From the IMG/VR virus record IMGVR_UViG_3300002301_000012, positions 1 through 64,000 of that record: a stretch of DNA of 64,000 bases; one strand, given 5' to 3'. The notes below the pieces were generated by a model. That model saw only the letters and a list, made by a program, of their open reading frames with translations. It ran no database searches and was not told where the DNA came from. The position numbers were made by a program, and so were the translations under genes. Below are positions 1 through 64,000 of this stretch, piece after piece. Source of the stretch: a virus. The stretch's first letter is position 1; the number at the start of each line of letters is the position of its first letter.

Positions 1-156
1 CTCGGCGGTGGACTCGGCGGTGGACTCGGCGGTGGACTCGGCGGTGTACTCGGCGGTGTACTCGGCGGTGGACTCGGCGGTGTACTCGGCGGTGTACTCG
101 GCGGTGGACTCGGCGGTGTGCTCGGCGGTGTGCTCGGCGGTGGACTCGGCGGTGTG
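1..156 (+). repeat. 12-bp tandem repeat CTCGGCGGTG(GA/TA/TG), 13 units visible
   Basis: Read directly from the sequence. It encodes SAV-D/Y/C tetrapeptides. Confidence 0.97.
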
Positions 157-901
157 CTCTAACTTAAAGCCATTCTGGCATTACTGGTTTGGCGGCTCTG
201 TGTGGTGCGCATGGCGAGCTTTTTATAGCTTTTTCGCCGAGGTGTGCGGTCTTGAACTTGCGGGCGATCTGAATGCACGTCTGGACGCCTATAACCTCGC
301 GGAATCCAGTGCCGGATATTGGTGGCCGAATAAAGACTTCGTGATTGTTTCAGATCGTCCATGCCGCATTTCTCTTACAGATAATCAACTGCACGACGAA
401 ACACGAATGGCGATTGAGTATCGCGATGGATGGGGGCTATGGATGCTGCACGGTGTCAACGTGCCGCAATGGCTTGTCACAACGCCCGAGCGCGATCTCG
501 ATCCCGTAGCACTTACGAAGATCGACAATGCGGAGGTTCGCCGGGAATTTGTTCGCAAGGTTGGCGCCGAACGGATAGTGTCCGCGCTTTCTCCTGGAGC
601 CGTCGACAAGGCGACGTACCCAACAAAGGACGGTCGTGAGCATCCATACGAATTACACCGTCTGGCAGTCGCAGACGAGCAGTGGAGTTATTTGCGAATG
701 GTAAACCCGAGTGTCGGTCTGACGCATTTTGAAGGCGTGCCCAACGAATGCCAAACGGTGCAGGATGCGCTTAATTTCCGTAATGGGCTGCGGCCTGAAC
801 AAATTTCGGAAGATGGCGCAGAATGGTATCAGCAAGGCGACGTATTGATGTTCCCGCGCGGGGCTGAGAAGTTGCAGCCCTTTCCTGCGATTTTGACGTA
901 A
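1..901 (+). CDS. DUF6745-like protein with N-terminal (D/Y/C)SAV repeats; 5' end lies outside the window
   Basis: The open frame runs from the window edge. Motifs SDRPCRI..LHDETRMAIEYRDGWGLWMLHGV and KIDNAEVRREFVRKVG, plus C-terminal YLRMVNPS..HFEGVP, are typical of this family. Confidence 0.7.
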   Translation, partial: SAVDSAVDSAVDSAVYSAVYSAVDSAVYSAVYSAVDSAVCSAVCSAVDSAVCSNLKPFWHYWFGGSVWCAWRAFYSFFAEVCGLELAGDLNARLDAYNLAESSAGYWWPNKDFVIVSDRPCRISLTDNQLHDETRMAIEYRDGWGLWMLHGVNVPQWLVTTPERDLDPVALTKIDNAEVRREFVRKVGAERIVSALSPGAVDKATYPTKDGREHPYELHRLAVADEQWSYLRMVNPSVGLTHFEGVPNECQTVQDALNFRNGLRPEQISEDGAEWYQQGDVLMFPRGAEKLQPFPAILT

Positions 902-915
902 AGTAAAAGGAGAGA

Positions 916-1185
916 ATGATGAAAAAAAGACTGAATAAGTTGAATCACGTTACCCTCGCTGAGGGAGAAGTGACAGGCCATTCGCACCAAGCGGTGGGTG
1001 GCACTCTGTATGTGGAGTCGGGTGGAACACTGGTATTGGAGCGCGGCGAAGATACCGAAATCCAGCATGAGGAGCATCATGCGTTCATGTTGCCGCCTTC
1101 CCCTGCAACGGACGATCTGTTCGACGTGCGTAAGGTGCAGGAATTCGATCACGCCGCTGAATCCGCCCGCAACGTTGCAGACTAA
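916..1185 (+). CDS. Small His-rich protein, usual partner of DUF6745 genes
   Basis: LAEGEVTGHSH and QHEEHH motifs; AGGAG RBS; directly downstream of the DUF6745-like gene. Confidence 0.65.
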   Translation: MMKKRLNKLNHVTLAEGEVTGHSHQAVGGTLYVESGGTLVLERGEDTEIQHEEHHAFMLPPSPATDDLFDVRKVQEFDHAAESARNVAD

Positions 1186-1186
1186 C

Positions 1187-1330
1187 ATGGCCACAGTCAA
1201 CGCACAGATACCGGAAACGCTTAAAACGGCTTTGGTCGCCCGGGCGAAGCAGTTAGAGGTTCCCGTATCGCAGATCATCCGCGCTGCACTCACGGAACAT
1301 CTTGGCGTCCAGCGCAAGGGGACGAAATGA
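1187..1330 (+). CDS. Ribbon-helix-helix DNA-binding protein
   Basis: MATVNAQIPETLKTALVARAKQLEVPVSQIIRAALTEHL is a CopG/RHH pattern; ATG at 1187. Confidence 0.7.
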   Translation: MATVNAQIPETLKTALVARAKQLEVPVSQIIRAALTEHLGVQRKGTK

Positions 1331-1514
1331 TAACGCATTGGATCTGTCAGGAATGCGGTACGGCGATATTCCCAAACACGCCACCAGTTGGAAGGCGATT
1401 CGTCATCTTCGCTGTCGGGTTCTTTTTCATCTCCAGGACTTTATTTCGGAAGCAAAATCGCGGATCGCGGAAGAATTCAGTTCTGATGGGCCTGGCGTTT
1501 GGGGTGATAGGGGT

Positions 1515-1832
1515 ATGAGCGATATCCTTTCGATCCTGCATAATCATATTGTGCAGCTAATCGGCAGCGGCGGCTTGGTTCTCTTGTTCGTGAGCGCCTA
1601 TATCCAGCACATGCCGGATGCGCTTCCGGCAAGCTGGGGCGCACTGCCTCAGTGGTTGTGGGGCTGGAACTGCGCGGCGTTGAAGGCGTTCATGAACGCG
1701 CGCGCCGGAGCTACCGTAACCCATTTAGATACGAGCGTAACGCCGCTATCGTCCCGAACGATTAGCGACAGCGCTTCAGTACCGGCTGAACCGGCAAACC
1801 CTACGATAGCGGCAACCCCGCAGGAGAAATAA
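1515..1832 (+). CDS. Membrane protein, possible holin
   Basis: ATGA overlap with the 1327-1518 ORF; hydrophobic segment IVQLIGSGGLVLLFVSAYI; lies in the same operon as the endolysin. Confidence 0.35.
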   Translation: MSDILSILHNHIVQLIGSGGLVLLFVSAYIQHMPDALPASWGALPQWLWGWNCAALKAFMNARAGATVTHLDTSVTPLSSRTISDSASVPAEPANPTIAATPQEK

Positions 1833-2160
1833 CACGAGCTTCTGGACCCCATGGCACGATGGATGCGGAATCAAATGCAGTGCAACGTGCTGAGTTTTAC
1901 CCTTTTCGCTCCACTTCAAAGACCCAAAGGGCGACTTTTTCGGAGATGGGTTTCAAGACGAAACTCACTCAAAAACCTTGCGGCAACCCCGCAGAAATGA
2001 GAACAGAAATGAACCAAACAGAAGAGTTCCTGATTCAGATGGCGCTTACCTACGTTTCGATGAAGCTGGCGGCCTCCGGTATTTCACCGCAGACAAAGGC
2101 CGACGGATTGAACTTCATCGCTGCCGGCCAGGTGTTCATGGCAGACCTCCAGAAATCCGC

Positions 2161-2742
2161 ATGAAACCGTTTCTTCTCATCGTCACCACGGCACTGAGCC
2201 TTTCCGCTCAAACGCTTCATGTCACAGCCGACATCCTCCAGCCGGCCACCACGGCGGCGATGTTTGGGAAACTCCCGAAACTCTACAGCGCGGCGAATGT
2301 CTCGGTTTGCAACCTGACTAGTAACCCGCAGACTGTGGCGCTCGCACTGGCAGCCCAGCAGATCGCGTTACCTGGTGGAATTGTTATGCTGCCGAAAGAC
2401 GCAGCTCTATCCGTCATCGCGGCGGCGCAGGGATCGAGCAAGTGGGGGACGGCATCGCGGATCGGCGTTACGCTGGTCGGCTTGGCTGCAATCGGCACTG
2501 GGCTATCCAGCGTGAGCGCCACCGTAAAAGCTATCCTCACGGAGACGGCTATTGCGGGAGACGGCGCTATCACGCTGCTGAGTACCACCGTGCCGTCTCA
2601 TACGTACCTGGTGTTGAGCAACGAAGCGCTGCCCGATCCAATTCAACTTGTTCCGTTGGGCTGCGTGTCGGGAGTAGTGATCGTGGAATCGGCAACATCG
2701 AAGACGCGGATTGACGCATCGGTCAACCTGCCAAAGCAGTAA
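2161..2742 (+). CDS. Secreted/membrane hypothetical protein
   Basis: Signal-peptide-like N-terminus MKPFLLIVTTALSLSAQ; ATGA-coupled to the upstream ORF. Confidence 0.55.
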   Translation: MKPFLLIVTTALSLSAQTLHVTADILQPATTAAMFGKLPKLYSAANVSVCNLTSNPQTVALALAAQQIALPGGIVMLPKDAALSVIAAAQGSSKWGTASRIGVTLVGLAAIGTGLSSVSATVKAILTETAIAGDGAITLLSTTVPSHTYLVLSNEALPDPIQLVPLGCVSGVVIVESATSKTRIDASVNLPKQ

Positions 2743-2751
2743 ACTGGAGTT

Positions 2752-4270
2752 ATGAGCACCACACCCGCCATTCCGCCGCAGAAAGAATCCCTCGGCGAAA
2801 AGATCCTGCATGGAGCCGAACGGGTCGGCGAAGCGGTCGGCATCATCGCAGCGCTCGGCATCAACGAAGTATTCGATCACGGTCCAAACCAGCAGGGCGA
2901 TACCGTTATCGACCATCCGGGTAGCGTCCTGCATAAGGAGAACGAAGATGGAAAATAGCGAACGATTTCTGATTATTCCGCCCGACGCATTCGATTCAGA
3001 CTGGTTCGTGGTTGACCAACAACCGAAGAAACCTAACCAGCGCGTGGCTGCCACAATCGACGATTCCGTTCCCGGCGCGGAGTCTCTGGCGAAGCAGATC
3101 AAGTGGTCGCTCGAAGTCCACGCCGAAACTGCATGAAGATCAAGGTCACAGGGCCGGCCGCAGACGGCAGCTACCGGGCCAACCTCGTGCAGTCGGTAGA
3201 TGTCGTGCGCTGCGATGGCTACGGCAACACTCCGGCGCACGCGGTTGGCGAACTGGTTTACCTTCTGGCTGGTGCTGATGACGCCGGAAGCGCAACGGAA
3301 AACATCGACCTGGAGATCATACATGCCTGACGTTTTGGAACTATTCATCATCGCGAAATCGGCTTCCGGCGAAGTCATGGCGCAGATCCCAATTGGCGTG
3401 ATCGGCTTCGGGCCGAACAATCCTGCGGATGAAGCCGTTATCCTGCCGGAAGCTCTGCGACTTATTACTGCGAGGCTGGCGTGACAGGAGACTTGGAATC
3501 CCAAGCAGCGCAACTTCGCGCCCTTCAGCCGGGATGGGACTCGTATGGCGCTCCAAAGATAGATGAACGCGCAATTCAAAAGGCACTCAATGTATGCCGT
3601 CAAGCTCCGCAGCTTACGCCGTGCAGCGATGGCGGCGTGCAAATCGACTGGTCTGGTGCGGAGATAACATTCGGCCCTGATGGAGCGCAGGAATTCTGAT
3701 GACCATCTCCGAAACGGTAATAGCACTCATCCTCATCTGTGCTGTGTCGGCACCGGCTCAGATGTCATCGGCTAAACCGGGCGCAGTGTGCGCGGAACAT
3801 GCGTCTGGTCTGTGTGTAGTGCTGCCGCCATGCGGCAATTCTCCCGGCGAGGTCTCTTGTGCAGCGCTCCAAGCGCAGTGGAAAGCGGAGCACAGACCCT
3901 ATCGCGGTTCGATCTTTCGGAGGTTTCTGACATGGCTGAAGAACTGAGTACGCGGGAATCTCGAATCGAAGCGGCTCTGCGGGAATGCGTAGATGCCGGC
4001 GAAGCCGTATCTGAAGCGAAATCTGTGGTTGAAGCGTACTGTCAGATGGGTCGTTTGGTATCGGCCATAAAAGCCGGTCGCGCCGCTCTTGCTCCGCTAC
4101 CCAAGCACTGCGTGGGGCGCAGCATTCCAGCGGGAACGGAATCGAGCGGGTACGCGCTAGAGGACGAGCAGCAGCGCCGGGAGTTCGCAAGGCACAAATA
4201 TGTGGAACATTCGACGTATACTGGTGCTGGATGTGCCATGTGCGGTAAAACGGAATCCCTACATTCATGA
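2752..4270 (+). CDS. Run of about seven short, translationally coupled hypothetical genes
   Basis: Abutting or overlapping start/stop codons (e.g. 3133/3136, 3481/3484, 3699, 4267/4270); no recognisable domains. Confidence 0.45.
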
Positions 4271-4827
4271 CTCCATCAACTGACCTCGCCACCGCCTGCG
4301 CCGCCTTCACAAGCCAGTTCGAGGGCAAGATCCCGTACCTGTACCTCGATCCGGACGGCAATGTAACCGGCGGGTGCGGTCATCTGTTCCGAACTCCGCA
4401 GGAAGTGGCCGATATCTCCGGTTGCAGTCTCCAGGACGCAACGGAAGCCTTCGATGCGGTCAAGGTAGCGGAAGCCGGCCACGAAGCGCACTGGTACGAA
4501 ACTCTGACGGATATGCGGTTAACCGACGATCAGATAACGGCGCTGCTGGCGTCAGATCAGCAGCGGTCCATCGGCCTTTGTTCCCGAACGATTCAGACTT
4601 GGGATTCTCTGCCGCAACCGGCGCAGATCGCTCTTGCGGACATCGCGTTCAACACGGGTTCCCTAACCGGCTGGCCATCGCTTTGCATGGCTGTAGCGGC
4701 CGGCAACTGGGCTGAAGCCGCAATCCAGTGCCACCGCAAAGAGATTCCGGCTCCCGGGGGGGTGCAGTCAGAGAGAAATATCGCTACGGCTCAGTTGTTC
4801 AGTAATATTGCGGCAGTGGAAACGTAA
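4267..4827 (+). CDS. Endolysin, lysozyme-like (GH24/T4-lysozyme fold)
   Basis: FEGKIPYLYLDPDGNVTGGCGH matches the E-x8-D-x5-T catalytic pattern; ALADIAFNTG and NWAEAA motifs follow. Confidence 0.8.
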   Translation: MTPSTDLATACAAFTSQFEGKIPYLYLDPDGNVTGGCGHLFRTPQEVADISGCSLQDATEAFDAVKVAEAGHEAHWYETLTDMRLTDDQITALLASDQQRSIGLCSRTIQTWDSLPQPAQIALADIAFNTGSLTGWPSLCMAVAAGNWAEAAIQCHRKEIPAPGGVQSERNIATAQLFSNIAAVET

Positions 4828-5359
4828 TAGCCAACAACCCTAATGATTTCTGCGCTTCAATCCGAACTGGAACAGAACGTGTCCGCGTATGTGCGCCACA
4901 AATCCGACTTGACATCAGTGCAAGATTGGCTTTGGCCCTTCATGGCCGATTTGGAAGAAAGCGAAGATGAACTACTGAGGTCCGCCGCTGGACGTGTCGG
5001 AAGCCTCATATCTGAATACTCCGATGGAAATTTGAAAGAAGCAGACCTACGCAAGGAGTTGGCAGCGGCCATCCGCCCTTGATCCGATTATACAGATCCG
5101 TTCAGCCGGCGCGGAATCAGGCTACGGCTGCTTTGTTCGCGGGGCTAGTGTCGACGTGATATCGCCATCCGCGAGGTAGGCAACGCCTCCGAAAATAGCC
5201 CGTCCAATCCGATAAGCTCCTGTCCATGTAGATGCGTCGTATAGACCTGCTGAACTTCTACGCAGTGCGTGTGGCAACTACGATCAAATCGACCGCAGTG
5301 GATGCACCACGTTGGCGATTCCGGGTGTTGCATTTCATGCGATGGATGCAGATCCGCGC

Positions 5360-6001
5360 TCATGATTGCGTTGCCCCTGTAGGTTTTTGTTCGCGTCGCC
5401 ATTCTTCAAGAATCGACTCATCCAGCACAACGGCTTCGTTGTAATCGACCATGTAGACTTCGATTCCGCTGTTGGCTTCGTTAAAGGCATCGACGGCTAC
5501 CTGTAATTCGTCCAGCCCGTTCAGATCGTCAGAGTCGGCGTCTTCCCATGCCTCTTCCAGAACGCGATCAATCAGGTCTTGAATAGTTGCCTTGCGAAGC
5601 CCAATGTTTTTGGCAGACCAGACGTATTCAGGCGGCTCATCGCATCCATCGATTGCTTCTTCAACAGTCGGGTAGTACTGGTCGTTGAAAAATACCTGCG
5701 GGCCGGTGTAATCTGAAGCGGCAATCTTAACGGCTTTCGAGTACCGTGCAAACTCTTCTTTGGCCTGCCGCGCGCGCCAGTCTTTACGGTCGCACTCCTC
5801 GCACTGCTTCCGGTAGTGTGGCGCACGTTTCCCGAGGGAAACGCCGCATGTCTCGCAATGTGTTACGCCGTGGCATCGTTGCGCGAGGTGCTTGTCGTTG
5901 TGGACGGCGCGACATTCGGAGCAATACCAGATGCCAGACGGTTTTCCATCGGCGTGAAAAAGCTCAATGGCGGTAACGAGAGATTCTTCTTTGCTGCTCA
6001 T
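5360..6001 (-). CDS. Hypothetical phage protein with N-terminal Cys/His zinc-binding motifs
   Basis: CSEC, CETC and CEEC motifs; likely start at MSSKEES (6001). Confidence 0.55.
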   Translation of the reverse strand: MSSKEESLVTAIELFHADGKPSGIWYCSECRAVHNDKHLAQRCHGVTHCETCGVSLGKRAPHYRKQCEECDRKDWRARQAKEEFARYSKAVKIAASDYTGPQVFFNDQYYPTVEEAIDGCDEPPEYVWSAKNIGLRKATIQDLIDRVLEEAWEDADSDDLNGLDELQVAVDAFNEANSGIEVYMVDYNEAVVLDESILEEWRREQKPTGATQS

Positions 6002-6407
6002 GATTGCCCCTTCAGCGCGCCGATGGCTTCGAGGTCTTGATCGTGCTGAGCCGGTAACACACTCGCAGAGTATCCGCATTTGGTGCAGAGCACCGACGTG
6101 GGCTGACGCATCTCCGCTGCGATGGCGCGAAGCTCGGCGGCCCGCACTTGGAGGATTGACGCCGTAACTATATCCCTGTGCATGTTGTCTGCTTGCGCTT
6201 CCAGCACTTCCGCAACCGCTTCGATTCGTTCGGCGTGAGTCATTTGGGTTACCAGATTCGGTGCATCATGTGCCATATAGACGCAAACTCCATTTTGATG
6301 ATCTGTAGCAGCGTGTAATCGGTGTTGTACTGCATGGTCCAGTTGCCGATGGTAATGACCGTAAAAGCAATCAGCAGTCGGTAGTGTCCTAATTTGAAAT
6401 CCATCCC

Positions 6408-6596
6408 CTATTGCGCCTCCATCGCGATTGTGATAGCGCTGCGAATCCAGTCTGACACGGTTTTCTTATTTGCCTTCGCGACGGATTCAATCCGCTTGAT
6501 GTCGGCGGCGTTGAAACGGATCGGTACGATTCGGCCCTTGGCTTCACCTTTCGGGAGCTTCGGGCGTCCGATCTTTTTAGGCTTCGGCTGTGGCAT
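6408..6596 (-). CDS. Small RHH-type DNA-binding protein (transposon accessory)
   Basis: GRPKLPKGEAKGRIVPIRF...VSDWIRS pattern; overlaps the upstream gene. Confidence 0.65.
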   Translation of the reverse strand: MPQPKPKKIGRPKLPKGEAKGRIVPIRFNAADIKRIESVAKANKKTVSDWIRSAITIAMEAQ

Positions 6597-6888
6597 TGGC
6601 TCTGAACTCCTGTATGATGGCGGCGCGAACCGCTAGAACGGGCGACGTGATTTGGTCCATGTGCAGGACCGTTACATGGCGCTTGGGATTGGATGGATCA
6701 TCCGTTTCGTGTGACCAGGCATAGAGGCGTTGCGCTGCCGGGTGTTCAATTAAATCGAAAACCTCCACAACGCCCTGCCAGACCGTCTTGCCTTGAAAGG
6801 TTTCTTTCACCGGAACGCTGGCAACGTGCGACGATTCGACGCCGTGAAGCCGTCGTATCACGTCGCGCAATTCGTCGATGCCGCTCAT
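6577..6888 (-). CDS. Hypothetical protein co-transcribed with the transposase
   Basis: ATGA-coupled to the transposase stop; lies inside the inverted repeats. Confidence 0.65.
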   Translation of the reverse strand: MSGIDELRDVIRRLHGVESSHVASVPVKETFQGKTVWQGVVEVFDLIEHPAAQRLYAWSHETDDPSNPKRHVTVLHMDQITSPVLAVRAAIIQEFRANATAEA

Positions 6889-7715
6889 GCTGCGGCCTCC
6901 AGTAGTTCGCCAACACTCCAGAACGACTTCTCAACGCCAGCAGCCATTGCAGGAGTGCAGCGTAGTGTGTTGTGACGCCGCACGAAATTGTAATAGGCGA
7001 AGTGCAGCCCTACAGCCGCCTCAAAGTTCTCGCGCTTTTTGCTGAAGGCGTGCGTCAGACGGGCCAGCCGCTTCATGTGCAACCGCGTGGTGGCGTTCAA
7101 CCGCTCAACGTAGCTGGTAGAGATCAGATCAAAGTCGGGCCGTCCAAATATAACCTTCTTCTCACTGGCGGTAATCTTCGGTGCGCTGTAGCGGCGCTGG
7201 GATTCGACGGAAGTCTCCGTCCCGTAGCTCTTGATGATTTGACCGTAGTCAACGTCTCCGTCGAAAGCCAGCGCCATGGCGTCCACATAAGCCTTGAGAC
7301 CATCGGTTGAAATCTGAACCCGATTCTTCATGCGGTCGGCAACGTCCATCACAAAGGCCGTCGTGGTCTTCACGTCCCTGTCGCCAGCAACCTTGAATGT
7401 CGGGACCAGTTTGGTATCGGCATCAATCGCGCAATAGGTCCACACGTTGCCCAATGTTGGATCGTCACCCGGTTTCAGGTGGCGTTCTTTCTTGCCGACG
7501 TAGCCCCAGATTTCGTCCATCTCCAGGCGATGGCAATCCAGGTTCCGCATCTTCTCGTCCATCAGGACCGTGCATTTTTGGCCCACGCGCACGCCAAGTC
7601 GCATGATCGTATCGCGGTGAACACCCGTAACCCGCTCGATTGAACGGATACTAGAACCTTCACACAAAGAACTGATGATCGCGATTTGCTTATCGGTCGG
7701 AAGTACGTTTGCCAT
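6885..7715 (-). CDS. IS1-family DDE transposase (276 aa)
   Basis: N-terminal HTH (EGSSIRSIERVTGVHRDTI); catalytic motifs EMDEIWGYVGKK, ISTDGLKAY and TSYVERLNATTR...HAFSKK; start taken at MANVL (7715). Confidence 0.88.
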   Translation of the reverse strand: MANVLPTDKQIAIISSLCEGSSIRSIERVTGVHRDTIMRLGVRVGQKCTVLMDEKMRNLDCHRLEMDEIWGYVGKKERHLKPGDDPTLGNVWTYCAIDADTKLVPTFKVAGDRDVKTTTAFVMDVADRMKNRVQISTDGLKAYVDAMALAFDGDVDYGQIIKSYGTETSVESQRRYSAPKITASEKKVIFGRPDFDLISTSYVERLNATTRLHMKRLARLTHAFSKKRENFEAAVGLHFAYYNFVRRHNTLRCTPAMAAGVEKSFWSVGELLEAAA

Positions 7716-7721
7716 GTATTT

Positions 7722-7751
7722 ATTGTAATACGGTAACGAGGGTAGCGTCAA
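7722..7751 (-). promoter_or_regulatory. Sigma70-like promoter for the transposase, probably leaderless
   Basis: TTGACG-N18-TACAAT, then 6 nt to the ATG. Confidence 0.6.
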
Positions 7752-7796
7752 GAGTTTTTGTGATACGATATAGTTCTCAAATGGAAGAATGCCGAC

Positions 7797-8561
7797 ATGG
7801 AGAAAAATGACGCCCCCACAAATGAAGATCAAGCCACTCAAGGCATCCAGCCAACTTCCGATCCTACTGTAGGAGATTTGCAGGAGAACAATTCCAAAAA
7901 TGAAAACGATGGTGCCGACCGCGCAGAGAATACCGCCGCACCATCGGCTATGGGTTACGTATCCAGAAAATTGATGGAGTGGTGGGAAATCTTTAAAAGC
8001 CCGGACCACACGAATCACGCTATAGCTGTGGCAACTGTAATAATTGCCGTTGCCACAGTATTCACTTTCTTTGAAATGCAATGCGGCAGGAAACTCACAG
8101 AAAAGACCGCTATGCGGGATTCCCGTCCTTGGGTTTTGCCGCACACTTTCCATTTGACTGCTGAGCCGGGAACAGGGAACTCCGTTGTGCAGTTTAAACT
8201 CAATAACGGAGGGAGAACCCCAGCGATAGATACGTTCTATGTGGCTGTCCCATATCTTCTTCCAGAGCAACCGAGTTTGGCAAATTATCCTGCTAGTCCA
8301 GACGTACAAGGAGGCTCGCGGCAAGTGCTCGGACGTGGAGCCGACGAAATCGCAGAGACTGGACCAGTGCCAATCGGCATAGTCTCTGCCGAATATATGG
8401 CTGGAAGCAGGCGTCTCTTCGTCACAAGCAAAATCTACTACACTGATACCTTTGGCATCCCACACTGGACCACAATGTGTGTTTACCACATATGGGGAAC
8501 CGGCCTGGATAATTTCTCGTTCTGCGGGGCTGGCAACGACGTTGACCGGAATCCAAAATAG
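7797..8561 (+). CDS. Transposon passenger 1, membrane-anchored hypothetical protein
   Basis: 254-aa ORF with one hydrophobic helix (HAIAVATVIIAVATVFTFF); inside the inverted repeats. Confidence 0.65.
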   Translation: MEKNDAPTNEDQATQGIQPTSDPTVGDLQENNSKNENDGADRAENTAAPSAMGYVSRKLMEWWEIFKSPDHTNHAIAVATVIIAVATVFTFFEMQCGRKLTEKTAMRDSRPWVLPHTFHLTAEPGTGNSVVQFKLNNGGRTPAIDTFYVAVPYLLPEQPSLANYPASPDVQGGSRQVLGRGADEIAETGPVPIGIVSAEYMAGSRRLFVTSKIYYTDTFGIPHWTTMCVYHIWGTGLDNFSFCGAGNDVDRNPK

Positions 8562-8582
8562 TTTTAGTGATACATTTTCTGC

Positions 8583-9461
8583 ATGCGGAAAGTTATGATC
8601 GGACTGGCTCTGTTGGCATTGGTGCCATTTTTGTGGCAACCAGGATGGTGGCAATCCAAAACTTTTGGGGAAAATCATGCAGTAGGAAAACCACCAAACA
8701 GGGGCGCAACAGGCGCACAGGGCACCGGGGATAATGAGCGCGGCAGCAAGGATCGGCCTCTTGTAGTTGACCCTAAAGGCCATCAGGATACTCCAGCAGA
8801 GACCGCCCAAGCCAAAACCGAAAAACAACATGCAAGCGATGTGGAGCGAAGTACTCTCTTCTATACAGGGCTGACTGCGTGGGCTACGTTCGCTCTTTGT
8901 ATCGTCGGACTGGGTGGCATCATTGCCGCTATCTATACCCTTCGAGCCATTGAAACTCAATCCGGAATCCAGAGTCGATCTATTGAGTTGCAGGAGCGCG
9001 CGATGCAGCAATGGGTCAGTTATGGCAACTGGCGAAGCGAATATCGGCAAAGCGATGGTGGTAGACAGTTGTTGATAATTGATCTCAACGTCTGGAACGA
9101 TACCAACTTCCCGCTCACGCTCCCGGAGGCATGCATCAGATTTGAAATGGGAGGCGTCAAAGCACGATTTGAATTCCGGGAAAATAATTTTCTTCCGCCA
9201 AGACATCCTTATCCAGTCCATATGTGGTTCACGATCACCAATGAGCAGGCCACGCGCTTTATGACAGGTGGCATACCGATACGCATAATCGGCGATCTGA
9301 CCCACGTTGGTTCTCTCGGTAAACCGCAAGAACAGTCCTTCTGTGGCGTGTTGTGGTGCCACAAAACACTGACCAGATTCGAGGAAGAAACACCCAAAAA
9401 TCAAAATGAGCCTCATGCTGGTGAGACGCATTCAGACGCCCCACCAGAAACGGCAAATTAG
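8583..9461 (+). CDS. Transposon passenger 2, membrane hypothetical protein
   Basis: Signal-like N-terminus plus helix TFALCIVGLGGIIAAIYTL; its stop codon lies inside the right inverted repeat. Confidence 0.65.
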   Translation: MRKVMIGLALLALVPFLWQPGWWQSKTFGENHAVGKPPNRGATGAQGTGDNERGSKDRPLVVDPKGHQDTPAETAQAKTEKQHASDVERSTLFYTGLTAWATFALCIVGLGGIIAAIYTLRAIETQSGIQSRSIELQERAMQQWVSYGNWRSEYRQSDGGRQLLIIDLNVWNDTNFPLTLPEACIRFEMGGVKARFEFRENNFLPPRHPYPVHMWFTITNEQATRFMTGGIPIRIIGDLTHVGSLGKPQEQSFCGVLWCHKTLTRFEEETPKNQNEPHAGETHSDAPPETAN

Positions 9462-10280
9462 GACACTACCCAGCAGTCCGATACCCAGCACAGCTAGGGT
9501 TATAAACCACTGGGAATCGTAGAACCTTTCCTTGTCGTCTGGATGCAAGACCTGACCGCATTCCTTACATCGGGGTCGGTTGTCTTTCAGTGACTGCGTA
9601 AGGATCGGAATGTCATCATCTTCACATTTTTGCCACATCGTTTATCCTTTTTCAATCCGGGGGCCTTTCGACTCCCCGGACCTTGTTGCTTTCTGGCGGT
9701 CCCGTTCCTGCTTTCGCTTGCCGGGATCGGATACGTTGGACTCTCATTCGTCCGTTTTGACTGGCTTTCCCCTATCGTCCACCGGTACGGCCGCCATGGA
9801 TCTTCGGAGCGAGATGAAATACAGCGCCGTTTTTGACGGCTCCGGGTTTCTGCGTCTGGCTTTTAGGGTTATCCACTCCCCACCGATTAACGTGTCCACG
9901 TGTCCACGTGTCCACGTTTGTGCCGGTTTCTAGCCTGCCGTTCGCGTTTTCCTGCTCGATTCGCCATAACTTTTAGCGGGTTAAATCTTTTGGGTACTAA
10001 CTCAATCGCGTGTGCATCATCCACGCCGCCGCCAGAAACCCTAAACTACCTCACCGGAGGTGCAAGACACCCCAGCAGTTGCCCGTCCCACGTGTACTGG
10101 CACGGATCTGGTGCCGGAGGTGCTTTCTTCTCGGCCAGAGCCAAGCCCATCGTTGCTACTGCCAGAGCCGCGATTGCAATCATCTTTTTCATTCGTTTCG
10201 ATCTCCCTTATTCACTCACCGGCTTTGTCAGGCTCGGCACTTCGTTTCCCGTCCGGTATCGGCACGGGTAATACAAACTC

Positions 10281-12968
10281 CTAGTGGCTGGCCACGTATG
10301 CCGCAGTCGCCGGATCTCCGATAGCCGGGATGTAATCGACCTGACCGGAGATTACAAAGTTATTGGCCAGATATCCCGGCGTCCGAAACGTAGCGGACTG
10401 CACGTCGCCAACGTTCTCCGCTTCTGAGTACACCGACTGCCAGCACTCGCTGTTCGCCGCGACTCCGTTAACCGTTGTCGTGACGCCAGCCGTTGTTTTC
10501 CAGACGCAGGAATCGCTTGCGGTAGGCGGCAGATCGGATGGCGAAAATCGCGGCCATAATGCCAGAGCCGCCGTCGCCAGTACTGCCATCATGATCCCTG
10601 CTGTTAAAAAACGTTTCATTCGTTTACTGTCTCCTTAATTTCAGCCGGCGACAGCGGGCCGGGTACTGCGGGTGCCGTCTCACTGAGCACGGCAGGAAGA
10701 ACCAAATTGTTCCGAGAGCCTTGTTAGTGGCCATAGCATTTCTCGCGAGTTTTGCATTTACACCGCTCTGTTGGAGTGGAATACCATCCACTCTTATTGC
10801 ACCACCAGACGTGATCGCAGGGATCTTCTCCCCGAACCCAATCGCGACACACCGAGCAGTGAACCGGGTCGTCGTCACAGGCGTAATACTCCATCCAGTC
10901 AATCAGATCGCCAGAAAAAGGCCGATGATATGGATCAACCGTGAATAGCTTGGGAAGTTTGGCCAGCCTTCGAGTGCGGTTTCGCTTACGAATAGCCTGA
11001 GTGCGTTTGCTGGTCCATGGTGGCTTATCGCGAAAATCTACAACTTGCGTGGGAGTTTCTTTTACCTGGACATCTCCGCTGATGAAATAGATGCCACTAA
11101 CCTCTATTACGCGGTCGCCTCCCCCGCTCGATTCGCGCCATATGTACCCGTCATATCGCCTAGACCATTCGACATCGTAGCCAGTGCGGGACAAATATTC
11201 CGTCCCGTCGTGCCCTTTGACCATCTCCAACTTCACGATAGAAAAGAGGCTCAACCGCTTGCCTGCGGACTTGTGAAATTCTGCGACGACGCCGCGAATC
11301 ATGCCGTCACCTGAGATATGGGTTTCATTGGCATTTATTCACCGCAAATTCTTCCACAACTTCTTTGCAAATCCGATCTCGTTGTGAACGGTGCCCGATA
11401 GAGTTGTTGAGCAAACTTCTGGGGAAAAATCTCCCAGATTGCAAGAGAACCAAATCATAATCGTAAAAGCGCACACGTTGGTCGCCAGTATCAGTGCAAA
11501 GATCAGTGTGCGTTTTAGGTGTTTCATTCCGCCACCTTGACGACTTCCGCCGTGGCGGCCCACTTGCGCCATTGGCCGATGTAAGGGAGTAGCATCCAAG
11601 TGTGCTTGTTTGATCGAGAACATCGACACCAAGCGAATTTGGTATTTCGGTATGTGACCTCACGCAGAATCCCGTTCTTCTTCAGCACGTCTCCAGGCTT
11701 CGGGTCAATCCTCGGATCGCGGGTCATTGGCCGTCCACCTTGGCGAGAACGTCGAATAGTTTTTTCTTGTATGTGCTATCTGGCTCCAAATCGAGCGAGG
11801 CATACTCGTGCGCCATCTTCACCACTTTGTATAACTCCGACGCAGTGGCGCTCAGTCGCGCGTCGGCGTCTCTTTCTTCCGGCTCACCCTCCCTTTCGAC
11901 TTTCATCGTGACCGTGACCGGTCGTTCGATCAGGTCCGCAATACGCTTCAGATCAAGATGGATCTCATGCAGCGTAGCGCACACCCAGAATGCAGGGCCT
12001 ATAACAATCAAGACCATAAAGAATATAGCCACGCTGATCATTTCGCCGCCTTCCTGATGTCAATCATCAGTTGCTCCGCTTCGGCCTCGGTTGCAAACCT
12101 GCCAGCGGTACGCATCAGTTTTGTCCACTGTGGCTTCCCGTCTATGTAAAAGGCAAAATAGGTCACGTGATATTTGCCTCTGGCGATCAGAAAACGGCCT
12201 TCATGTTTTACGATCCTCATCGCGCCGCCTTTCCTTCGGGCTGTTCCAGCGCGTTGAAGTCTCGCAATCGCCTCCGTGCGTAATCAAGAGCGGACTCCGC
12301 ACGGATAATGTTAGCTTCAAGTGAACCCCTTACGAATGCCACGGCCTCTTCCCTCGTCTTGTGATAGTATGTCCAGTCGCTTACAATAGCAGAACGCTCT
12401 TCGCCATTTTTGTGTCGATAGGACGTGGACGGAAGAAAAACGCACGCGTTGCTAAAGCGAATAACCTCCACTTCCTCTATCTCAAATGGGTGTTTATATC
12501 TGGTCTTGTAAGCCTTCATCGCGTAGCCTTTTCTTCCATCGCAGCGACAATCAATTCATGCGTGACTGTTGCGCCAGCGATTTTGCTGATGGCTTCCCAG
12601 TCAGAGGCACTCCATTGTTCCGAATCATTGGCAGTGATCTTTAACTTGGTCATCGCTCGAACGATCCTTTCTACCGCGAAGTGTTGTTTCATTTAAGCCG
12701 TTACCAGTATGCCGTCAGTACTCAACGCAGTTCAATAGTACTTTAGTACCTATTTTATGTCTGACGCTGGAAGAATCCGTTCTTTCGAACAGGCTGCGCA
12801 CCGTGCTCTGACACGTTCAACGCCATTTTTCGGTTTCCAGTCGCCTATGCGGTGCCAACGCTCATGCTGGCATGTGTCCTTGTCCACCAAGACGGGTGCC
12901 TTTCGCGCAGGGAGGCTGCGTGCGCGTTCGGTGCGGCTGCCGTAGGCTGTCAGGTGCAGAGCCGCCAT
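10281..12968 (-). CDS. Run of short leftward hypothetical genes (e.g. 10281-10619, 10724-11302, 11524-11727, 11724-12041, 12038-12220, 12217-12519)
   Basis: Translationally coupled ORFs typical of phage accessory arms; 10281-10619 has a signal peptide. Confidence 0.5.
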
Positions 12969-13108
12969 GGAAGCCTCCTGACGGGCTGGATCTGCCGGTG
13001 GAGGCGCTAAACGAGAAAGGTTAACGTTGCGTGGATTGTAGACTATAACAGGACCAGACCCGAAGTACCGGCTGTCTTCGTTAAGGTCGGCAAATCGTTG
13101 GTAGCTGC

Positions 13109-13783
13109 TCACTTTGTGACTCCGCTGTCTGTTCGTGCGTGGCGGTTGGCATCGGTCCATGTATCCACCGCGCCGTCTTTATGTTCAGCTACCCACTTTC
13201 GCATGTATTCGCACAACTGCGCGTGCCAGAGGCGCTGGTCCTGCCCGGTCGGCTTCCAGTGCCCACTATCTGCTTTCTGTGCCATCCGCAAGTACTCGTT
13301 GATCTCGCCAGTCGCAGTTACCATCGGAAGGTACAACCAACGGGGCGTCAGCGCGAAGGAGAGTTTGTCTGCCATGCAAAGAACCGATGGATTCGTATTG
13401 TAAGATTTTGCCAAATACCGCGAATGGTAAAAACTGAAGCAGTACCATGATGTTCCACCGGGAGCACCATGGCCACATATCGCATCGAACACAAACGATA
13501 TTGCGCGTGCGATGTATCGCCACCTTGACAGGTATCTGATGGCGGGTTCTGAACCGGCATCGAACATTGACATCACCTTGGCTCCCGCTCGTGGATGCTG
13601 TTCGCCTTCCGGCCCGTCCATGTTTGGCTTTCCGATGTAGCCGAGATCGTGGACGAAGAACGCTACCCAGAGGCGCGGATCGAACGGGAACCCGTACAGT
13701 TTCCACCATGCCAATGCGACGAACCATGGGTGCAGGAAAAAGCAGTGCGCACCGAATAGAACCGACTTTGTACCAATCTTCAT
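13109..13783 (-). CDS. HD-domain-like phosphohydrolase
   Basis: H...VHDLGY...HP...YHSRY...MADKL arrangement of metal ligands. Confidence 0.55.
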   Translation of the reverse strand: MKIGTKSVLFGAHCFFLHPWFVALAWWKLYGFPFDPRLWVAFFVHDLGYIGKPNMDGPEGEQHPRAGAKVMSMFDAGSEPAIRYLSRWRYIARAISFVFDAICGHGAPGGTSWYCFSFYHSRYLAKSYNTNPSVLCMADKLSFALTPRWLYLPMVTATGEINEYLRMAQKADSGHWKPTGQDQRLWHAQLCEYMRKWVAEHKDGAVDTWTDANRHARTDSGVTK

Positions 13784-14559
13784 GCTGATCGTCTCTCTTT
13801 CGTCTTGTTATTTTTCAGAATCGCGACAAACCATGCGTAGCTCTTGCGTGGCCGGATAGCTGTGTCTTCGTGTACGGCACGAAGACGCTGCGCTAATAGC
13901 TCCAAACACCCATCAACCGCATCCAACGCCTGCTGGCAAATCCGTTCATCGGGTGGTGCTGCCAGAATGCTCTTATCGATACAGCCAGCGCCTGGATTTT
14001 CCTTCCAGCACTCGACATACGACCAGATGTGGTTCCGAACGAATTCCAGCGAACCAGCGATAGCCGAAACGGTCATCGGATCGTACACATGGCCACACCG
14101 CCAGCAGCGAACGGTTTCTTCGCCTCGGTTCGGATTTCCACAACGGCAGGCGGTGTATCGTTCGTTCGTCTTTCTCGTCTTTAACACCTTATCTCTTATA
14201 CAGGCCTCCTGCGAGGACATCGGCGTCCTGTATATGAGGACACCCGTGTCCTCATTCAAAACCTGCGAGGACATCGGCGTCCTCTTTTCGAGACCTGTGG
14301 AAAACCATGGAAGTTGGTAACGGTTGGCCCTGTTGGTCTTGTCCGTGACCAAATACTTAGCGTTGATGAGTTCGAAAATGAATCGGCGGATATGGCGAGG
14401 AGAAAAGCCAAGACGGGCGGCGAGTTGTTCCTGTGTCTGATAACACTCTCCGCGCTCGGCAGAAAGGATATGCAGCGCAGTATAAAGCGAACGTGCGCCA
14501 CCAGAAAGACTTCGATCAAAAATAACGTTATCGAGACACTGAAATCTCGCAGGTTTCAT
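13780..14559 (-). CDS. Replication initiator with N-terminal winged HTH
   Basis: LSGGARSLY...CYQTQEQLAARLGFSPRHIRRFIFEL...NRY is an HTH_36-type initiator pattern; iterons sit in the middle of the gene. Confidence 0.75.
   Translation of the reverse strand: MKPARFQCLDNVIFDRSLSGGARSLYTALHILSAERGECYQTQEQLAARLGFSPRHIRRFIFELINAKYLVTDKTNRANRYQLPWFSTGLEKRTPMSSQVLNEDTGVLIYRTPMSSQEACIRDKVLKTRKTNERYTACRCGNPNRGEETVRCWRCGHVYDPMTVSAIAGSLEFVRNHIWSYVECWKENPGAGCIDKSILAAPPDERICQQALDAVDGCLELLAQRLRAVHEDTAIRPRKSYAWFVAILKNNKTKERRSA
14208..14283. repeat. Iterons, probable replication origin inside the initiator gene
   Basis: CCTGCGAGGACATCGGCGTCCT at 14208-14229 and 14262-14283 flank the palindrome ATGAGGACAC-CC-GTGTCCTCAT (14234-14255). 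Confidence 0.75.
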
Positions 14560-14697
14560 CCAATCCCCAGATCCCCATCAAGATCGGAGTCATGGCCCCG
14601 GCACCTACGGGGATTAGGTAGGCACCGGGTTTTAAGCCACTTCCGTGTCTGGGTCTGGCCGGACTTGCAGACAAAAACATGTTACCGTACTTTCAAG

Positions 14698-15258
14698 TTA
14701 GAACTCAACCGAAGCCGCAGCCATGTAACGACGGCCATATTCTGCCAACCAAAGAGCATCGGCGCGGCCCCCGTCTTTCTTGCGCCGCAGCGGTTCTGCT
14801 GTTTGCTTTGGCCAGAACCGCTGGGCAGCCACGCGCGAGGCGTCTTTTTCCTTCGGTTCGCCGGCCAGTAGCTTCGCCTTCCAGGATTGCGGTGAAACCA
14901 ACTGGTAGGAGATCTGAAGCGCAGCACACGTAAACACCCACGCACCGAACGAATAACCCAGCGAGAACGAAGCGATAGAGCCATGGCCGACCAATGTACC
15001 GTCTGGCTCGCCCGTGGCCGTCCTGCGGCCCATAGGCGGCAAGGGCTGCAACTTCTCGATGACTACCAGTAGTGCCTTGCCTTCGCGTTCACAGTCATCG
15101 CGGATATCGCGCATCAGGTGCGTTATGATAGCCGGATCGATGCGCGTCCGCTTGCCATCCTGAAATGTTGGCATGTCGTGAAACTCCAAGTCGGAGCCAT
15201 CGATCAACGCGATGGCTCCCGTAAGGCCTGGATCGACACCACAGAACACGGTCGGCAT
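14698..15258 (-). CDS. RuvC-like Holliday junction resolvase
   Basis: GVDPGLTGAIA, VVIEK, VSPQSWK and RADALWLAEY motifs. Confidence 0.85.
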   Translation of the reverse strand: MPTVFCGVDPGLTGAIALIDGSDLEFHDMPTFQDGKRTRIDPAIITHLMRDIRDDCEREGKALLVVIEKLQPLPPMGRRTATGEPDGTLVGHGSIASFSLGYSFGAWVFTCAALQISYQLVSPQSWKAKLLAGEPKEKDASRVAAQRFWPKQTAEPLRRKKDGGRADALWLAEYGRRYMAAASVEF

Positions 15259-15260
15259 GA

Positions 15261-15983
15261 CTACTGGATAACCTCGTCGACGCCGTCGCCAGATGGCTCT
15301 TGCTCTTGCCGCTGCTTGATCATGGACTTCTTGCGCTGTGATTCCTCTTTGCGTGCCTTCACCTTCTCAGCGTGCGTCGGTGCCGGCCCTTCACCGACAG
15401 GCATTTCAAGTACGGCTTGGCGCTGTTCCTCTGTGGCGTGAACTTCGCCGAATACCTGGCCGTTGATGACGTCGACGCGCGTGCCTGGAAGTTCGTCCTG
15501 CACAGGCTGCGGAGTGTAGCGGACCATCATCTCTGCACGCTTCAGGCCGACACGCATCAGGTATTGCTCCAGTTTGGCGCAACCGCACTCGTCGTCAAAG
15601 TGAACCTTGCAAAGCACTTCCGTGATGGTCTTGTCGGCCTTCACCGAGTTTTTGCCAGCCTTTTTCTTCTTTCGAACGACAGTGAAATCGTTGATGCTGG
15701 TTGTTTCCACTGTGGTGGCCGCGCCGTGAAGTTCTTCGTTGTTCGGCTTCAGTTCAATCAGTGTCGAACGAATCTCGTCCACATCGGGACACCATTCGGC
15801 GGTGCCTTCCGGCATCTCTGGCCAACCGAGAGCTTCCGTTACTTTCGGCGTCAGTTGGAATTTAACCTTCGCGAATCCTCCTTTCTTGTTCCGCTCGCAC
15901 TTGATCAGCAACGCATTCACTGCGATGAAGGTCCGAGTCGTCTGTTCTTCGATGTAGTTCTTCGTTTCCTGCGCGTCGATCAT
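15261..15983 (-). CDS. Hypothetical protein
   Basis: 240-aa ORF with an RBS, within the leftward operon. Confidence 0.55.
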   Translation of the reverse strand: MIDAQETKNYIEEQTTRTFIAVNALLIKCERNKKGGFAKVKFQLTPKVTEALGWPEMPEGTAEWCPDVDEIRSTLIELKPNNEELHGAATTVETTSINDFTVVRKKKKAGKNSVKADKTITEVLCKVHFDDECGCAKLEQYLMRVGLKRAEMMVRYTPQPVQDELPGTRVDVINGQVFGEVHATEEQRQAVLEMPVGEGPAPTHAEKVKARKEESQRKKSMIKQRQEQEPSGDGVDEVIQ

Positions 15984-15992
15984 GGTTTTGTT

Positions 15993-16443
15993 TTACTCCT
16001 GTAAGTCGTGCCATGTTGTCTGTGGAGCCTTGTCGTCCACTGTATCTTCAAAGTCAGCATCCAGCAGCCGCAACGCTCGCAAAGCACTGGCTTCGTCCAG
16101 CGCGGCAACGTTGATTCTGCCTTTCCATCCCATCAGTGCGGAAAGCTCCTTGTAAACTGCCACCTTGGATCGCTTCCCGAATCCGTAGCGTGGTCTCAGA
16201 ATAGCGTGAATCTTTGAACGGAGTCCACGCAATCTGGCATTTGCCATAGTGCCGGTGGGCTTGCACAGCGGGTCATCAGGCCATACGCTGATGTAGTAAT
16301 CGCAATCCGGAAAGTCAGGACATATCCATAAATTTGCGGGGAATGCAACCTTCTCGCCATAAACGATGGTGTTCGGCGCAAGCACAGCATCCTTGCCACA
16401 GCCTGGACATGTCGGACCAGTGATCACGGTCGGTGACCCCATC
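15993..16443 (-). CDS. Zinc-finger protein (DUF3268-like)
   Basis: CPGCG...WICPDFPDCDYYI...GTMANARLRGLRSKIH; start position uncertain. Confidence 0.6.
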
Positions 16444-17329
16444 CGGCGAAGATCAGCATAACCACCAAAGCACCAGCAATAATAGTCGCCAGCTTCCACA
16501 TGTTGACCTTGCGCTTAGTTTCGAAGTGGTCGAGGCGCTCGACTTCCAACTGCCTGTGAGTCTCAGCAAGATGGTATCGAAGCGTCGATCCTTCAGTGTG
16601 CCAGTTCTCCCATGTCGATGGCGAATCGGGAACGATACGGGCTCGCTTAAGAAATTGCTCGTCGGTTTCGCTTCTGTTAGTCATGTTTTCTTCTCAGATC
16701 CGCATGCTGCCGGAAGTACTCAGACCAAACCTGCCGGCGCTGATCGCGGGTAAAGTCTAACACCGGCTCCAAAGTCTTCAGCAACCTCGTCAACGCTACT
16801 CGGCGTCCAATGGCCTTGACATGCCGGTCGCCTTTTGCGAGATTAGCGCTGGCCGCAATCATCGTTGGGATTGACGTCTCGCAATAGACTATCGTGGTCC
16901 CCAATTTGTGCTCAAACCTGAACCGCAGTTCGACTCCGTTGATAGTGACTTTCACGAATTATTCTTCTCCTTTGTAATCCACAAAAATTTCACATTAAAA
17001 TTTTCAATGAAAAGCGGCCCGACGCTCATGCAACTATCGAACCGCTTTCCTCCCTGGTTTTAGTTATCGGTCTATACGCTGTCCTCCTTTCAAAACTTAA
17101 TCCAACGTCCAACGGTTCCTATATTGTTGAGGCGCAGGACAGGCATCCATGACGTCCGGGACCAATGCGAGCAGATCAGCCAACACCGCCACTGGAATCG
17201 CACCTGTGACGACCGTTATAAATCGGTCGCTGTTTCTCCATTGCGCATACCCGCACAAACAGTACTGGCGAACCAGACAATAATGCGTAATCCAAAGCGC
17301 TATCCACAATAAGGCGATTAAAGTTTTTT

Positions 17330-18109
17330 TCATAAAACGCGCACTGGATGTGTTTGAGACGCCACCAGTACCTCAGCCTTGCTTCCAGACCATTCCAATG
17401 CTGCCAGCGCGGCGCTGGTGGCCAACGCTGGCCTATTAGCGCTGCGGCTCAGGTGAGCCAACACCACGCGCTTAAGACTGCCGTTCATACCAGCAAGAAA
17501 TTCGGCACAGTCTGTATTTGACAGGTGACCGGCGCGGCCGGATACGCGAGCCTTGACTGCCGGCGGATGGTCGCAAGCGTCGAGCAGGTCTGGATCATAG
17601 TTCGACTCGATCACCACCGTGTCGCAATCGACAAACTTCTTCGACATAGCAGGCGGCACGAATCCAAGGTCAATTGCAAAACCAATCTTGTGGCCATCAG
17701 CAGTGAACTTGAAGGCTACTGAACCTTCGGCGCAGTCGTGCATACAGGTGAACGGATCGATCTTGATATCGCCAATGGAAAACGGTAAACCCGGTTCGAA
17801 GAAAGCGAACGGTGGACACTCGGTCTTCAGGCTCGCAGCTATCGAATCGCGCACCGCGATGCTGGACACGTACACAGGAATCACACGGCCATACTTCAGT
17901 CCGTGCTTAATAACGCCGTCGATGCCATCCACATGATCGCAATGTTCATGTGTGCAGATCAGCGCGTCTATGGTTTCCGGCCTTACTGGAGCCATTCGCT
18001 TGGCCAGTTCGCGGACTGGCAGACCGCAATCGATAAGAAGATTGCAATGTGCAGTTGACAGAAGCGCGGCGTTGCCTTCGGAGCCGGATGCAAGTATCGT
18101 AAACGTCAT
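17330..18109 (-). CDS. Metallo-beta-lactamase-fold hydrolase (YycJ/WalJ-like nuclease)
   Basis: LASGSEGNA, IDCG, THEHCDH, HD, IESNYD, GHLSN and LAHLS motifs. Confidence 0.88.
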   Translation of the reverse strand: MTFTILASGSEGNAALLSTAHCNLLIDCGLPVRELAKRMAPVRPETIDALICTHEHCDHVDGIDGVIKHGLKYGRVIPVYVSSIAVRDSIAASLKTECPPFAFFEPGLPFSIGDIKIDPFTCMHDCAEGSVAFKFTADGHKIGFAIDLGFVPPAMSKKFVDCDTVVIESNYDPDLLDACDHPPAVKARVSGRAGHLSNTDCAEFLAGMNGSLKRVVLAHLSRSANRPALATSAALAALEWSGSKAEVLVASQTHPVRVL

Positions 18110-18328
18110 GTTACATCGGCACCCATGTCTACCCGTTTGGTGATCAGCATTCCGCTCTCCTATACCCATTCTTCCAGTCCCGTATCCGATCCAGACGCAG
18201 CGCGGTAACCCGCTCAGTTGCTACGTTGCGGACCTCAGCATAGTGTGGGTAAACCTGGAGGACGAGCAGTTCACGGCCATCCTGATTGCAGATGAGTCGG
18301 TCGCCGGGGTTAACGCGCAGAATGGTTG

Positions 18329-18904
18329 TCACTTTGGATTGCATGTATCCTCCAGCAGCGGCCCCGTAATCGTCAACCCGAGCATATTCACCTTACCGTC
18401 GATAGTTTCCCACGGGACGATTTCGGAATGCGTTCCGAGTCCTTCCTTTACATGACCTAATGCGGCGCAGAACACATGATAGTAACCGCAATCGTCTGTC
18501 TTAACGATAGTGGCCGTGTGGCCTTTGAACGTGATCTTGTTACCTGGCAGATGAAATGGATAGCACCGGTATGCAGCCACCCATTTGCGCTCCATTTCGC
18601 GCTGAGCACTACACAGATCGAAATCGCCGAGAATATCAACCAGCGTGGCATCACAAGACCACAGATGACGCCGTTTGAGGTTGCGTGTAAACTCGTAACC
18701 GTCGTCCGCATGTGCGGAAATCAGGTCGGCGCGAACTTCAGATTCCTTGCTGCCGTTGTCATCGAGCCACTGCATGACCGCAGGAAGAATCTTGTTAACA
18801 GCCACAGATACGACATCCTCGTCATAGCGAGCGGGACGGCGAAGTAATTTAGCAGTAAAGGAAGCGGTGGTTCCTGCCGATAAGGTATTTATGAGACCTT
18901 CCAT
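18329..18904 (-). CDS. Hypothetical protein
   Basis: 191-aa ORF between the ATPase and MBL genes. Confidence 0.5.
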   Translation of the reverse strand: MEGLINTLSAGTTASFTAKLLRRPARYDEDVVSVAVNKILPAVMQWLDDNGSKESEVRADLISAHADDGYEFTRNLKRRHLWSCDATLVDILGDFDLCSAQREMERKWVAAYRCYPFHLPGNKITFKGHTATIVKTDDCGYYHVFCAALGHVKEGLGTHSEIVPWETIDGKVNMLGLTITGPLLEDTCNPK

Positions 18905-18907
18905 GTA

Positions 18908-20437
18908 TCACGCCACCTTCAGAAAGTCGCTCGGTGTGCTACGCAGCGGACCACCCTTGCTGCACCGCGCCATGATGACGACAAGGCCGGACTTCACGAT
19001 GCCTTTGCGCACCTTGTCCAGATTCTCATCGTCCAGATGCTCCGCTTCGTCACAGATCAGCATGTTGAGTTCGCCGGTTCCGATGGAGCCGATCCGCAAC
19101 GCCCAGATGTACTGCTCTGCGCGATTCCACTTGTCGAACTGTCGGCCGTTGATGTAGATATCGTCGTCGTCACCGACCTGAAGGCCAGCCAACGCTTCCG
19201 GCAGTTGTGCCAGTTTGGATTTCTTCAGCGCTTCGATGTTCTTAACCGCAGCATCGATCTGGTCCCAGGTAGCAGACAGTTCAGCCGCCTGTTTCTGGCA
19301 CTCTTCCATCTGTTCGCGAATACCGCTGGTTCGGATCTGCTCGTCTGCGCCAGCCTGCGCGGTGGCGATGTCGGCAGCCAATGACTGAAGCTGTTCGGCA
19401 TGACTGGCGCGGGATTTCTCGACGGCCTTGCGTGCATCGTCCTCAGCAGTATTGATTTGCCGATGGATTGACGCCAATTCCAACAGAGCCATAACAATCC
19501 TGTTGACACGAGTGGCATCAGTCTTACCGTCAACGATCAAAGGGTTATGTGCCGAACGAACTTCAGCCAACAACGTACTCCACATCGAGTTGGCATTATC
19601 ATCAGCAAGTGATCTGGTATTGTCCAGTCTCCGACGAACATCGCGCAGTTGCGCCTGAATCAGGTCAACTTCTTCTGATTCGTCTCTGCGAATGGCGTCC
19701 TGCTGCTTCGCCAATTGCGCCAGTTCCGCTTTCCAGTTCTTCGGTGCTTCTCCCTGCTCTTTCGCCGCAAGCGACCGACGAAAGGTTTCAGCTGCTGCTA
19801 CGCGGTCATCCCGTCGTGTGGATAGCGGTCCCCGAATGGCCACCAGATCCCGACTCAGCTTGTTGATGCCTGGAAGATCAAGAGAAGCGCGCGGGCGGTC
19901 GGTGGTAACCAACTGGCTTTCTGCGCCGTTCAGTGCTCGTTTGACTTCATCCAGTCCGAAGCTGATGTCCAACACCTTCATCAGATAGTCCAGGCGTTCT
20001 TTGCGCTTGGCTGCGTCTGGCTTCTTTCCGTTTGGACACAGAAACTCCAGCGGGTTCTGGCCGAAGCCAACGCCCATGAGTCCCTTGATCCACGTTTCCA
20101 GTTGCTTTGCTGGTACGCCTGGTCCGTCGCCTTTGACTGTAAGCTTGCCTTTTTCCAGTGGCATGATCTCGCGGGAGACTTCGGCGGCGCTTTCGCCGTC
20201 CCAATACGTCATTTTGACGATGGACTTCTCAGCGCCATCTCGAAGTATCGACGGATCGTGAGCCGCTGCGCTCAATGCAGCGATACCGTGGAGCACGCTC
20301 GACTTGCCAGCCCCGTTCGCGCCATCGATCAGGTAAAGAGCGCCTTCGCCGGCCTTGCGCTTTCCGAAGTTCAGTTGCGCGTTGGCGATGCCTTCGACGT
20401 TTTGAATCTCAAATGAAAGTGCTCGTAGTTCGCTCAC
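18908..20437 (-). CDS. SMC/SbcC-like coiled-coil ATPase
   Basis: Walker A GANGAGKS, long central coiled coil, Walker B/D-loop LICDEAEHLD. Confidence 0.8.
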   Translation of the reverse strand: MSELRALSFEIQNVEGIANAQLNFGKRKAGEGALYLIDGANGAGKSSVLHGIAALSAAAHDPSILRDGAEKSIVKMTYWDGESAAEVSREIMPLEKGKLTVKGDGPGVPAKQLETWIKGLMGVGFGQNPLEFLCPNGKKPDAAKRKERLDYLMKVLDISFGLDEVKRALNGAESQLVTTDRPRASLDLPGINKLSRDLVAIRGPLSTRRDDRVAAAETFRRSLAAKEQGEAPKNWKAELAQLAKQQDAIRRDESEEVDLIQAQLRDVRRRLDNTRSLADDNANSMWSTLLAEVRSAHNPLIVDGKTDATRVNRIVMALLELASIHRQINTAEDDARKAVEKSRASHAEQLQSLAADIATAQAGADEQIRTSGIREQMEECQKQAAELSATWDQIDAAVKNIEALKKSKLAQLPEALAGLQVGDDDDIYINGRQFDKWNRAEQYIWALRIGSIGTGELNMLICDEAEHLDDENLDKVRKGIVKSGLVVIMARCSKGGPLRSTPSDFLKVA

Positions 20438-21693
20438 TTCTTTCCTCCCTTACCGAACAGAAACCCGCCGTTGTCGTCCTGTTCTGATTCCTGTGTACCA
20501 GCGCGGTCTGCGATCTCAGCCTGAATGTCAGCAAATGCCTTTTTCGCGCTGGCGGCGTTCAGCACCAAGACATCGAGGTTTTCGATTCCCTCGTTGCCGA
20601 GAAATCCGTAAAACGCCTTGTCGTCGTTGAGTTGCTTGTGCAGCATCTCGAATGCCGTCCGCATGGTGACTTTATTCGGCCACGGTGGCAGGAAGTTGGC
20701 TGATGACGGCTTGTCCTGTTTCGGTTCTTCCTGCTGCTGTTGAGTGTCCTGCGGCTGCGGTGTGGACTGTGGTGTTTCAGCGGTCGGCTTGTCTTCAGCA
20801 AAAGATTGATCGTGAATCTGTTGCTCTAATCGACCTTCGTTGGTCAGGCCAGTAACCGTTTCGCCAGCCAAAGCCAGCGCTCCGCTGGAATCAATGGCAT
20901 CGATAGCATCGTCTCCGACCTCGACGGCATCTTTGATTTCCGGCGATAGTGGGAGCCACTTCGAATGGCGGCGAAACACAGTCTTTTTCGCCATTTCGGA
21001 CCAGTCCGAAACCCACGGTCCGGAGTTGGCTGCTTTGCTGCGTTCGCGAACCTTCTCGATGTCGCGCACACTCATGACGATGAAATCTTCATTGCCATCG
21101 CGCAGTTTGACAAACGAGTAAGCACAGATCGGTCTGCCACGGTCGTCAGCATCAAGATTCGGCTTGTGCTTCAGTACTGCACCGGAGCCGTAGGCAAACT
21201 CCCATTCGTCCTTCTGGTGGACCACATCAGCGTGCATGTAGCTTACGTCTCCAGATCGGCGCACAAGCTCAGCCAAACCCTTATAGTCCACGATCAATTG
21301 GACTTCACGACGGCTCGACTTCAGTTTGCATGGACAACCGGCGATTTGGCAGATCGGGCCTTTGTGCTGGTCTGTCGGATGATTGCAGTTGGCGCATACC
21401 TTGTTGTTCCAGAATGGAATCAAATGTGCGCGTCTGCCATCCGGCTCCAGGCCGAGTGACGACAGTTCAAGCATCCGAAGAAAGAACGATTCTTTCGAAC
21501 ACTCCGCAAGTTCCGGCTGGCGCATTGTGGCATTCAAAGCCACGCGCATAAAGCGTTCGACTGTAACGTGTTTCGGAAGAGCCATCTTCACAGCCGACTC
21601 AAATTCTTTCGACTGGATCAGGTCTTTAATAGTGCGCGGCGTTTTCGCGAGTGCCGTCGCCTGCTGCGGTATTCGCGGGTCAGTTGGTTCCAT
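20434..21693 (-). CDS. recT: RecT single-strand annealing recombinase
   Basis: ALPKHVTVERFMRVA, LGLEPD, VDYKGLAELVRRSG and GPWVSDWSEMAKKTVFRR...LPLS motifs. Confidence 0.9.
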   Translation of the reverse strand: MEPTDPRIPQQATALAKTPRTIKDLIQSKEFESAVKMALPKHVTVERFMRVALNATMRQPELAECSKESFFLRMLELSSLGLEPDGRRAHLIPFWNNKVCANCNHPTDQHKGPICQIAGCPCKLKSSRREVQLIVDYKGLAELVRRSGDVSYMHADVVHQKDEWEFAYGSGAVLKHKPNLDADDRGRPICAYSFVKLRDGNEDFIVMSVRDIEKVRERSKAANSGPWVSDWSEMAKKTVFRRHSKWLPLSPEIKDAVEVGDDAIDAIDSSGALALAGETVTGLTNEGRLEQQIHDQSFAEDKPTAETPQSTPQPQDTQQQQEEPKQDKPSSANFLPPWPNKVTMRTAFEMLHKQLNDDKAFYGFLGNEGIENLDVLVLNAASAKKAFADIQAEIADRAGTQESEQDDNGGFLFGKGGKK

Positions 21694-21767
21694 CAGATTG
21701 TCCTTGGTGGTCTGCGAGGCGGGAGAAAAACCGCCAGCGACGGTTTGGTGTGCTGCATACGAGGCTC

Positions 21768-21820
21768 AGTGTAGCATTAGATAAAAGCTTTTGCAATACA
21801 AAAGTTTTGTGGTAGTATAT
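21768..21820. promoter_or_regulatory. Divergent sigma70 promoters sharing a palindromic TTGCAA -35 box
   Basis: Minus strand: TTGCAA-N17-TACACT towards recT. Plus strand: TTGCAA-N16-TAGTAT towards the RHH and MTase genes. Confidence 0.65.
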
Positions 21821-21824
21821 CGGC

Positions 21825-21983
21825 ATGGACAAAAAGACGCAGTACGTCGGCGCAAAGATCCGCTCAGACGTGTGGCGCGAGGCAAAGGCAATGGCAGTCC
21901 GAAGCGGGACAACGACCGCGCAACTACTGGAAAAGGCGCTATTGAATGTACTTCCGCCTGCAACAAGAAAGTTACTGAAATGA
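21825..21983 (+). CDS. Small RHH-type regulator (not in the ORF track)
   Basis: MDKKTQYVGAKIRSDVWREAKAMAVRSGTTTAQLLEKAL; ATGA-coupled to the next gene. Confidence 0.55.
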   Translation: MDKKTQYVGAKIRSDVWREAKAMAVRSGTTTAQLLEKALLNVLPPATRKLLK

Positions 21984-23302
21984 ATAAGCTTCAGATCGAG
22001 TACGTCAAGACAGCCGACCTGCATCCATACGAGCGCAACCCGCGTAAAAACGACGGGCCACCAGTAGAAAAGATGATCGCCAGCATTAAGGAATTCGGCT
22101 TTGCAGTGCCGGTTCTTGTTCGGCGCATCGATAACGAAATCTGCGATGGCCATCTCCGGCTGAAGGCTGCCGTTAAAATGGCTCTCAAAGAAATCCCAGT
22201 CATCTACTGCGACGGTTGGACCGATGCACAGATCCGCGCGTTCAGGCTGGCAGCGAACAGATCCGTAACATGGGCTTCCTTCGACATGGACCTGCTGGCA
22301 CTGGAGATCGCAGACCTGAAGCTATTGGACTTCGACCTTGCGCTGACTGGGTTCGACACCAAAGAGATCGACAAACTTCTGCTCACGCCGAACGCAGCGG
22401 AAGATGATGTGCCGGAAATTCCAGTCACTCCGGCATCACGACTCGGCGATCTGTGGATCATGGGAAAGCATCGTTTGCTATGCGGCGACTCAACTAAGGC
22501 CGAAGACGTCATTCGCCTGATGGATGGCAAGCGTGCTGCACTTATCAACACGGATGCTCCATACGGGATCTCCTACGACAGCGCGAAGATTCACGAGCAC
22601 GGTGTTTCCTATGCCAAGATTGGAAACGACAACAAAGAATATGAGGAATTACAGGCATTTCTCGAAGCCGTGTTCAAATGTGCAGTCGAGCACGCGATTG
22701 TAAAAAATGCTGCATGGTACTTATGGCACGCCATGCTTACCCAAGGATTCTTTGCAGCAGCAGCAGCAGCAGCGCACGTTATCCTCCATCGTCAAATCGT
22801 ATGGGTAAAGCCCGCTCTGGTGTTTGGTCGCGGCCACTACCACTGGATGCATGAGCTATGCTTCTATGGCTGGATCAAAGGCAATCAACCGCCGAATTTG
22901 ACTGGTTTCAAAGATACAACGGTATGGGAGATACCGGGAGTTCCGCAATCTGAACGCAAGGACTTTAACCACCCAACACCGAAGCCAGTCGAGCTATTTC
23001 GTAGGCCGATCCTGAAGCACCTTAACATCGGAGAGATAGCTTACGAACCATTTTCCGGTTCGGGTCCGCAGTTTATTGCGGCTGAGGTGACGGATCGTAT
23101 TTGCTACGGACTGGAACTATCGCCAGCATTCGTCGATTGTATTGTGGTCCGGTGGCAGAACCTTACGAAAAAGGCAGCAATTCTGGAAGGCGACGGGCGA
23201 ACGTTTGAGGAGATCAAAGCGGAGCGACTGCTCGATGCAACACCACCAGAGCCTCGGCAACCAAATCCAGCCAAAACAAAAAAGAAGGCCAAGGCGAAGT
23301 GA
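21980..23302 (+). CDS. ParB-N-domain-fused DNA methyltransferase (N4C/N6A, beta class)
   Basis: ParB motifs LHPYERNPRKN, FGFAVPVLV and DGHLRLKAA; MTase motifs HRLLCGDST, TDAPY, HPTPKPVEL and EPFSGSG. Confidence 0.88.
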   Translation: MNKLQIEYVKTADLHPYERNPRKNDGPPVEKMIASIKEFGFAVPVLVRRIDNEICDGHLRLKAAVKMALKEIPVIYCDGWTDAQIRAFRLAANRSVTWASFDMDLLALEIADLKLLDFDLALTGFDTKEIDKLLLTPNAAEDDVPEIPVTPASRLGDLWIMGKHRLLCGDSTKAEDVIRLMDGKRAALINTDAPYGISYDSAKIHEHGVSYAKIGNDNKEYEELQAFLEAVFKCAVEHAIVKNAAWYLWHAMLTQGFFAAAAAAAHVILHRQIVWVKPALVFGRGHYHWMHELCFYGWIKGNQPPNLTGFKDTTVWEIPGVPQSERKDFNHPTPKPVELFRRPILKHLNIGEIAYEPFSGSGPQFIAAEVTDRICYGLELSPAFVDCIVVRWQNLTKKAAILEGDGRTFEEIKAERLLDATPPEPRQPNPAKTKKKAKAK

Positions 23303-24570
23303 ATCACGTACACTTCAGTTCTGACAGCGACCAATGGCCAACGCCGAAAGCGACGTATGATGCTCTGGATGCAGAGTTTCACTTCGACCTTGATCCGTGT
23401 CCGATGGGCGGAACTAAAAATGGTTTATCGACGTTGTTTATGCCATGGTCAGGATATTTTTGTAAATCCCATGGCTGGGTTGATAAAAACAGTATACAAT
23501 TAATACGTGCAGGTATGCTTAAAGTGCGGAGGCACTGGACCATTCAGAAAACCATCGACCGATCCGCGATGGATAAAGAGACACAAGATTCAGAAGGAAT
23601 GCGAGTCATGTGCAGCCAAACGTCGCAAGGAACAGCGACGGCAAGTGATGAAACGCCACAAGCAAAAAACATTTTATCCTGCACCAAAAAAAACAAAACG
23701 TCTTCAGGTATGCACGAGGTGCAAGAATCCATGGCCAGCGGATGTTCGATTTTACAGCCCCTGTCCGCAGAAACTGAACGGCGTCACTTCGATTTGTCGA
23801 GAGTGCTACAGACAAGGTGCGAAGGCCACAATGGCAAAACGCAGACTAGATCCAATAGAGCACAGGAAAATTCTGGAGGAAAAACGGAGGTACGCTCAGT
23901 CAGAGAAGGGTCGGATGACCAAGCGCAAACAATCATTGACGAGCAATCATGTCAGGCGTCAATTCAATCTAAATCTTCCTTGGAAATGGACTGCTCAGGA
24001 CTGGGAACGCTGCAAGAAGGCCTGGAATTATCAATGTGCTTATTGCGGGATGAAAAAGGAACTAACACAGGATCATTTTATTCCCATATCGGATCGGAAT
24101 TGTCCGGGGACTGTACCAGAGAACATGGTTCCAGCCTGTCTGAGTTGCAACACGAGCAAACAGCACCGCTCCCCGTTCGTGTGGTGCAGGAGCAAGGAGA
24201 CGCTTGCCCTTATTGTGGAATACCTACAGAACATAAAGGATTCCGGGCATTTGTGAATCCACCATATTCCAGATCCATGCGGCGGTGGTTCGAACGAGCG
24301 CACGAAGCAGATATTGCGGTATACCTGACACCGGTGCGAACAGACACGAAGCTGTTTCATGAGATCATTCTTCCATACGCGAAAGAGATCCGATTCCTGC
24401 GCGGCCGGCTGAAGTTCGGTGATGCCGCCAAGCCAGCGCCTTTTCCGTCTATGGTAGTAGTATTCGAAAAGTCACACTACGAGGCTTTGAAAATCACCAG
24501 ACGCGATATGAAGAGGACCGTCGGGCCTTTCGTACCAGTCGCACAAGTTCCTGCTGTGTTCCGCTGGTGA
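23299..24570 (+). CDS. Phage Dam-type N6-adenine methyltransferase with a ~262-aa in-frame insert
   Basis: N-terminal part HFSSDSDQWPTP...FHFDLDPC; C-terminal part FVNPPY...PVRTDT...EIRFLRGRLKF...APFPS; insert at about 23455-24240. Confidence 0.85.
   Translation: MNHVHFSSDSDQWPTPKATYDALDAEFHFDLDPCPMGGTKNGLSTLFMPWSGYFCKSHGWVDKNSIQLIRAGMLKVRRHWTIQKTIDRSAMDKETQDSEGMRVMCSQTSQGTATASDETPQAKNILSCTKKNKTSSGMHEVQESMASGCSILQPLSAETERRHFDLSRVLQTRCEGHNGKTQTRSNRAQENSGGKTEVRSVREGSDDQAQTIIDEQSCQASIQSKSSLEMDCSGLGTLQEGLELSMCLLRDEKGTNTGSFYSHIGSELSGDCTREHGSSLSELQHEQTAPLPVRVVQEQGDACPYCGIPTEHKGFRAFVNPPYSRSMRRWFERAHEADIAVYLTPVRTDTKLFHEIILPYAKEIRFLRGRLKFGDAAKPAPFPSMVVVFEKSHYEALKITRRDMKRTVGPFVPVAQVPAVFRW
23507..24256 (+). 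CDS. HNH homing endonuclease nested in the +1 frame of the Dam-type MTase
   Basis: CAYCG...TQDHFIPIS...NMVPACLSCNTSK HNH motif; four N-terminal CxxC pairs. Confidence 0.88.
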   Translation: MQVCLKCGGTGPFRKPSTDPRWIKRHKIQKECESCAAKRRKEQRRQVMKRHKQKTFYPAPKKTKRLQVCTRCKNPWPADVRFYSPCPQKLNGVTSICRECYRQGAKATMAKRRLDPIEHRKILEEKRRYAQSEKGRMTKRKQSLTSNHVRRQFNLNLPWKWTAQDWERCKKAWNYQCAYCGMKKELTQDHFIPISDRNCPGTVPENMVPACLSCNTSKQHRSPFVWCRSKETLALIVEYLQNIKDSGHL

Positions 24571-24942
24571 TTACGTTTCCATAGCAGCGCAGGTTCCACT
24601 TCACTGGCTGGCCTGTAAGGCGTCCCAAGGCCATACACAGGCTAACGTCGCGACATAAACGCTTCGTGGCTGGCTGCCTTTCGGTGATTTGATCTTCGCT
24701 CCGTTTCGGTGTCTGTTGCAAGCGAAATCGACGAAAAACGATCAAAATATTTCATTCGCCAGTCGTTCGCCTTATTGCCAGTCCTGCCAGTTCCACGGCG
24801 CACCGGAACAACGTGCAACCGCGATAAGCCTTCGAAGTAGTCGGATGATCATAACGACACCTCCAATCACCACCAAACAAACCGGATGGCCAAAGGTTTC
24901 GGGTTCCTTCAGCCATCCGGTAGCCATCGCCAGCCCTGTTAT

Positions 24943-25680
24943 CTAGGCTGCGATCCGATACCGGCGCTTGTCGCCGACCTTCTCGCTTAGAACGGTTATG
25001 CCGTGATTTTTGGTCAGCGCACCGCCAGCCGAAAGCAGTGCTCTGGAGGTATGAGCAAGCCAGCCGAATTCGCTCATGATGGTCTCCAGCGTAACGCCGT
25101 CCTTCGTGCTGAGCATCGCGATCAGTCTGGCCGTCTTGCTGCCATCGCGCGGGCCTTTGGATTCGCCTTCGACTTTCGGAGCCTTTGGTGTTTTCGCAAC
25201 CTTAGCAGACTTCGGTTCTTTGGCCGGTTTCGCCGCCTTGGGTGCCTTCGGTTGCTTTGCCGCCTTCTTGCTCGCCTTGGGTGCCTTCGTCGCTTCCTGT
25301 GCCGGCTGTGCGCCAACGTTGGCGGTCGTGGTGGCTTCAGCCTCTGCGATCTCGCTATTGGCTTCCACATTGGTTGCTTCCGCCACTTCAGCGATAGCCT
25401 CGACTTCAGCAAGGTCGTCGCCGAGCTTCTGGCATTCCGCAAAAACTCGCTCGATTAGCTTGGCCTTGCCGTTTTTGAATGTCTTGATCGGGCTTACACC
25501 AGGAAAGGTGTTGTAGATTTCCACCACTCCGGAAATTGGCACCTCGGCCAGTACGCTGGCCAGTTGCTCTTTGGTCGAGAATACTGCGCCGCCTTCGCCA
25601 GACTCGATGTATCTGATCGCGTCGGCGCGGCTGTCAAAGGCTACGATGGCCTTGTCGTTGTCAATGCTGAATGCTTTCAT
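24943..25680 (-). CDS. DUF3489-domain protein with a Lys/Ala/Pro-rich linker
   Basis: C-terminal PRDGSKTARLIAML...GVTLETIMSEFGWLAHTSRA...RRYRI. Confidence 0.75.
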   Translation of the reverse strand: MKAFSIDNDKAIVAFDSRADAIRYIESGEGGAVFSTKEQLASVLAEVPISGVVEIYNTFPGVSPIKTFKNGKAKLIERVFAECQKLGDDLAEVEAIAEVAEATNVEANSEIAEAEATTTANVGAQPAQEATKAPKASKKAAKQPKAPKAAKPAKEPKSAKVAKTPKAPKVEGESKGPRDGSKTARLIAMLSTKDGVTLETIMSEFGWLAHTSRALLSAGGALTKNHGITVLSEKVGDKRRYRIAA

Positions 25681-25775
25681 GGTCGTTGTCCTTTTGTGTT
25701 TGATTGTGGGCCGTTTGCGCTGGCCAAGCTGTTTGTGGCTGCCTGTCTGTTGCCGTGTTCTGGAAAAAGATGGCC

Positions 25776-26913
25776 TTAGCGGCCATCCTCCCCGTAAAAT
25801 CTGAAGCTGTTGGGCCGAATGGCCGTCATCACGCGGTTTCTGATGCTGTACGCTGAGTAGCTTTGCTGTCCAGCGTACGGGCCGGTCGCGATGATGTCGC
25901 CTTTGTATATCGTTACCAGTTCGTCGCCTTTGCGGAAAGCCAAGCCCATCTTGGTCTTGACGTCCTTGGTCATTACAGCCTTGCGTGGCATGGCCACCAT
26001 TCCGAAAGCCTCAACTGTGGCCTTCTCTATCTGCGCGTCCGTTCTGGTTTCGGTATACATTCGGTTTGTTCTCCTTGCCGGTTTGGTTGGTTCCGGCTAC
26101 ACGATCAGGATCGCTCTTGTAAAAAGTGATTGCAAGCGAAATCTGATCTTTATAAGCGAAACCAAGGCGAACGTACTGTTAAATGATAAGGACCGTTCAG
26201 CGCTGCCGCAGGCAAGTAGCCTGTGCAATGGAAGCCTCCACCATCCTTCGTGCCTCGCTAAGTGTGCTGCACTGGGCTCCTCTGTCAGATGGTGTTGTGC
26301 CATCCTGCGCTGGCATCCATGCCAGTGCTTCGGTAAGCGCAGCGAGCAATGTTGGCGCGGCAGCGACCAATCGCGCGTTCGCGACACCTTCGGTATAGCG
26401 ATCACCAAGAGCCAACACCTCATCCAGCGTGGTGTGAAGTGGAATGCCGTAAATCTCTCCTATCGACCTATCTCCATCGGCGGTTACGTGCGAGGGATTG
26501 TAAGTGACTCCGCTGGCGCGATGGTTGCCAAGACGCCATGGTCCCGGTGTATGTTTCGCATTCTTCATTTTTTAACTCCAGTGTTCGTTGATTCCGACCG
26601 GCATCGACAGCCAGTCAATGGCATATGCCAGTGCCTTCACGCCGCGCAGTACAGGCTCACCGTCGCTTCCACGGCCAACCTCGCTGCCTGTAACGGGAAA
26701 TGCCAGCCGTCCCTGAATGCATTTCACAGGCACATCGTAGTCCTGAGCGTCCAGCGATACAATGCCGTCCTGCATTACAGCCGGATAAACTGATACACCG
26801 ATTTCATCCTCGAACGTCGAGTAGTTCGTGCTTCGGGTCGACCAACGACCAAATCGGATGTATACCTTGGTTGGTGTGGTTCGCGGCCTTCGCATCACAG
26901 GCAAATCGATCAT
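25776..26913 (-). CDS. Three short early hypothetical genes (25776-26060, 26197-26568, 26572-26913)
   Basis: 26197-26568 has the common phage motif KHTPGPW...ANARLVAAAP. Confidence 0.55.
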
Positions 26914-26949
26914 CGGGTATCCTCCCTGTGGACCAGTATTTTCCTCCGC

Positions 26950-28021
26950 TTACTTCGGAAATTCCCGCACGCGCAAATCTTCCGGCCATTCAGCCATGTC
27001 GCCTCCTTTGCGGTCAACCAGGAGCCAAGGATGCCAGTCTCCTATCGTGTCTCGCTCTTGTCCCGGCTTGGAACCTAGCTGCTTCACGAAACACGCCACG
27101 CCAGCATCGCGGCACTGCATCACGGTGTTCCGCGCCCATGCAACATCAAAGGTTCTGGCACCGGGTCCGGATTCGCCGCCGATGATGATCCAGTCGAGGC
27201 GACATCCTGCGTCGCCGACATCGATTCGTTGGCCGAACCACTGCTCAATCCAGAATTTACCGCGAAGCGGATCGATCCAGTGCGCCATCCTGACACCCAC
27301 CGAGAACTGGAACGTAGTCGTCATCCGGCTCGTTCGGATTATCCGCCCACGAAAAATCGACCGGACCGAGTGCCGGCTCATACGATACAAATCGTTTTGC
27401 CGCTGGAGTCTGAAGCAGTAAAGGAGCGCGTACATTATACGTATCTTGGTTCTCTACGGAGACGCCGAGCCAGACGTTGGGCAGCGGCCAACGCGGCAGC
27501 AGTAGATTATTCCTTGAAACAGACTTGAATAAATCTGGCACGTCCCGGATGCAATGAACGATTCGCCCAAATCTGCTATCGTGCGCGCCATCGCGACCGC
27601 CGAATGGTATCGTTTCCAAGTACGCTTTCATCCTCTCCGGCCTCTTCGTGAGCACCTGAAACGTGTGCTGCGGACAAAGCGCCATGACGGCGAATACTTT
27701 GTCGATCTGCGCGTCTGACAGCTTTTCGTGGAACAGGTCAGACAGAGAGTTGACGAAGATCCGGCGCGGCTTCTTCCATCGCAGCGGCAACGGGAGTGCC
27801 TTGTCGTTCAGTCCGACTTCGCCAGTCCATCGCGGTCCGGAATCCATCATGCGAGCCAGCGGCGTGCCTGTCAGCGCCACCAGTCCAGGAAGTTCGCGCG
27901 TGTGCAGGCGTGCTGCGTAACAGTGCAAACAACCTCCGGTTTCCGATCCCTTCGCCATTGAGCAGCCGTAGACTGGATTCCAGCTACTGTCTGTCCATGA
28001 AATGTCAGTCTTAACACCCAT
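26950..28021 (-). pseudogene. DUF5131 (Gp37/Gp68, radical-SAM-like) gene split by a frameshift
   Basis: N-terminal part (SWTDSSWNPVYGC, GCLHCYA, FVNSLSDLFH, LTKRPERM, WLGVSVENQ, FVSYEPALG) is in 27257-28021. C-terminal part (LDWIIIGGESGPGAR, FVKQLG) is in another frame ending at 26950. Confidence 0.8.
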
Positions 28022-29288
28022 TGTTTGCCTCCCTGTAAAAGTACTCGTTTTCTTCCATACGCAAGGCCAGCGCTTCGGCTTTCAGTTCAGCATCAAGAAC
28101 AATCGGCAGCGACTTGGCGCAAGCATCAGGATCAGCGCATCCTTCACTGGCCCACGCGCGGCACACAGGACACCTGCTGTTGCCTTGCAGTGGACCGCAT
28201 GAAGCGCAGCAGATGTCGCCGCACATGCAGGGGCCAGTCATTCTTCAAACTCCCGAGGATACTCCACAGCAAACTCTTCCTCTATGATTTCTTCGATCAG
28301 TTCGCCGCGTGTCTTGTGCTTGCTTTCAGCTTGCGCTCCACCGTATGTATCTGCTGTTCCGACCGCTAAGCGAAGTTCACCGATAGGTCGATTAGCCAGT
28401 TCTCTGACGCGTGCTGCGATCTTGTAAACCAGATCGTTTTCGTTAGTGACCGGCGTTGATGTACCACCGGCGTGGACTACCCAGTCCCGCGTTCATAAAA
28501 TCTTGTCGCCTCCGATCCAGACCAGCAAGTGAGCCGAAGTCTCGCGGACAAGGCCAGCGCGTGTCAGCGTTCCGATGATAGCCTCGTACTGGCTCATGGT
28601 GCAGCCGTGGCTCATCAGCGCAGCGTATATCGTGCCTGATGGAGCCTCGCCGACTTCGCGGATGGTTTCGGCAACTGCCATCAAAACCTTCAGCGCGATC
28701 TTCTTCTGGTCTGTTTCTGTCAGCAAAACGCCGGCCGTCGTTGCGTTTGTTGTCATTGTGTCGATCTCCTTGCCAGTTGGTGGCTGGCTTTGTATTACGT
28801 TGTTGATCTTCGCTCTATTTCATTCGGAAGTAAAGCGGAATCTTCTTGCTGTTTTTGAAATGTGCCGGTGCTTGACGCCCACCGGCGGGGATTACCAGTC
28901 CCGCGTTCACGCTTACCGAGCAGGCTGACCAGTAAGGCCAGTGAGGCGGCGCAGCAGAAGTCTATACAGAAATGCCTTTCTTTGCCGCACGTCGCGCAAC
29001 GTGCGCGTTCCATTTGGCTTGTCCTGCCATCATGGCAGCCTTCACGGCGTGCGCCGCCTTGATCCTTTAGCCAGTCGCGGTTTAGTTGTAAATTGGTAAC
29101 AAGTTCGTTCCAATCCTTTGCGTTGAAGTGAATGGTCTGATCGACTCTGGCCCAGTGCCAGTCGTAATCAAGAGCTTCCAATTGGCGCAAGTATTGGTGG
29201 ATGTGGCCCTGTTTGTTGAGTCGCGGTATCACCACGCGAATCAGGTCGGCTGGTCGAGTCTTGCCAGTCACCAGCGCAAGTGCCGCGC

Positions 29289-30779
29289 TCATGCGGCACC
29301 TGCCATCTGGTGTTCTTCGTTATAGCGTGCGGTCCATGCCGTATGGCAGGAAGCGCAGCACGCGATGTATTCGGTGTACTTCGTCAAGCCTTCAGTTTCC
29401 GGTGCGACGAAGGTGAACCGCTTGTCTTCGTCGTGGTTGCAGTCGTAGCGGCCTTTCATCGCCTTGCGTGCGGCTTTCAGCGCAGCCTTGGCGTCAGCTT
29501 CAGCCTTGGCGTTGTATTCCGTTACCCGGCTCAGCGTGGTCTGTTTGCTGCCTTTGTACTCGTCGTGAGCCTTGATCGTTGCCTTGACCGTATAGGTCTT
29601 GTCGACTTCCAGCCCGCAGGAGCCTGAGCAAAACCACTTGGCGCGGTTGCCTGTGGCGTCGCGGAAGGTTACCAGCGTGGTCAGTCCCCAGTCGTTCTCC
29701 ATCTCGCGATGTCCGATCACTGTCAGCGTGAGAACTTCGCGCTTGCCGACTTCGCCGAACCATTCGCTTGGATGGTCCTTTTCGTACTTGCGCTGCATCT
29801 CCTGTTCCATGTGGCGGTTGTATGCGGCTATGATGCTGCCGGCCAAGCCAGCCTCGCGGTAGCCGATGTGTTCTTTGTGGCTTACCACCCGGATATTCCA
29901 GAGATAGTCGTTCGCGACGTCGGCGGCCAATTCCTGCGCCCAAGTAATGGCTGCGGTGGCCTTGGCTTCGTCTTCATCCTTCGGTGTTAGCGCTTCCTGC
30001 TGTTTTGCGCTCATCTTTGCGAAGGTCTTGCTGTCCATGCAAGCCAGCGCAAGGTCGACAGTGGCCAGTTTCGGTACGTACGAATTCTTGGCTTCCGTTC
30101 GCGAACACCAGCCTTCAGCGCGTACGCAGCAGGCAACCTGTGTAAGTAGCGCCAAGGCTGTAAAGTAGTGGCTCCGTACGCCACCTTCGCCGCCTCCAAA
30201 GCCTTCGTCCTCGTATGCGCCAAGTTCCTCATCGAGGCAGGCAAGCATCTCAGCGTATTCGGCCAGTCCGCTGGCGTTTTCGCTGCGCAGGAAGTCCGCG
30301 AGGCAGTTTCGGCCAACCTGCTTCCAGCCGCCTTCTGTGCTTTGCAGGACGTACGTGTCTTTGCGAATGCGGTCCGTGTTGCAGTGGTCGCAGGCGGTTC
30401 CAGCCGTTCTGTATTCAAGTGGCAGTGTGGTTTCAAAGCCTGGAACCGTGCGCAGAAGGTTTCCGCCGTCTTCGTGCTGTATGGTGGCCGCCATGGCCCA
30501 GCCATTCACGCGCGGGCAGTTTCCGGTCAGTGTCACCAGAACCAGGCGAATGGTGTATCTCCGGTACAGGCCGGTTTCTTCGTCGAGAGCACGCTTTGTA
30601 AGCGTTTCGAAGTGTTCGCCGGTTTCCGTCAATACCAGCGGGTCCATCTTGAGCTTCGCAGCCCGCTTGTTCATCTTGGCGATCCGCGCCTTGAGCGCTT
30701 CCATGTTGGCTTCCGGCACGCTGTATATCGAGTTTCCGGCTGCGTCGGTCGGCCTTGGTTGTTTTTCTTCGTTTTCCAT
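29289..30779 (-). CDS. Conserved phage protein with a zinc motif and a C-terminal OB-fold-like domain
   Basis: CDHCNTDRIRK...QVGRNCLADFL and C-terminal VKATIKAHDEYKGSKQTTLSRV; GGAG RBS and an upstream promoter. Confidence 0.6.
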   Translation of the reverse strand: MENEEKQPRPTDAAGNSIYSVPEANMEALKARIAKMNKRAAKLKMDPLVLTETGEHFETLTKRALDEETGLYRRYTIRLVLVTLTGNCPRVNGWAMAATIQHEDGGNLLRTVPGFETTLPLEYRTAGTACDHCNTDRIRKDTYVLQSTEGGWKQVGRNCLADFLRSENASGLAEYAEMLACLDEELGAYEDEGFGGGEGGVRSHYFTALALLTQVACCVRAEGWCSRTEAKNSYVPKLATVDLALACMDSKTFAKMSAKQQEALTPKDEDEAKATAAITWAQELAADVANDYLWNIRVVSHKEHIGYREAGLAGSIIAAYNRHMEQEMQRKYEKDHPSEWFGEVGKREVLTLTVIGHREMENDWGLTTLVTFRDATGNRAKWFCSGSCGLEVDKTYTVKATIKAHDEYKGSKQTTLSRVTEYNAKAEADAKAALKAARKAMKGRYDCNHDEDKRFTFVAPETEGLTKYTEYIACCASCHTAWTARYNEEHQMAGAA

Positions 30780-30820
30780 CTTTGTTCTCCTTGGCAGGTG
30801 GTTGGTCTGCCTTCAAGTTC

Positions 30821-30849
30821 AGAATAGAGGATCACAATGTCGAATGCAA
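30821..30849 (-). promoter_or_regulatory. Sigma70-like early promoter
   Basis: TTGCAT-N17-TATTCT upstream of 30779. Confidence 0.7.
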
Positions 30850-31047
30850 GGGGAAAAGATCAGAATTCTTCGAGACACGCCTCCGGATACTTGTTCTGGA
30901 GCCTGCTGATAGCCAGTTCCAGGTCGTCGTAGATATCGCCGCCCGGTCCGTAGCCATTGGCTTCGAGTAGTTCACGCGCGTTCTGTAGTGCTTCGAGTAG
31001 TTTCATAAATTCGCCTCACTTTCGCCTTTCTTGACCGTTTTGGCTGG

Positions 31048-32075
31048 TCAGGCCATCGGAATGTCGATATGCTGCTCGTTTACCTCTAATCCGGCAGAAT
31101 GAGCAATGTACGGGTCAATCCAAATGATCTTGGATTCGGACCTGCCTTTTCCGAAGTGTTGCCTGCGCATATGGCCAGCACGCCAGCGCAGTTCGGTAAA
31201 GTGCGCTTTCGGGTCAGCAGCCAGTCCGCGCCGGTCGATAGCATACTTCCGACCGATGAATGTTGGCGCATGAATGCGGCGTCCGCTTTTCGGCAGGCGT
31301 TTGCCCGTTGGCGCACCAGCCTCTACCAGTTCGGGTCGCGCCATCATTAGCAGAAGGAGGTTCGCCGCCAATCCGGCCATGCGGCAGGAGAACTCTGCTG
31401 GCATGGCATCCTTCAGCAGTTCATCGACATAGGTTACTTCATCGATATAGTTCGAATCAGGCTCCAGCTTCTGTGACACTGGAAAAGCGCAATCCTGAAT
31501 TGTCAGGCCCACTGGTTCAGGCATCCAAAACACGTCGATTCTGTCGTCCGAAGCCATCCGGAATGGCTTGATGAGTGATTTGGAAACAAAGCCATGCGGA
31601 AAACGGCTAATGCCAAGTGCGTAAATCGATGAGCCAGAGGATTCTTTCAGCAGTCCAGACGGAATCATAAACGTCATGGAAGGAAAAGGAAATTTGATGT
31701 CGGACCAAGTCATTGCCGCTGGAGGATGCGTCCGTAATAGCGCCTGTATCAGAGGTGCACTGACGTAGTATACGGGCCAGTCGTGTACGGCTCCTGAAGG
31801 CTGGCTATCATTCCGACGTTGCTGTGGAGTGGATGTGAGCCTTCGGCTATTGCAATATTGCAGGTGACAATACCTGAAGCAAAGGTCGCAGCAACGGCCT
31901 TCCATCCGCGAAAGTTACCAGGTGTCTCGATGTGTTTTGTGTAGCATTTCCGCCATACTTCTGGCGCGTTCGTCTCGATTGCTCTGGCAATCGCATCCAA
32001 TGATGGAGCCAAGGAGTGCCACTGCTCATCAATAAGATTTTTGACAATTTTGGATCGGTCTAAGATTGCGTTCAT
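31048..32075 (-). pseudogene. Hypothetical gene apparently split by a frameshift near 31790
   Basis: ORF 31749-32075 has the coupled start. Protein-like sequence continues in the overlapping frame (HDWPVYYVSAPL...WRAGHMRRQHFG...IWIDPY) to 31048. Confidence 0.5.
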
Positions 32076-32541
32076 TATGCGACCTCAGATATCTGCCTCG
32101 GTGCGTCCACATCAACTCCGAGCACTTCCATTTTGTTGGTGACAATACTGAGCGCTGCACAAAGGTTGAGGAAGTGCTGCCGACCGAAGTTGTCCAGCCT
32201 GCACCCGCGATTGTAAGCGTCGATAATGGCGCGGTCAAGGCGCTTGTAGATCGAATGCAAAGCCAGTCTGCCTTCGATAATGGCGTCGGCACTCATTGTC
32301 CAGCCGCAGGTCATGCTGTGGCCTTCATTGGCGTCGTTCTCGCAGTGGCATTCGGCGGAACTATAGTGGTATCCGGCAGCCATCAGAAAGGCGTCATGGG
32401 CACCGCCGAAGTCCAGTCCTTCGTTCTGCGCAGCCAGCCCGATCTTATAGGCTTCCCGCGCTTCGTCGCGTGTTACAAAAATGGTCTTCATGCTGTTCTC
32501 CTTGAGGCTTGGTTAGTGCCTCTGATCTATTGATCAACTTC

Positions 32542-32569
32542 AGTATACGCCAGTTTTCGGCGAATGCAA
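32542..32569 (-). promoter_or_regulatory. Sigma70-like early promoter
   Basis: TTGCAT-N16-TATACT upstream of the 32075-32491 gene. Confidence 0.7.
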
Positions 32570-32957
32570 GCGGAAAATAAAAAAAGATCAGTCTGTGGCT
32601 GTGTCGCTCAGAGATACCTCCAGTCCGGATATCAGGCCACCACAGAACGGGCAGCACCTGGCACAAAGAAGTTGCGAACCGTTGACTACATGGCAAGGCA
32701 GGTCGGCCGTTCCGGTGCATCGTCCGCAGGTCTCGCATGGCGCAGCCACCGCAAGAACGATCTGATGGTCCGGTGGCACCAGCATTTACCGGATGTAGAT
32801 CGCAGCCAGCGTCAGTGCTGCAATAATCATTCCACCTATAACGACCACGGCAAAGAATACGCCAGTCGACGTCAGGAACCGCTTGTGATGGCCGTCGCGG
32901 CAGAGGCGGCTTTCATGGCTCAGTGGTGGAAACTGCCGAATAATGCTCATATATAGT

Positions 32958-33305
32958 TCACGATCTCCCTGTTTCTGCTGTATATCGCTCGTTGGCCTTC
33001 GCGATCTCTGCTTCGATGCTGATTCCCCAACACGCTTCGAACTGGTCCTTCCCGATCCGTTCAATCGAAAAGTTTCCAGCTTCGTGAAGGTGATACTTTG
33101 CCTCCAGCCGGATGGTTCTCCTGTCATCCTTTGGACTGCCGCAAAAACGAACGTGATGCGTGGTCGCAGGCAGCTTGCCGGATATGATGCACGGCTGCCT
33201 TGCCATCCAAGCTAGGTAAGCCTTGTCGATCAGTCTGCCTCTGCGCGGCTTCGAACGCTTCTGGCTGATCGGTTTGGTCGCTCGTGGAAGTGGAGTGCGC
33301 TTCAT
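32958..33305 (-). CDS. DUF968-like (HNH-related) protein
   Basis: KAYLAWMARQPCIISG...HHVR...DDRRTIRL...YHLH; start at MKRTPL, coupled to the MTase stop. Confidence 0.6.
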   Translation of the reverse strand: MKRTPLPRATKPISQKRSKPRRGRLIDKAYLAWMARQPCIISGKLPATTHHVRFCGSPKDDRRTIRLEAKYHLHEAGNFSIERIGKDQFEACWGISIEAEIAKANERYTAETGRS

Positions 33306-34399
33306 GCGGCATCCAAAGGGGTTGCTGGTTCCAATACATCGAAAAGAGAAGACTGCTGCGCAGGGATGCAATGCGGCGAAAACCAGATGCGCTCTCGGTT
33401 CGAGTTCTCGCGGCCCGCGCCATCCCCCTGTGATCCGTAGCCGCCGCGCGCCTTCCATGCAACGCAATCCCAAGAATCCGGCATCGCGTGCTCGCCTTCG
33501 TATCCGCAAAGTGCGATGCGAAGCAGCGGGTTATCGCCGTTCTCGATTGCCCAGCGCCGCACAGAATGCGCCACTGTGAGGCTGTCGGCTGCGTATAGCG
33601 TTTCGTTTCTGTCGGCCGTGTCTGCGTAAGGCGGATCGAGGAAGACACCCGTAATGCCATGCTTGAAAGTTACCGAAGGGCCTAAGATTCGCTGCCAGTC
33701 CCCGCAACACACACGAACCCTGCGGAGCCGTTCCGCGAGTTCGCGCATGTAGCCTCGAAGATCTACGGATCTTCGGGTTATAATTCCGCTTCCGTTTGGA
33801 TTTATCAGTTCTGGAATTTGCCTGGAAATCCGCGTCCCCGAGGTGAGGTCGCTTGCGATGCACGCCTGTTCGCCACCCGCGTTCCCGAGGTGAGGTAGCT
33901 GGCGATGCACGCCCGTACCCGCGTTCCCGAGGTGAGGTCGATTGCGATGCACGCCCTTACCCGCGTCCCCGAGGTGAGGTCGCTGGCTCGAAGCCGCACA
34001 CCAACCAGAACCGATCCATATACTTTGTCCCCATACCCACCATCCTGCCACCATCGAATCGAAATAGAACGGATCGGTTTTCATCCGCTCTTGAAACTCC
34101 ATATTGTTCACGAGCCACAAATGCCGCGCGTGCTGGTCCGCTTCGTTCACGGGGTTGTCCGCGTGTGCTGCGACCGCTTCGGGATCGTTCTGTAGCGCTC
34201 TCCAGAAGTTCGCAACGAAGCAGTCCATATCGTTTATCGTCTCGGTGTGCGCCTCGTGGGGACGCGCTAAGAGCACAGCGCCGGAGCCGAAAAAAGGTTC
34301 CACGTAGTTCGGGACGTTGCCGAAGCGATCCCAGACGATATCTGCAACCTTGGATTTGCCGCCGAACCATGGAAACGGAGCCTTCATGCGGCGTGTCAT
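33302..34399 (-). CDS. D12-class (Dam-like) N6-adenine methyltransferase
   Basis: PFPWFGGKS, YVEPFFGSGAV, INDMD and FLDPPY motifs. Confidence 0.88.
   Translation of the reverse strand: MTRRMKAPFPWFGGKSKVADIVWDRFGNVPNYVEPFFGSGAVLLARPHEAHTETINDMDCFVANFWRALQNDPEAVAAHADNPVNEADQHARHLWLVNNMEFQERMKTDPFYFDSMVAGWWVWGQSIWIGSGWCAASSQRPHLGDAGKGVHRNRPHLGNAGTGVHRQLPHLGNAGGEQACIASDLTSGTRISRQIPELINPNGSGIITRRSVDLRGYMRELAERLRRVRVCCGDWQRILGPSVTFKHGITGVFLDPPYADTADRNETLYAADSLTVAHSVRRWAIENGDNPLLRIALCGYEGEHAMPDSWDCVAWKARGGYGSQGDGAGRENSNRERIWFSPHCIPAQQSSLFDVLEPATPLDAA
33831..33985 (-). repeat. ~42-bp tandem repeat (3.5 units) encoding RPHLG(D/N)AGxGVHR
   Basis: ACCTCACCTCGGG(G/A)ACGCGG occurs four times. Confidence 0.9.
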
Positions 34400-35109
34400 A
34401 CGGCACCCGCAAGACTTGGCAGTTCCAATTCAGGGATGCGCTTGAACTCCACACGCCAAACCCATGGGTTTGTGTACCAGGAGCCAGCACCGTTTACCGT
34501 ATTCCAGAGCGCTTCAAATGTCTGCACGGCAGTGTTGAAACCTCCAAATTGCTTCGGGCCACCATTTTCTCCCCAATAAAACGATACTGATTTCGGCATA
34601 CGAAAAGCAGCAGGATATTCCTTCGCCCATATGCCCTCAGCCTCCGCGTCGGCCTCCGTGATGGCGTTCAGGCGCTCCGGTCGCACGCTGACCACCTCCA
34701 GCGTGTCGCGCGAGGCCCAGCGGGGAAGAAACAGCGGCGATACCCACTTGCCAGCCTTCGCAGCGACTTTCGGTAGCACGTAGTCGGACGGGGCGCGCAG
34801 TCTGACTTCCTCCGCGCCATCCGCAGCATAGGAAACGTGCATGTTTCCATTCGCTAACCAAGTTCCTGTCCACGTCTCTCTTGTCCACAGCCGATCGCCG
34901 GGAACACCATACGGGCAACGGATAGACACCGGGCCGGCGAAGTGGTGCCACGTCCACCCTGCCGGGTCAAACTCACCGCCATCGAGCGTGTAATCGTCTG
35001 GCGCTTCGTTGATCTTGTTCAGGCCGCGCGTGCGCCGCGTCTGTGTCTTGATTCCGGCACGCAAGGCGCGGACCATCGGCGTACTGAAAATGATCGGTCT
35101 TTCTTTCAT
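34396..35109 (-). CDS. ASCH/PUA-like conserved phage protein
   Basis: MKERPIIFSTPMVRA...KTQTRR, CPYGVPGDRLWTRETW and NPWVWRVEF motifs. Confidence 0.75.
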   Translation of the reverse strand: MKERPIIFSTPMVRALRAGIKTQTRRTRGLNKINEAPDDYTLDGGEFDPAGWTWHHFAGPVSIRCPYGVPGDRLWTRETWTGTWLANGNMHVSYAADGAEEVRLRAPSDYVLPKVAAKAGKWVSPLFLPRWASRDTLEVVSVRPERLNAITEADAEAEGIWAKEYPAAFRMPKSVSFYWGENGGPKQFGGFNTAVQTFEALWNTVNGAGSWYTNPWVWRVEFKRIPELELPSLAGAV

Positions 35110-35626
35110 CGCGTTTCCTCTGGCTGTTGACGCATTTTCATTTGCACCACCTCATTCATCAGTGATTCGTTAATTTTTCCGCGCCCGCGATCAAACTGGT
35201 AGAAAATGAGCGCCAAAGCTTTCAGCAGATCGTGATGAGATTGTTGAGCAGTTGCGGCTTGGAAAGCGTGCTCGACCGCAGCATGAAGCAAGGCGTCATT
35301 ATGGTATTCGACCAACGCCAAATCTTGCTCTGAGAGATCAAATGGTTTGTTCATCGGTTTTTCCGCGCCCGCGATCAGATGGAACGAATACTCCTTCGAC
35401 TGATTTCGACTGTTTCAGACTACCGATTTCGACTGATTTCGACCCCGCATCAGTACAGCCCGCCATCGGCGTCGTCAAAGCACTGCTTGCGGCAATATTC
35501 CTTCATGTTGGCGGTCCATCCATGCATCGGCCATCCACCCCAATACCAACGCCAGCATATTCGGCACGGTTGAAACGGGAACCACCCGACATAGCGAGTC
35601 CACCAGTACTTCCATCCAGTCAGCAT

Positions 35627-36178
35627 CTACTTCTTCTCCGGCAGTGTCATCCAGTACTTCGGTTTGATAGGATACAGGCCGGGAAACGATCTCCACTCGT
35701 GTGTATTGGTGGTAACGATGTGTGTCAAGTAGGCAACCAGTGGAAAGTCGTAGCGGTCTGAAGAAACAAGGATCTTTGTCCCGTCTTTCGGTGCTGTTGC
35801 CATGTCCTGCCAGCCAGCGCCAGCAATCGATCCAATTCCGTTGTCCAGGCATTCGCGCGTCAGGCGCACGGCGTCGGATGCTACCGCAATAATATCTTTG
35901 GGACGAGGAACGCGAAAGCCGCATTGTTCAATCAGATTAAGGCAGCGAGTCTCAAAGTATGACAGATCGTTAGCCAGCTTTCGGCCAGCAACCACGGTAG
36001 CGGTCTCGTCAGGATAGCAGCGTGTTTCATGATCGCAAAACGCGCAGCGTCCGTTAGATCCTAACTCGTGGTGATCGCACGGACCAAGGTTGCCTTCGTA
36101 TGTATCGCACATACAACTGAGGTTCAGGAAGCGTTCGGTGTGCGTTGTGTCGCAGCGACCTTGCGAGATTCGAGCCAT
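35627..36178 (-). CDS. Hypothetical protein with a C-terminal DUF551-like domain
   Basis: WQDMATAPKDGTKILV...PKYWMTLP. Confidence 0.55.
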   Translation of the reverse strand: MARISQGRCDTTHTERFLNLSCMCDTYEGNLGPCDHHELGSNGRCAFCDHETRCYPDETATVVAGRKLANDLSYFETRCLNLIEQCGFRVPRPKDIIAVASDAVRLTRECLDNGIGSIAGAGWQDMATAPKDGTKILVSSDRYDFPLVAYLTHIVTTNTHEWRSFPGLYPIKPKYWMTLPEKK

Positions 36179-36405
36179 AGACTTAGTTCTTGACCCCGTA
36201 TACTTCAGCGTTGTACGGACACTTCTCTGTGTGGTACGGAGCCGTCGCGTTGCAGCGATGGCAGTGGCCACGGTAGAGAACCGCTTCGTCGTGCTCGATG
36301 GTTGCTCCGCGAACAGCAAGGATCGCCAAAGGCAGCGGAACCGTTGCCAGTTCCAGTGTCCGTCCTCCCATCGCAGTGGCTTCAAAGTTGGTAACCATAG
36401 CCAGA

Positions 36406-36457
36406 ATCCTACCAGCAAACATAGGTACTTGTCAACTTGAAAACATGGTGGTAGCAT
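36406..36457. promoter_or_regulatory. Divergent sigma70 promoters with overlapping -35 boxes
   Basis: Minus strand TTGACA-N18-TAGGAT; plus strand TTGTCA-N17-TAGCAT. Confidence 0.6.
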
Positions 36458-36465
36458 TAAGGCCA

Positions 36466-36639
36466 ATGGAGAAAACACAGTTTTCATTTCGGCTCGACGT
36501 TAATTTGCAGCAGGAATTACGAGAGGAAGCGGTCTTATTGCGCCGTGAGCGAGGGAACAGAGTCACAGTTCAGGAGATCGCCACGGAGGCGATCATGGAA
36601 TGGCTGAACAAGCGGAAGCAGAATACTTCCAATGGCTGA
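36466..36639 (+). CDS. RHH-type regulator
   Basis: MEKTQFSFRLDVNLQQELREEA...VQEIATEAIMEWL. Confidence 0.6.
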   Translation: MEKTQFSFRLDVNLQQELREEAVLLRRERGNRVTVQEIATEAIMEWLNKRKQNTSNG

Positions 36640-37042
36640 TCGCTCCAATTTGTTCGTTGGTCGCATTGTCGACGGCAAGTTCGTTCTGGACGACAGGGAC
36701 GGCTTCGCCGCGCTGAAAAACAAACTGGAAGGAAACGACATCGTGCTTCAGTTGCGGGAGCGTTTCAATCCAGAGGATATCGGACATTTGCGCCGATACT
36801 TCCATGGCGTCGTCCTTCCGCGGATCGCCGTGGCCGCTGGCTACAGCACCAGCAAAGAAGATCTGGCACACGTCAAGGGAGGATTGAAAGGGCGGTTTCT
36901 TACGGTTCCAATGGCTCCCGGTGAGCCGGTTATCATCAAGAGCACGGAGAGCCTTACGAGAAAAGAGTACTCTGAGTTCATCTTCAGTTGCCGCCAGTTC
37001 GCAGCGGAGACTTTGCATATTGACATCGAAGACCCAATATGA
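36632..37042 (+). CDS. NinB/Orf-like recombination accessory protein
   Basis: RYFHGVVLPRIA...KSTESLTRKEYSEFIFSCRQFAAE pattern. Confidence 0.55.
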   Translation: MADRSNLFVGRIVDGKFVLDDRDGFAALKNKLEGNDIVLQLRERFNPEDIGHLRRYFHGVVLPRIAVAAGYSTSKEDLAHVKGGLKGRFLTVPMAPGEPVIIKSTESLTRKEYSEFIFSCRQFAAETLHIDIEDPI

Positions 37043-37301
37043 AACGAGCAATTGTCAATCCCGCGAGTCCGGCCCGCGCAGCGCACTCGGGATGACAATC
37101 GCGAAGCCAACGTAAAAATTCTGAAAACGACGTTGTAACCAAAAAGCTGTATGCTGAAGAGGAGTCCACATGGAAGAACCAAACCGTTATCGTCACCACC
37201 GAAGACATCATCCTGTACATCATGATCGAAATCGAGCGGTGCGATTAAGGTTTACGTTCACGACGGCAGATAAGATTCAATTCACAGGAGATCACTTACA
37301 T

Positions 37302-37670
37302 ATGCAGGAAAACCTCGTTGCAGGACAATCCGTATCAGTTATCGGATCGCCCGTCATTTCCGATGGCGTAACGCCCAGCCAGGCCACGCTGTCCAACGTT
37401 CAGTACACCAGTTCGGATTCGACGGTCTTCACCGTTGCAGCCGATCCCAACACTCCGAACGGCGCTATCATCACCAGCGTCGGTGCCGGAACCGCAACGC
37501 TTACAGAGACGGCCACAGCGACAGAGCCGGATGGAACAACCACGGAACAGATCCAAGGCGTGGCCACCATCACGGTAACGGCTGCGCCGCCTCCTCCACC
37601 TCCACCGGCTGCCTCGTTGGTCTTTGCCTTCGGGACGCCATTCACCACGCCTGCACCCGCAGCAGCGTAA
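37302..37670 (+). CDS. Ig-like domain protein
   Basis: AGGAG RBS; beta-rich YTSSDSTVFTV...GAGTATLT...ATITVT; poly-Pro linker. Confidence 0.55.
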   Translation: MQENLVAGQSVSVIGSPVISDGVTPSQATLSNVQYTSSDSTVFTVAADPNTPNGAIITSVGAGTATLTETATATEPDGTTTEQIQGVATITVTAAPPPPPPPAASLVFAFGTPFTTPAPAAA

Positions 37671-37723
37671 GAAAGGACAAGACGCGCAGGAAGGACTAGC
37701 CTTCGAACGATTCGTGCTGGAGC

Positions 37724-37784
37724 AACAAACAGCGGCTTGGATTCGGCAGCGGTAACCACCGGATTCTGGCCGCTTTTGTTTTGT
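37724..37784 (+). terminator. Hairpin followed by a T-rich tract
   Basis: AGCGGC...GCCGCT stem followed by TTTGTTTTGT. Confidence 0.45.
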
Positions 37785-37810
37785 GCGCCTGGATTTGGTA
37801 GTCTGAAGTC

Positions 37811-38548
37811 GTGCCAGAGTTAAAATCACCGAAACATGAATATTTTGCTATCGGCATCACAAACGACGTAAACCCTACGGAGGCTTACATTTCCGCTGGG
37901 TATTCGAAAGCTGGCGCGGCTGCCGGCGCATGGAGATTGTTAAATCTCAAAAAAATTCGTGATAGGATTAACGAATTACGAGCAGAAAGACACGCTGCCA
38001 TCACAAAACGTGTGATAGAAGGCGAGATTCTGACGACGACTGAATGCCTGATTGCTGAACGCAATCAACAGGTTAGGCTAAAGTGGCAGCGGTATCAAAA
38101 GCTATCACAAATTGTGCAGGAACGGACATCGTTCTTCACTGATCCAAAGAACGAGGCGATAATCGCACTGGGTGGACCGGACAAGCTTCCAGGCGTCGAT
38201 ACTGGCTTCGTGACGCTACGGTACAGGACACTTGGCCGAAAGGTCGTGCCGGAACTGAATCTGGATGTGCCTTTGTTGCGCGAGATGAGCTTACTGGAGG
38301 AACAGGTCGGTCGAATGATGGGATTCATCCAGCCGATCAGTATTAGCCAGACGAACAACAGTCAGACGGTCGCTGTGCAAGCCGTTCAGGCGAATGTATA
38401 CATGCGGGACAAGCCACCTGAATTAGTCGGTCGGTCTGTTGATCAATTGCGAAAACTGATGGACCTCGCCAAGGCATGTCAGGCTTCTGGCGTTCACGTG
38501 GAACTGCCGCAACTTTCAGCGCCGCCTCCTGCTGCCGATGCTCGGTGA
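37811..38548 (+). CDS. terS: Terminase small subunit
   Basis: KHEYFA...TEAYISAGYS...AWRLL...IRDRINEL HTH pattern; overlaps terL. Confidence 0.8.
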   Translation: MPELKSPKHEYFAIGITNDVNPTEAYISAGYSKAGAAAGAWRLLNLKKIRDRINELRAERHAAITKRVIEGEILTTTECLIAERNQQVRLKWQRYQKLSQIVQERTSFFTDPKNEAIIALGGPDKLPGVDTGFVTLRYRTLGRKVVPELNLDVPLLREMSLLEEQVGRMMGFIQPISISQTNNSQTVAVQAVQANVYMRDKPPELVGRSVDQLRKLMDLAKACQASGVHVELPQLSAPPPAADAR

Positions 38549-40283
38549 AGAGTTATTCACGAAAACGCAGAATGCTGCTGTCTGGTCCGCAATGTACCAG
38601 CCAGAAATCTATCGAGACAGGCCCGATGACTTTTCGCACATGGTGCTCGACTCCGAAACATGGAGCAAGCAAAGCGAAATACTCAACAGCTTATGTCGTT
38701 ATGGGCAGACGTGGGTTAAAGCCTGTCACGGTTCAGGCAAGAGTTATGCTGCGGCGCTGGCTTTGCTGTACTGGCTTGGGATCTGGGACGATGGCGTAGT
38801 CATATCAACCGCGCCGAAACAAGATCAAGTTGAACGCATACTCTGGGGAGAAGTTCATGCTGCGATTCGTCGCAGCAAGTATCCGTGGCCGCAGCCAAAC
38901 GTCGCCAGCCTGCGATTCAACGAAAAGCGTTATGCGACAGGAACGACCACTACAGTTACAGCGCAAAAAGGTTCAACAGCATTTCAGGGCACACACTCCG
39001 GCCATGTCCTGATCATCGTGGACGAGGCACCTGGTATTCATCCTGCAATCTGGGGTGCTATCGAAGGTATTCGTGCGGCCGGCTACGTCCGCGTGCTGGC
39101 ACTCGGCAACCCAACTATTCCCAGCGGTCCATTTTACGATGCTTTCACCACTCGGTCGCCGAACATCAACTGCATTACGATTTCAGCATTCGACACGCCG
39201 AACTTCAAAGACGTGTATCTGAAGTACATAGACACACAGACTGGCAAAATCGTTATTTTCGGCAACCTCAACGGGCGCAACCTTCTGGAGATGGATGTCG
39301 ACGAACTGAACGACAATCCTGCGCCATATCTGACGACCAAAAGCTGGGTGCGCGAACTGTACGACAAGGTGGGACCGGATCACTACAGCTTCATATCGCG
39401 AGCGCTGGGACAATTCCCGCACGAAGCACCGGATTCTCTTATCTCTCTTCGTTGGCTGGAACTGGCTGCCGAACGCGAGTTCTTTGCGGAAGATAATGAC
39501 AAACCGATCAAAGGTGGTATCGACGTTGCCGGCCCAGGCGAGGACGAGACAACACTGTTTTTGCGCCAAGGTCGGAACGTGCTGCTACAGAAGGCATATC
39601 CAGAGGCTGACCCAACAGGACGTGTGCTGGCTGATCTGATGCCGTTTAGGGATCGCATAGAAAACCTGAATATCGATGCTGATGGGATCGGATACTACTT
39701 CGCCAAAACCATCGAAAGCAATGGCTACAAGGTAACGTTTTGCCACGCTGGATGGGCAGCTATCGACACAGATCAATTCTTCAATTGGAAGGCTGAGATG
39801 TACTGGGGTTTCCGGATGCGGTGTCAGGCCGGCGACATCGCGGGATTAAAGGATTCCGTCACCTCTGGACAATTAACCACAATCCGTTGGAATAATAACC
39901 CCAGGGGTCAGACGGTGATAGAGTCAAAAGAGGATGCGAGGAAGCGCGGCGTGAAGTCACCGGATCGCGCAGAAGGAGCGATGCTTGCCTTCGCAGAGGC
40001 TCCAGTGCATGGAATCCTCGAACTTTGGCGCGATGAGTATGAGGCGCAAAAGCGCAAGGCACCAGAGCCTCGCGGTCCGAAGGTGGAGGATACCACCGCG
40101 ATACCGTTTAAAGAGCAGGCAGCCGCAGCCAAAGAAGAATCCGAAGTGCCATGGACTAAGGCACCAGAATCAGCGCCTAAGCTACCAGCGCGGCCTGTGT
40201 GCGACCAGTGCGGTTCCACTGGCGTCCGTGTATTCAGCGAGGCGTGGCAATGCGCTGTGTGCGGTGCAAGCGGTAAGATCTGA
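38538..40283 (+). CDS. terL: Terminase large subunit with a C-terminal zinc ribbon
   Basis: Walker A ACHGSGKS, Walker B IIVDEA, LGNP, nuclease motifs GIDVA, IDADGIG and SPDRAE. Confidence 0.93.
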   Translation: MLGEELFTKTQNAAVWSAMYQPEIYRDRPDDFSHMVLDSETWSKQSEILNSLCRYGQTWVKACHGSGKSYAAALALLYWLGIWDDGVVISTAPKQDQVERILWGEVHAAIRRSKYPWPQPNVASLRFNEKRYATGTTTTVTAQKGSTAFQGTHSGHVLIIVDEAPGIHPAIWGAIEGIRAAGYVRVLALGNPTIPSGPFYDAFTTRSPNINCITISAFDTPNFKDVYLKYIDTQTGKIVIFGNLNGRNLLEMDVDELNDNPAPYLTTKSWVRELYDKVGPDHYSFISRALGQFPHEAPDSLISLRWLELAAEREFFAEDNDKPIKGGIDVAGPGEDETTLFLRQGRNVLLQKAYPEADPTGRVLADLMPFRDRIENLNIDADGIGYYFAKTIESNGYKVTFCHAGWAAIDTDQFFNWKAEMYWGFRMRCQAGDIAGLKDSVTSGQLTTIRWNNNPRGQTVIESKEDARKRGVKSPDRAEGAMLAFAEAPVHGILELWRDEYEAQKRKAPEPRGPKVEDTTAIPFKEQAAAAKEESEVPWTKAPESAPKLPARPVCDQCGSTGVRVFSEAWQCAVCGASGKI

Positions 40284-40289
40284 GAACGC

Positions 40290-40317
40290 AAAAAAGCCCG
40301 CTCCGGAAGAGCGGGCT
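40290..40317 (-). terminator. Intrinsic terminator (minus strand, possibly bidirectional)
   Basis: AGCCCGCTC-CGGAA-GAGCGGGCT stem with an A6 run on the left. Confidence 0.75.
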
Positions 40318-40512
40318 GGTGCTGTCTAAGCAGCGGCTCAGAAATTCGCTCCAGACATGCAAGCGAAATCTGATCTTTTTTAAGCGAGCAGCCCTTTGAG
40401 CCGGATAGTAAAACGGCGGATATCGTCATGCGGACCACCCGCAGCCAGCAGAGACCAGTCGCAGAGCCTTGTCCAGCAGCAGACCGCCTTTGCCACAACA
40501 CTGCGGTGCTGT

Positions 40513-41365
40513 TCATTTCCGGCTATTCGATGCGTGGATATCCAGCGCTCTTGCACACGACTGGAACATGCGAAGGACTCCTGCCTCGTTTTCCCAGTCA
40601 CCTTCGATGCTTTGCATCCAGATTAAATTGTCCAGCCAGACAGGGTTCATCGTTTTCCTTTCTTCGTTCGCGGGCTGGCCGCTATCGCCAGTCGCACGCT
40701 GACTGCATTCTGTGCGCTCCGTTGCTCGGAGTCGAGCTTACTCCACCGGGACAGTGCTGCCTCACGACGGGCGACGCTGACCTCCGCGCGGGATTTACGC
40801 TTGCGCGGCATTCAGATCGTTATCCTTCCACACTTTGCGTAAGTGCTGCGGATAGTTCGCAGGTCGCCGTATTCCGTGATCCAGCCGTTAACCGTAAGCC
40901 ACGCATCAGCGTCTTCGTTCATCGCTTCGCGTGCCTGGCGAACCGTAAGCCCCTGTGCCATTTCCGTGCTAAAGGCATCGGTAGTGCCGATCTCTCGTAC
41001 AATTCGCGCCGCAGCGGCTTCTGCCGACACCGAGCGAAACTGAATCTTCATGTTGGTCGAATTGATGATGGTTACCATGGCTTATTTCGCCTCCTGTGTG
41101 GAGTATCTGTACTTGACGACACTGCCGAACAGGTCGTGTGTAACGCCAGGTGAGCGTAGCGTACTGTATCTACCGGCACGCAGGTAGTAGATCGCATTCA
41201 TGATGCTGCGCCATGCTCCAGGTGACTTGGTATCGTCCGCTGCCTGTGCGAGAACTTCAATCGGATCGATCTTCATTTGCTTTTCTCCTATTTTCGTTTC
41301 CATTTTTTCCCTCGATCAACCTTCGATCTGATACCAGTATACACGGTGCAAATGCACTTTGCAAT
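40513..41365 (-). other. Self-contained leftward cassette of about four small genes with its own promoter
   Basis: Promoter TTGCAA-N17-TATACT (41337-41365); ORFs 41082-41303, 40812-41078, a basic 54-aa ORF MPRKRKSR... and a 45-aa ORF. Confidence 0.55.
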
Positions 41366-42097
41366 ACATGATGCAAATGGTTTGCGAAAGAAAGGCGAAC
41401 GTACTGTTAAATCATGTCGTACAATGAGTCCTATGGAGCCACCAAACCGCCAGTGCAGATGCGTTAACACCGATCCGATGAACTGCCGCAGGTATCGCGG
41501 ACTGACTGGAGCCTGTGCTTGTCTTTGCCACGGCCAGCCACAGCAGAAGGCCACCACTGCGCAGGAACTGCGAAAGCCGACAGGAACGCGGTCGGAGTTG
41601 AAAAAGTAGCACGGTGAAACATTACGCTGAATATGGATACTAGAAACGCTTTTGAATCATTGGCTGCCGGCCTGAAGCGACGGAATAAGGCCAAGCGAAG
41701 CCAGCGCAGTCGGTTCAACGGGCCGTTGCCGGGATGCCAAGTGAAGGAGATTCACTGCTCTGGCAAGTGCAAGCAGTGCCTTGCAGTTCGCTCGCGCAAC
41801 TACCGGCGATTCGGAACTACCGTTGCACCTCAGTGATTCGCGACCACTGCGCAATCGGCGGCGACAGCATTCCCTGCGAACGGAACCATATCTTCCATCC
41901 ATCGCGTTCAAGTTGACGGTTAGCCTCGTTCCACTTCCATCCACCGTGAACGCGAAGTCGGTCTTTCATATCTTCGATGGAAGTGTCTGGCGTGTATGGT
42001 TTGTAGCGTCCGAACAAATCGGGTCCGCTGCCAGCCCATGGAATAAGCGCGGCATCGGCACGTCCTGCTGCTATTGAGTCCTCAATGTCTTGAATAT

Positions 42098-42730
42098 TCA
42101 AAATTGCAAAACCCCTTGGCTCAATCTTTTGGCAGAGATTTCACAATACCGCTCCTCGATCTCGATTCCGATGCACCGACGATTTAGATCCTTGCAGGCA
42201 CGTGCTGTTGTGCCAGATCCTAAGAACGGGTCCACAATTAATTCACCTTCCAGCGATGCACGATTGATAAGCCACTTCCATTGATCGATAGGCTTCGGAC
42301 AGGGATGGCCGTTCTTTTCTGCTGCGGTTGTCGCAGTGTAAGAATCAGGACGAGAGCCTTTCCCCGCATATGGGTCAGTGCCGTAAAACAGGATCGGCTG
42401 CCAACAAGTGAATCCCCACGGATTGACGCCAGATCCGGCAGGATAGGAAAAACTTCCGATCCAGTCCGGTTGAGGGTATCTGAATAGATGGCGGATTCCG
42501 CTGGTTAAAGCGATTCGCTTGGTAGAAAATCGCAATAGTGCAAGAACGGACAGTGCCAGCGTAACATCGTCTGCTGAATCGTGGCCGCTGGCGTAGTTCT
42601 CTCCGATGCCATACTGAGGATCTGTAATTGCGGCGTCGAAACCTGCCTCGCATAATGCAGGCAGTAGATCCAAGCAGTTCGCGTGGTAAATCGTAATACC
42701 AGCCTGTTCATCCACGAAGTAAGGTTTCAT
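42098..42730 (-). CDS. DNA methyltransferase (N4C/N6A, beta class)
   Basis: ITDPQYG, HPCPKP, VDPFLGSGTT and GIEIEERYC motifs. Confidence 0.85.
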   Translation of the reverse strand: MKPYFVDEQAGITIYHANCLDLLPALCEAGFDAAITDPQYGIGENYASGHDSADDVTLALSVLALLRFSTKRIALTSGIRHLFRYPQPDWIGSFSYPAGSGVNPWGFTCWQPILFYGTDPYAGKGSRPDSYTATTAAEKNGHPCPKPIDQWKWLINRASLEGELIVDPFLGSGTTARACKDLNRRCIGIEIEERYCEISAKRLSQGVLQF

Positions 42731-43099
42731 TTTTGTTCGAAGTCCAATATACGCTGGTTGGCAAAGCGAAGTCGAGTCCTGCCAGCACGCCAGAGCTTAC
42801 CAAGGCGGCTGCGCTCTGCTGGCGACCGGCGCGACCATACCAGCTTCATTGCGGCGCTGCGGTTGCCGTTCACGGACGGCCTGTTTTTTCTCGTTGACAG
42901 TTCGCCTCTCAATGGATAATACTATAGCAAGTAGTGAGCGACGAGACAACAGGAAATACAGTATCGATCAAGGCAAGGCTACGCAAGTGCCGCTTTTGCG
43001 GTTACGAGTGGGCGCTCAGATCGCTATTGCGTCCTGAGCCGACACGGTGCCCTAACAACGCCTGTCGGTCGACACGGTGGAAGGAAGGAACGAGGAGAC

Positions 43100-43930
43100 G
43101 TGGAAAAAACAAACCAGCCTGAAGAAAATCAGGTAGTAATACAGGAGGCATCGTCGGACCTTCAGTTCTCGATCCACATGGAGCGCGTTCAGCAGGGTCC
43201 AACGTTCAACGACCTGCGCAAGATGTCGCGGCACGAGCGGTTGCGCCCGCTCATAGAGCAGCGCAAAGACCGCATCTATGCGGCTCCGTGGAAGTTCGAA
43301 CCTGAGTCGCGGTACTGGCGCGGCAGCGATACGATCCAGATGTCGCGAAGGCTGACAGAAGTATTTGCTGAGCCAGACGGCCTGATTCCATTTCAAAAGT
43401 GGCTGCGCATCGTGCTGGAGGATGTGTTCGTTGTCGATGCGGTCGCAGTGTATATCGAGAAGCGAGCGTTCAAGAAGCCACTATCAGAGGTTTTCCCTGA
43501 TGGAATATCGGAAACGACCATTCGGCCTTACTTTCGACTGATCGATCCTTCCACGATTGCATTAATAGTCGACCAGTTCGGCAACCGGCCAGTCTACACA
43601 GCAGAGCATCCTGTGCCGTTTGCAGTGCAGGCAACGGACGACGAGCCAGTGTTTTTCAGCGAAAAGGAGCTTTACCACGGCATTCGGCACGACCGGCGCA
43701 AAGACGGCTGGCTGTGGGGCAAGAGCAAGATCGAGCAGGTCGCGGCGCTGGAGTACGAGTGCTCGCAGATGGTACTGAAGGAAAGCAAAGACAAGGCCAT
43801 GTTCGGCGTGTTTGAACCGCTGATTGGCGACACTGCCGGCGACCTGGACTGGCTGGAAGAAATGATCAACGGAATTGTTATGCAGTGCTACGGTGAGACG
43901 CATTGCCGGTTCCGCTGGCTGGTGAACTGA
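43100..43930 (+). CDS. Truncated portal-protein paralogue
   Basis: VFAEPDGLIPFQKWLRIVLEDVFVVDAVAVY aligns with FWAKPDGFNTFRQWLRMLSEDLLVCDAVACY of the true portal at 48721. Confidence 0.75.
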   Translation: MEKTNQPEENQVVIQEASSDLQFSIHMERVQQGPTFNDLRKMSRHERLRPLIEQRKDRIYAAPWKFEPESRYWRGSDTIQMSRRLTEVFAEPDGLIPFQKWLRIVLEDVFVVDAVAVYIEKRAFKKPLSEVFPDGISETTIRPYFRLIDPSTIALIVDQFGNRPVYTAEHPVPFAVQATDDEPVFFSEKELYHGIRHDRRKDGWLWGKSKIEQVAALEYECSQMVLKESKDKAMFGVFEPLIGDTAGDLDWLEEMINGIVMQCYGETHCRFRWLVN

Positions 43931-44069
43931 TTTTATGAGTTACGTGTGGGCTGATCCGTCGAGTAAAGATTGCATTGGCAAAGATGACGAACGTCCTTCA
44001 CTGGCCGGGGCGATTTTTCTGGTCGTTCTGATCGTTGCGGCGCTTTCATTCTGGAAAGGACAGTAGGCT

Positions 44070-44441
44070 GTGCATCAGTCCATCCTCTACGACATCCTCG
44101 GTGTAAAGCGCGGCGCTACGGTTGACGAAATCAACAAAGCGTATCGCAAGCGAGCGTTCGACCTGCATCCGGATCGAAACCATAATCCAGATGCGCTGGA
44201 ACAGATCAATCTACTGAATGTCGCGCGGGCCACGCTGGTCGACAAAAAGAAGCGAACGCAGTACGATGCCTCATTGATTCGGCTAGGCGGTGTCAGCCAC
44301 GCCTGGTTCTGTCCTGAGTGCGATAACGTGCAGGTCTTTGTCAGCCAATACATCTGGAAGTGCAATGTATGTGGGCTGTGGGGAAGGCTGATCAAGGTAG
44401 CTGCTTACATCGGTGAGGAAGTGAAGGAGGTTCCCGCGTGA
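44070..44441 (+). CDS. DnaJ (J-domain) protein with a C-terminal zinc ribbon
   Basis: LYDILGVKRGATVDEINKAYRKRAFDLHPDRN contains the HPD motif; CPEC...CNVC. Confidence 0.88.
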   Translation: MHQSILYDILGVKRGATVDEINKAYRKRAFDLHPDRNHNPDALEQINLLNVARATLVDKKKRTQYDASLIRLGGVSHAWFCPECDNVQVFVSQYIWKCNVCGLWGRLIKVAAYIGEEVKEVPA

Positions 44442-44751
44442 TAGCGTACTGGTTCACTTGGTTATTTCTGGCTCTGGCAATAGCGTTCAACATGTATGTT
44501 CACTGGCGTGTTCGGCACGACCCAATGTGGCCGGATCGAGCGTTAGACGAACTGAGGTACACAATTCGCACTTTTCGGATTGTTGAACGACGGAAGGCTA
44601 TACGTAAATACAAGCAGAAGATTGCTGAAGGAATGCGGCGACCTAGGAAGGTCGAGATCATTGAATACGTGTGGGGACGCTGCATGACCAACACTGAAAT
44701 CGAGTTTCTGATTTATGGGAATAACCTGATCGGTGGCAGGAGGTTTCCGAA

Positions 44752-45027
44752 GTGACACAATCCATGCTCAACTTTGATCCGCCATCCATCCCGGTCAATG
44801 TGACAGTGGACCAGCGGGAAGTCAAACGCCTGTCGAAGCAGTGCGCCGCTATCCTCGAACGACTGCAAGCCGGCGATGCCACGAACCACGAACTGGCGCA
44901 GATTGCTCTGAAGTACACCAGCCGAATAAGCGACCTTCGTGCAGCTGGATACCAGATCGAAGTGGCTTCTCGCGATCACGATTCCGGCCTTGTTTGGTAT
45001 AGACTAGTCAAGGAGAAAACGCAATGA
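44752..45027 (+). CDS. Winged-helix DNA-binding protein
   Basis: QCAAILERL...YTSRISDLRAAGYQIE...VWYRL. Confidence 0.65.
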   Translation: MTQSMLNFDPPSIPVNVTVDQREVKRLSKQCAAILERLQAGDATNHELAQIALKYTSRISDLRAAGYQIEVASRDHDSGLVWYRLVKEKTQ

Positions 45028-45439
45028 CGAAGCCTGATTTGATGCTTTGCATGGCAGCCGCCGCTTGTTTATTTATGGTACGCGGTTCGGCCATGTACTT
45101 GCTTCGTTATTGGCACTGGTGGCGAGCACGTAAAGCTCTTGAGCGATTGCAGACACTAATGCAAAGCAGCGGTCCTGAGACATCGTACAAGCTGGCTATC
45201 GTTCAGCAGGCGTTGCTGGAACGCAAACCGCGACTGTTTCCTGTTCTTCGCGCCAACATCAATGCGTTGCGCGCGCTGGCCATTCTGTTGCCGGTAGCGA
45301 TAAAGACTGTACTTCTGTGGAACCACGAGTTAACGTGGACATTCGTGGCCAGCCGGTATCCTGCCGAATGGAAACGGGCGTGCGCGATTTGTCCTAAATA
45401 CGAAACAGTTCGCCAGCGGGAAGGCGTGAAGGAAATCGC

Positions 45440-45961
45440 ATGATCTTTGAGCGCATCGGGCGGATATTCGCTCCCTCAAATTCGGTTGAAAAACCGGAAG
45501 TGGCCACCGATAAACCGTTGATAGAAAAGCCAGTTGCAGATGAGGCGAATTGCTCAAGCATAAAGGGCAGATCGATGGTCGGCTACTCTCGGCGTGGGTT
45601 CTTGGGAATGCTGGCATCAGCTGCGGTCGCCTCTGAGATAAAAAAACCAGAATGGTTGAGCGAAATTCGGGATCGCGCTGATGCTCATGTTGCCAATCTC
45701 GCAGACGGTGGATACTACGACATAAAGTGGCCTATCAAAACGCGGTGGCATGAGTTCGGTGTTTTGTGTACAGAAACACTAGAGGTTTTTATTCCGATGC
45801 AATCGCCTGTTGGTCTATCGCGTGGCGAGTACCATGTATCGGAGACTGGCGTTTTTACCTTCAATCAGGCCGACGCGAATAAAACCGTATCGATTTCACA
45901 CAATGAATACGCGCGAAGAAAGTGTCCGGCGACTGCTGCGCTACCGTGGGACCACCGATGA
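45440..45961 (+). CDS. Chimeric protein: twin-Arg-like motif, capsid-like C-terminal segment and tail-tube-like segment
   Basis: SRRGFLG motif; two segments align with this phage's capsid C-terminus and tail tube (see findings). Confidence 0.5.
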   Translation: MIFERIGRIFAPSNSVEKPEVATDKPLIEKPVADEANCSSIKGRSMVGYSRRGFLGMLASAAVASEIKKPEWLSEIRDRADAHVANLADGGYYDIKWPIKTRWHEFGVLCTETLEVFIPMQSPVGLSRGEYHVSETGVFTFNQADANKTVSISHNEYARRKCPATAALPWDHR

Positions 45962-47361
45962 AATTGATTCTGTTTGGTTTGATCCTGATTAGCGCCAATA
46001 TCGCAGTGATCTGGTTGACGTTGCAGTTTCTACCGGCGACAGTCTGGCCGGTACTGTACTATCGCAAGGCGCAACGCGCATGGGTGAAACACTCCCCTTT
46101 GCTTGATGCCAGGTGGCGTCGGCTGAAGTACTGGCCGCACAAAGTCGCTCGGTCCTGGATTGAACGCTGGATGATTTGGCGTGTCCGCGAATACTTTCTG
46201 TGGTTCCCTGATCGGACCACCTGTCCAGCGTGCGGAAAGAAGGCTGTTCATCCGTTCGAGTTCCATCCGCAGGCGCGAGTCCTTCGAGTGACTTGCTTAC
46301 GCTGCAAAGCCAACTTTCCGAAGCAGCCGATATATAGTGCGGCATCGTGGATGCCGGATCTACCAGTGGCAAAACCAAACAAGGAGCAGGAGTAGAAAAA
46401 AATGAACGAAGAACCTCAATCGAAAGAACCATCTGGATTTGTTGTGCCAGTGAAGGCGATATCTGAAACACGGCTGGTTCACCAGGCCATTCAGGTATCG
46501 CGGCGCGACGAGCGAAACAGGGAAAACCATTCACTCGGTCTGCATGTGGATCGGATTCCGACCTGTCCAGACTGTCCACCGTACAGAGAGACACGTGCAT
46601 GACCGGCGACCAGCGGATGTTCATTCGAAGACATTTGCAGTTTTTCGAGGAGGTTGATCCTCGGAATGGCAGACGCGCTGCAATTCGGGCGGCTTACGAT
46701 TCAGGAATTAAAGCGCTGGAGATCGCTCGGTTTCTGCGGGTTCATCACAAAGCCGTCTATGCGGCAATACACCACAAACGGCCGGCCAAGACAACACTGG
46801 AGATGGCGCGGAAGCAGATCATCACCGCCCGCAAAGCGATGTCACGAGCGCAAAGTGCATTGCGTGTTGCCGAAGGCAAAGAACGGGCGGCGCTGGAAAG
46901 GTTGAAGCTACGAGCATGAGGCGCGTAAAGACTGCCGTTCCTATGGATGAGTGCAAGCGCAGGGTGTTAGCATTCATCCGCAAAGAGCCTAAGCGTTTAC
47001 ACAAAGCCTCTGAGTTTGCCTGTGAAATATGGCCTGACTCGGAATTTACAGCGCAAGGTGCCGGAGCCGCTGCTAGTCGTATTCTCAAGGCTTTGGAAAA
47101 AGATAACCTGGTTGAATGGATCAGTTCGACTGCGGACTGGGGATGGAGGTTACGATGAGCCTTGAAGTCTACGGCGACGGCGATGCGGAAGACCTCTGCG
47201 AACTCGCAAACCGCTACGATCACAGCCTGTATCCAGATGGCAAGTGGCGCGAAGACGACTCGGAGCCAGGTAAGACCGACGCCGAGATGTGGGAGTACGT
47301 GGAAGACAGACGGCAATCGGATCTGGAGGATATGGCGTTGAGCGGGGAGGATATGGCGTGA
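45958..47361 (+). CDS. Run of short hypothetical genes (membrane/Zn-ribbon protein 45958-46395, then 46402-46602, 46599-46919, 46916-47158, ~47155-47361)
   Basis: Coupled starts and stops. Confidence 0.45.
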
Positions 47362-48587
47362 GTTTCGAGATCAGGCAGGGTCATACGCTCGACTTGCTCC
47401 GTGCGATGCCAACCGATAGCGTCCATTGCGTCTGTTCCTCGCCCCCCTACTGGGGGCTGAGGGATTACAAGATCGAACCTCAGATATGGAACGATCCCGG
47501 CAACTGCGAACATCACTTTACGGATGAAGAAATCGCTACTGAAGTCGGCCGGGGAAATTGGGCGCAGGCGGTTAATGGCCGTGGGGAGGCACAAGGAGAT
47601 ATCGCTGCCTTCCGTGAACCGATCCGAGCGACACAGTCGCGGGGCTTCTGTGCGTGTGGTGCCTGGCGTGGGCAACTCGGCATGGAGCCGACGCCGGAAT
47701 TATTCATCGCGCATATTACCGATATCTTCCGCGAAGTACGCCGGGTGCTCAGACCAGACGGTACGTGCTGGATCAATATTGGTGACTCGTATGCCGCGCA
47801 TCCTGGACAGCGCAAGACGACGGATAAGGCTGGTCCTAAGCAGCAGACGAATACAGCGTCTCCCCAGACGCCTTCACGCTGCGTCGATGGCCTTAAAGCC
47901 AAGGATCTCGTTGGCATTCCGTGGATGATGGCCTTTGCGCTTCGTGCCGACGGTTGGTATCTGCGTTCTGAGATCATCTGGCAGAAAATCAATCCCATGC
48001 CGGAATCGGTACGTGATCGACCGACAAAGGCGCATGAGCAAATCTTTCTTTTATCAAAGTCTTCAAAGTATTGGTACGACGCTGATGCGATTAAGGAACG
48101 GGCCGGAGACGATACGCACGCTCGATACGCGCGGGGTCGATCAGACGACCACAAATGGGCCGATGGTGGACCAGGCAACCAATCCATAGCGAAATCATTC
48201 GCGCATATGGCAAACCGCGAACGTGTCCGCGCGGCTGGCGTGAATCCGAAGTGCGCCGAACCGGGCAGCGGGATCAAGCAGAACTCCAGTTTCAGCGCAG
48301 CGGTCAAAGACATCGTTGAATACCGCAACAAGCGCGACGTATGGCCGATGGCTTCCATGCCAACACCGGAGGCGCATTTTGCTACCTTCCCGCTGGAGTT
48401 GCCGGAAACCTGTATTCTCGCTGGTTGTCCGCCGGATGGTCTGGTGCTCGATCCGTTTTCCGGGGCCGGAACCACTGGACTCGCCGCACTGAAGCATGGT
48501 CGTAGCTTTCTCGGGCTGGAACTCAATCCTGAATACATCGCCATCGCCCATTCCCGCCTGAACAAAAGGATGCCCCTGTTCGCTTAA
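47358..48587 (+). CDS. DNA methyltransferase (N4C/N6A, beta class)
   Basis: CSSPPYWGLRDY, NIGDSY, HFATFP, LDPFSGAGTT and GLELNPEY motifs; GTG start after GGAGG. Confidence 0.9.
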   Translation: MSFEIRQGHTLDLLRAMPTDSVHCVCSSPPYWGLRDYKIEPQIWNDPGNCEHHFTDEEIATEVGRGNWAQAVNGRGEAQGDIAAFREPIRATQSRGFCACGAWRGQLGMEPTPELFIAHITDIFREVRRVLRPDGTCWINIGDSYAAHPGQRKTTDKAGPKQQTNTASPQTPSRCVDGLKAKDLVGIPWMMAFALRADGWYLRSEIIWQKINPMPESVRDRPTKAHEQIFLLSKSSKYWYDADAIKERAGDDTHARYARGRSDDHKWADGGPGNQSIAKSFAHMANRERVRAAGVNPKCAEPGSGIKQNSSFSAAVKDIVEYRNKRDVWPMASMPTPEAHFATFPLELPETCILAGCPPDGLVLDPFSGAGTTGLAALKHGRSFLGLELNPEYIAIAHSRLNKRMPLFA

Positions 48588-48720
48588 ACCTATTATGCAG
48601 ATTTCCAACTTCAAACCCCTCGACAAAAACACCCTACGCGGCGTGTTATAGCCAGTTAGTTTCCTACTGACTAATCCTGTATAGCGAAGAACAGTGCCTT
48701 TCGGTTATGATACGCACTGA

Positions 48721-51700
48721 ATGGCCAACTTCCAGGTACCAGAAGGCGCAAAGCGTCTTGGACCGATCAATGCTTTGATCGGAACGCAACCAACACAAGT
48801 CGCTGGTGTTTCGCCGTCGTTCTGGTTTTCTCCTCTTCAGCCTGTAACGCCAACAGCGCCATCCGATTACAAACCTCGCCAGTGGGGCTATCAACCTGGT
48901 GCCAACCTCATTTGGCAGCCGAAGTCGGACGAAGGCTACGGTTACGATCTGCTGCGTCAACTGTCTTTGTCTTGGGATCTTCTTCGCATGGCGCTGGAGA
49001 TGAAAAAGGACGAAATCGGAGATGTCGAGTTCGAACTTCGGCTGAAGCGACAGGACAACGAGAAGCAGGCAGACTACAAAAACAGGACGCTGAAAGGCGC
49101 GAAAGAACTGCAAGACCTTAAGCAGTTCTGGGCCAAGCCGGATGGTTTCAATACGTTCCGGCAGTGGCTTCGTATGCTATCCGAAGATCTTCTGGTCTGC
49201 GATGCCGTAGCCTGCTATCTTCCGCGCGACAACAAAGGCAAAGTCGCGATGGTCATGCCGACTGACGGCGCATCGTGGAACAGGCTGCTCACCGATCAGG
49301 GAATCACTCCTCGCGATCCAACCAGCGCTGCATACCAACAGGTTTGTTACGGCTTCCCTGCATGGGATGGTACAACGCAGGACGTCGTGTTCAGTATGCA
49401 GAACCCGACAACATACCGGCGCTATGGGTACTCCCGCGTTGAAAGATGCCTGACAACAGTGGCCTTCGGTATTCGTCGTCAGATGTTCCAGATTGCGGAG
49501 TACTGCTATTCATCCGACACTGAGGTACTGACAAGCCGTGGTTGGCTGAAGTGGCCTGATGTCACCATGGACGATACATTTGCAACGCGGCGCATGGAAA
49601 GTGGCGAGTTTGAATGGCAGAAGGCTGAAGGTTACATTCGGAAACAGTTCAACGGTAATTTGATCCGTTTCAAAAATGTAAGCCTTGACATTTTGGTGAC
49701 GCCAAACCACAGGATGCTCGTTGGTGACCTGCCCGGCAGATACCAGCGCGGTTGTCCTACAGCAAAAGTTCCTCGCATCAAAGAGTGTTTAGTCGAAGCT
49801 TCCAATTTGGCTCTTCAGAGAGCGTTGTCAGGCCCGAACATTTCGGCGTGGATTCCACAGGTTTCCGAATGGAATGGCGGCGTCCGTATCGAAGACAAGG
49901 TGTGGTTGTCTCCGAACAACAAAGAGATAACCGTTCGCATGACAGGTGATCAGTACTGTGCCTTCATGGGCATGTACTTGGCAGAGGGATGCGTTGGCGG
50001 CAGCGAAAAACCTACACTTGTTCATATCTGCCAGCCAAAAGACAAAAAAGGAATCCATCAGATTTTCAGTGACATGTTGTCTGAGATCTTTGGTGCAGAC
50101 GTACACCACGACGGAAAGATGTTTTCATGGTCACGAAAATCATTGGCCTTGTACCTTCGGCAATTCGGGCTAGCAAATGAAAAGTTCATACCTGAAGAGA
50201 TTAAGAACGCGCCCAAAGATCAATTACAGATATTCTGGCGATACTACGCATTGGGTGATGGCGAATCGGCGACTGCTATCGGCGAAAAGAAACGTTCTCA
50301 GCAGGTATTCACTGTTAGTAAAAAACTGTCTGACGATCTGACGGAAGTTGTGCAAAAAATAGGTTTGCGCCCAAATGTCGGTGTTCGCGCTGCGGGCAAA
50401 GCCTTTTTCGGTAAACCAGGACTGGGACGTGAAATAAACGCTAGTGAAGGCTATACGATAACTGCGACCGACCAGCCATGCACAAGAAATTGGGATGTTG
50501 AATTTGTCCCTTACGATGGTGAAGTGTTCTGCGTATCGGTGCCGAACCACACGTTGTATGTTCGGCGCAATGGGAAACATGCGTGGTGCGGGAACACGGC
50601 CGGCAATATACCGGAAGCGTTTTTGTTCATGCCTTCGGACATTCCACCGCAGCGACTGAAGGAGTTTCAGGATTACATCGATTCGATCCTAAGCGGTAAT
50701 CTTGCGGAGCGTCGCAAGATCCGTATGATGCCTGGATTCGGCGACAGCGGCAAACCGAACATCGTGTTCCCGAAGGAAGCGCTGCTCAAAGATGAACTGG
50801 ACGTGTGGTTGGCGCAGCTGGTTTGTGCGATTGTCGGCGTGAGTGCGCAGCCGTTCCTCAAAATGGTGAATCGCGCAAGTTCAGAAGAAGCGAACGACGC
50901 AGCCCGCGAAAAGTGGCTGAAGCCTGATGTCGATTTCTTTTGCGAGTACATTAATACCTGCCTTGAGCGCATGGGAATGGATCAGTACGAAATAGCTGCG
51001 AAGGCGCAGCGCGATACCGATCCACTGAAGCAGGCGCAGGCAGATGCGGCGGTGTGGGGTAAGGTTTACACGCCGAACGAACTTCGCGAGCAGCGCGGAG
51101 AAGATCCTGTGGAAGGCAAGAACGCAAACCGGCTCGGTGTACTCAGTCCGATGAACGGTTTCATGCCACTCGATCCTGATGATGACGATCTGGCTTTGAT
51201 GCAGCAAATGAAGGCTACTCCTCCCAAACCTGACGGAAGTGGTGGAGGTGGAGGTTCGCCGGCACCGAACGGCGGCGGTAGCGGTGGCAGCCCGAAGCCG
51301 AAGACTAAACCATCTGCAAAGAAATCGTTGGCAGCAACGTGGGATCTTGAAAAAGATCACAAGTACGGATGTATCATGGTTCCAATCGATCCAGCGTCCG
51401 AAGCCGGTCTTCGCATGAAAGCAATGAGGGATGCAATACCAGATGCAGACCTGATGGAAGGCAACGGAACCTCGCGCGAGGAAGAACCGCATGTCACTGT
51501 GCGATACGGGATCAAGGACGGCGGCGAAGGTCTGCCGGAATACCTGACTGGCCTTGCACCATTCACGCTGAAGTTCGGTAAAACAATGGCATTTGCGCCT
51601 TCTGAACAGTCTGATGGCGCGGCTCCGCTGGTGGTTCAGGTTGATTCGCCTGAGTTGCACGCAGTTAACGCACAGTTGGCACAGGAAGCGACGTTCAAAG

Positions 51701-53913
51701 AGGCTACATTCGACTACCATCCACACGCGACGCTGGCATACGTCGCGCCTGAACGCGCACAGCGGTACGTTGACGACGACTATCTGGACGGCGTGGAATA
51801 TCCAGTGCGGTCCATTGTGATTACAATGCCAGATGGAAGTTCGCAGGAAATCATGCTGACAGGCGGATTCGCAGCACCTGCGAAGTTCAGCGGAAGCGCT
51901 GCGCTGCGGCCAGCGTCATCGCGCATCAAAAATAAAAATAAAAAACCGACGAAAGGCGTCACGCCTCCACCGATAGACCTATCGGACAGCACACAGATCG
52001 ATTCCGGTTATCGCAGCAGTCCAGGTGCAACGCAGTCAAGTACTGTAGCAGTCGAGGACGGTGGCCAAGTGGAGCCGGGAGGCGTGGACGAAAACAATCC
52101 GGCTGAAGATCCACCACGCGCAGATCACAAACCAATGCAGCGAACGGTCCATGCGTTCTTTAAGGCGCAGGCGGCCGCTGCTTTCGACCGACTTAAGCGG
52201 ATCGGTGAACTTCACAAGGTCATCAAGGCGTCAGATGATGGCGATGATCAGGACGATGATGCTGAGCGCATCGGCGAAGCAGAACTGCTGTCCGCTGCGA
52301 ATGACATAAACTGGCGCGAACTGATACCACAGGTTCTGGCGCATCTGCAAGAGGCTGGCAACTTCGGTGTTGTGAACGGTCTGCATCGCGCGGCAGTGGC
52401 CGGTGTCGGTGAAACGTCGGCTTCCATCGGACCAGCACAAACGCTTGCTGCTGAATACGCTAAGGACCGCGCTGCCGAAATGGTCGGCATGAAATGGGTC
52501 GACGGCGAACTGGTCGAAAATCCGAACGCAATGTGGGCTATCAGCGACACAACGCGAGACCAGTTGCGTGAAATAATCGCGCAGGCACTATCGGAAGAAA
52601 CGCCGATTGACGTGCTTGCCGAACGTATCCGCGATGCTGGTTCGTTTTCTGAATCGCGTGCGGAGACTATCGCCAATACTGAGATCGCAACGGCACAGGA
52701 GAAAGGCGTTACTGGCTCGTGGAAGGCTACAGGAGCAGTTGAGAAGGTGCGCTGGTCTCCATCGTCGCTCGGGCCATGTCCGGAGTGTCTGGACAACGTT
52801 TTGGCAGGTTCAATACCGTTTGGAGATACTTTCCCCACTGGTGTATTAGCTCCTCCGAACCATCCGAACTGCTTCGCTGGTGATGCAGTCGTATCGGCCA
52901 GCGGAGTTTCGGTAGCGTACAGTCGTTGGTTTGAAGGGGAAGTCATCATCCTGCGAGTCTCTGGCGCACCAGACATTACCGTCACGCCAAATCACCCGAT
53001 ACTGACGCAACGTGGATGGGTCGCTGCTGGTGATTTGGAACTCACGGATAAGGTCTTGCAGTGCGTTGATCCAAATCTGGCTGTCTCCCTGATGAACCCA
53101 GACGATAATCACATGGAAACCGGCATCCAGGAGATAGCGCACACGCTTGGGATGTCGCACAGCGTGTTGTTCAGTATTGTGCCAACCTCCACCGAAGACT
53201 TCCACGGCGATGGAATCGCCAACGGCAAAGTCGATATTGTAGGCACCGCAGGCGCGCTGTCTTGTGACCAGTCCGATAGAATTCAGCACAGAGAAAACAC
53301 GCTGCTCTGCGCTCTGCATGAGCGGGGGCTTTTGCTGAATAGCGATTGCGTGCATCCGTTTGGTATCTTCGGGGACGATTCTTCCGCGACTGGCAGCATG
53401 AGCAGCAGCGGTCTGATGAAGTCGTTGGTCTTTGGTCAGTTGTCCCATGCGGACAATGGCGGCTTCATGGGTTCCACGGACCATCAAACCAGAACGCTTG
53501 AAAGCTTTGATGATCATTGTATGGTGGGTGTCATGCCTTTTCCCGATAGACAAAGCAGACTCACCAGCCAAGTAGCTTGTGTGCATAGCCATCAATTCGG
53601 GCAGCGTGAATTTGCAGTCTCTTCCTTTGCGCATCGGATCGCCCGGTTGGCGAAGAGAGATTCCAGAACGAATCAAGTTAAGACGAACCATACCGTAACC
53701 AAGCTGGTATCGCGCACAAATAGTCTGGAGCGTGTCGCCAGCCTGATACGCTTTGCAGATGTCGTCAAGTTGTGGAAGAATCGTTTTGCGGGGCATGTGT
53801 TTAACCTCAGTACAGATACCGGCACGTATTTTGCTAACACTATACTTGCACACAACTGTCGGTGTGCTTTGATTATCACAAAGGTTCGCGGTAAAGAGGA
53901 GAAAGCAGCATGA
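48721..53913 (+). CDS. Portal + 2H phosphoesterase + MuF (minor head) fusion with two inteins
   Basis: Portal motifs at about 48721-51180; HVT and HAT 2H motifs at 51490 and 51724; MuF motifs RAETIANTEIATAQ, CPEC and PPNHPN/CRC; two HINT domains. Confidence 0.88.
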   Translation: MANFQVPEGAKRLGPINALIGTQPTQVAGVSPSFWFSPLQPVTPTAPSDYKPRQWGYQPGANLIWQPKSDEGYGYDLLRQLSLSWDLLRMALEMKKDEIGDVEFELRLKRQDNEKQADYKNRTLKGAKELQDLKQFWAKPDGFNTFRQWLRMLSEDLLVCDAVACYLPRDNKGKVAMVMPTDGASWNRLLTDQGITPRDPTSAAYQQVCYGFPAWDGTTQDVVFSMQNPTTYRRYGYSRVERCLTTVAFGIRRQMFQIAEYCYSSDTEVLTSRGWLKWPDVTMDDTFATRRMESGEFEWQKAEGYIRKQFNGNLIRFKNVSLDILVTPNHRMLVGDLPGRYQRGCPTAKVPRIKECLVEASNLALQRALSGPNISAWIPQVSEWNGGVRIEDKVWLSPNNKEITVRMTGDQYCAFMGMYLAEGCVGGSEKPTLVHICQPKDKKGIHQIFSDMLSEIFGADVHHDGKMFSWSRKSLALYLRQFGLANEKFIPEEIKNAPKDQLQIFWRYYALGDGESATAIGEKKRSQQVFTVSKKLSDDLTEVVQKIGLRPNVGVRAAGKAFFGKPGLGREINASEGYTITATDQPCTRNWDVEFVPYDGEVFCVSVPNHTLYVRRNGKHAWCGNTAGNIPEAFLFMPSDIPPQRLKEFQDYIDSILSGNLAERRKIRMMPGFGDSGKPNIVFPKEALLKDELDVWLAQLVCAIVGVSAQPFLKMVNRASSEEANDAAREKWLKPDVDFFCEYINTCLERMGMDQYEIAAKAQRDTDPLKQAQADAAVWGKVYTPNELREQRGEDPVEGKNANRLGVLSPMNGFMPLDPDDDDLALMQQMKATPPKPDGSGGGGGSPAPNGGGSGGSPKPKTKPSAKKSLAATWDLEKDHKYGCIMVPIDPASEAGLRMKAMRDAIPDADLMEGNGTSREEEPHVTVRYGIKDGGEGLPEYLTGLAPFTLKFGKTMAFAPSEQSDGAAPLVVQVDSPELHAVNAQLAQEATFKEATFDYHPHATLAYVAPERAQRYVDDDYLDGVEYPVRSIVITMPDGSSQEIMLTGGFAAPAKFSGSAALRPASSRIKNKNKKPTKGVTPPPIDLSDSTQIDSGYRSSPGATQSSTVAVEDGGQVEPGGVDENNPAEDPPRADHKPMQRTVHAFFKAQAAAAFDRLKRIGELHKVIKASDDGDDQDDDAERIGEAELLSAANDINWRELIPQVLAHLQEAGNFGVVNGLHRAAVAGVGETSASIGPAQTLAAEYAKDRAAEMVGMKWVDGELVENPNAMWAISDTTRDQLREIIAQALSEETPIDVLAERIRDAGSFSESRAETIANTEIATAQEKGVTGSWKATGAVEKVRWSPSSLGPCPECLDNVLAGSIPFGDTFPTGVLAPPNHPNCFAGDAVVSASGVSVAYSRWFEGEVIILRVSGAPDITVTPNHPILTQRGWVAAGDLELTDKVLQCVDPNLAVSLMNPDDNHMETGIQEIAHTLGMSHSVLFSIVPTSTEDFHGDGIANGKVDIVGTAGALSCDQSDRIQHRENTLLCALHERGLLLNSDCVHPFGIFGDDSSATGSMSSSGLMKSLVFGQLSHADNGGFMGSTDHQTRTLESFDDHCMVGVMPFPDRQSRLTSQVACVHSHQFGQREFAVSSFAHRIARLAKRDSRTNQVKTNHTVTKLVSRTNSLERVASLIRFADVVKLWKNRFAGHVFNLSTDTGTYFANTILAHNCRCALIITKVRGKEEKAA
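49504..50595 (+). mobile_element. Intein 1 (364 aa) with a LAGLIDADG-type endonuclease, in the portal domain
   Basis: Starts CYSSDTEVLT; block B VTPNHRM; FMGMYLAEG and YYALGDG motifs; ends LYVRRNGKHAWCGN followed by Thr. Splicing restores AEY-TAGNIPE. Confidence 0.9.
52846..53796 (-). CDS. DUF559/Vsr-like endonuclease with tandem HTH repeats, antisense to intein 2
   Basis: Two HTH-like repeats (YQAGDTLQTICARYQL, YLAGESALSIGKRHDT); nuclease core AEQRV...YNIDFAV...IAVEVFGGGWH...LLDAGFHVIIVW; GAGG-N8-ATG at 53796. Confidence 0.82.
   Translation of the reverse strand: MPRKTILPQLDDICKAYQAGDTLQTICARYQLGYGMVRLNLIRSGISLRQPGDPMRKGRDCKFTLPELMAMHTSYLAGESALSIGKRHDTHHTMIIKAFKRSGLMVRGTHEAAIVRMGQLTKDQRLHQTAAAHAASRGRIVPEDTKRMHAIAIQQKPPLMQSAEQRVFSVLNSIGLVTRQRACGAYNIDFAVGDSIAVEVFGGGWHNTEQHAVRHPKRVRYLLDAGFHVIIVWVHQGDSQIWINALQDLIREFQITSSDPSTLRQYRVIWRDGNVWCARDSQDDDFPFKPTTVRYRNSAGRYDCITSEAVRMVRRS
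52870..53856 (+). mobile_element. Intein 2 (329 aa) in the MuF HPNCRC motif, with no in-frame nuclease
   Basis: Starts CFAGDAVV; block B ITVTPNHPIL; block F/G GHVFNLSTDTGTYFANTILAHN followed by Cys. Confidence 0.92.
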
Positions 53914-54440
53914 AAACGTTAACTGGACTGACGTGGATCGTGGTCGGCGCTGTGCTGATCGCGAGTGGATTGTGGATTCCTATTTCAGAAGCTCAAACGC
54001 CTGTTGCGCGGCCGTCGATCACAGCGATGGGTCCGATGATACCCGTTCAGATCAAACTTACGGGACTGACGAGCACCGGCTATTCGTGGATTCCACTTAA
54101 CCACATCGGCAATGGTGTCGGCCAGTTCCAGGTGTCGCAGAACAATCCGCAGGGAGACGTTTACTTCGGCCAGTCGCAGCGGGATCGCGCAGGAAAGTTG
54201 ATACTCGGCACAGTGACAGGCGGCTCCAGCCCGCAGGTCACGATCAAAGACACAACAGGATTCATCGTCGCTAATGCCTGGGGTGCGAATGCGTCGTCCG
54301 TGCTGCAAGCAAACAATACCTATACGCTGGATGCTTTATCCGGCACATGGCTGCAAGGCGGTTTCACGATTACCTGTTCAGACGGTAACTCCGGTGTCGA
54401 TTGCGGGAAAATCAACGCAGAGCTTTTCTGGCAGCAGTAA
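53910..54440 (+). CDS. Hypothetical protein with an N-terminal signal or transmembrane segment
   Basis: ATGA-coupled to the portal fusion; hydrophobic N-terminus. Confidence 0.55.
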   Translation: MKTLTGLTWIVVGAVLIASGLWIPISEAQTPVARPSITAMGPMIPVQIKLTGLTSTGYSWIPLNHIGNGVGQFQVSQNNPQGDVYFGQSQRDRAGKLILGTVTGGSSPQVTIKDTTGFIVANAWGANASSVLQANNTYTLDALSGTWLQGGFTITCSDGNSGVDCGKINAELFWQQ

Positions 54441-54459
54441 ACCAAAAGGACACACGAAC

Positions 54460-54873
54460 ATGCGCATCGCAGACATCATCAAAAACACTAATGCATTTAA
54501 CGCCGCCAAGTTTCAGAAAGAAAATCCAAACCACGATGACAAGGGGCAGTTTACAACATCGACTGGTGGATTCGCGTCAAGTGCTAATTTGACAGTGCAT
54601 GATCCGCGCGGTGGAACCGCTCCTGCTAATTCAGTCGGCCATGATGCCAATGCAGCAGGTAATAAATATGATCCGCACATGATGGCAGCTGATCTTCGTG
54701 GCCAGGAAATAGGACGTGAAGTCGCTCGTAGCGGCAAGACTGGAAATCAAGCGCACAGTGCAATCAGAAGAGAGGCGCGGGCTCATGCTGCTAGTCAACC
54801 GCACAACAAGCGTGAGGCTGCGTTTAATCAGGCATTCCGCAGTGCTGTATCGTCGTACCACGAACATATTTGA
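54460..54873 (+). CDS. Head-module hypothetical protein
   Basis: NPNHDDKGQFTT motif, often seen in phage head-associated proteins; AAGGA RBS. Confidence 0.5.
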   Translation: MRIADIIKNTNAFNAAKFQKENPNHDDKGQFTTSTGGFASSANLTVHDPRGGTAPANSVGHDANAAGNKYDPHMMAADLRGQEIGREVARSGKTGNQAHSAIRREARAHAASQPHNKREAAFNQAFRSAVSSYHEHI

Positions 54874-55442
54874 CGCATTCGCAGCGCCAAGCGTTTTGTG
54901 CAGCGGTAGCAGCCGCGATTCGCAATACTCCATCTGCAATACAAAGCCTGAAGTGTGTAAAGTGTCAGCGGCAGGATTACGTCGTGGCTGCTGACAAAAA
55001 GATCTGCGGATCTACGTTTCTGAAGTCTGGATGGCGTCTGGGGCCAGTGTGTCCGACATGCATCTCGCGATCCTCTCAAGCAATGCCAGTGTAATGACAG
55101 GAGTGCCTAACGGTTCTATTCCGCAGGTACATCCGAGTCCATCAGTCATTGCACGTTGATAGCAAGCATTAGAATGATCTGTAATATTAATCACGAGCAG
55201 TCGTTCCTTTCCTTCCACATTGCTTCGAGATCAGCCTGCTGGCGAACGTAATACAGACAATCTGAAACGTGCCGGTGCGATACGTACATACCCATATGGC
55301 GGCGTGGTTGGTCGCAAGTAATTGGTCCGCGACAGTCGCCGCAGCGCACGGTCAGCGCTTCGTTTATCTCTTCGATGGTGAACGTGTTATCTGATGTGAC
55401 GGTTTCGCGAAGACTCATGGCTGAGGCACATCCTTTCGTGTC

Positions 55443-55616
55443 TTACGCTTGCTGTGGAACGTCCCTGGGGTTGATGCGCCACAATCTGCCGATTTTGAAT
55501 CCTCGAAGTTTCTTTGTTCGAAGGTGCGTCAGCACTGTCGATTCGCTGAGTCCAGTGATGGTGGCCACCTCCTTGGCGCTCAGTAGTCTATGAAGGTCTT
55601 TATCTGTTGTAGCCAT
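55443..55616 (-). CDS. Excisionase-like HTH protein (not in the ORF track)
   Basis: Manual translation MATTDKDLHRLLSAKEVATITGLSESTVLTHLRTKKLRGFKIGRLWRINPRDV matches the HTH_17 pattern. Confidence 0.7.
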   Translation of the reverse strand: MATTDKDLHRLLSAKEVATITGLSESTVLTHLRTKKLRGFKIGRLWRINPRDVPQQA

Positions 55617-55733
55617 TTGCACTTATTCATAACACAACATTAGCGCAATTCGCCACTCTTCGTTTGTTCATGGCAATAGTGCCGGATCTTGCTGTGGCGA
55701 ATCGACATAAGCCTTTGCAATGATTACGAACGA

Positions 55734-57863
55734 ATGGAACTCCTGAAGTACTTTCCTCTGGTGAAGGTCGATGAGCGAGACCACACGGTTTCGGGAATTG
55801 CGACAGCGGAAATACCGGATGCTGACAACGAGATTGCGGACTACGAGGGCTGCAAGGCTGCGTATACGCTTTGGGCAGGCGAAGCGAGCGCTTCGACAAA
55901 AGCTGCTGGACAAGATCCAAGCTATGGCAATATTCGGCTCCAGCATGGGATGGACATCGGCGGTAAAGTCGTACAATTTCCAACTTTCGACGATGCCAAC
56001 AAGCGCATTTCGCTGGTGACTCGTCCCAAAAACGACGAGATCTGGAAAGATCTTAAAGATGGAATGTATCGCGGATTTTCTCACGCGGGACAATATCAGT
56101 TCCGCAAATGCGCTGTTGACGGAACTGACATTGCGAGAGGCAATTTCTGTCCGACATGCGACAAAAACGTGACAGTGCGATATGCACCGATCCTTGCTGA
56201 AGTCAGCTACGTGGATTCACCGTGCCTAAAGAATGCAACGTTCACCGCAGTCAAGGCTGACGGAACCGCCGTCGAAAAGAAGTTTGAAGGCGTTGAAAGT
56301 CCGATTACTCAGGATACGGAAGCAACTCTCAAAGAGATTCTGGCGCGGCTGAACCAGTTGGCACCGCCGATCAACATCACGCCGACAGCAGAGAGTCAAT
56401 CTGCGAAAGCAGCAGCAGTGAAGAAGGCGCAATCGTTTCTTGTGGTCGAGTCGGACGGAACGCACCACCTGCCGTATACCGACGAGGATGGAACGCTTAA
56501 CCATCGGTTGATGGGTGCAGCATGGGCTTCTTTGCATGGCGGCTATCGCGGCAACAAGTACGAAGGGCCGGATAAAGACAAGGCCATCGCGCAGCTTACT
56601 TCGCTGTACGAAAAAGAAGGCATGGAGACGCCAGCGGCCAAGTTTACGCGCGTCTGCACCGAAGCAATCGACAAAGCAGCGGTCAAACTGAACCTGCAAA
56701 AGGGAATGTACGAGGTTACTCAGGTCGCTCAGGTACTTGAACAACTGGCATGGATTCAGCAATCCGCACTGTGGGAACGCCAGATGGAAGACGACGACTC
56801 AACACTTCCCGAAGAGTTTCTCGCGGTTCTGGAACATGCAGCACAGGTTTTTTTACATCAGGTCGCCGAAGAAACCGGCGAACTGACGGCATCCGCGCAG
56901 GCGGCGATGGCAGCAGCAACGGCGGCAGATGCCGCAGAAACGATCAAAACTTCCAAAGGAGTCACGACTATGGCAAAGGGCAGCACCAACTCATTCGTTA
57001 AAATCTTCGCGCCGATTCTCGGAGCGGAAAAGGCACATTCACTGGCTCACCACATGAGCAAGATGGTCAAGTGCGTCAAAGAGCACAACGCCGATGGCTT
57101 CGGTTTGCACAAAGCTCACCATGCGTCAATGACGGACCATCTTGACAAGGCGATTGCTGCGGCTCCAGTCGTTCAGACCGGTGTTGTCGACAAGTCCGCT
57201 GGCTTCATGGCACACATGAAGAAGGCGAAGGAATGCGCTGACGGCCACTGCGAGTCTGGTGTGGAGATGCACCAGGACCATGCAGACGAAATGGCAGACC
57301 ACTTCGGCAAGCTTGGCAAAATTCTCGGTGTCGAGGAAGCAGACAAGTGGGCGGATGAAGCAGCGGACACGCCGGAAGAAATCGGCGGCGAACCGCGCGG
57401 CGCTGCACCGGACACCTACACGAAGGGACGCAAGGCCAACGCCGGCGGCGCACCTGCTCCTTCGAACGACGACGCGAACAAAGAATCATTCACGAAGGCA
57501 GATGTAGCCGAAATCGTGGCTGCAACCATCGGCGAATTCATGAAGAATCTGAAGGACGGGCTGGGTGCCGAACCGGAACCTGCACCGCAGACAGCCCAGC
57601 GTTCTGCCGGTATCGGTGACCGCAACAATGTGCGGTGGCCTGTATCTGGTCCTGGCGGCAACGTCTCGAAGCGGCAAGACACTGCCGCCTCGACGCCTGC
57701 CACGCCTGCTGGCGCAGCACCCGCTGCAACGGAACCGACCGCAGAAGATTTCCAGAAGGCATTTCGCGGCGATCCGGAAGCGCTGAAAAAGATTGGTCTC
57801 GGCGGTCCCGGCGATACGCTGCCGCCCGAAGTCGCGTACAACATGGCCATGGTCGGCAAGTAG
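55734..57863 (+). CDS. Prohead protease / scaffold fusion
   Basis: KVDERDHTVSGIATAEIPDADNE, NIRLQH, YRGFS and EVSYVDSPC are HK97-type protease motifs; long helical, low-complexity C-terminus; directly precedes the capsid gene. Confidence 0.8.
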   Translation: MELLKYFPLVKVDERDHTVSGIATAEIPDADNEIADYEGCKAAYTLWAGEASASTKAAGQDPSYGNIRLQHGMDIGGKVVQFPTFDDANKRISLVTRPKNDEIWKDLKDGMYRGFSHAGQYQFRKCAVDGTDIARGNFCPTCDKNVTVRYAPILAEVSYVDSPCLKNATFTAVKADGTAVEKKFEGVESPITQDTEATLKEILARLNQLAPPINITPTAESQSAKAAAVKKAQSFLVVESDGTHHLPYTDEDGTLNHRLMGAAWASLHGGYRGNKYEGPDKDKAIAQLTSLYEKEGMETPAAKFTRVCTEAIDKAAVKLNLQKGMYEVTQVAQVLEQLAWIQQSALWERQMEDDDSTLPEEFLAVLEHAAQVFLHQVAEETGELTASAQAAMAAATAADAAETIKTSKGVTTMAKGSTNSFVKIFAPILGAEKAHSLAHHMSKMVKCVKEHNADGFGLHKAHHASMTDHLDKAIAAAPVVQTGVVDKSAGFMAHMKKAKECADGHCESGVEMHQDHADEMADHFGKLGKILGVEEADKWADEAADTPEEIGGEPRGAAPDTYTKGRKANAGGAPAPSNDDANKESFTKADVAEIVAATIGEFMKNLKDGLGAEPEPAPQTAQRSAGIGDRNNVRWPVSGPGGNVSKRQDTAASTPATPAGAAPAATEPTAEDFQKAFRGDPEALKKIGLGGPGDTLPPEVAYNMAMVGK

Positions 57864-57927
57864 TAGCCGACCATTCACCGAACAGTAATAAACCGGAACG
57901 AAAAAACAAGGAGCAACGGAAAACATC

Positions 57928-59559
57928 ATGTCAAGCCAAGCACTCGCAAGTCTGGCACTTCTCGGTAAATCTCTCGGCCAGGAGATGATGGCCACACTTC
58001 GAAAGGACGTCACGACTTCGGGGCTTAGCTCGACATCGCAGTTGTCGTACTACTACCTGGAACAGACGGCCAAGAACATCTACCCGGTGTTCTATCCGAT
58101 TCTGGCCAGCACGCCTCGTGTCTCGCCGGAATGGGGTGGCCAGCGCGTCGGTGGTACGTCGGTCAACTGGAAAGCAGTTGTTTCCATCGCCAATGGCGGT
58201 GCGCCGTGGACGTCGGAAGGCAACCGCAACGCCTACATGAACTTCACCACACGGAACTACACGGCGCAGCATAAGTCGTGGGGTCCGGACGTGAAGGTTA
58301 CGTTCTTCGCGCAGCAGGCTGGTCTCGGATTCGACTCGAATCTGGCCATCGCTCAGATGGGCGCACTGAACCAACTGCTCAACGACGAAGAGCGCATGAT
58401 TCTGTTCGGCAACAGCGGACCGGCCAGCGCAGGTGGTAATGGTTTTGCGCTCGGACAGTGCGCAACGCCGACACTGACTGCGGCCACAACCGGTGGCGCT
58501 CTTGCAAGCGGACTGACTTGCACAGTGTTTTGCGTCGAACTGACTGGCTGGGGCGTTCGCTATGCCGGCACGATTGCTTACGGGCTGGCTGGCGGTGGCC
58601 TTGGTAAGAGCGGCGTTCAGCTTCCGTTTACACGGACCAATGCGGACGGTTCTACCGACATCATCAACGGTGGCACTGGCATCGTATCAGCGACGTCTGC
58701 CGAAGTAACGACTGGCGGCAGCGGTAAGGCTTCGCTGACTGCGACTGTCGTTGGTTCTGTCGCAGCAATGGGCTGGGCCTGGTATCTGGACACCACGGAT
58801 GCCAGCGTTGGCAATCTGGCGAACGCTTATTTCGTCGGCACGACAACCGTTCCGACCATCACAATCACTGCCGTGCCTTCGACGTCAACCAATCAGGTTG
58901 GTAGCGCAACCGGCGCGAATGGAACCAGCCTGTCCACAGACAACTCGTGGAATACGCTGGACATCGACGGTATCACAACCTGGAACATCGGCACGCAGGG
59001 TTCTTCGCAGCCTGCGTATCTGGCGAACCTTCAGGGCGCCGGATGGACTTCGAACGGTGACGGAACCATTGCGGAAATCGAAACAGCGGCCAACTACCTC
59101 TGGCAGAATTACGAAATCTCCATCGACCAGATTTTCCTCGGTGGTGCTCTCATTCAGTCGTTCTCCCGCGCTATCTTCACCACAGGCAGCGGAACGGCCG
59201 GAGCACAGCGCATCATCATCGACCGCGATGCGGCTGGCGGCGTAACAGGTGGACAGATCGTTCGCGAATACGTCTGGAAGTACAGCAACACTGCACTCCA
59301 GAAAATCGTTCCGGTCCGCGCGCATCCGTGGCTTCCCGGTGGTGTCTGCATGTTGGACCTGACGACCAATCCGTACCCGGCTGCCGGTGGCGCAATTCCG
59401 GCTGTTCGTCGCATGGTCATGCTTGAAGACCACTTTGCGATTCGCTTCCCGTACGTCAACTTGCAGCATCAGCTTGGCACGTACGCATTCGGCACGCTGG
59501 AGCATTATCTGCCTTTCGGAGGCGGATTTATCACTGGCGTTGCCAACAAGGTCAACTAG
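57928..59559 (+). CDS. Major capsid protein
   Basis: Position after protease/scaffold; strong RBS; DEERMILFGN and VRAHPWLPGG motifs; 543 aa with a Thr/Gly-rich insertion. Confidence 0.78.
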   Translation: MSSQALASLALLGKSLGQEMMATLRKDVTTSGLSSTSQLSYYYLEQTAKNIYPVFYPILASTPRVSPEWGGQRVGGTSVNWKAVVSIANGGAPWTSEGNRNAYMNFTTRNYTAQHKSWGPDVKVTFFAQQAGLGFDSNLAIAQMGALNQLLNDEERMILFGNSGPASAGGNGFALGQCATPTLTAATTGGALASGLTCTVFCVELTGWGVRYAGTIAYGLAGGGLGKSGVQLPFTRTNADGSTDIINGGTGIVSATSAEVTTGGSGKASLTATVVGSVAAMGWAWYLDTTDASVGNLANAYFVGTTTVPTITITAVPSTSTNQVGSATGANGTSLSTDNSWNTLDIDGITTWNIGTQGSSQPAYLANLQGAGWTSNGDGTIAEIETAANYLWQNYEISIDQIFLGGALIQSFSRAIFTTGSGTAGAQRIIIDRDAAGGVTGGQIVREYVWKYSNTALQKIVPVRAHPWLPGGVCMLDLTTNPYPAAGGAIPAVRRMVMLEDHFAIRFPYVNLQHQLGTYAFGTLEHYLPFGGGFITGVANKVN

Positions 59560-59594
59560 TTCGTTTTCAACGGATTAACAGGAGAAATAAGGAA

Positions 59595-60944
59595 ATGTCA
59601 GTCAATCCAACACTCGCAAGCGAACTGGCTCAGGTATCGTCGCCAGGAACGTCGTACACAGTCAGTCAGCAGGCGCTGCTGTCGACCATCGAAAACCACA
59701 TCGCCAACGATATCGACCCGTTCGCTCTCGTTGCAAATCCGGCCAACTCGCAATCTGTTCTTGGCGCGCGTCTTCGCCTTAATGCGATGACCGCGCCGGT
59801 TGTAACGATCACTCCGGTCGGTGGCGCTGCCGGATCGCAAACGTACGTTGTGGTCGCAAAAATCAATTTGGCGAATCTTCTGCCAAGTGCGTCGGCGTCG
59901 ACATCGACCGGTCCAACTACGCTGTCTGCGACCACATACAACACGCTTACATGGCCTGTAGTCAACGGTGCCACGCAGTACGATGTGTACCGTACCTCGG
60001 GTGGTGCAACTCAAGGTCTCATCGCAGCCAATCTGACGTTCGCTTCTGGCGTGTCGCCGTCGTACAACGACATCGGCACAGCAGGAGACACAACCTCTGC
60101 TCCGACAATGACTGCTTTGTTCGCGTCCGCGACATTCGCGGATCTGAACTCCATCGGCATCGCAACGCCAACTCTGGTGTCCTCTGCTGTGATTGGCACA
60201 GCCGGATCGACCACATGGACCTATGTCGTGGTTGCCGATTCTTACGTCGGTAGCGCGGCAGCTGGTTCAACCTCGGTGACAACCGGTATCGCGACAATGG
60301 TCGCGGGCACCAGTTACAACCAGATCAGCTGGAACTATGTTGCCGGAGCCTATCAGTATCGGATATTCCGCACTGTCGCAGGCACTTCGCCAAGCACCAC
60401 AGGACTGATCGGAACTGTGGCGCAAATCGAACAGGCCACGTTCACATTCAACGACAACGCGCTGGCTGGCACTGCTTACACACCGCCAACCGGCAATACA
60501 ACCGGTTCTCTGGCCACAGCCTCCAATCTTTATGCGGCTGGCATCAGCCTTGTCAACGGCACATCGGCGCAGACTGCGGCTGCCGGAACCACACTTACAA
60601 CCGCAAACCTGTTGTGCAATACGATGCTTCGCTCTGGCGCCGCCGGCGTCAGTGACGCTACTCCGACCGCTGCCGCTATCGTGGCGGCGCTTGGCGGCGC
60701 GGGTGCTGCCAGCGGGACGGTAGGACCGGCTGTCAAGGTCGGCATGTCGTGGCGCTGGACGATTCGAAACGCCAACTCAGGCACTTTGACTATCACCGCT
60801 GGCAGCGGCGTGACTCTGGCTGCGGGAAACACGAACACAACGCCAACCGTCAACGCTCACGAATTTCTGATTGTTGTCACCAACGTGACGGCAGGCAGCG
60901 AAGCGGTCACGATTTATTCGAACGGTCCGTCCGGAGCGTACTAA
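59595..60944 (+). CDS. Virion decoration protein with two FN3/Ig-like repeats
   Basis: Repeated YVVVA...YN.(L/I).W..V.GA.QY.(V/I).RT units. Confidence 0.6.
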   Translation: MSVNPTLASELAQVSSPGTSYTVSQQALLSTIENHIANDIDPFALVANPANSQSVLGARLRLNAMTAPVVTITPVGGAAGSQTYVVVAKINLANLLPSASASTSTGPTTLSATTYNTLTWPVVNGATQYDVYRTSGGATQGLIAANLTFASGVSPSYNDIGTAGDTTSAPTMTALFASATFADLNSIGIATPTLVSSAVIGTAGSTTWTYVVVADSYVGSAAAGSTSVTTGIATMVAGTSYNQISWNYVAGAYQYRIFRTVAGTSPSTTGLIGTVAQIEQATFTFNDNALAGTAYTPPTGNTTGSLATASNLYAAGISLVNGTSAQTAAAGTTLTTANLLCNTMLRSGAAGVSDATPTAAAIVAALGGAGAASGTVGPAVKVGMSWRWTIRNANSGTLTITAGSGVTLAAGNTNTTPTVNAHEFLIVVTNVTAGSEAVTIYSNGPSGAY

Positions 60945-60986
60945 GCGCTTTTCGGATCGGACTCGCATTGGTGAAGTTTTCTCCCG

Positions 60987-61028
60987 ACGCGCGGGTTTTG
61001 GGGTGACCCGGCCCGCGCGTTAGTTTTT
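60987..61028 (+). terminator. Intrinsic terminator after the head genes
   Basis: ACGCGCGGG...CCCGCGCGT stem followed by TAGTTTTT. Confidence 0.65.
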
Positions 61029-61030
61029 GA

Positions 61031-61942
61031 AAGGAAAGGAAGTACAAGGCCATCGGCATCTTCGACATCCCGGCTGCTGCTCCATCGACATACGATCTTA
61101 CGGATGTCGCAAGCGTTACTGCGCTTGTAAATATCGGGACACCGACGCAATTCGCGATAACGGGCATAACGAACGCTGCAACCGCAGTTGTAACAAGCGC
61201 AGCAACAGTCCAAATCGGTCAGTATGTCGCCTTCCAGAACGTCGCCGGCATGACACAGATCAACGGACTAACGGGATTGGTTCTTTCGCTGGGAACCGGT
61301 ACGTTCACCGTTGCAATCAATACCACAGCGTTCGGAGCATATGTGTCTGGTGGTACGGTCTACGTTGCAAGCCAGGCACAGGCTATCGTGCAGGGTTTAA
61401 TCACATCTGCGAGCCTGCGGTTCCTGAATGACACTGGACGCACACTCGGCGCGAATGGGACCGGACCATACGCAGGAATCGACTCGTACACGGACACATA
61501 CGACGGCAACGATGGTATCAGGATGTTTCTTGTCAATGCGCCGATTGTGACCGTATCTTCGTTGGTGGTCGGCAACACAGCGATCAATCAAAGCCTGAAC
61601 TTCAACAGCGGAGGTTTCGTGATCGATGGAACCAAAGCCAGCTTGTCTATCCGGAATGGCGGCGGGACGACTGTAACGCTCGGTGCGCCTGGTTTTTATG
61701 GCACCTTCGGACCATATCCGCAGAGCGTCTTTGTGAGCTACACAGCCGGATACGCAATCACTCCGCAGGATATTTCCGACACGATCACGTACTTTGTCGC
61801 AGAAGTGTATCGCGGAAAGGATTGGCTCGGACAAGCCAGTCAGAATTTGGCAGAACTTGGAACGATCTCGTATCGAGCCTGGGATCAAAGTCCGCGAGTA
61901 AAGCACTGCGTCAGCAACTATAAGCGCTACGCCTTGGTGTGA
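61031..61942 (+). CDS. Head-tail adaptor (gp6/gp15-like) with a beta-rich insertion; start codon unresolved
   Basis: The frame is open from 61031. YDLTDVASV, LITSAS, YDGNDG, VSYTAGY..TPQDI and NYKR are adaptor motifs; the first ATG is only at 61250. Confidence 0.7.
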   Translation, partial: KERKYKAIGIFDIPAAAPSTYDLTDVASVTALVNIGTPTQFAITGITNAATAVVTSAATVQIGQYVAFQNVAGMTQINGLTGLVLSLGTGTFTVAINTTAFGAYVSGGTVYVASQAQAIVQGLITSASLRFLNDTGRTLGANGTGPYAGIDSYTDTYDGNDGIRMFLVNAPIVTVSSLVVGNTAINQSLNFNSGGFVIDGTKASLSIRNGGGTTVTLGAPGFYGTFGPYPQSVFVSYTAGYAITPQDISDTITYFVAEVYRGKDWLGQASQNLAELGTISYRAWDQSPRVKHCVSNYKRYALV

Positions 61943-61945
61943 ACT

Positions 61946-62422
61946 ATGCCGCTACCAGATTTTGAAATCACGACCGGACTCGATGCGCTTCAGGCGATGG
62001 CTGAACACAAGCTCGAAGTGTTTCAGCGTGCGGTTATCACTCACATCGACGACAACAACGCTGTGCTTCAGCAGAGGCTTCAGGAAGCCTATTCTGGCGG
62101 CGTTGTCAAACAGCGTTCAGGCAAGGCTGCACGTTCTGTGGAATCGATTACGGCGCATGTCGAAGGATTTAGCGTCACAGGTGAGGTTCACGCAGGCGGT
62201 GGCACCGCGCCATACGTGAGATATCTCGAAGAAGGCACGTCAGCGCATGACATCGTAGCAAAAGGCAAAGCTCTTGCATTTATCATGGGCGGCCAGCAGG
62301 TGTTTTTCAAGCGTGTTCATCATCCAGGCACACCGGCGTATCACATCGTTGAAAACACCTTCGATGCAATGAGAGATCAAATCATCGCAGATTTACAGTC
62401 GATTCCAGCGGAGGTTCTGTAA
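61946..62422 (+). CDS. Neck/tail-completion protein (HK97 gp10-like)
   Basis: APYVRYLEEGT...KRVHHPGT motif. Confidence 0.7.
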   Translation: MPLPDFEITTGLDALQAMAEHKLEVFQRAVITHIDDNNAVLQQRLQEAYSGGVVKQRSGKAARSVESITAHVEGFSVTGEVHAGGGTAPYVRYLEEGTSAHDIVAKGKALAFIMGGQQVFFKRVHHPGTPAYHIVENTFDAMRDQIIADLQSIPAEVL

Positions 62423-62423
62423 A

Positions 62424-62906
62424 ATGAACGTCTCGCGTGAGGCTGTATCTGTTGCGCTGTTTTCGCTGTTCACACCACTGCTGGCACCTGGCGGTCCGTT
62501 CGTGACTGTTTCTCGTCGGTATCCGACGAAGGCCACCATGGAAGACGCTCAGACGCAGCCAGCGCTGTATCTGGTGGAGGATGACGAAAACGATAACGAA
62601 GAGCAGATCTATTCGCAACAGAGATATTTGCTGCGGTTTAAGGTGGTCGTTCTCAGTCAGACACCTGACGACGGTATGACATCGGCCGGAACAATTCTCA
62701 ATCCTCTGCTGGATGCTGTGGATAACGCGATGAAGCTAACGCCGGCAGGAACGCCACTCAACGGCATGAAGCAAACGCTGTCAAACGTTGGCAGCCCTCC
62801 TTTGGTCGCGAATGCATGGATCAATGGCAGGGTGTTTAAGAATGCGGGCGTGCTCAGTGCGCAGAATTACGGAATTTTCAACGTCAGTGTAGTGACCGGA
62901 CAGTAA
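62424..62906 (+). CDS. Tail terminator protein
   Basis: Position before the tail tube; QPALYL...LNPLLDAVDNA...QTL pattern. Confidence 0.6.
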   Translation: MNVSREAVSVALFSLFTPLLAPGGPFVTVSRRYPTKATMEDAQTQPALYLVEDDENDNEEQIYSQQRYLLRFKVVVLSQTPDDGMTSAGTILNPLLDAVDNAMKLTPAGTPLNGMKQTLSNVGSPPLVANAWINGRVFKNAGVLSAQNYGIFNVSVVTGQ

Positions 62907-62938
62907 CGAAGTAAAACGGAAAAGGAGATCAAAATCGT

Positions 62939-63691
62939 ATGTATCAATTTGGTGATGGACTCATGTTCGTGGCTCCTGTGGGAGGCAACGAGGCGACCAA
63001 TCCTTCGCCGTCGCAATTGCTGACGGTCCAGAGTTTCAAATTCGACGTCAAGGTTACACTGGTGCCTCTGAAGGGGCAAAACCAGTTTCCCGATGACGTG
63101 GCACCGGGCGATAAAGAAGGGTCCGGATCTTTCGCCATCGGCAATAACCAAATCACGCAGGAGAACAATATTCTCTATGCCGATGCGCTGACAACAGGCA
63201 TTAAACAAGTGACGCAGCAAACGGCGGCTATTCCAGGTTCACCGTTTTCGATCACTGTGACCAACAGCGCCAACTTTTTCAAAGATCTTGGCGTGCGCAA
63301 CTCCGCGACAGGCGCATTTTTCCAAGCCGTGGCCAGCGGACCTACTGCTGGGCAGTATTCCGTCGCTGCTGGTGTGTATACATTTTCAACGGCAGACCAT
63401 ACTTCCGGTGTCAGTGTCATCATCAGCTATGCATGGACAGATTCCAGCGTCGGAAACACGCTGACGGTAAACAATCAACTGATGGGCTACGGACCAATCG
63501 TGGAAATCTGGTTCTCGGAAACCTATCAGAGCGTTTCAGGCAATCCGAACGGACTTCATCTGTTCAATTGCCGCATCGGATCGGTGAAAAAGGATATTAA
63601 GCGAGACGGCTATCTGGTGCCTGAATACGACTTCATGGCATATCCGAATTCGTCGAATCAGGTCTTCGAAGAGTTCCAGGTCGCCAACTAA
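62939..63691 (+). CDS. Major tail (tube) protein
   Basis: YQFGDG...LKGQNQFPDDVA...GQYSVAAGVYTF...NNQLMG; AAGGAG RBS; downstream hairpin. Confidence 0.75.
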   Translation: MYQFGDGLMFVAPVGGNEATNPSPSQLLTVQSFKFDVKVTLVPLKGQNQFPDDVAPGDKEGSGSFAIGNNQITQENNILYADALTTGIKQVTQQTAAIPGSPFSITVTNSANFFKDLGVRNSATGAFFQAVASGPTAGQYSVAAGVYTFSTADHTSGVSVIISYAWTDSSVGNTLTVNNQLMGYGPIVEIWFSETYQSVSGNPNGLHLFNCRIGSVKKDIKRDGYLVPEYDFMAYPNSSNQVFEEFQVAN

Positions 63692-63725
63692 ACTCGGTGT
63701 GGCGTAACAGACTCGGATTATCGCG

Positions 63726-63770
63726 CGGCGCACGCCTTTGTCACGAAGGACGTGCGCCGATTGCGTTTTT
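63726..63770 (+). terminator. Hairpin, possible terminator after the tail tube gene
   Basis: CGGCGCACG...CGTGCGCCG stem followed by a T run. Confidence 0.5.
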
Positions 63771-63797
63771 GGCTTATACTAATTGCAAAGAAAGATT

Positions 63798-64000
63798 ATG
63801 CAAATTACAAAAACAGTCGACCTTGGCAATGGCTGCCTGATTACTTTGGCATCGCTCACCTACGATCAAGTAGAGAAGTCTCTGGAACGTCAGAACCCGA
63901 CATCGTGGGGAGAGATGCGAGCCGTCGCCTGGGACGATATCGTAATGGGATTTCGAAACGTCGACGGCCAGCAGGACAAAACGAAGGAGGACATCAAAGA
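63798..64000 (+). CDS. Probable tail assembly chaperone, 3' truncated
   Basis: ATG at 63798, open to the window end; position after the tail tube gene. Confidence 0.45.
   Translation, partial: MQITKTVDLGNGCLITLASLTYDQVEKSLERQNPTSWGEMRAVAWDDIVMGFRNVDGQQDKTKEDIK

What the first reader, a model, noticed from the sequence alone, without database searches (positions are those of the whole stretch)
23455..24256. Dam-type methyltransferase with a stop-free 262-codon insert hiding an HNH endonuclease in the +1 frame
Seen: deleting about 23455-24240 restores the canonical W-S-G-F-R-A-F-V-N-P-P-Y, and both junctions share AGGAT. The host frame stays open through the insert but reads as low-complexity sequence. 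The +1 frame encodes a full HNH nuclease (23507-24256), preceded by TACAAT-N6-GTG, the spacing of a leaderless transcript. No intein termini or evident group I/II intron features were seen. The insert begins with C-x2-H (CKSH) and ends with CPYC. Inference: these two half-sites could form one zinc knuckle that staples the insert ends, so the MTase folds without splicing. That would be a third way, besides introns and inteins, for a homing endonuclease to sit harmlessly in a gene. From memory and unverified here, an out-of-frame HNH has been reported in an actinobacteriophage methylase insertion, so the general concept may have precedent.
Basis: partly seen in the sequence, partly recalled or inferred. 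Interest (0 to 1): 0.88.

Follow-up and report, generated by a model that had tools for sequence, protein, structure and literature searches.

The report
Hidden HNH gene inside Dam methylase
A selfish HNH nuclease gene sits in a shifted reading frame inside a phage adenine-methylase gene whose own frame is kept free of stop codons, so the methylase is probably translated straight through it. This design was first published in 2025, and this is a new lineage of it.

Summary
A PF05869 Dam gene (23299-24570) carries a net 786-nt insert (23456-24241). A full HNH gene (23507-24256) lies in its +1 frame.

The host frame has 0 stops where 10.6-15.7 are expected (0 of 20,000 resamplings). None of 74 at-risk codon junctions has the dangerous T, against 53 of 175 elsewhere.

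All 17 closest metagenomic HNH relatives, plus one MAG, are nested the same way in Dam genes just before motif IV (NPPY). Their host frame is open in either of two registers. The 63 more distant relatives have stops in both other frames.

Substitutions are HNH-synonymous in the body of the insert and host-synonymous at its ends. No intron or intein signature was found. Read-through translation is therefore the best reading.

The zinc-clasp idea gains comparative support: C-x2-C-G is invariant in 15 of 15 same-register relatives and there are Cys/His pairs at the 5' end. It is structurally untested. A -10 box 6-7 nt before the HNH start recurs in 11 of 13 loci, which suggests a leaderless HNH mRNA.

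The kind is already published (ShiLan domain, PMC11855218), and this scan has noted it 61 times on other DNA. This is a new member: a different HNH clade and a different methylase family.

The parts
23299..23455 (+). N-terminal part of the Dam-type N6-adenine methyltransferase (residues 1-52, with the D-L-D-P-C-P AdoMet-site motif and W50). The GTG start overlaps the stop of the upstream ParB-N6_N4 methylase gene (GTGA).
   Evidence: PF05869 profile positions 7-37; aligns with insert-free homologues.
23456..24241 (+). Net insert of 786 nt (262 codons), stop-free in the host frame. Because AGGAT is repeated at both junctions, the boundary is ambiguous by 5 nt.
   Evidence: absent from about 150-aa homologues that match the query in two stretches.
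23457..23469 (+). Degenerate upstream copy of the target (TTTTTGTAAATCC, against the real TTTGTGAATCC at 24250-24260). It is shifted by one base here, so that F-V-N-P reads as F-C-K-S.
   Evidence: The same duplication is seen in relatives, for example RCWMNPP...RVFMNPPY in L007 and NLFVNFF...SIFVNPPY in L008. The ShiLan paper reports the same feature.
23461..23472 (+). 5' half-site C55-K-S-H58 in the host frame (proposed metal ligands).
   Evidence: C-x2-[CH]-G in 7 of 15 same-register relatives; the other 8 have C-x-C, C-C-C, C-x2-C without the Gly, or C...C-x2-H.
23495..23500 (+). -10-like box TACAAT, 6 nt before the HNH start codon (proposed promoter of a leaderless HNH mRNA).
   Evidence: TAnnnT at this spacing in 11 of 13 nested loci against 1.9% background. 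No well-spaced -35 in the window.
23507..24256 (+). HNH homing endonuclease gene (249 aa, GTG start, TGA stop overlapping the V-N codons just before NPPY). It has N-terminal CxxC zinc-finger repeats and an HNH core at about 24035-24169.
   Evidence: Substitutions in relatives are synonymous in this frame through the body.
24205..24219 (+). 3' half-site C303-P-Y-C306-G307 in the host frame (rubredoxin-type knuckle pattern).
   Evidence: C, C and G are invariant in 15 of 15 relatives at 23-44% identity. The Cys codons need T at the third position of the preceding HNH codon, and that T is present in the five same-register loci read at this site (WIN, L007, L012, L015, L017), even at 62-68% GC.
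24242..24570 (+). C-terminal part of the methyltransferase: strand beta4 (F-R-A-F-V), catalytic N-P-P-Y (24256-24267), and the R-T-D-T, G-R-L-K-F and A-P-F-P-S motifs.
   Evidence: AF2 pLDDT 80-97.

Best explanation
This is a homing-type HNH endonuclease gene overprinted, out of frame, on an insertion in a phage Dam-family (PF05869) methyltransferase gene. It is a new lineage of the 'hidden HNH' or ShiLan-type elements.

Proposed mechanism:
1. Shown: the methyltransferase frame is kept stop-free by selection on the synonymous sites of the HNH gene.
2. Inferred: the enzyme is therefore translated straight through the 262 extra codons, without RNA or protein splicing.
3. Shown in relatives: the middle of the extra peptide is constrained only to lack stops. 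Both AF2 models predict it as disordered.
4. Shown in relatives: the two ends of the insert are under host-frame purifying selection.
5. Inferred: the two ends close the loop, in this lineage probably through a Cys/His metal site (C55, H58, C303, C306).
6. Shown: at the DNA level the element sits in the N-P-P-Y codons, but it carries its own beta4 copy at its 3' end.
7. Inferred: at the protein level the insertion therefore lands before strand beta4, on the face away from the active site.
8. Inferred: the HNH is made from its own leaderless mRNA, started by a -10 box 6 nt upstream of the GTG. It cuts insert-free Dam alleles at the conserved motif IV sequence and so spreads.
For: - Stop avoidance in the window: 0 stops against 10.6-15.7 expected, 0 of 20,000 trials; 0 of 74 against 53 of 175 T-ending codons at risky junctions.
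- Family-wide pattern: all 17 closest metagenomic relatives, plus L083, are nested in PF05869 genes at profile position about 62-65. Each has 0 host-frame stops and 4-37 stops in the other alternative frame where the full HNH ORF is held (1 in the two end-truncated loci, L017 and L018). The 63 more distant relatives have 1-44 stops in each of the two other frames.
- A dozen further read-through proteins turned up in a 1.8-billion-protein search.
- Substitution pattern in L002/L003/L006: HNH-synonymous in the body (47 of 67 and 27 of 38). It switches to host-synonymous in the last 90 nt (12 of 16 and 10 of 13) and in the flanks.
- Clasp: C-x2-C-G invariant in 15 of 15; forced T at third positions; 5' Cys/His pairs in all 15.
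- Both halves assemble into one N6A-methyltransferase fold with a low-confidence loop.
- No Rfam intron and no Hint domain. No boundary choice within the AGGAT repeat gives both a U before the 5' splice site and a G as the last intron base.
- -10 box spacing conserved.
- This is the only PF05869 gene in the 94-kb virus and the last gene of its strand block.
- Same architecture as the published ShiLan domain.
Against: - There is no transcript, protein or activity data for this or any such element. No RNA run holds the stretch.
- The clasp is not shown structurally. The two AF2 models disagree at the 5' end (beta-hairpin at pLDDT 60-75 against a low-confidence helix), and no coordinates were available to measure distances.
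- Four AT-rich relatives lack the cysteines.
- The 3' Cys codons overlap a semi-conserved HNH motif (Y/L-A-x-I-V), so part of their conservation could come from the other frame.
- The window has no well-spaced -35 element.
- How an element could arrive in a gene already stop-free in the host frame, and in two registers, is unexplained. The HNH tree does not resolve the registers.
Confidence: 0.72

Rival explanations
1. The insert is an unrecognised self-splicing or host-spliced intron that carries the HNH ORF. The methyltransferase would be made from spliced mRNA.
For: Homing HNH genes commonly live in group I introns of phages. The start of the insert resembles the sequence after the insertion site, as in some group I introns. 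Rfam holds only described families.
Against: - If the insert were spliced out, there would be no reason to purge every host-frame stop in the window and in all 18 nested relatives, in two registers.
- The non-ORF part is only about 50 nt.
- No Rfam match even at E = 10.
- No boundary choice within the AGGAT repeat gives an exon-terminal U together with an intron-terminal G.
- Host-frame purifying selection extends into the ends of the insert.
Confidence: 0.07
2. The frame is kept open for a reason other than methyltransferase function, for example to keep ribosomes on the mRNA or to regulate HNH expression. On this view the read-through protein is inactive or dispensable.
For: Phage methylases are often non-essential. 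No activity data exist. The insert peptide is predicted disordered.
Against: - Both methyltransferase halves keep all family motifs and evolve under host-frame purifying selection in relatives.
- The gene is the last of its strand block, so polarity on downstream genes is not an issue.
- The ends of the insert are conserved at the protein level in the host frame.
- There is no second PF05869 copy in the genome.
Confidence: 0.12
3. The insert is removed after translation, either by a new kind of protein splicing or by proteolysis that leaves two associating fragments.
For: The host frame is translated through. The insert starts near a Cys. Inteins occur in the same phage according to other readers' notes.
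Against: - No Hint domain or intein blocks.
- There is no His-Asn at the C-terminal junction, and the residue after the insert is Phe.
- The central 200 residues are not under host-frame purifying selection, so they cannot encode a folded splicing domain.
- AF2 gives no fold for them.
Confidence: 0.04

Closest known systems
ShiLan domain, the hidden out-of-frame HNH in mycobacteriophage DNA methylase gp65, and the Pacc40 gp60 insertion (Gosselin et al. 2023, PMC9957025; Arsenault, Gosselin and Gogarten 2025, PMC11855218)
   Same: [quoted passage not shown]
- A stop-free host frame.
- A GTG start a few codons into the insert with no Shine-Dalgarno sequence, and an HNH stop at the very end of the insert.
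- The start of the insert resembles the residues after the insertion site.
- No intron or intein signatures.
- The insert is predicted to loop out.
- Leaderless translation is proposed.
   Different: - Different HNH clade: no mycobacteriophage methylase is hit by this HNH or by the L007 HNH.
- Different methylase family: no Mycobacterium phage appears in the organism tally or the listed rows of the Dam C-terminal search.
- The frame is +1 here and the third frame in ShiLan.
- 249 aa against 195 aa.
- The target here is motif IV (NPPY) of PF05869.
- Added here: quantified selection against stops, the switch of selected frame along the insert, conserved terminal Cys knuckles, and a conserved -10 box spacing.
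Free-standing homing endonuclease genes that split their host gene (for example mobE in nrdA of Aeromonas phage Aeh1, cited from my own knowledge) and intron-less homing by T4 seg and mob genes (review PMC2988022 listed, not read)
   Same: A homing endonuclease gene with its own expression signals sits inside or beside a conserved gene without an intron or an intein.
   Different: In those cases the host gene is cut into two separately translated pieces, or is left untouched. Here one continuous host ORF is kept across the endonuclease gene.
Group I intron-encoded HNH endonucleases (I-HmuI, and the SPbeta/phi3T HNH genes hit at 25-28% identity) and inteins
   Same: A homing endonuclease occupies the most conserved site of a host gene. 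The HNH has the same domain make-up: zinc fingers plus an HNH core.
   Different: No ribozyme and no Hint domain were detected. The host frame is under selection to stay open through the element, which neither of those classes requires.

Membership tests
ShiLan-type hidden (out-of-frame) HNH insertion in a DNA methylase | Insertion in a DNA methyltransferase gene relative to insert-free homologues | tested here: met
   About 150-aa homologues match residues 1-52 and 313-394 as two stretches. The Pfam match is split.
ShiLan-type hidden (out-of-frame) HNH insertion in a DNA methylase | Host reading frame free of stops across the insertion | tested here: met
   0 stops against 10.6-15.7 expected, 0 of 20,000 trials. 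The same holds in 17 metagenome loci and 1 MAG.
ShiLan-type hidden (out-of-frame) HNH insertion in a DNA methylase | Complete HNH endonuclease ORF in an alternative frame that fills the insertion | tested here: met
   ORF 23507-24256; PF01844 at 31.3 bits; full-length homologues.
ShiLan-type hidden (out-of-frame) HNH insertion in a DNA methylase | Start of the insertion resembles the sequence after the insertion site | tested here: met
   TTTTTGTAAATCC against TTTGTGAATCC in the window. The duplication is clearer in L007, L008, L010 and L015.
ShiLan-type hidden (out-of-frame) HNH insertion in a DNA methylase | Sequence homology of the HNH or the methylase to ShiLan gp65 | tested here: inconclusive
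   No methylase-annotated mycobacteriophage hit in three tblastn searches of 50,697 phage records. The ShiLan sequence itself was not retrieved for a direct comparison.
PF05869 Dam (phage-type N6-adenine methyltransferase) | Pfam score above the gathering threshold and the catalytic N-P-P-Y motif | tested here: met
   44.2 bits against a cut-off of 28.1. NPPY at 24256-24267. The model matches M.TaqI (Z 7.7), EcoDam (Z 6.7) and T4 Dam (Z 6.3).
HNH endonuclease (PF01844) | HNH motif and its metal-binding residues, with a score above threshold | tested here: met
   31.3 bits against a cut-off of 21.4. D189, H190, N206 and the C211/C214 pair are invariant in the family alignment, and N215 is nearly invariant.
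Group I intron | Ribozyme core (P3-P9) | tested here: inconclusive
   No Rfam match at E up to 10 in 22500-25500. Only about 50 nt lie outside the ORF.
Group I intron | U at the end of the 5' exon together with G at the end of the intron | tested here: not met
   None of the five possible boundary placements within the AGGAT repeat gives both.
Intein | Hint splicing blocks, a terminal His-Asn, a Cys/Ser/Thr at +1, and the endonuclease in frame | tested here: not met
   No Hint family at E up to 0.1. The junction reads ...E-H-K-G|F-R-A. The nuclease is in another frame. The middle of the insert is not under host-frame selection.
Zinc ribbon or rubredoxin-like Cys4/Cys3His site | Two knuckles, C-x2-C(H)-G and C-P-x-C-G | tested here: met
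   CKSHG and CPYCG in the window. The 3' knuckle is invariant in 15 of 15 and the 5' knuckle is present in 7 of 15, with other Cys/His pairs in the rest.
Zinc ribbon or rubredoxin-like Cys4/Cys3His site | The four ligands are adjacent in space and bind metal | not testable with these tools
The AF2 models disagree at the 5' end.

The most novel reading that the evidence does not exclude
In this Dam-targeting lineage the selfish element has evolved its own protein-level 'harmlessness device'. It carries a replacement copy of strand beta4, so that the peptide insertion lands before the strand rather than in the catalytic NPPY loop. It also carries two Cys/His knuckles at its ends, which form a metal clasp and loop out about 250 residues of unconstrained off-frame peptide. 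The decayed copy of the target doubles as promoter elements for a leaderless HNH mRNA. This would be an evolved, splicing-free alternative to introns and inteins, with defined and testable parts.
Probability: 0.45. Interest if true: 0.6.

Novelty: new member of a known kind. Interest (0 to 1): 0.42.

Why it matters
Homing endonucleases were thought to survive inside essential or useful genes only by hiding in self-splicing introns or inteins, or by splitting the gene. The 2025 ShiLan paper proposed a splicing-free route on the basis of a few mycobacteriophages, without statistics or experiments.

This locus and its relatives show the same design in a different methylase family and a different HNH clade. 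They add:
- strong quantitative evidence that selection keeps the host frame open;
- a map of which frame is selected where along the insert;
- two concrete, mutable features: the terminal Cys/His knuckles and a -10 box at leaderless spacing.

That makes the read-through hypothesis directly testable in a small gene of about 1.3 kb. It is also a practical warning for annotation: long 'methyltransferases' with a low-complexity middle may hide a nuclease gene.

Tried and rejected
- Two scans of viral contigs with the HNH and with P0002 found nothing.
- blastn of the gene against 50,697 phage records found no match.
- The Gordonia phage GiKK best hit is a free-standing HNH that lies under no methylase annotation.
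- The ShiLan sequence could not be located by similarity, so no direct alignment with the published element was made.
- The sigma-70 scan found no full promoter on the + strand near 23495.
- Sequencing runs: no RNA holder was listed. The contigs of four DNA runs show no joined (insert-free) form, which says nothing about rare alleles.
- Complex prediction on the two insert ends (residues 44-80 and 294-330) with Zn gave no verdict: score 0.04 against a mark of 0.32.
- The HNH tree did not resolve whether the two frame registers are separate clades.
- Three GC-rich genome loci (L139, L152, L157) have an open alternative frame that translates to Arg/Pro/Ala-rich sequence with no methylase motif IV. 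I dismissed them as chance.
- Considered and rejected: ribosomal bypassing or frameshifting (786 nt is far too long, and neither needs an open frame), and a sequencing frameshift that hides an in-frame intein (the sequence is identical in independent assemblies).

Full report
**What is there**

The + strand holds a 423-codon ORF (23299-24570). Its two ends match the phage Dam family PF05869 (44.2 bits, two stretches). In the +1 frame lies a 249-codon ORF (23507-24256) that matches HNH endonuclease PF01844.

The 5-mer AGGAT occurs at 23451-23455 and at 24237-24241. Removing 23456-24241 (786 nt, 262 codons) yields W-S-G-F-R-A-F-V-N-P-P-Y. This matches the consensus W.G..VF.NPPY of about 150-aa insert-free homologues, which hit the query as two separate stretches, residues 1-52 and about 313-394.

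The HNH protein aligns over its whole length, zinc-finger repeats included, with metagenomic relatives at 36-54% identity and with annotated phage HNH genes at 23-31%. It is a genuine gene.

The virus record (94 kb, IMG/VR) has no second PF05869 gene. The stretch is identical, insert included, in contigs of four DNA runs from three studies. Assembly or frameshift artefacts are therefore excluded.

**Is the open host frame chance?**

No. I kept the HNH protein fixed and redrew its codons from the window's usage. This gives 10.6 host-frame stops on average. Permuting its own synonymous codons gives 12.3, and shuffling codon order gives 15.7. Not one of 20,000 trials reached zero, and the third frame has 14 stops.

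Mechanistically, a host-frame stop arises when an HNH codon ending in T precedes a codon starting AA, AG or GA. There are 74 such junctions and none has the T, whereas 53 of the other 175 codons end in T.

**Relatives**

A scan of JGI and ENA metagenome contigs with an HNH alignment returned 80 loci. The 17 best (94 bits or more) are all nested in a longer ORF of another frame. That frame has no stop across the HNH ORF and runs on into both flanks wherever the contig holds them. The remaining alternative frame has 4-37 stops where the full HNH ORF is held, and 1 in the two end-truncated loci. All other 63 loci have 1-44 stops in each of the two other frames.

Every host ORF scanned (ten loci, covering all sequence groups) is a PF05869 methyltransferase interrupted at profile position about 62-65, and motif IV follows the HNH stop within 0-11 residues. 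The host frame is HNH+1 in some lineages and HNH+2 in others.

One further case lies in a Lentimicrobium MAG (L083). A search of 1.8 billion representative proteins found about a dozen more read-through products, among them P0069, P0071, P0080, P0085, P0088, P0099, P0108, P0116, P0117 and P0197.

Nesting with an open host frame is thus a trait of a whole HNH clade that targets Dam motif IV.

**Which frame is selected where**

I compared L002, L003 and L006 pairwise.
- In the HNH body, substitutions fall on HNH third positions and are HNH-synonymous (47 of 67 and 27 of 38). They change the host-frame residue.
- In the last 90 nt of the HNH ORF the pattern flips: host-synonymous 12 of 16 and 10 of 13, HNH-synonymous 3 and 1.
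- The flips also hold in both flanks.

The insert is therefore a mosaic. Its ends code for the methyltransferase. Its middle codes for the nuclease and merely avoids host-frame stops.

**Anatomy of the junctions**

The insert starts with a decayed copy of the target. In the window this is TTTTTGTAAATCC (23457-23469), against the real TTTGTGAATCC (24250-24260). In L007 it is R-C-W-M-N-P-P before the insert and R-V-F-M-N-P-P-Y after it. In L008 it is N-L-F-V-N-F-F and S-I-F-V-N-P-P-Y.

The copies part after AATCC, that is, inside the N-P codons. The HNH stop overlaps the codons just before N-P-P-Y. At the DNA level the element therefore sits in the most conserved sequence of the gene. Because its 3' end supplies a working beta4 strand, the protein-level insertion lies before beta4.

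In class I methyltransferases the active site lies at the C-terminal ends of the strands. The loop before beta4 therefore faces away from it. That point rests on established fold knowledge, and its application here is my inference.

**The clasp idea**

In 15 same-register sequences (23-44% identical to the window product), C303, C306 and G307 are invariant, and the motif is mostly C-P-x-C-G, the rubredoxin-type knuckle.

These Cys codons need T at the third position of the preceding HNH codon. The T is present at both positions in the five same-register loci read at this site (WIN, L007, L012, L015, L017), including two with 62-68% GC. In L005 the script picked up a different, C-terminal CPGCG, so its junction codons were not read.

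The 5' end is not overlapped by the HNH ORF. All 15 sequences carry at least two Cys/His there. Seven have C-x2-[CH]-G; the others have C-x-C, C-C-C, C-x2-C without the Gly, or C...C-x2-H.

The GC-rich lineages of the other register also have Cys clusters at both ends: S-S-C-P-S-D-C-H-K-H with E-P-C-G-C in L002, L003 and L006, and clusters in L013 and L018. Four AT-rich loci (L004, L008-L010) have none. In those I take the hydrophobic stretches at the two ends for strand-like segments that could close the loop instead; this is my reading of the sequences, not a tested structure.

AF2 places both enzyme halves in one methyltransferase fold: pLDDT 75-97, with best structural matches M.TaqI (Z 7.7), EcoDam (Z 6.7) and T4 Dam (Z 6.3). 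It leaves residues from about 54-78 to 296-299 below pLDDT 50.

With the insert-only alignment, the ends form short hairpins around both knuckles at pLDDT 60-80. With the deep but locally misaligned alignment, the 5' end is a low-confidence helix. No coordinates were available. The clasp is therefore supported by conservation only.

**HNH expression**

A TAnnnT hexamer lies 6 nt (once 7 nt) before the HNH start in 11 of 13 nested loci. That is 7 of 9 distinct lineages, against 1.9% of all ATG/GTG codons in the same DNA.

Several loci have a full promoter: L005 TTGACA-N18-TATAAT, L002 and L006 TTGCTT-N17-TATAGT or TACAAT, and L009 TTGACG-N17-TACGAT. In L007, L012 and L015 the -35 element is TTGTAA, which is the decayed target copy.

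The spacing fits transcripts that begin at the start codon. L004 uses a TATAAT box plus a Shine-Dalgarno sequence instead, and L013 is unclear. The window has TACAAT-N6-GTG but no well-spaced -35.

**Rivals**

- An intron is unlikely. There is no Rfam hit at E up to 10. Only about 50 nt lie outside the ORF. No boundary choice gives U...G. Above all, splicing gives no reason to purge host-frame stops.
- An intein is excluded. There is no Hint domain, the junction residues are wrong, the nuclease is in another frame, and the middle is not under host-frame constraint.
- A dead gene is excluded by the selection data.
- An open frame kept for reasons other than enzyme function cannot be ruled out without an assay. 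It fits poorly with the conserved catalytic motifs, with the host-frame selection at the insert ends, and with the gene being the last of its strand block.

**Known or new**

The kind is published. The 'ShiLan domain' of mycobacteriophage methylase gp65 was shown in 2025 to be an out-of-frame HNH (GTG 18 bp in, stop in the last 4 nt) in a stop-free host frame. It has the same duplicated start, no intron or intein features, a predicted looped-out structure and a proposed leaderless start. Pacc40 gp60 is a second case. No experiments have been reported.

This scan has 61 earlier notes of the kind on other DNA, mostly in cytosine methylases, and one of them proposes a metal-pinned clasp. None shares sequence with this HNH.

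The present element differs in HNH clade, methylase family and target site. I class it as a new member of a known kind. It adds the selection statistics, the frame mosaic, the conserved knuckles and the promoter spacing.

**Unexplained**

It is unclear how such an element can enter a gene already stop-free in the host frame, and how two registers arose. The HNH tree does not resolve this.

Noticed in passing
L110:327-2096 (Phycisphaerales MAG JBAZUW010000001.1); HNH ORF at L110:1030-1788: A PF01555 N6_N4 methyltransferase (155 bits, two stretches) carries a nested out-of-frame HNH (PF01844). There are 0 host-frame stops across 253 codons and 6 in the other frame. The same design therefore occurs in a second methylase family, with an HNH only distantly related to the one in the window.
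   Followed up: partly
protein P0010 (290 aa, Logan): A PF05869 Dam protein has an in-frame LAGLIDADG (PF00961) insertion of about 145 residues at a different site, between ...K-Y-I-L-P-F and I-R-F-I-K-G-R-L-K-F. The precomputed domains for P0010 list only PF00961 and PF05869, with no Hint family. It recalls the 'lone LAGLIDADG' reported in the ShiLan methylase family.
   Followed up: no
window 21791-23302 and 23299: The upstream gene is a ParB_N plus N6_N4 methyltransferase fusion. Its TGA stop overlaps the GTG start of the Dam gene (GTGA), which suggests translational coupling of two methylase genes.
   Followed up: no
L007:1230-1300; L012:75-120; L015:255-300: The decayed upstream copy of the target (TTGTAA...) lies 17 nt before the -10-like box of the HNH gene. 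The remnant of the homing site seems to have been reused as a -35 element.
   Followed up: partly
L005:483-1628 (host ORF, C-terminus): This Dam host protein has an extra C-terminal C-P-G-C-G motif in addition to the two knuckles at its insert ends.
   Followed up: no
window 52846-53856 (note e1-6020290 by another reader): The same phage is reported to have an intein with a nuclease-like ORF on the opposite strand across most of the intein. If real, this would be a second overprinted homing nuclease in one genome. I did not examine it.
   Followed up: no

Follow-up and report, generated by a model that had tools for sequence, protein, structure and literature searches.

A metagenomic phage encodes a wing-only mini-portal and a J-domain protein with a terminase-type zinc ribbon in the gap between terL and the portal gene

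Small proteins occupying interaction sites of morphogenetic proteins are known from phage satellites, with SaPI CpmB and P4 Sid being satellite-encoded assembly redirectors acting against the helper phage. Phage structural proteins themselves reportedly carry promiscuous decoration modules, e.g. Ig-like domains, as described by Fraser et al. in 2006. In portal proteins the wing is the region of scaffold interaction and portal incorporation (PMC13386823), and the clip is where terminase and tail dock (PMC12847820). A phage-encoded J-domain protein is represented by Rki of the T4-like phage RB43, which binds DnaK and acts on sigma-32 (PMC3486835). Here, we analysed an operon that lies between terL and the portal gene in a metagenomic phage of 94 kb, the products of which share features with each of these systems. 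Similar to CpmB and Sid, they would be small proteins occupying interaction sites of morphogenetic proteins; in contrast to these, the genes are located within the phage's own late region and there is no sign of size redirection.

The operon is part of a window of 64,000 nucleotides, i.e. the whole stretch of DNA that was analysed, and contigs from four sequencing runs are 100% identical to this window with zero variants. The open reading frames (ORFs), found where the initial annotation had placed them, are densely packed with stops and starts either overlapping or being spaced by 4 nt, they have SD-like sequences 5' of their starts and they show a coding-type base pattern (GC1>GC2 with high GC3). 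A scan for promoters and terminators resulted in counts no higher than chance. The gap between terL and the portal gene differs in size, comprising 8.4 kb here vs 3.1 kb in the relative L003. The same island also encodes two DNA methyltransferases as well as a Lar-like ribbon, the latter being a weak match. The ORFs of the operon are:

43100 to 43930, plus strand: o43100, the wing-only mini-portal of 276 aa
43935 to 44066, plus strand: o43935, 43 aa, between the mini-portal and J-protein genes, with a hydrophobic C-terminal segment as read from the sequence
44070 to 44441, plus strand: o44070, the J-domain protein of 123 aa with a C-terminal zinc ribbon
44438 to 45443, plus strand: o44438 with 105 aa and a hydrophobic segment at the N-terminus, o44752 with 91 aa, and o45024 with 139 aa and several hydrophobic segments
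45440 to 45961, plus strand: o45440, 173 aa, from a family of small proteins sharing an invariant dodecapeptide at the N-terminus and a signal or anchor of the Tat type

The initial annotation described three of these genes as carrying pieces of four morphogenesis proteins. This is supported for the portal, the TerL ribbon and the tail tube, and it is not supported for the capsid. For o43935 no family match was obtained in PHROG or Pfam searches, o44752 shows weak winged-helix matches, and sequence comparisons revealed no significant resemblance of o44438, o44752 and o45024 to virion proteins. The pairs o45440/p40428, o44438/p37170 and o45024/p59595, which exceeded z>3, are weak and appear compositional. 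Searches with NCBIfam and PADLOC yielded nothing beyond the J-domain. In the control relative G001, an all-against-all comparison within the terL-portal gap revealed no accessory gene resembling a structural one. A TerL scan of viral contigs was negative.

The first of the three genes, o43100, is homologous to the portal N-terminal wing within residues ~25-215, and it aligns pairwise with the respective part of the resident portal:

48907 to 49275, plus strand: part of the N-terminal wing of the resident portal (residues 63-185 of 1730)

The mini-portal proposed at this position is confirmed by sequence as well as by the structural comparison given below: tblastn of o43100 against the portal resulted in an E-value of 1.3e-8, and the Smith-Waterman score of 111 was reached by 0/1000 shuffles (39 +/- 5). 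A profile search (hmmsearch) with o43100 retrieved >1000 portals of 500-1400 aa, the best at about 3e-21. These long portals align to positions ~31-195 of the mini-portal profile with nothing past ~195, and pairwise comparison with the intein-free portal revealed no resemblance for the second half of o43100. The portal-family invariants R40, P92 and W101 are kept in the mini-portal, and D93, E107 and D108 are nearly invariant. No Pfam or PHROG portal model detects the protein.

Ahead of the long portals, the mini-portal profile found three further short lineages with E-values of 1e-144 to 5e-44. The mini-portal family, which includes P0002-P0005, comprises five lineages with full-length ORFs of 250-321 aa and 33-54% identity, forming a monophyletic clade with a support of 1.0 and a long stem in the tree. 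A private conserved C-tail (~225-276 in o43100), standing in place of the portal middle, is specific to this family. Scans of viral, metagenome and genome contigs revealed no relatives of the mini-portal, and none were found among INPHARED phages, either by DNA or by protein. The gene is missing from the three related genomes found, and it is therefore not essential to this phage group.

The AF2 model of o43100, calculated from a 68-row alignment (pLDDT 87, pTM 0.83), superposes with the portal of Staphylococcus phage 812 with a VIA-align Z of 19.4 over 235 aligned residues; Foldseek gave an E-value of 5e-10. Model residues 23-276 cover residues 69-433 of the 812 portal chain, resulting in an internal gap of ~130 residues. 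The C-tail is modelled as a second wing segment with which the protein ends, this link coming from the structure model only. The model lacks stem helices, clip, tunnel loop and crown/C-terminal domain. Portal 812 (PDB 8q7d/8qem/8qje) is the nearest solved portal and has both wing fold and sequence in common with the mini-portal. Compared to tailed-phage portals, the mini-portal has at most half the size, it has neither a channel nor a docking site for terminase or tail, it contains the private C-tail and it is encoded besides a complete portal.

Considering the pieces as copies of the phage's own proteins, as done in the initial annotation, is not quite accurate: against foreign portals the mini-portal reaches 76 bits, vs 48 bits against the resident portal, which ranks 163/166, with the comparison being biased as these foreign portals came from the mini-portal profile search itself. 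The mini-portal is thus not a recent copy, its closer relatives being foreign portals and not the resident portal. As judged from sequence, it is an old, conserved paralogue retaining the portal wing only. The resemblance to foreign portals, the absence of the channel-forming parts, as in a dominant-negative protein, and the patchy distribution among relatives, which is typical of conflict genes, would all suit a mini-portal acting as poison subunit or scaffold competitor against co-infecting phages or satellites, with the J-zinc-ribbon protein blocking the docking of a foreign terminase. We regard this as very unlikely, since the foreign portals in question were picked by the search itself and entry of a wing-only protein into the ring is unsupported, the inter-subunit contacts involving all portal subdomains.

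The second gene, o44070, encodes a J-domain followed by a zinc ribbon of the type we found at the C-terminus of the large terminase, located after a flexible linker past the nuclease domain:

44085 to 44267, plus strand: J-domain of o44070, residues 6-66 with the HPD motif at 33-35 (PF00226, 1.3e-19)
44304 to 44390, plus strand: zinc ribbon of o44070, residues 79-107 with Cys 81, 84, 98 and 101
40197 to 40280, plus strand: C-terminal zinc ribbon of TerL, residues 554-581

The J-domain reaches 70.5 bits with the Pfam DnaJ model (cut-off 27.8), and the HPD motif (H33-P34-D35) is present and unchanged in the homologue P0162. The ribbon has the spacing C-x2-C-x13-C-x2-C with a Trp at position -2 relative to the third Cys. 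The genome contains 12 zinc-ribbon-like motifs, of which those of TerL and o44070 alone have this spacing and the Trp, and the same spacing is found in TerL of L003 and in P0162. An ungapped alignment of the o44070 ribbon with TerL 555-581 covers 27 aa and is equalled by 1/1000 shuffles; the best tblastn match of the ribbon is a TerL C-terminus (45% identity over 29 aa, E 1.5e-4), and its matches within four phage genomes are exclusively TerL C-termini. Searching 3143 six-frame ORFs with an HMM of the two J-protein ribbons yielded three TerL ORFs as top non-self matches (E 6e-4, 6e-4 and 0.06), with noise starting from 0.5. The J-domain that had been proposed for this gene is confirmed, and the TerL-like ribbon fused to it is confirmed at moderate strength, the likeness being limited to 27-29 aa at E-values of 1e-4 to 1e-2. 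We obtained no PHROG or Pfam terminase match for o44070, which with 123 aa has neither the ATPase nor the nuclease domain.

TerL of this phage and TerL of G001/G003 end in a ribbon of the same spacing, their cores belonging to different PHROGs; PHROG 2 covers residues 26-497 of TerL only, leaving the ribbon outside. A C-terminal zinc ribbon on large terminases is an undescribed feature. The homologue P0162, being 55% identical to o44070, keeps the fusion of J-domain and ribbon, and the ribbon is more conserved than the linker. In L003 and L006, a J-domain gene lies directly upstream of the portal gene, its product having a different domain at the C-terminus. This would agree with a J-domain that is tied to head genes and can exchange its targeting domain. 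When metagenomes were scanned with the J-ribbon alignment, generic J-domains only were obtained, with 0/47 loci having the ribbon, the mini-portal or the tube module.

Like Rki, o44070 is a small protein with a J-domain containing the HPD motif and a short non-DnaJ C-terminal region, and engagement of DnaK would be expected. Unlike in Rki, this region consists of a zinc ribbon as present on TerL tails, and the gene is located in the head/packaging module, with the J-domain gene adjoining the portal gene in relatives. With class A DnaJ (Hsp40), o44070 shares the presence of a J-domain and a zinc-binding element, whereas it lacks the G/F region, the CxxCxGxG repeats and the C-terminal client-binding domains; NCBIfam DnaJ models detect the J-domain only, at 40-62 bits vs cut-offs of 300-600.

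The third gene, o45440, was initially described as a chimera of capsid and tail-tube proteins. Its features and the source of the tube-like piece are:

45566 to 45637, plus strand: Tat-like S-R-R-G-F-L-G (RR at residues 51-52), hydrophobic stretch and A-V-A site, the most conserved core of the family
45821 to 45904, plus strand: 28-aa piece of o45440 (residues 128-155) that corresponds to the C-terminal half of the insertion module of tail tubes
63236 to 63454, plus strand: residues 100-172 of p62939, the putative tail-tube protein, forming the insertion module whose family is the source of the o45440 piece

Across six family members and the copies found in L003 to L006, the S-R-R-G-F-L-G motif shows little or no variation, and codon differences within the invariant N-terminal peptide are synonymous. 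The motif corresponds to the Tat pattern S/T-R-R-x-F-L-K, and the hydrophobic stretch and the A-V-A site (A-x-A in Tat signals) following it were recognised by reading the sequence. The two arginines are located behind this conserved peptide at residues 51-52 in o45440 and at ~27-28 in the 107-aa homologue of L003. The Tat-like segment could alternatively be an uncleaved membrane anchor.

Of the proposed chimera, the tube piece was recovered, being short and peripheral: an HMM built from three tubes alone matches o45440 residues 128-155 with an E-value of 1.7e-5, noise starting from about 1, and PHROG 8234, to which the tube candidate p62939 of this phage belongs, matches with 1.2e-4, the tube identity of p62939 deriving from gene position and an Atlas lead (YomU_Tube-like). 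The 28 aa are located inside an insertion module of ~70 aa and not in the tube core, and the full tube fold is absent. In four phages this module is present in the tail tube, and it further occurs in a 299-aa protein of G002, encoded between capsid and neck genes, which is putatively adaptor-like with an N-terminus resembling a head-tail connector. It is thus spread as expected of a shuffled surface module, similar to promiscuous decoration modules; unlike in these, only the C-terminal half of the module is detectable in o45440, and it stands behind a putative export signal. The tube-like piece is found in the o45440 copy of this phage only, being missing from all homologues, and it may be without function.

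The capsid part of the chimera did not hold: the likeness of o45440 to the candidate p57928 (Smith-Waterman score 44) was matched by 23/1000 shuffles and is at chance level, and PHROG 13692 gave an E-value of 0.008 only. PDB sequence searches with the capsid and tube candidates revealed no match. At the DNA level, identities of 43-47% were obtained for the zinc ribbon aligned with TerL and for the two pieces of o45440 resembling tube and capsid, with identities at third codon positions of 7/27 for the tube-like piece, 9/28 for the capsid-like piece and 11/27 (41%) for the ribbon pair.

These observations allow weighing whether the J-protein, with a generic ribbon, serves general host takeover by rewiring DnaK and the heat-shock response as Rki does, with the mini-portal and the tube scrap being tolerated leftovers of recombination at a hot spot. 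The variable size of the terL-portal gap, the lineage-specific tube piece together with the chance-level capsid likeness, and the precedent of Rki as a phage J-domain protein able to act globally (PMC3486835) speak for this. We nevertheless consider it unlikely, as the mini-portal ORFs are full-length in five lineages, with the private C-tail being conserved and the fold being predicted confidently, the fusion of J-domain and ribbon is conserved at 55% identity with the ribbon changing less than the linker, and TerL is the only other bearer of the ribbon's spacing and Trp among the 12 motifs of the genome. The initial annotation had itself raised recombination debris as a counter-explanation. 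This does not apply to the mini-portal and the J-zinc-ribbon gene, both being full-length ORFs conserved in diverged lineages, and it applies in part to o45440, the tube piece of which is absent from homologues.

The initial annotation further offered decoys, dominant-negative inhibitors or assembly modulators as interpretations, of which assembly modulators show the best fit and decoys are disfavoured by anatomy. As decoys or shields, the mimic pieces would either mask the real proteins or bind to host sensors that recognise portal, terminase or tail tube, leaving these sensors inactive. Portal, TerL, MCP and tail tube are indeed known targets of STAND and other sensors, the methyltransferases and the Lar-like ribbon give the island an anti-restriction flavour, EcAvs4 touches part of the wing and part of the wing is kept in the mini-portal, and Avs11 or further sensors might recognise the portal in another way. 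However, EcAvs4 mainly contacts stem and clip and SpbK contacts the clip (PMC12847820), and these main contact surfaces are absent from the mini-portal model. Recognition by Avs families involves wrapping around core folds (bioRxiv 10.64898/2026.01.04.697583), whereas the pieces resembling TerL and the tube are peripheral modules of 27-28 aa. The putative export signal of o45440 would remove the protein from cytoplasmic sensors, and PADLOC and anti-defence families gave zero matches. Because the mini-portal has no sensor-contacted clip or stem and the other pieces are peripheral modules and not the sensed core folds, we judge a decoy function to be improbable.

Our best reading, to which we assign somewhat less than an even chance, is that the operon products are modulators of assembly or packaging docking through borrowed modules. 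From the homologies, domain content, conservation and gene order we infer binding partners and a role in assembly as follows. The variable terL-portal gap holds an accessory operon, probably translationally coupled, the products of which would reuse docking modules of virion and packaging proteins. The mini-portal, predicted to have no parts for a channel or for terminase and tail binding, may occupy or regulate wing-binding partners, i.e. scaffold, capsid or portal subunits, during procapsid initiation; this role is suggested because the wing meets the scaffolding protein and governs incorporation in studied phages and the rest of the portal is lost. The J-protein would be a minimal Hsp70 co-chaperone, the intact HPD of which should recruit host DnaK. 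As its ribbon is of the kind ending the large terminase in this phage group, it may bring DnaK to the docking target of the TerL tail, for which the portal vertex or the packaging complex would be the likeliest candidates. The protein o45440, belonging to a conserved family, is probably located in the membrane or periplasm by means of a Tat signal, and in this phage alone it seems to have gained half of a promiscuous tube decoration module.

TerL tails dock on the clip, which is absent from the mini-portal, and mini-portal and J-protein therefore need not work together. It is rather doubtful that both jointly form an undescribed portal-vertex system, acting either as a chaperone-driven checkpoint for portal incorporation and terminase docking, or as a shield hiding nascent portal and terminase from host sensors; in that case, mini-portals would constitute a new class of regulators derived from virion proteins.

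Portal, terminase and tube proteins are at the core of virion assembly and are also the main protein triggers of bacterial immunity. The fusion of a J-domain to a tail module of the terminase suggests a direct route of aiming host Hsp70 at the packaging machine. Even if the pieces were inert, the locus would still show the terL-portal gap gathering and reshuffling modules. A conserved family of free-standing portal wings, missed by Pfam and PHROG models, would be a new phage tool, either for the control of one portal per capsid or for interfering with portal recognition.

The window covers the opening 64 kb of an IMG/VR virus record that has 94,040 bp and is estimated to be 92% complete; a close cultured phage was not found, the best portal matches (~35% identical) coming from Brevundimonas phages. 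Both record ends (1-130 and 93930-94040) lie within one 12-nt tandem repeat (GTGGACTCGGCG and variants, translating as VDSA/VYSA repeats), in which the assembly probably broke and at which the genome may close. The packaging and morphogenesis genes are arranged as follows:

37811-38548, plus strand, TerS
38538-40283, plus strand, TerL (581 aa)
between TerL and portal, 8.4-kb terL-portal gap
48721-53913, plus strand, portal (1730 aa)
after the portal, plus strand, head, neck and tail genes

The block under study comprises seven closely packed genes within the terL-portal gap, with stops and starts overlapping or spaced by 4 nt, SD-like sequences 5' of the genes and coding-type GC by codon position. 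It is flanked by two N6/N4 DNA methyltransferase genes, at 42098-42730 (minus strand) and 47289-48587 (plus strand), the former (210 aa), possibly truncated, aligning to no more of the Pfam model than its C-terminal third. The protein o45922 (45922-46395, 157 aa) combines a hydrophobic N-terminal segment with a C-x2-C-x20-C-x2-C ribbon and has weak, sub-threshold matches to the restriction alleviation protein Lar (Pfam 0.0057, NCBIfam 0.0045). Public runs from freshwater, marine, fish-gut and soil metagenomes carry window 43000-46400 as 100% identical contigs only, with zero variants, and its proteins are found unchanged on 75-79 contigs; this widespread clonal sequence may represent a very common phage or else a laboratory/reagent contaminant.

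The portal gene encodes a fusion with two inteins, in the order portal, 2H-phosphoesterase/2'-5' RNA ligase-like domain (~residues 880-1020, PF13563 5e-8) and MuF domain. Intein 1 (~residues 262-625) begins with Cys, ends with Asn-Thr and contains a LAGLIDADG-like stretch, intein 2 (~residues 1384-1712) is inserted within the MuF H-P-N|C-R-C motif, and the relatives' portals are free of inteins (1015 aa in locus L003).

We aligned each block ORF to 14 packaging and virion proteins and judged the scores against shuffles, the capsid and tube candidates (p57928 and p62939) owing their labels to where the genes lie, to PHROG families whose function is unknown and to Atlas leads. Three pairs stand out over all block ORFs and the 14 proteins: the mini-portal o43100 with the portal (score 111, z 15, reached by 0/1000 shuffles), residues 81-107 of o44070, a J-domain and zinc ribbon protein, with TerL 555-581 (score 61, 1/1000), and residues 125-152 of o45440, a Tat-signal-type protein, with residues 134-160 of p62939 (score 52, 0/1000). 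Independently agreeing on the tube, PHROG 8234 matches p62939 at 6e-33 and o45440 at 1.2e-4. The mini-portal and the J-domain fused to a TerL-like ribbon described in the initial annotation are thus borne out, whereas of its capsid plus tail-tube chimera only the tube piece stands: the score of o45440 against p57928 (44) is reached by 23/1000 shuffles and PHROG 13692, the family of p57928, matches o45440 at 0.008 only, placing the capsid likeness at chance level. In the related 94.9-kb genome G001, the identical all-against-all procedure revealed no likeness to virion proteins among the terL-portal gap genes; the cluster in the present phage is no artefact of the procedure. That the block products serve host takeover, the likenesses being incidental leftovers, we regard as improbable.

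Several tail-fibre-like giants (72258-92685 of the whole record) resemble the capsid candidate p57928 and the adjacent p59595 (window 57928-60944) over stretches of 200-450 aa at 20-27% identity; the cause is a repeat domain common to them or, since composition correction was off, a compositional effect.

An exhaustive profile search with o43100 retrieved four further short lineages (250-321 aa) and >1000 portals of 500-1400 aa, the portals matching profile positions ~31-195 only, with their residues ~70-240. A private C-tail is common to the short proteins and absent from portals. The AlphaFold2 model of o43100 (68-row alignment) is confident and compact (pLDDT 87, pTM 0.83) and its top structural matches are all portals; the phage 812 portal aligns with Z 19.4 over 235 residues, model residues 23-276 covering its chain residues 69-433. 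From this structural alignment, o43100 is predicted to consist of the two wing segments joined by a short connector, with stem, clip, tunnel loop and crown excised. The layout agrees with the domain map of the YonE portal, i.e. wing 60-240 and 369-414, stem/clip/loop 249-368 and crown 415-465 (PMC12847820). In the tree, the mini-portals form a monophyletic group on a long stem. The description as a partial copy of the phage's own portal is inexact, as o43100 scores 76 bits to foreign portals versus 48 bits to the resident one (rank 163/166), sequence scores pointing to an old paralogue or xenologue and not to a recent partial copy. The mini-portal is absent from the three related phage genomes. 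Two of the short lineages (P0003 and P0004) carry an additional N-terminal extension of ~65 aa; that of P0003 is rich in Cys (C-x-C-G and C-x2-C-G pairs) and may be a zinc-binding module attached to the mini-portal.

In o44070, a linker joins a J-domain (residues 6-66, HPD at 33-35) to a ribbon with Cys 81, 84, 98 and 101. The phage TerL has an 84-aa extension past the region covered by terminase profiles, in which a linker rich in Pro, Ala, Glu and Lys leads to a terminal ribbon. Both ribbons show identical C-x2-C-x13-C-x2-C spacing and a Trp at position -2 relative to the third Cys, a pattern confined to these two proteins among the 12 ribbon-like motifs of the genome. Related phages were identified via the o45440 family; the TerL proteins of their loci L003 and L006 have a diverged core (best PHROG 979 instead of PHROG 2) and an apparent P-loop intein, and end in the same ribbon type, 45% identical to that of o44070. 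In the L003 protein (6604-8757, TerL of G001, 717 aa), the apparent intein lies within Walker A; it starts with Cys and ends with H-N, after which comes S-G-K-T. When 3143 six-frame ORFs are ranked by an HMM of the two known J-protein ribbons, three TerL ORFs, and none other, come top. The homologue P0162 (140 aa, 55% identical to o44070) retains the J-domain/ribbon fusion, the ribbon being more conserved than the linker. Directly upstream of the portal gene, L003 and L006 have a J-domain gene whose product carries a helical C-terminal domain in place of the ribbon; the J-domain therefore seems to be a conserved accessory of the head module whose targeting domain can be exchanged. In lambda and T3/T7, TerL docks to the prohead or portal through its extreme C-terminus. 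Hsp70 is both stimulated and localised by J-domain proteins, and Rki, a J-domain protein encoded by a phage, binds DnaK (PMC3486835). We propose a model according to which o44070 would bring DnaK to the docking site of the TerL tail.

Common to the o45440 family (107-176 aa) are an invariant dodecapeptide at the N-terminus (MIFERIGRIFAP; where its codons differ between phages, the changes are synonymous), a variable, in some members Cys-rich linker, a nearly invariant Tat-type motif with hydrophobic stretch, as read from sequence, and a variable C-terminal part. The L003 member is devoid of the N-terminal peptide and has RR at residues 27-28, the position of a classical Tat signal. The 28 tube-like residues are confined to o45440 of this phage and match the C-terminal half of a ~70-aa insertion that is conserved among tubes from four phages. 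The complete insertion (E 1.7e-17) is present in a 299-aa ORF of the relative G002 (L005 8387-9286), located between capsid and neck genes and with an N-terminus that looks like a putative head-tail connector. Because the insertion recurs in four tubes and this ORF, the likeness of o45440 is to what is probably a shuffled surface module and not to the tube fold. The o45440-family gene of G002 (L005 10001-10465) lies inside the head-tail module, not adjoining the portal gene.

Outside the window, several large tail-fibre-like ORFs (76271-92685 of the whole record) start with signal-peptide-like N-termini, e.g. a basic start and hydrophobic run, then C-Y-A-Q or C-F-G-Q, which virion proteins do not usually have. 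Taken with the block's Tat-type protein, this suggests that the phage exports several proteins.

The initial annotation considered immune decoys, dominant-negative inhibitors of competing phages and assembly modulators. The decoy idea is weakened, since the mini-portal lacks stem and clip, the TerL-like and tube-like pieces are small peripheral modules and one of these, the tube-like piece of o45440, sits behind an export signal; we consider decoys, which might still address sensors yet to be described, unlikely, and interference with competing phages slightly less likely still. The portal wing has been linked to scaffold interaction and to incorporation of the portal (PMC13386823), and the clip docks terminase and tail (PMC12847820). 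With the decoy idea weakened, these roles tentatively favour a model according to which the block products may be accessory assembly or packaging modulators docking through borrowed modules.

Follow-up and report, generated by a model that had tools for sequence, protein, structure and literature searches.

The window analysed here is a 64,000-nucleotide stretch of phage DNA (IMG/VR record IMGVR_UViG_3300002301_000012, positions 1 to 64,000), in which one gene encodes a portal-2H-MuF precursor matching the Pfam entries Phage_portal, 2_5_RNA_ligase2, Phage_Mu_F, and Intein_splicing (Table 1). Intein 1 of this gene appears to be of the canonical in-frame type, with a LAGLIDADG_3 match (E 0.0043) below the cut-off. 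Intein 2 is inserted at the HPN/CRC motif of the MuF region, which is uninterrupted (HPNCRC) in intein-less relatives. It starts with Cys1 (TGC at 52870) and ends with HN (53851–53856), followed by Cys+1, and thus has the residues of a class 1 intein (Cys1, Cys+1, and a C-terminal Asn after His). The residues C1, T39, N41, H42, and N329 are invariant among 50 sequences of the intein family, including those of the TPNH motif in block B. The Pfam Intein_splicing match is split by a long insert and reaches 25.6 bits against a gathering cut-off of 35.8. By these residues intein 2 is of class 1 type, and its splicing would rejoin the exteins to HPNCRC. The sequence and the ORF translation bear out an earlier note on this DNA, which had delimited intein 2 and described its splicing blocks as intact.

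Table 1. Features of the intein 2 locus on both strands, in window coordinates.
Feature	Position	Strand	Basis
Host gene, portal / 2H-phosphoesterase-like / MuF precursor with two inteins	48721..53913	+	1730-aa ORF; translation, Pfam
Antisense ORF, 316 aa, Vsr-like (EDxHD-type) putative homing endonuclease	52846..53796	-	Translation, homologues, AF2, selection
Insertion (putative homing) site, N-extein side, His-Pro-Asn codons	52861..52869	+	Sequence; HPN/CRC in intein-less relatives
Intein 2, 329 aa	52870..53856	+	Cys1, TPNH 39-42, HN 328-329, Cys+1
HINT N-terminal lobe, intein residues 1 to ~130	52870..53259	+	AF2 block pLDDT 66-98; HINT matches
Vsr-like nuclease core, residues 158-279, with E164, D189, E199, H206	52960..53325	-	Structure matches, HMMER
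In-frame linker, intein residues 131-283, predicted disordered	53260..53718	+	AF2 pLDDT; no Pfam match
Two three-helix HTH modules, nuclease residues 2-103, putative DNA-recognition domain	53488..53793	-	AF2 helices 10-43, 65-101
HINT C-terminal lobe, intein residues 284-329, blocks F and G	53719..53856	+	AF2 pLDDT 94-97 from residue 291
Nuclease ATG and Shine-Dalgarno GAGG	53794..53808	-	Sequence; family codon bias
-10-like box TATAGT, putative	53839..53844	-	Sequence; 48 nt before ATG, antisense of block G Thr-Ile codons
Insertion site, C-extein side, Cys-Arg-Cys codons	53857..53865	+	Sequence; intein-less relatives

In the AF2 model of the intein frame, only residues 1–130 and 284–329 fold, together forming a HINT domain that matches the Mtu RecA mini-intein with a Z-score of 12.2 (rmsd, 2.0 over 106 aligned residues); inteins and other domains of HINT type, Hedgehog among them, fill the top of the list of structural matches. 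The GHV(Y/F)NL...HN motif of the C-terminal lobe is conserved across loci. The linker between the two lobes, which is the antisense read-out of the DNA-binding region of the nuclease described below, has pLDDT values of 30–45, with the sole exception of a 10-residue block (251–260) at 63, and nothing in Pfam matched the middle of the intein in the + frame, even with the threshold relaxed to E ≤ 1. On these two results, a nuclease encoded in frame in the intein loop was rejected, in agreement with the earlier note, which had seen no nuclease motif in the central intein.

The minus strand is open over 52846–53853 when counted from a GTG, and encodes 316 residues when counted from the ATG at 53796; its codon boundaries coincide with those of the intein frame, and the ORF ends 24 nt inside the N-extein. 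The AF2 model of its product (pLDDT, 89.2) comprises two HTH modules and a nuclease core resembling Vsr and I-Bth0305I. The HTH modules are structurally matched to Tc3 transposase (Z, 5.8), Mos1 (Z, 5.3), and the paired domain (Z, 4.9), together with an HTH_58 match below the cut-off (E 0.0011). The nuclease model aligns with Vsr (1cw0_A) over 114 residues at a Z-score of 10.6 and with I-Bth0305I (3r3p_A) over 93/97 residues at 9.9 (VIA). 3r3p also heads the Foldseek list with a probability of 1.0, with Vsr chains lower in the list, and is the best PDB sequence match in HMMER. The frame, extent, and codon register of this ORF given in the earlier note, as well as its two HTH-like repeats, were confirmed; of its DUF559/Vsr-like core, the Vsr fold was recovered by the structure comparison, whereas the scores for DUF559 (15.5 vs a gathering cut-off of 20.6) and MTES_1575 (E 1.7e-5; 25.2 vs 38.2) are below gathering.

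Residues E164, D189, and H206 align by HMMER to E170, D196, and H213 of I-Bth0305I, and each is either invariant in the family or conserved at 90% or above. All invariant and near-invariant residues of the family (G78, E164, Y186, N187, D189, E199, G203, W205, H206, and R218) are kept in the window copy. The final Asp of the EDxHD motif (D222 of I-Bth0305I, equivalent to Vsr D97) is not matched in the HMMER sequence alignment, the sole basis of this pairing, where it faces His215 in a variable column, unlike the invariant R218.

When two frames are in antisense in the same register, stops on either strand arise only from TTA, CTA, and TCA, and exchanging these for synonymous Leu or Ser codons costs neither protein anything. 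These three account for 1.16% of the codons in the genes of the window, and the probability of finding none in 316 codons is ~0.025; other open runs in the same register extend up to 344 codons in the same gene. ORF length alone is therefore weak evidence, and the case for the antisense gene rests on homology, fold, and family-wide conservation.

Related sequences were found in 115 phage records and 504 IMG/VR stretches, and 59 protein homologues of the nuclease share 27–47% identity, including lineages in which the DNA is no longer alignable; a blastn search against phages gave a lone 60-nt match, over the region of the catalytic motif. Hosts of the carriers include Salmonella (cultured phage VSe101), Escherichia (cultured phage Snoke), Vibrio, and others; both Proteobacteria and Gordonia are represented. 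Most of the phage records leave the nuclease gene unannotated, and no PHROGs family corresponds to it. In 83/83 related loci, which share descent and hence are not independent trials, the same-register antisense frame has no stop through the nuclease gene (3–43 in the other two frames), and the intein frame is continuous through the nuclease match; in the nuclease core, no TTA, CTA, or TCA is observed against ~175 expected. The antisense ORF was also intact in 54 of 55 unique copies on direct translation.

Selection on the two strands is partitioned along the element. Among 55 inteins, the codon-position pattern switches from the intein frame, which is under selection at both ends, to the nuclease frame in the middle. 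In the central intein of close Guernseyvirinae alleles, the synonymous to nonsynonymous counts are 21:135 in the + frame and 96:60 in the nuclease frame, and the two-strand codon constraint for which the earlier note had proposed a test is present in both deep and close comparisons. The HINT N-terminal lobe lies antisense to nuclease residues 180–309, and ~100 codons (intein 31–130/nuclease 180–279) encode a predicted folded protein on both strands.

The putative expression signals of the nuclease are embedded in the C-terminal lobe of the intein. Its ATG (53796–53794) lies opposite CAT, the His codon of block F, and the GAGG located 8 nt ahead (53808–53805), where the earlier note had placed a Shine-Dalgarno sequence, is the antisense of a Leu codon CTC and the last base of the prior Asn codon AAC. 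An SD-like site occurs at -12/-13 in 45/53 loci. At these signal positions, CTC is used in 44/49 and CAT in 35/41 cases, compared with 26% and 34%, respectively, in the exteins. A -10-like hexamer (TATAAT, TATGAT, or TACAAT) falls in the bin from -55 to -51 in 35 cases among the 53 loci scanned. The corresponding TATAGT of the window (53844–53839), which the earlier note had regarded as a -10-like box, has neither a TG extension nor a good -35, and a sigma-70 consensus scan of the minus strand upstream of the ATG gave no promoter and did not flag it. The synonymous codon choice at these conserved positions of blocks F and G is strongly biased toward keeping the nuclease ATG, Shine-Dalgarno, and -10-like box, which is possibly a new detail.

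As to mobility, the intein shows an exact 816-nt presence/absence polymorphism among Guernseyvirinae alleles that are 87–95% identical, and the element occupies one site in one gene family in 83/83 loci. The nuclease gene lies wholly within the mobile unit in most loci, with its stop usually opposite intein residues 2–25. The window copy lacks this stop, and its ORF consequently enters the extein by 8 codons (7 sense codons and the stop). A search for close relatives of the MuF extein of the window gave only loci at 34–45% identity, all of them intein-less. Family resemblance together with the Guernseyvirinae polymorphism suggests that the antisense product acts as a free-standing homing nuclease.

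Inteins normally bear their homing endonuclease in frame. In common with bifunctional inteins of the canonical kind, whose LAGLIDADG or HNH endonuclease is in frame, the endonuclease-coding DNA splits the HINT domain at the usual site, but the endonuclease of the window is encoded as an independent polypeptide that has a start codon of its own, and what interrupts the intein frame is a predicted disordered linker. Antisense VSR-like endonucleases have been described in contiguous actinobacteriophage inteins, including those of minor capsid proteins (Gosselin, Arsenault and Gogarten 2025, bioRxiv 10.1101/2025.01.02.630785); the layout is already known, and the novelty implied by the earlier note does not stand. 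The element of the window resembles that type in its contiguous intein, its antisense Vsr-like endonuclease related to 3R3P, and its minor capsid (MuF-like) host protein, and the Z-score of 10.6 for Vsr (1CW0) reported in the preprint equals that obtained for the window nuclease. Whereas that set comprises only actinophages from PhagesDB, the window copy is from an uncultured 94-kb phage, with relatives infecting Salmonella, Escherichia, Vibrio, and others. A word search of the main text of the preprint found none of "promoter", "ribosom", and "register", so that it seems to leave aside codon register and the signals for promoters and ribosome binding; neither the codons serving two folds nor the signals in blocks F and G are raised in the searched text.

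Several other systems share part of this arrangement. Inteins with an antisense LAGLIDADG endonuclease (Gorbalenya 1998; Gogarten et al. 2002; both cited in bioRxiv 10.1101/2025.01.02.630785) likewise carry, to the extent described there, their nuclease ORF opposite the intein strand, whereas the window family is Vsr-like. I-Bth0305I (PDB 3R3P) is the prototype of the EDxHD family, for which the roles of the motif residues have been assigned (Taylor et al. 2011, PMC3239194). It has a Vsr-like catalytic core and the same bipartite build, in which an N-terminal region for DNA binding is followed by the nuclease at the C-terminus; however, it is encoded on the sense strand of a group I intron and has NUMOD motifs (PMC3239194), whereas the window nuclease has two HTH modules at its N-terminus and a variable His as the counterpart of D222. 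Fractured genes (Dassa et al. 2009, PMC2677866) also contain a free-standing Vsr-like endonuclease gene within the intein region of a phage gene, but their host gene and intein are divided between two ORFs, whereas the intein frame of the window runs straight through the nuclease gene.

Altogether, the locus very probably holds a composite selfish element, consisting of a class-1-type intein at the MuF HPN/CRC site and a separate Vsr-like (I-Bth0305I/EDxHD-type) endonuclease gene on the opposite strand in the same register, with homing, splicing, and expression presumed. The fold, family conservation, and two-frame selection support the dual-coding selfish element proposed in the earlier note, and a homing role is suggested. 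Of the refuting conditions named in that note, the three checked (no nuclease fold, breakage by stops in homologues, a recognisable nuclease in the in-frame loop) did not hold. That the minus ORF is a non-coding shadow, open by chance because TTA, CTA, and TCA are rare in the genome, would agree with the chance probability calculated above (for this window alone), the long same-register runs elsewhere in the gene, and the missing annotation in phage records and PHROGs. This explanation was nevertheless rejected, and its probability is negligible, because it is contradicted by the codon-position switch and the Guernseyvirinae counts, in which third-position-type variation tracks the nuclease frame; a high-confidence nuclease fold and homologues recognizable where the DNA no longer aligns also argue against it. 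A split intein of the fractured-gene kind, with separately translated trans-splicing halves and a free-standing endonuclease gene between them, is the setting in which Vsr-like endonucleases were first found (PMC2677866), but is very improbable here and was likewise rejected, since a single + frame is open over all 329 intein codons and through the nuclease match in every related locus; separate halves would need no such continuity, and the ~175 stop-generating codons would then be expected.

It is unlikely that the window copy is a decaying or immobile descendant, whose intein still splices while the nuclease is inactive or unexpressed in this phage: the usual nuclease stop is lost, the -10-like box is weaker and displaced to -48, and no close relatives that might reveal recent movement turned up, but the ORF, the conserved family residues, the Shine-Dalgarno sequence, and the ATG are all intact. 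It is quite unlikely that the protein is selected for another role in a mostly vertically inherited intein, for instance in repair, in regulation through DNA binding, or as a nuclease for exclusion between phages. The unconserved last Asp of EDxHD, the restriction to one site in one gene family, and the vertical inheritance patterns reported for several inteins with VSR-like endonucleases (bioRxiv 10.1101/2025.01.02.630785) would fit such a role, whereas the exact presence/absence among Guernseyvirinae alleles, the confinement of the nuclease to the mobile unit in most loci, and the proven homing activity of its nearest characterised relative, I-Bth0305I (PMC3239194), speak for homing.

In the composite element, the antisense shadow of the nuclease gene would be translated as part of the precursor, from which the intein would then splice itself out with restoration of HPNCRC, while the nuclease would be made independently from signals in the antisense of blocks F and G. 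In mixed infections, it may cut intein-less MuF alleles near the insertion site, and repair would copy in the whole element. A further reading, which we regard as evenly poised, is that of a three-layer code, in which ~100 codons give both the HINT N-terminal lobe and the Vsr-like core, and the nuclease signals sit in synonymous positions of blocks F and G; the ATG would be read antisense to His CAT, the Shine-Dalgarno sequence over Asn-Leu AAC-CTC, and the -10 element antisense to Ile-Ile ATT-ATA. If this is true, the intein brings a complete, portable antisense expression cassette to each homing site.

For the window itself, the annotation gains one minus-strand gene inside intein 2, on a principle already published, and an annotation gap is exposed, as the nuclease gene is absent from most phage records and from the PHROGs families. 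Few stretches of hundreds of bases in cellular or viral genomes code for two structured proteins, one on each strand. The arrangement supports the view of intein evolution in which the splicing domain came first and the endonuclease invaded later, and, being kept across hundreds of divergent phages, it provides a natural test bed for codon sharing between two proteins.

The host ORF fuses portal, 2H-phosphoesterase-like (2_5_RNA_ligase2; E 5e-8) and MuF domains, together with intein ends, in one frame as judged by Pfam, and intein 2 is inserted exactly within the MuF motif HPN/CRC (slash, insertion point). A search for close relatives of the window's phage gave none; the nearest MuF relatives recovered, only 34-45% identical, carry uninterrupted HPNCRC or near variants (e.g. 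HPRCEC). In the predicted structure of intein 2, residues 1 to ~130 and 284-329 are confidently folded, with matches to the HINT (splicing) domains of mini-inteins (Mtu RecA; Z-score, 12.2). The middle, residues 131-283, is mostly modeled with pLDDT of 30-45, save one block at 63, and gave no match in a Pfam search, in keeping with the earlier note, which had seen no nuclease motif there. Intein 1 (49504-50640, portal part) has a weak in-frame LAGLIDADG_3 match (E 0.0043, under the cut-off), and its C-terminal junction looks atypical, without a clear HN ahead of the +1 residue.

Coordinates of the host gene, intein 2, the antisense nuclease ORF and candidate expression signals
Feature	Position	Strand	Remarks
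Host ORF	48721-53913	+	1730 aa, single frame, two inteins; ORF listing and translation
Intein 2	52870-53856	+	329 aa; Cys1, TPNH at residues 39-42, C-terminal HN then Cys
Nuclease ORF	53853 (GTG) or 53796 (ATG, 316 aa) to 52846	-	codon boundaries common with the + frame
Shine-Dalgarno GAGG	8 nt upstream of ATG 53796	-	sequence
-10-like TATAGT	48 nt upstream of nuclease ATG	-	sequence
Extended -10-like TGTGATAAT	53880-53872	-	antisense of C-extein, 76-84 nt upstream of nuclease ATG

The antisense protein was modeled with a mean pLDDT of 89.2, and both a Vsr-like core and the two HTH-like repeats proposed earlier were recovered in the predicted model. Residues 158-279 match Vsr (PDB entry ID, 1cw0; Z-score, 10.6; rmsd, 2.6; 114 residues aligned) and the catalytic domain of I-Bth0305I (3r3p; Z-score, 9.9; 93/97 aligned), the latter being first in the Foldseek list and also the best PDB sequence match. 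In the alignment, the catalytic E170, D196, and H213 of I-Bth0305I correspond to conserved E164, D189, and H206, whereas D222, the last Asp of the motif, pairs with a variable His. Residues 2-103 are predicted to form two three-helix modules, likened at modest Z-scores (4.9-5.8) to the bipartite Tc3, Mos1, and paired DNA-binding domains. Because the homologues align from the ATG ('MPx...'), translation probably begins there. The window element is a long-form copy, with two HTH modules and a 329-aa intein. Among the related loci L004-L083, inteins of 268-278 aa accompany a nuclease with one HTH module and those of 312-338 aa one with two, and a few inteins have 363 aa. The usual stop of the nuclease frame, opposite intein residues 2-25, is lost in the window, where the ORF reaches 24 nt into the N-extein. 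We infer that the nuclease is expressed and cleaves, and that the intein splices.

Antisense stops in the same register arise solely from TTA, CTA, and TCA, which together account for 1.16% of gene codons in the window; the probability of finding none in 316 codons is therefore ~0.025, and the host gene contains other open runs in this register, of up to 344 codons. The window alone thus argues only moderately against a chance ORF. Two further long minus-strand ORFs inside the host gene (50881-51726, 281 aa; 52248-52985, 245 aa) are probably shadows, since the rarity of these codons gives open runs and explains them at least in part. The decisive evidence for a putative antisense gene is comparative. 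The protein has 59 homologues (27-47% identity), tblastn matches in 115 phage records, and relatives encoded by 504 IMG/VR stretches; no PHROGs family covers it. In each of the four records with annotation inspected (Snoke, Affeca, Vibrio phage 1.113.A, and VSe101), it is encoded antisense within a head-morphogenesis or MuF gene, and most of the phage matches listed coincide with genes annotated as head, MuF, or minor capsid, the others with 'hypothetical protein'. The nuclease gene is unannotated in 4/4 records with feature tables read, and the host gene is mislabelled in places ('NAD+--asparagine ADP-ribosyltransferase' in NBSal007). Across the nuclease match, the same-register antisense frame is free of stops in 83/83 loci, within open frames of ~250-1200 aa (the shortest clipped by contig ends), compared with 3-43 stops in the other two antisense frames. 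TTA, CTA, and TCA are absent from the nuclease core of 53 unique loci against ~175 expected from extein usage, a count that does not represent independent trials because the loci share descent. Of 55 unique copies, 54 keep the nuclease frame unbroken. Conservation of the antisense ORF among MuF inteins, proposed earlier as a test, was seen, as was codon constraint on both strands.

Nuclease residue h faces intein residue 310-h, and both strands of ~100 codons (intein 31-130, nuclease 180-279) therefore specify protein that is predicted to fold; the conserved nuclease sequence 'RQYRVIWGDG' is antisense of HINT block B 'TPNHPILT'. Among 55 unique inteins, the first nuclease codon position is more conserved than the third over nuclease residues 11-250 (e.g. 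0.60 vs 0.32), with higher amino-acid identity in the nuclease frame, and the pattern is reversed at intein residues 1-59 and 300-329. Eight close Guernseyvirinae alleles, a comparison without saturation, gave the same outcome: in the central intein, the + frame has a synonymous:nonsynonymous count of 21:135 and the nuclease frame one of 96:60, and in the exteins the + frame has 561:300 and 212:36. A 60-nt stretch (53182-53241), covering the catalytic motif of the nuclease and, on the opposite strand, 'EDFHGDG' of the intein frame, has 83-88% DNA identity to Salmonella, Escherichia, and Vibrio phages, with all three codon positions conserved (0.69, 0.80, and 0.68).

Candidate expression signals are embedded in intein codons. 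Across the family, the block F His codon lies opposite the nuclease start codon and is CAT in 35/41 (vs 34% of extein His codons); GAGG overlaps Asn-Leu codons AAC-CTC, with CTC in 44/49 (vs 26%); and block G Ile-Ile ATT-ATA lies opposite a -10-like hexamer (TATAAT, TATGAT, or TACAAT) at -51 or -54, with ATA in 24/36 (vs 11%). Scanning of 53 loci gave 35 -10-like hits in the bin -55 to -51 and an SD-like site in 45, and TGn precedes the box in several copies, forming an extended -10. These biases are sequence statistics and not evidence of transcription. The window copy has the CAT and CTC, with the box shifted to -48. Its own SD and TATAGT box, both previously pointed out, are present; a sigma-70 scan found no full promoter on the minus strand upstream of the nuclease ATG. 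TGTGATAAT, outside the intein, is a second candidate promoter element.

The layout is of a kind already known, because full inteins with an antisense VSR-like HEN have been described in actinobacteriophages (Gosselin, Arsenault and Gogarten, bioRxiv 2025). That preprint gives a 3R3P-like match, includes minor capsid proteins as hosts, and cites previous examples of antisense LAGLIDADG as well as split-intein 'fractured genes' (Dassa et al. 2009); 'promoter', 'ribosom', and 'register' are absent from its main text. As to mobility, the MuF gene of Salmonella phage VSe101, which carries the antisense element, matches 405 phage records, 58 at full length, and the two-piece matches among those listed span 1029-1061 nt in the record (87-95% identity), the length expected of alleles lacking the 816-nt intein. 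The sole allele inspected base by base, the intein-less Jerseyvirus allele of Salmonella phage Kenya-K1, is 1044 nt (1860 minus 816), with the junction PPAHFG/CRSTT in place of PPAHPN/C...HN/CRSTT of intein-plus alleles. It is diverged from VSe101 over ~20 nt on each side of the insertion site, as expected for co-conversion or cut-resistant alleles, and may represent either a cut-resistant allele or a co-conversion tract.
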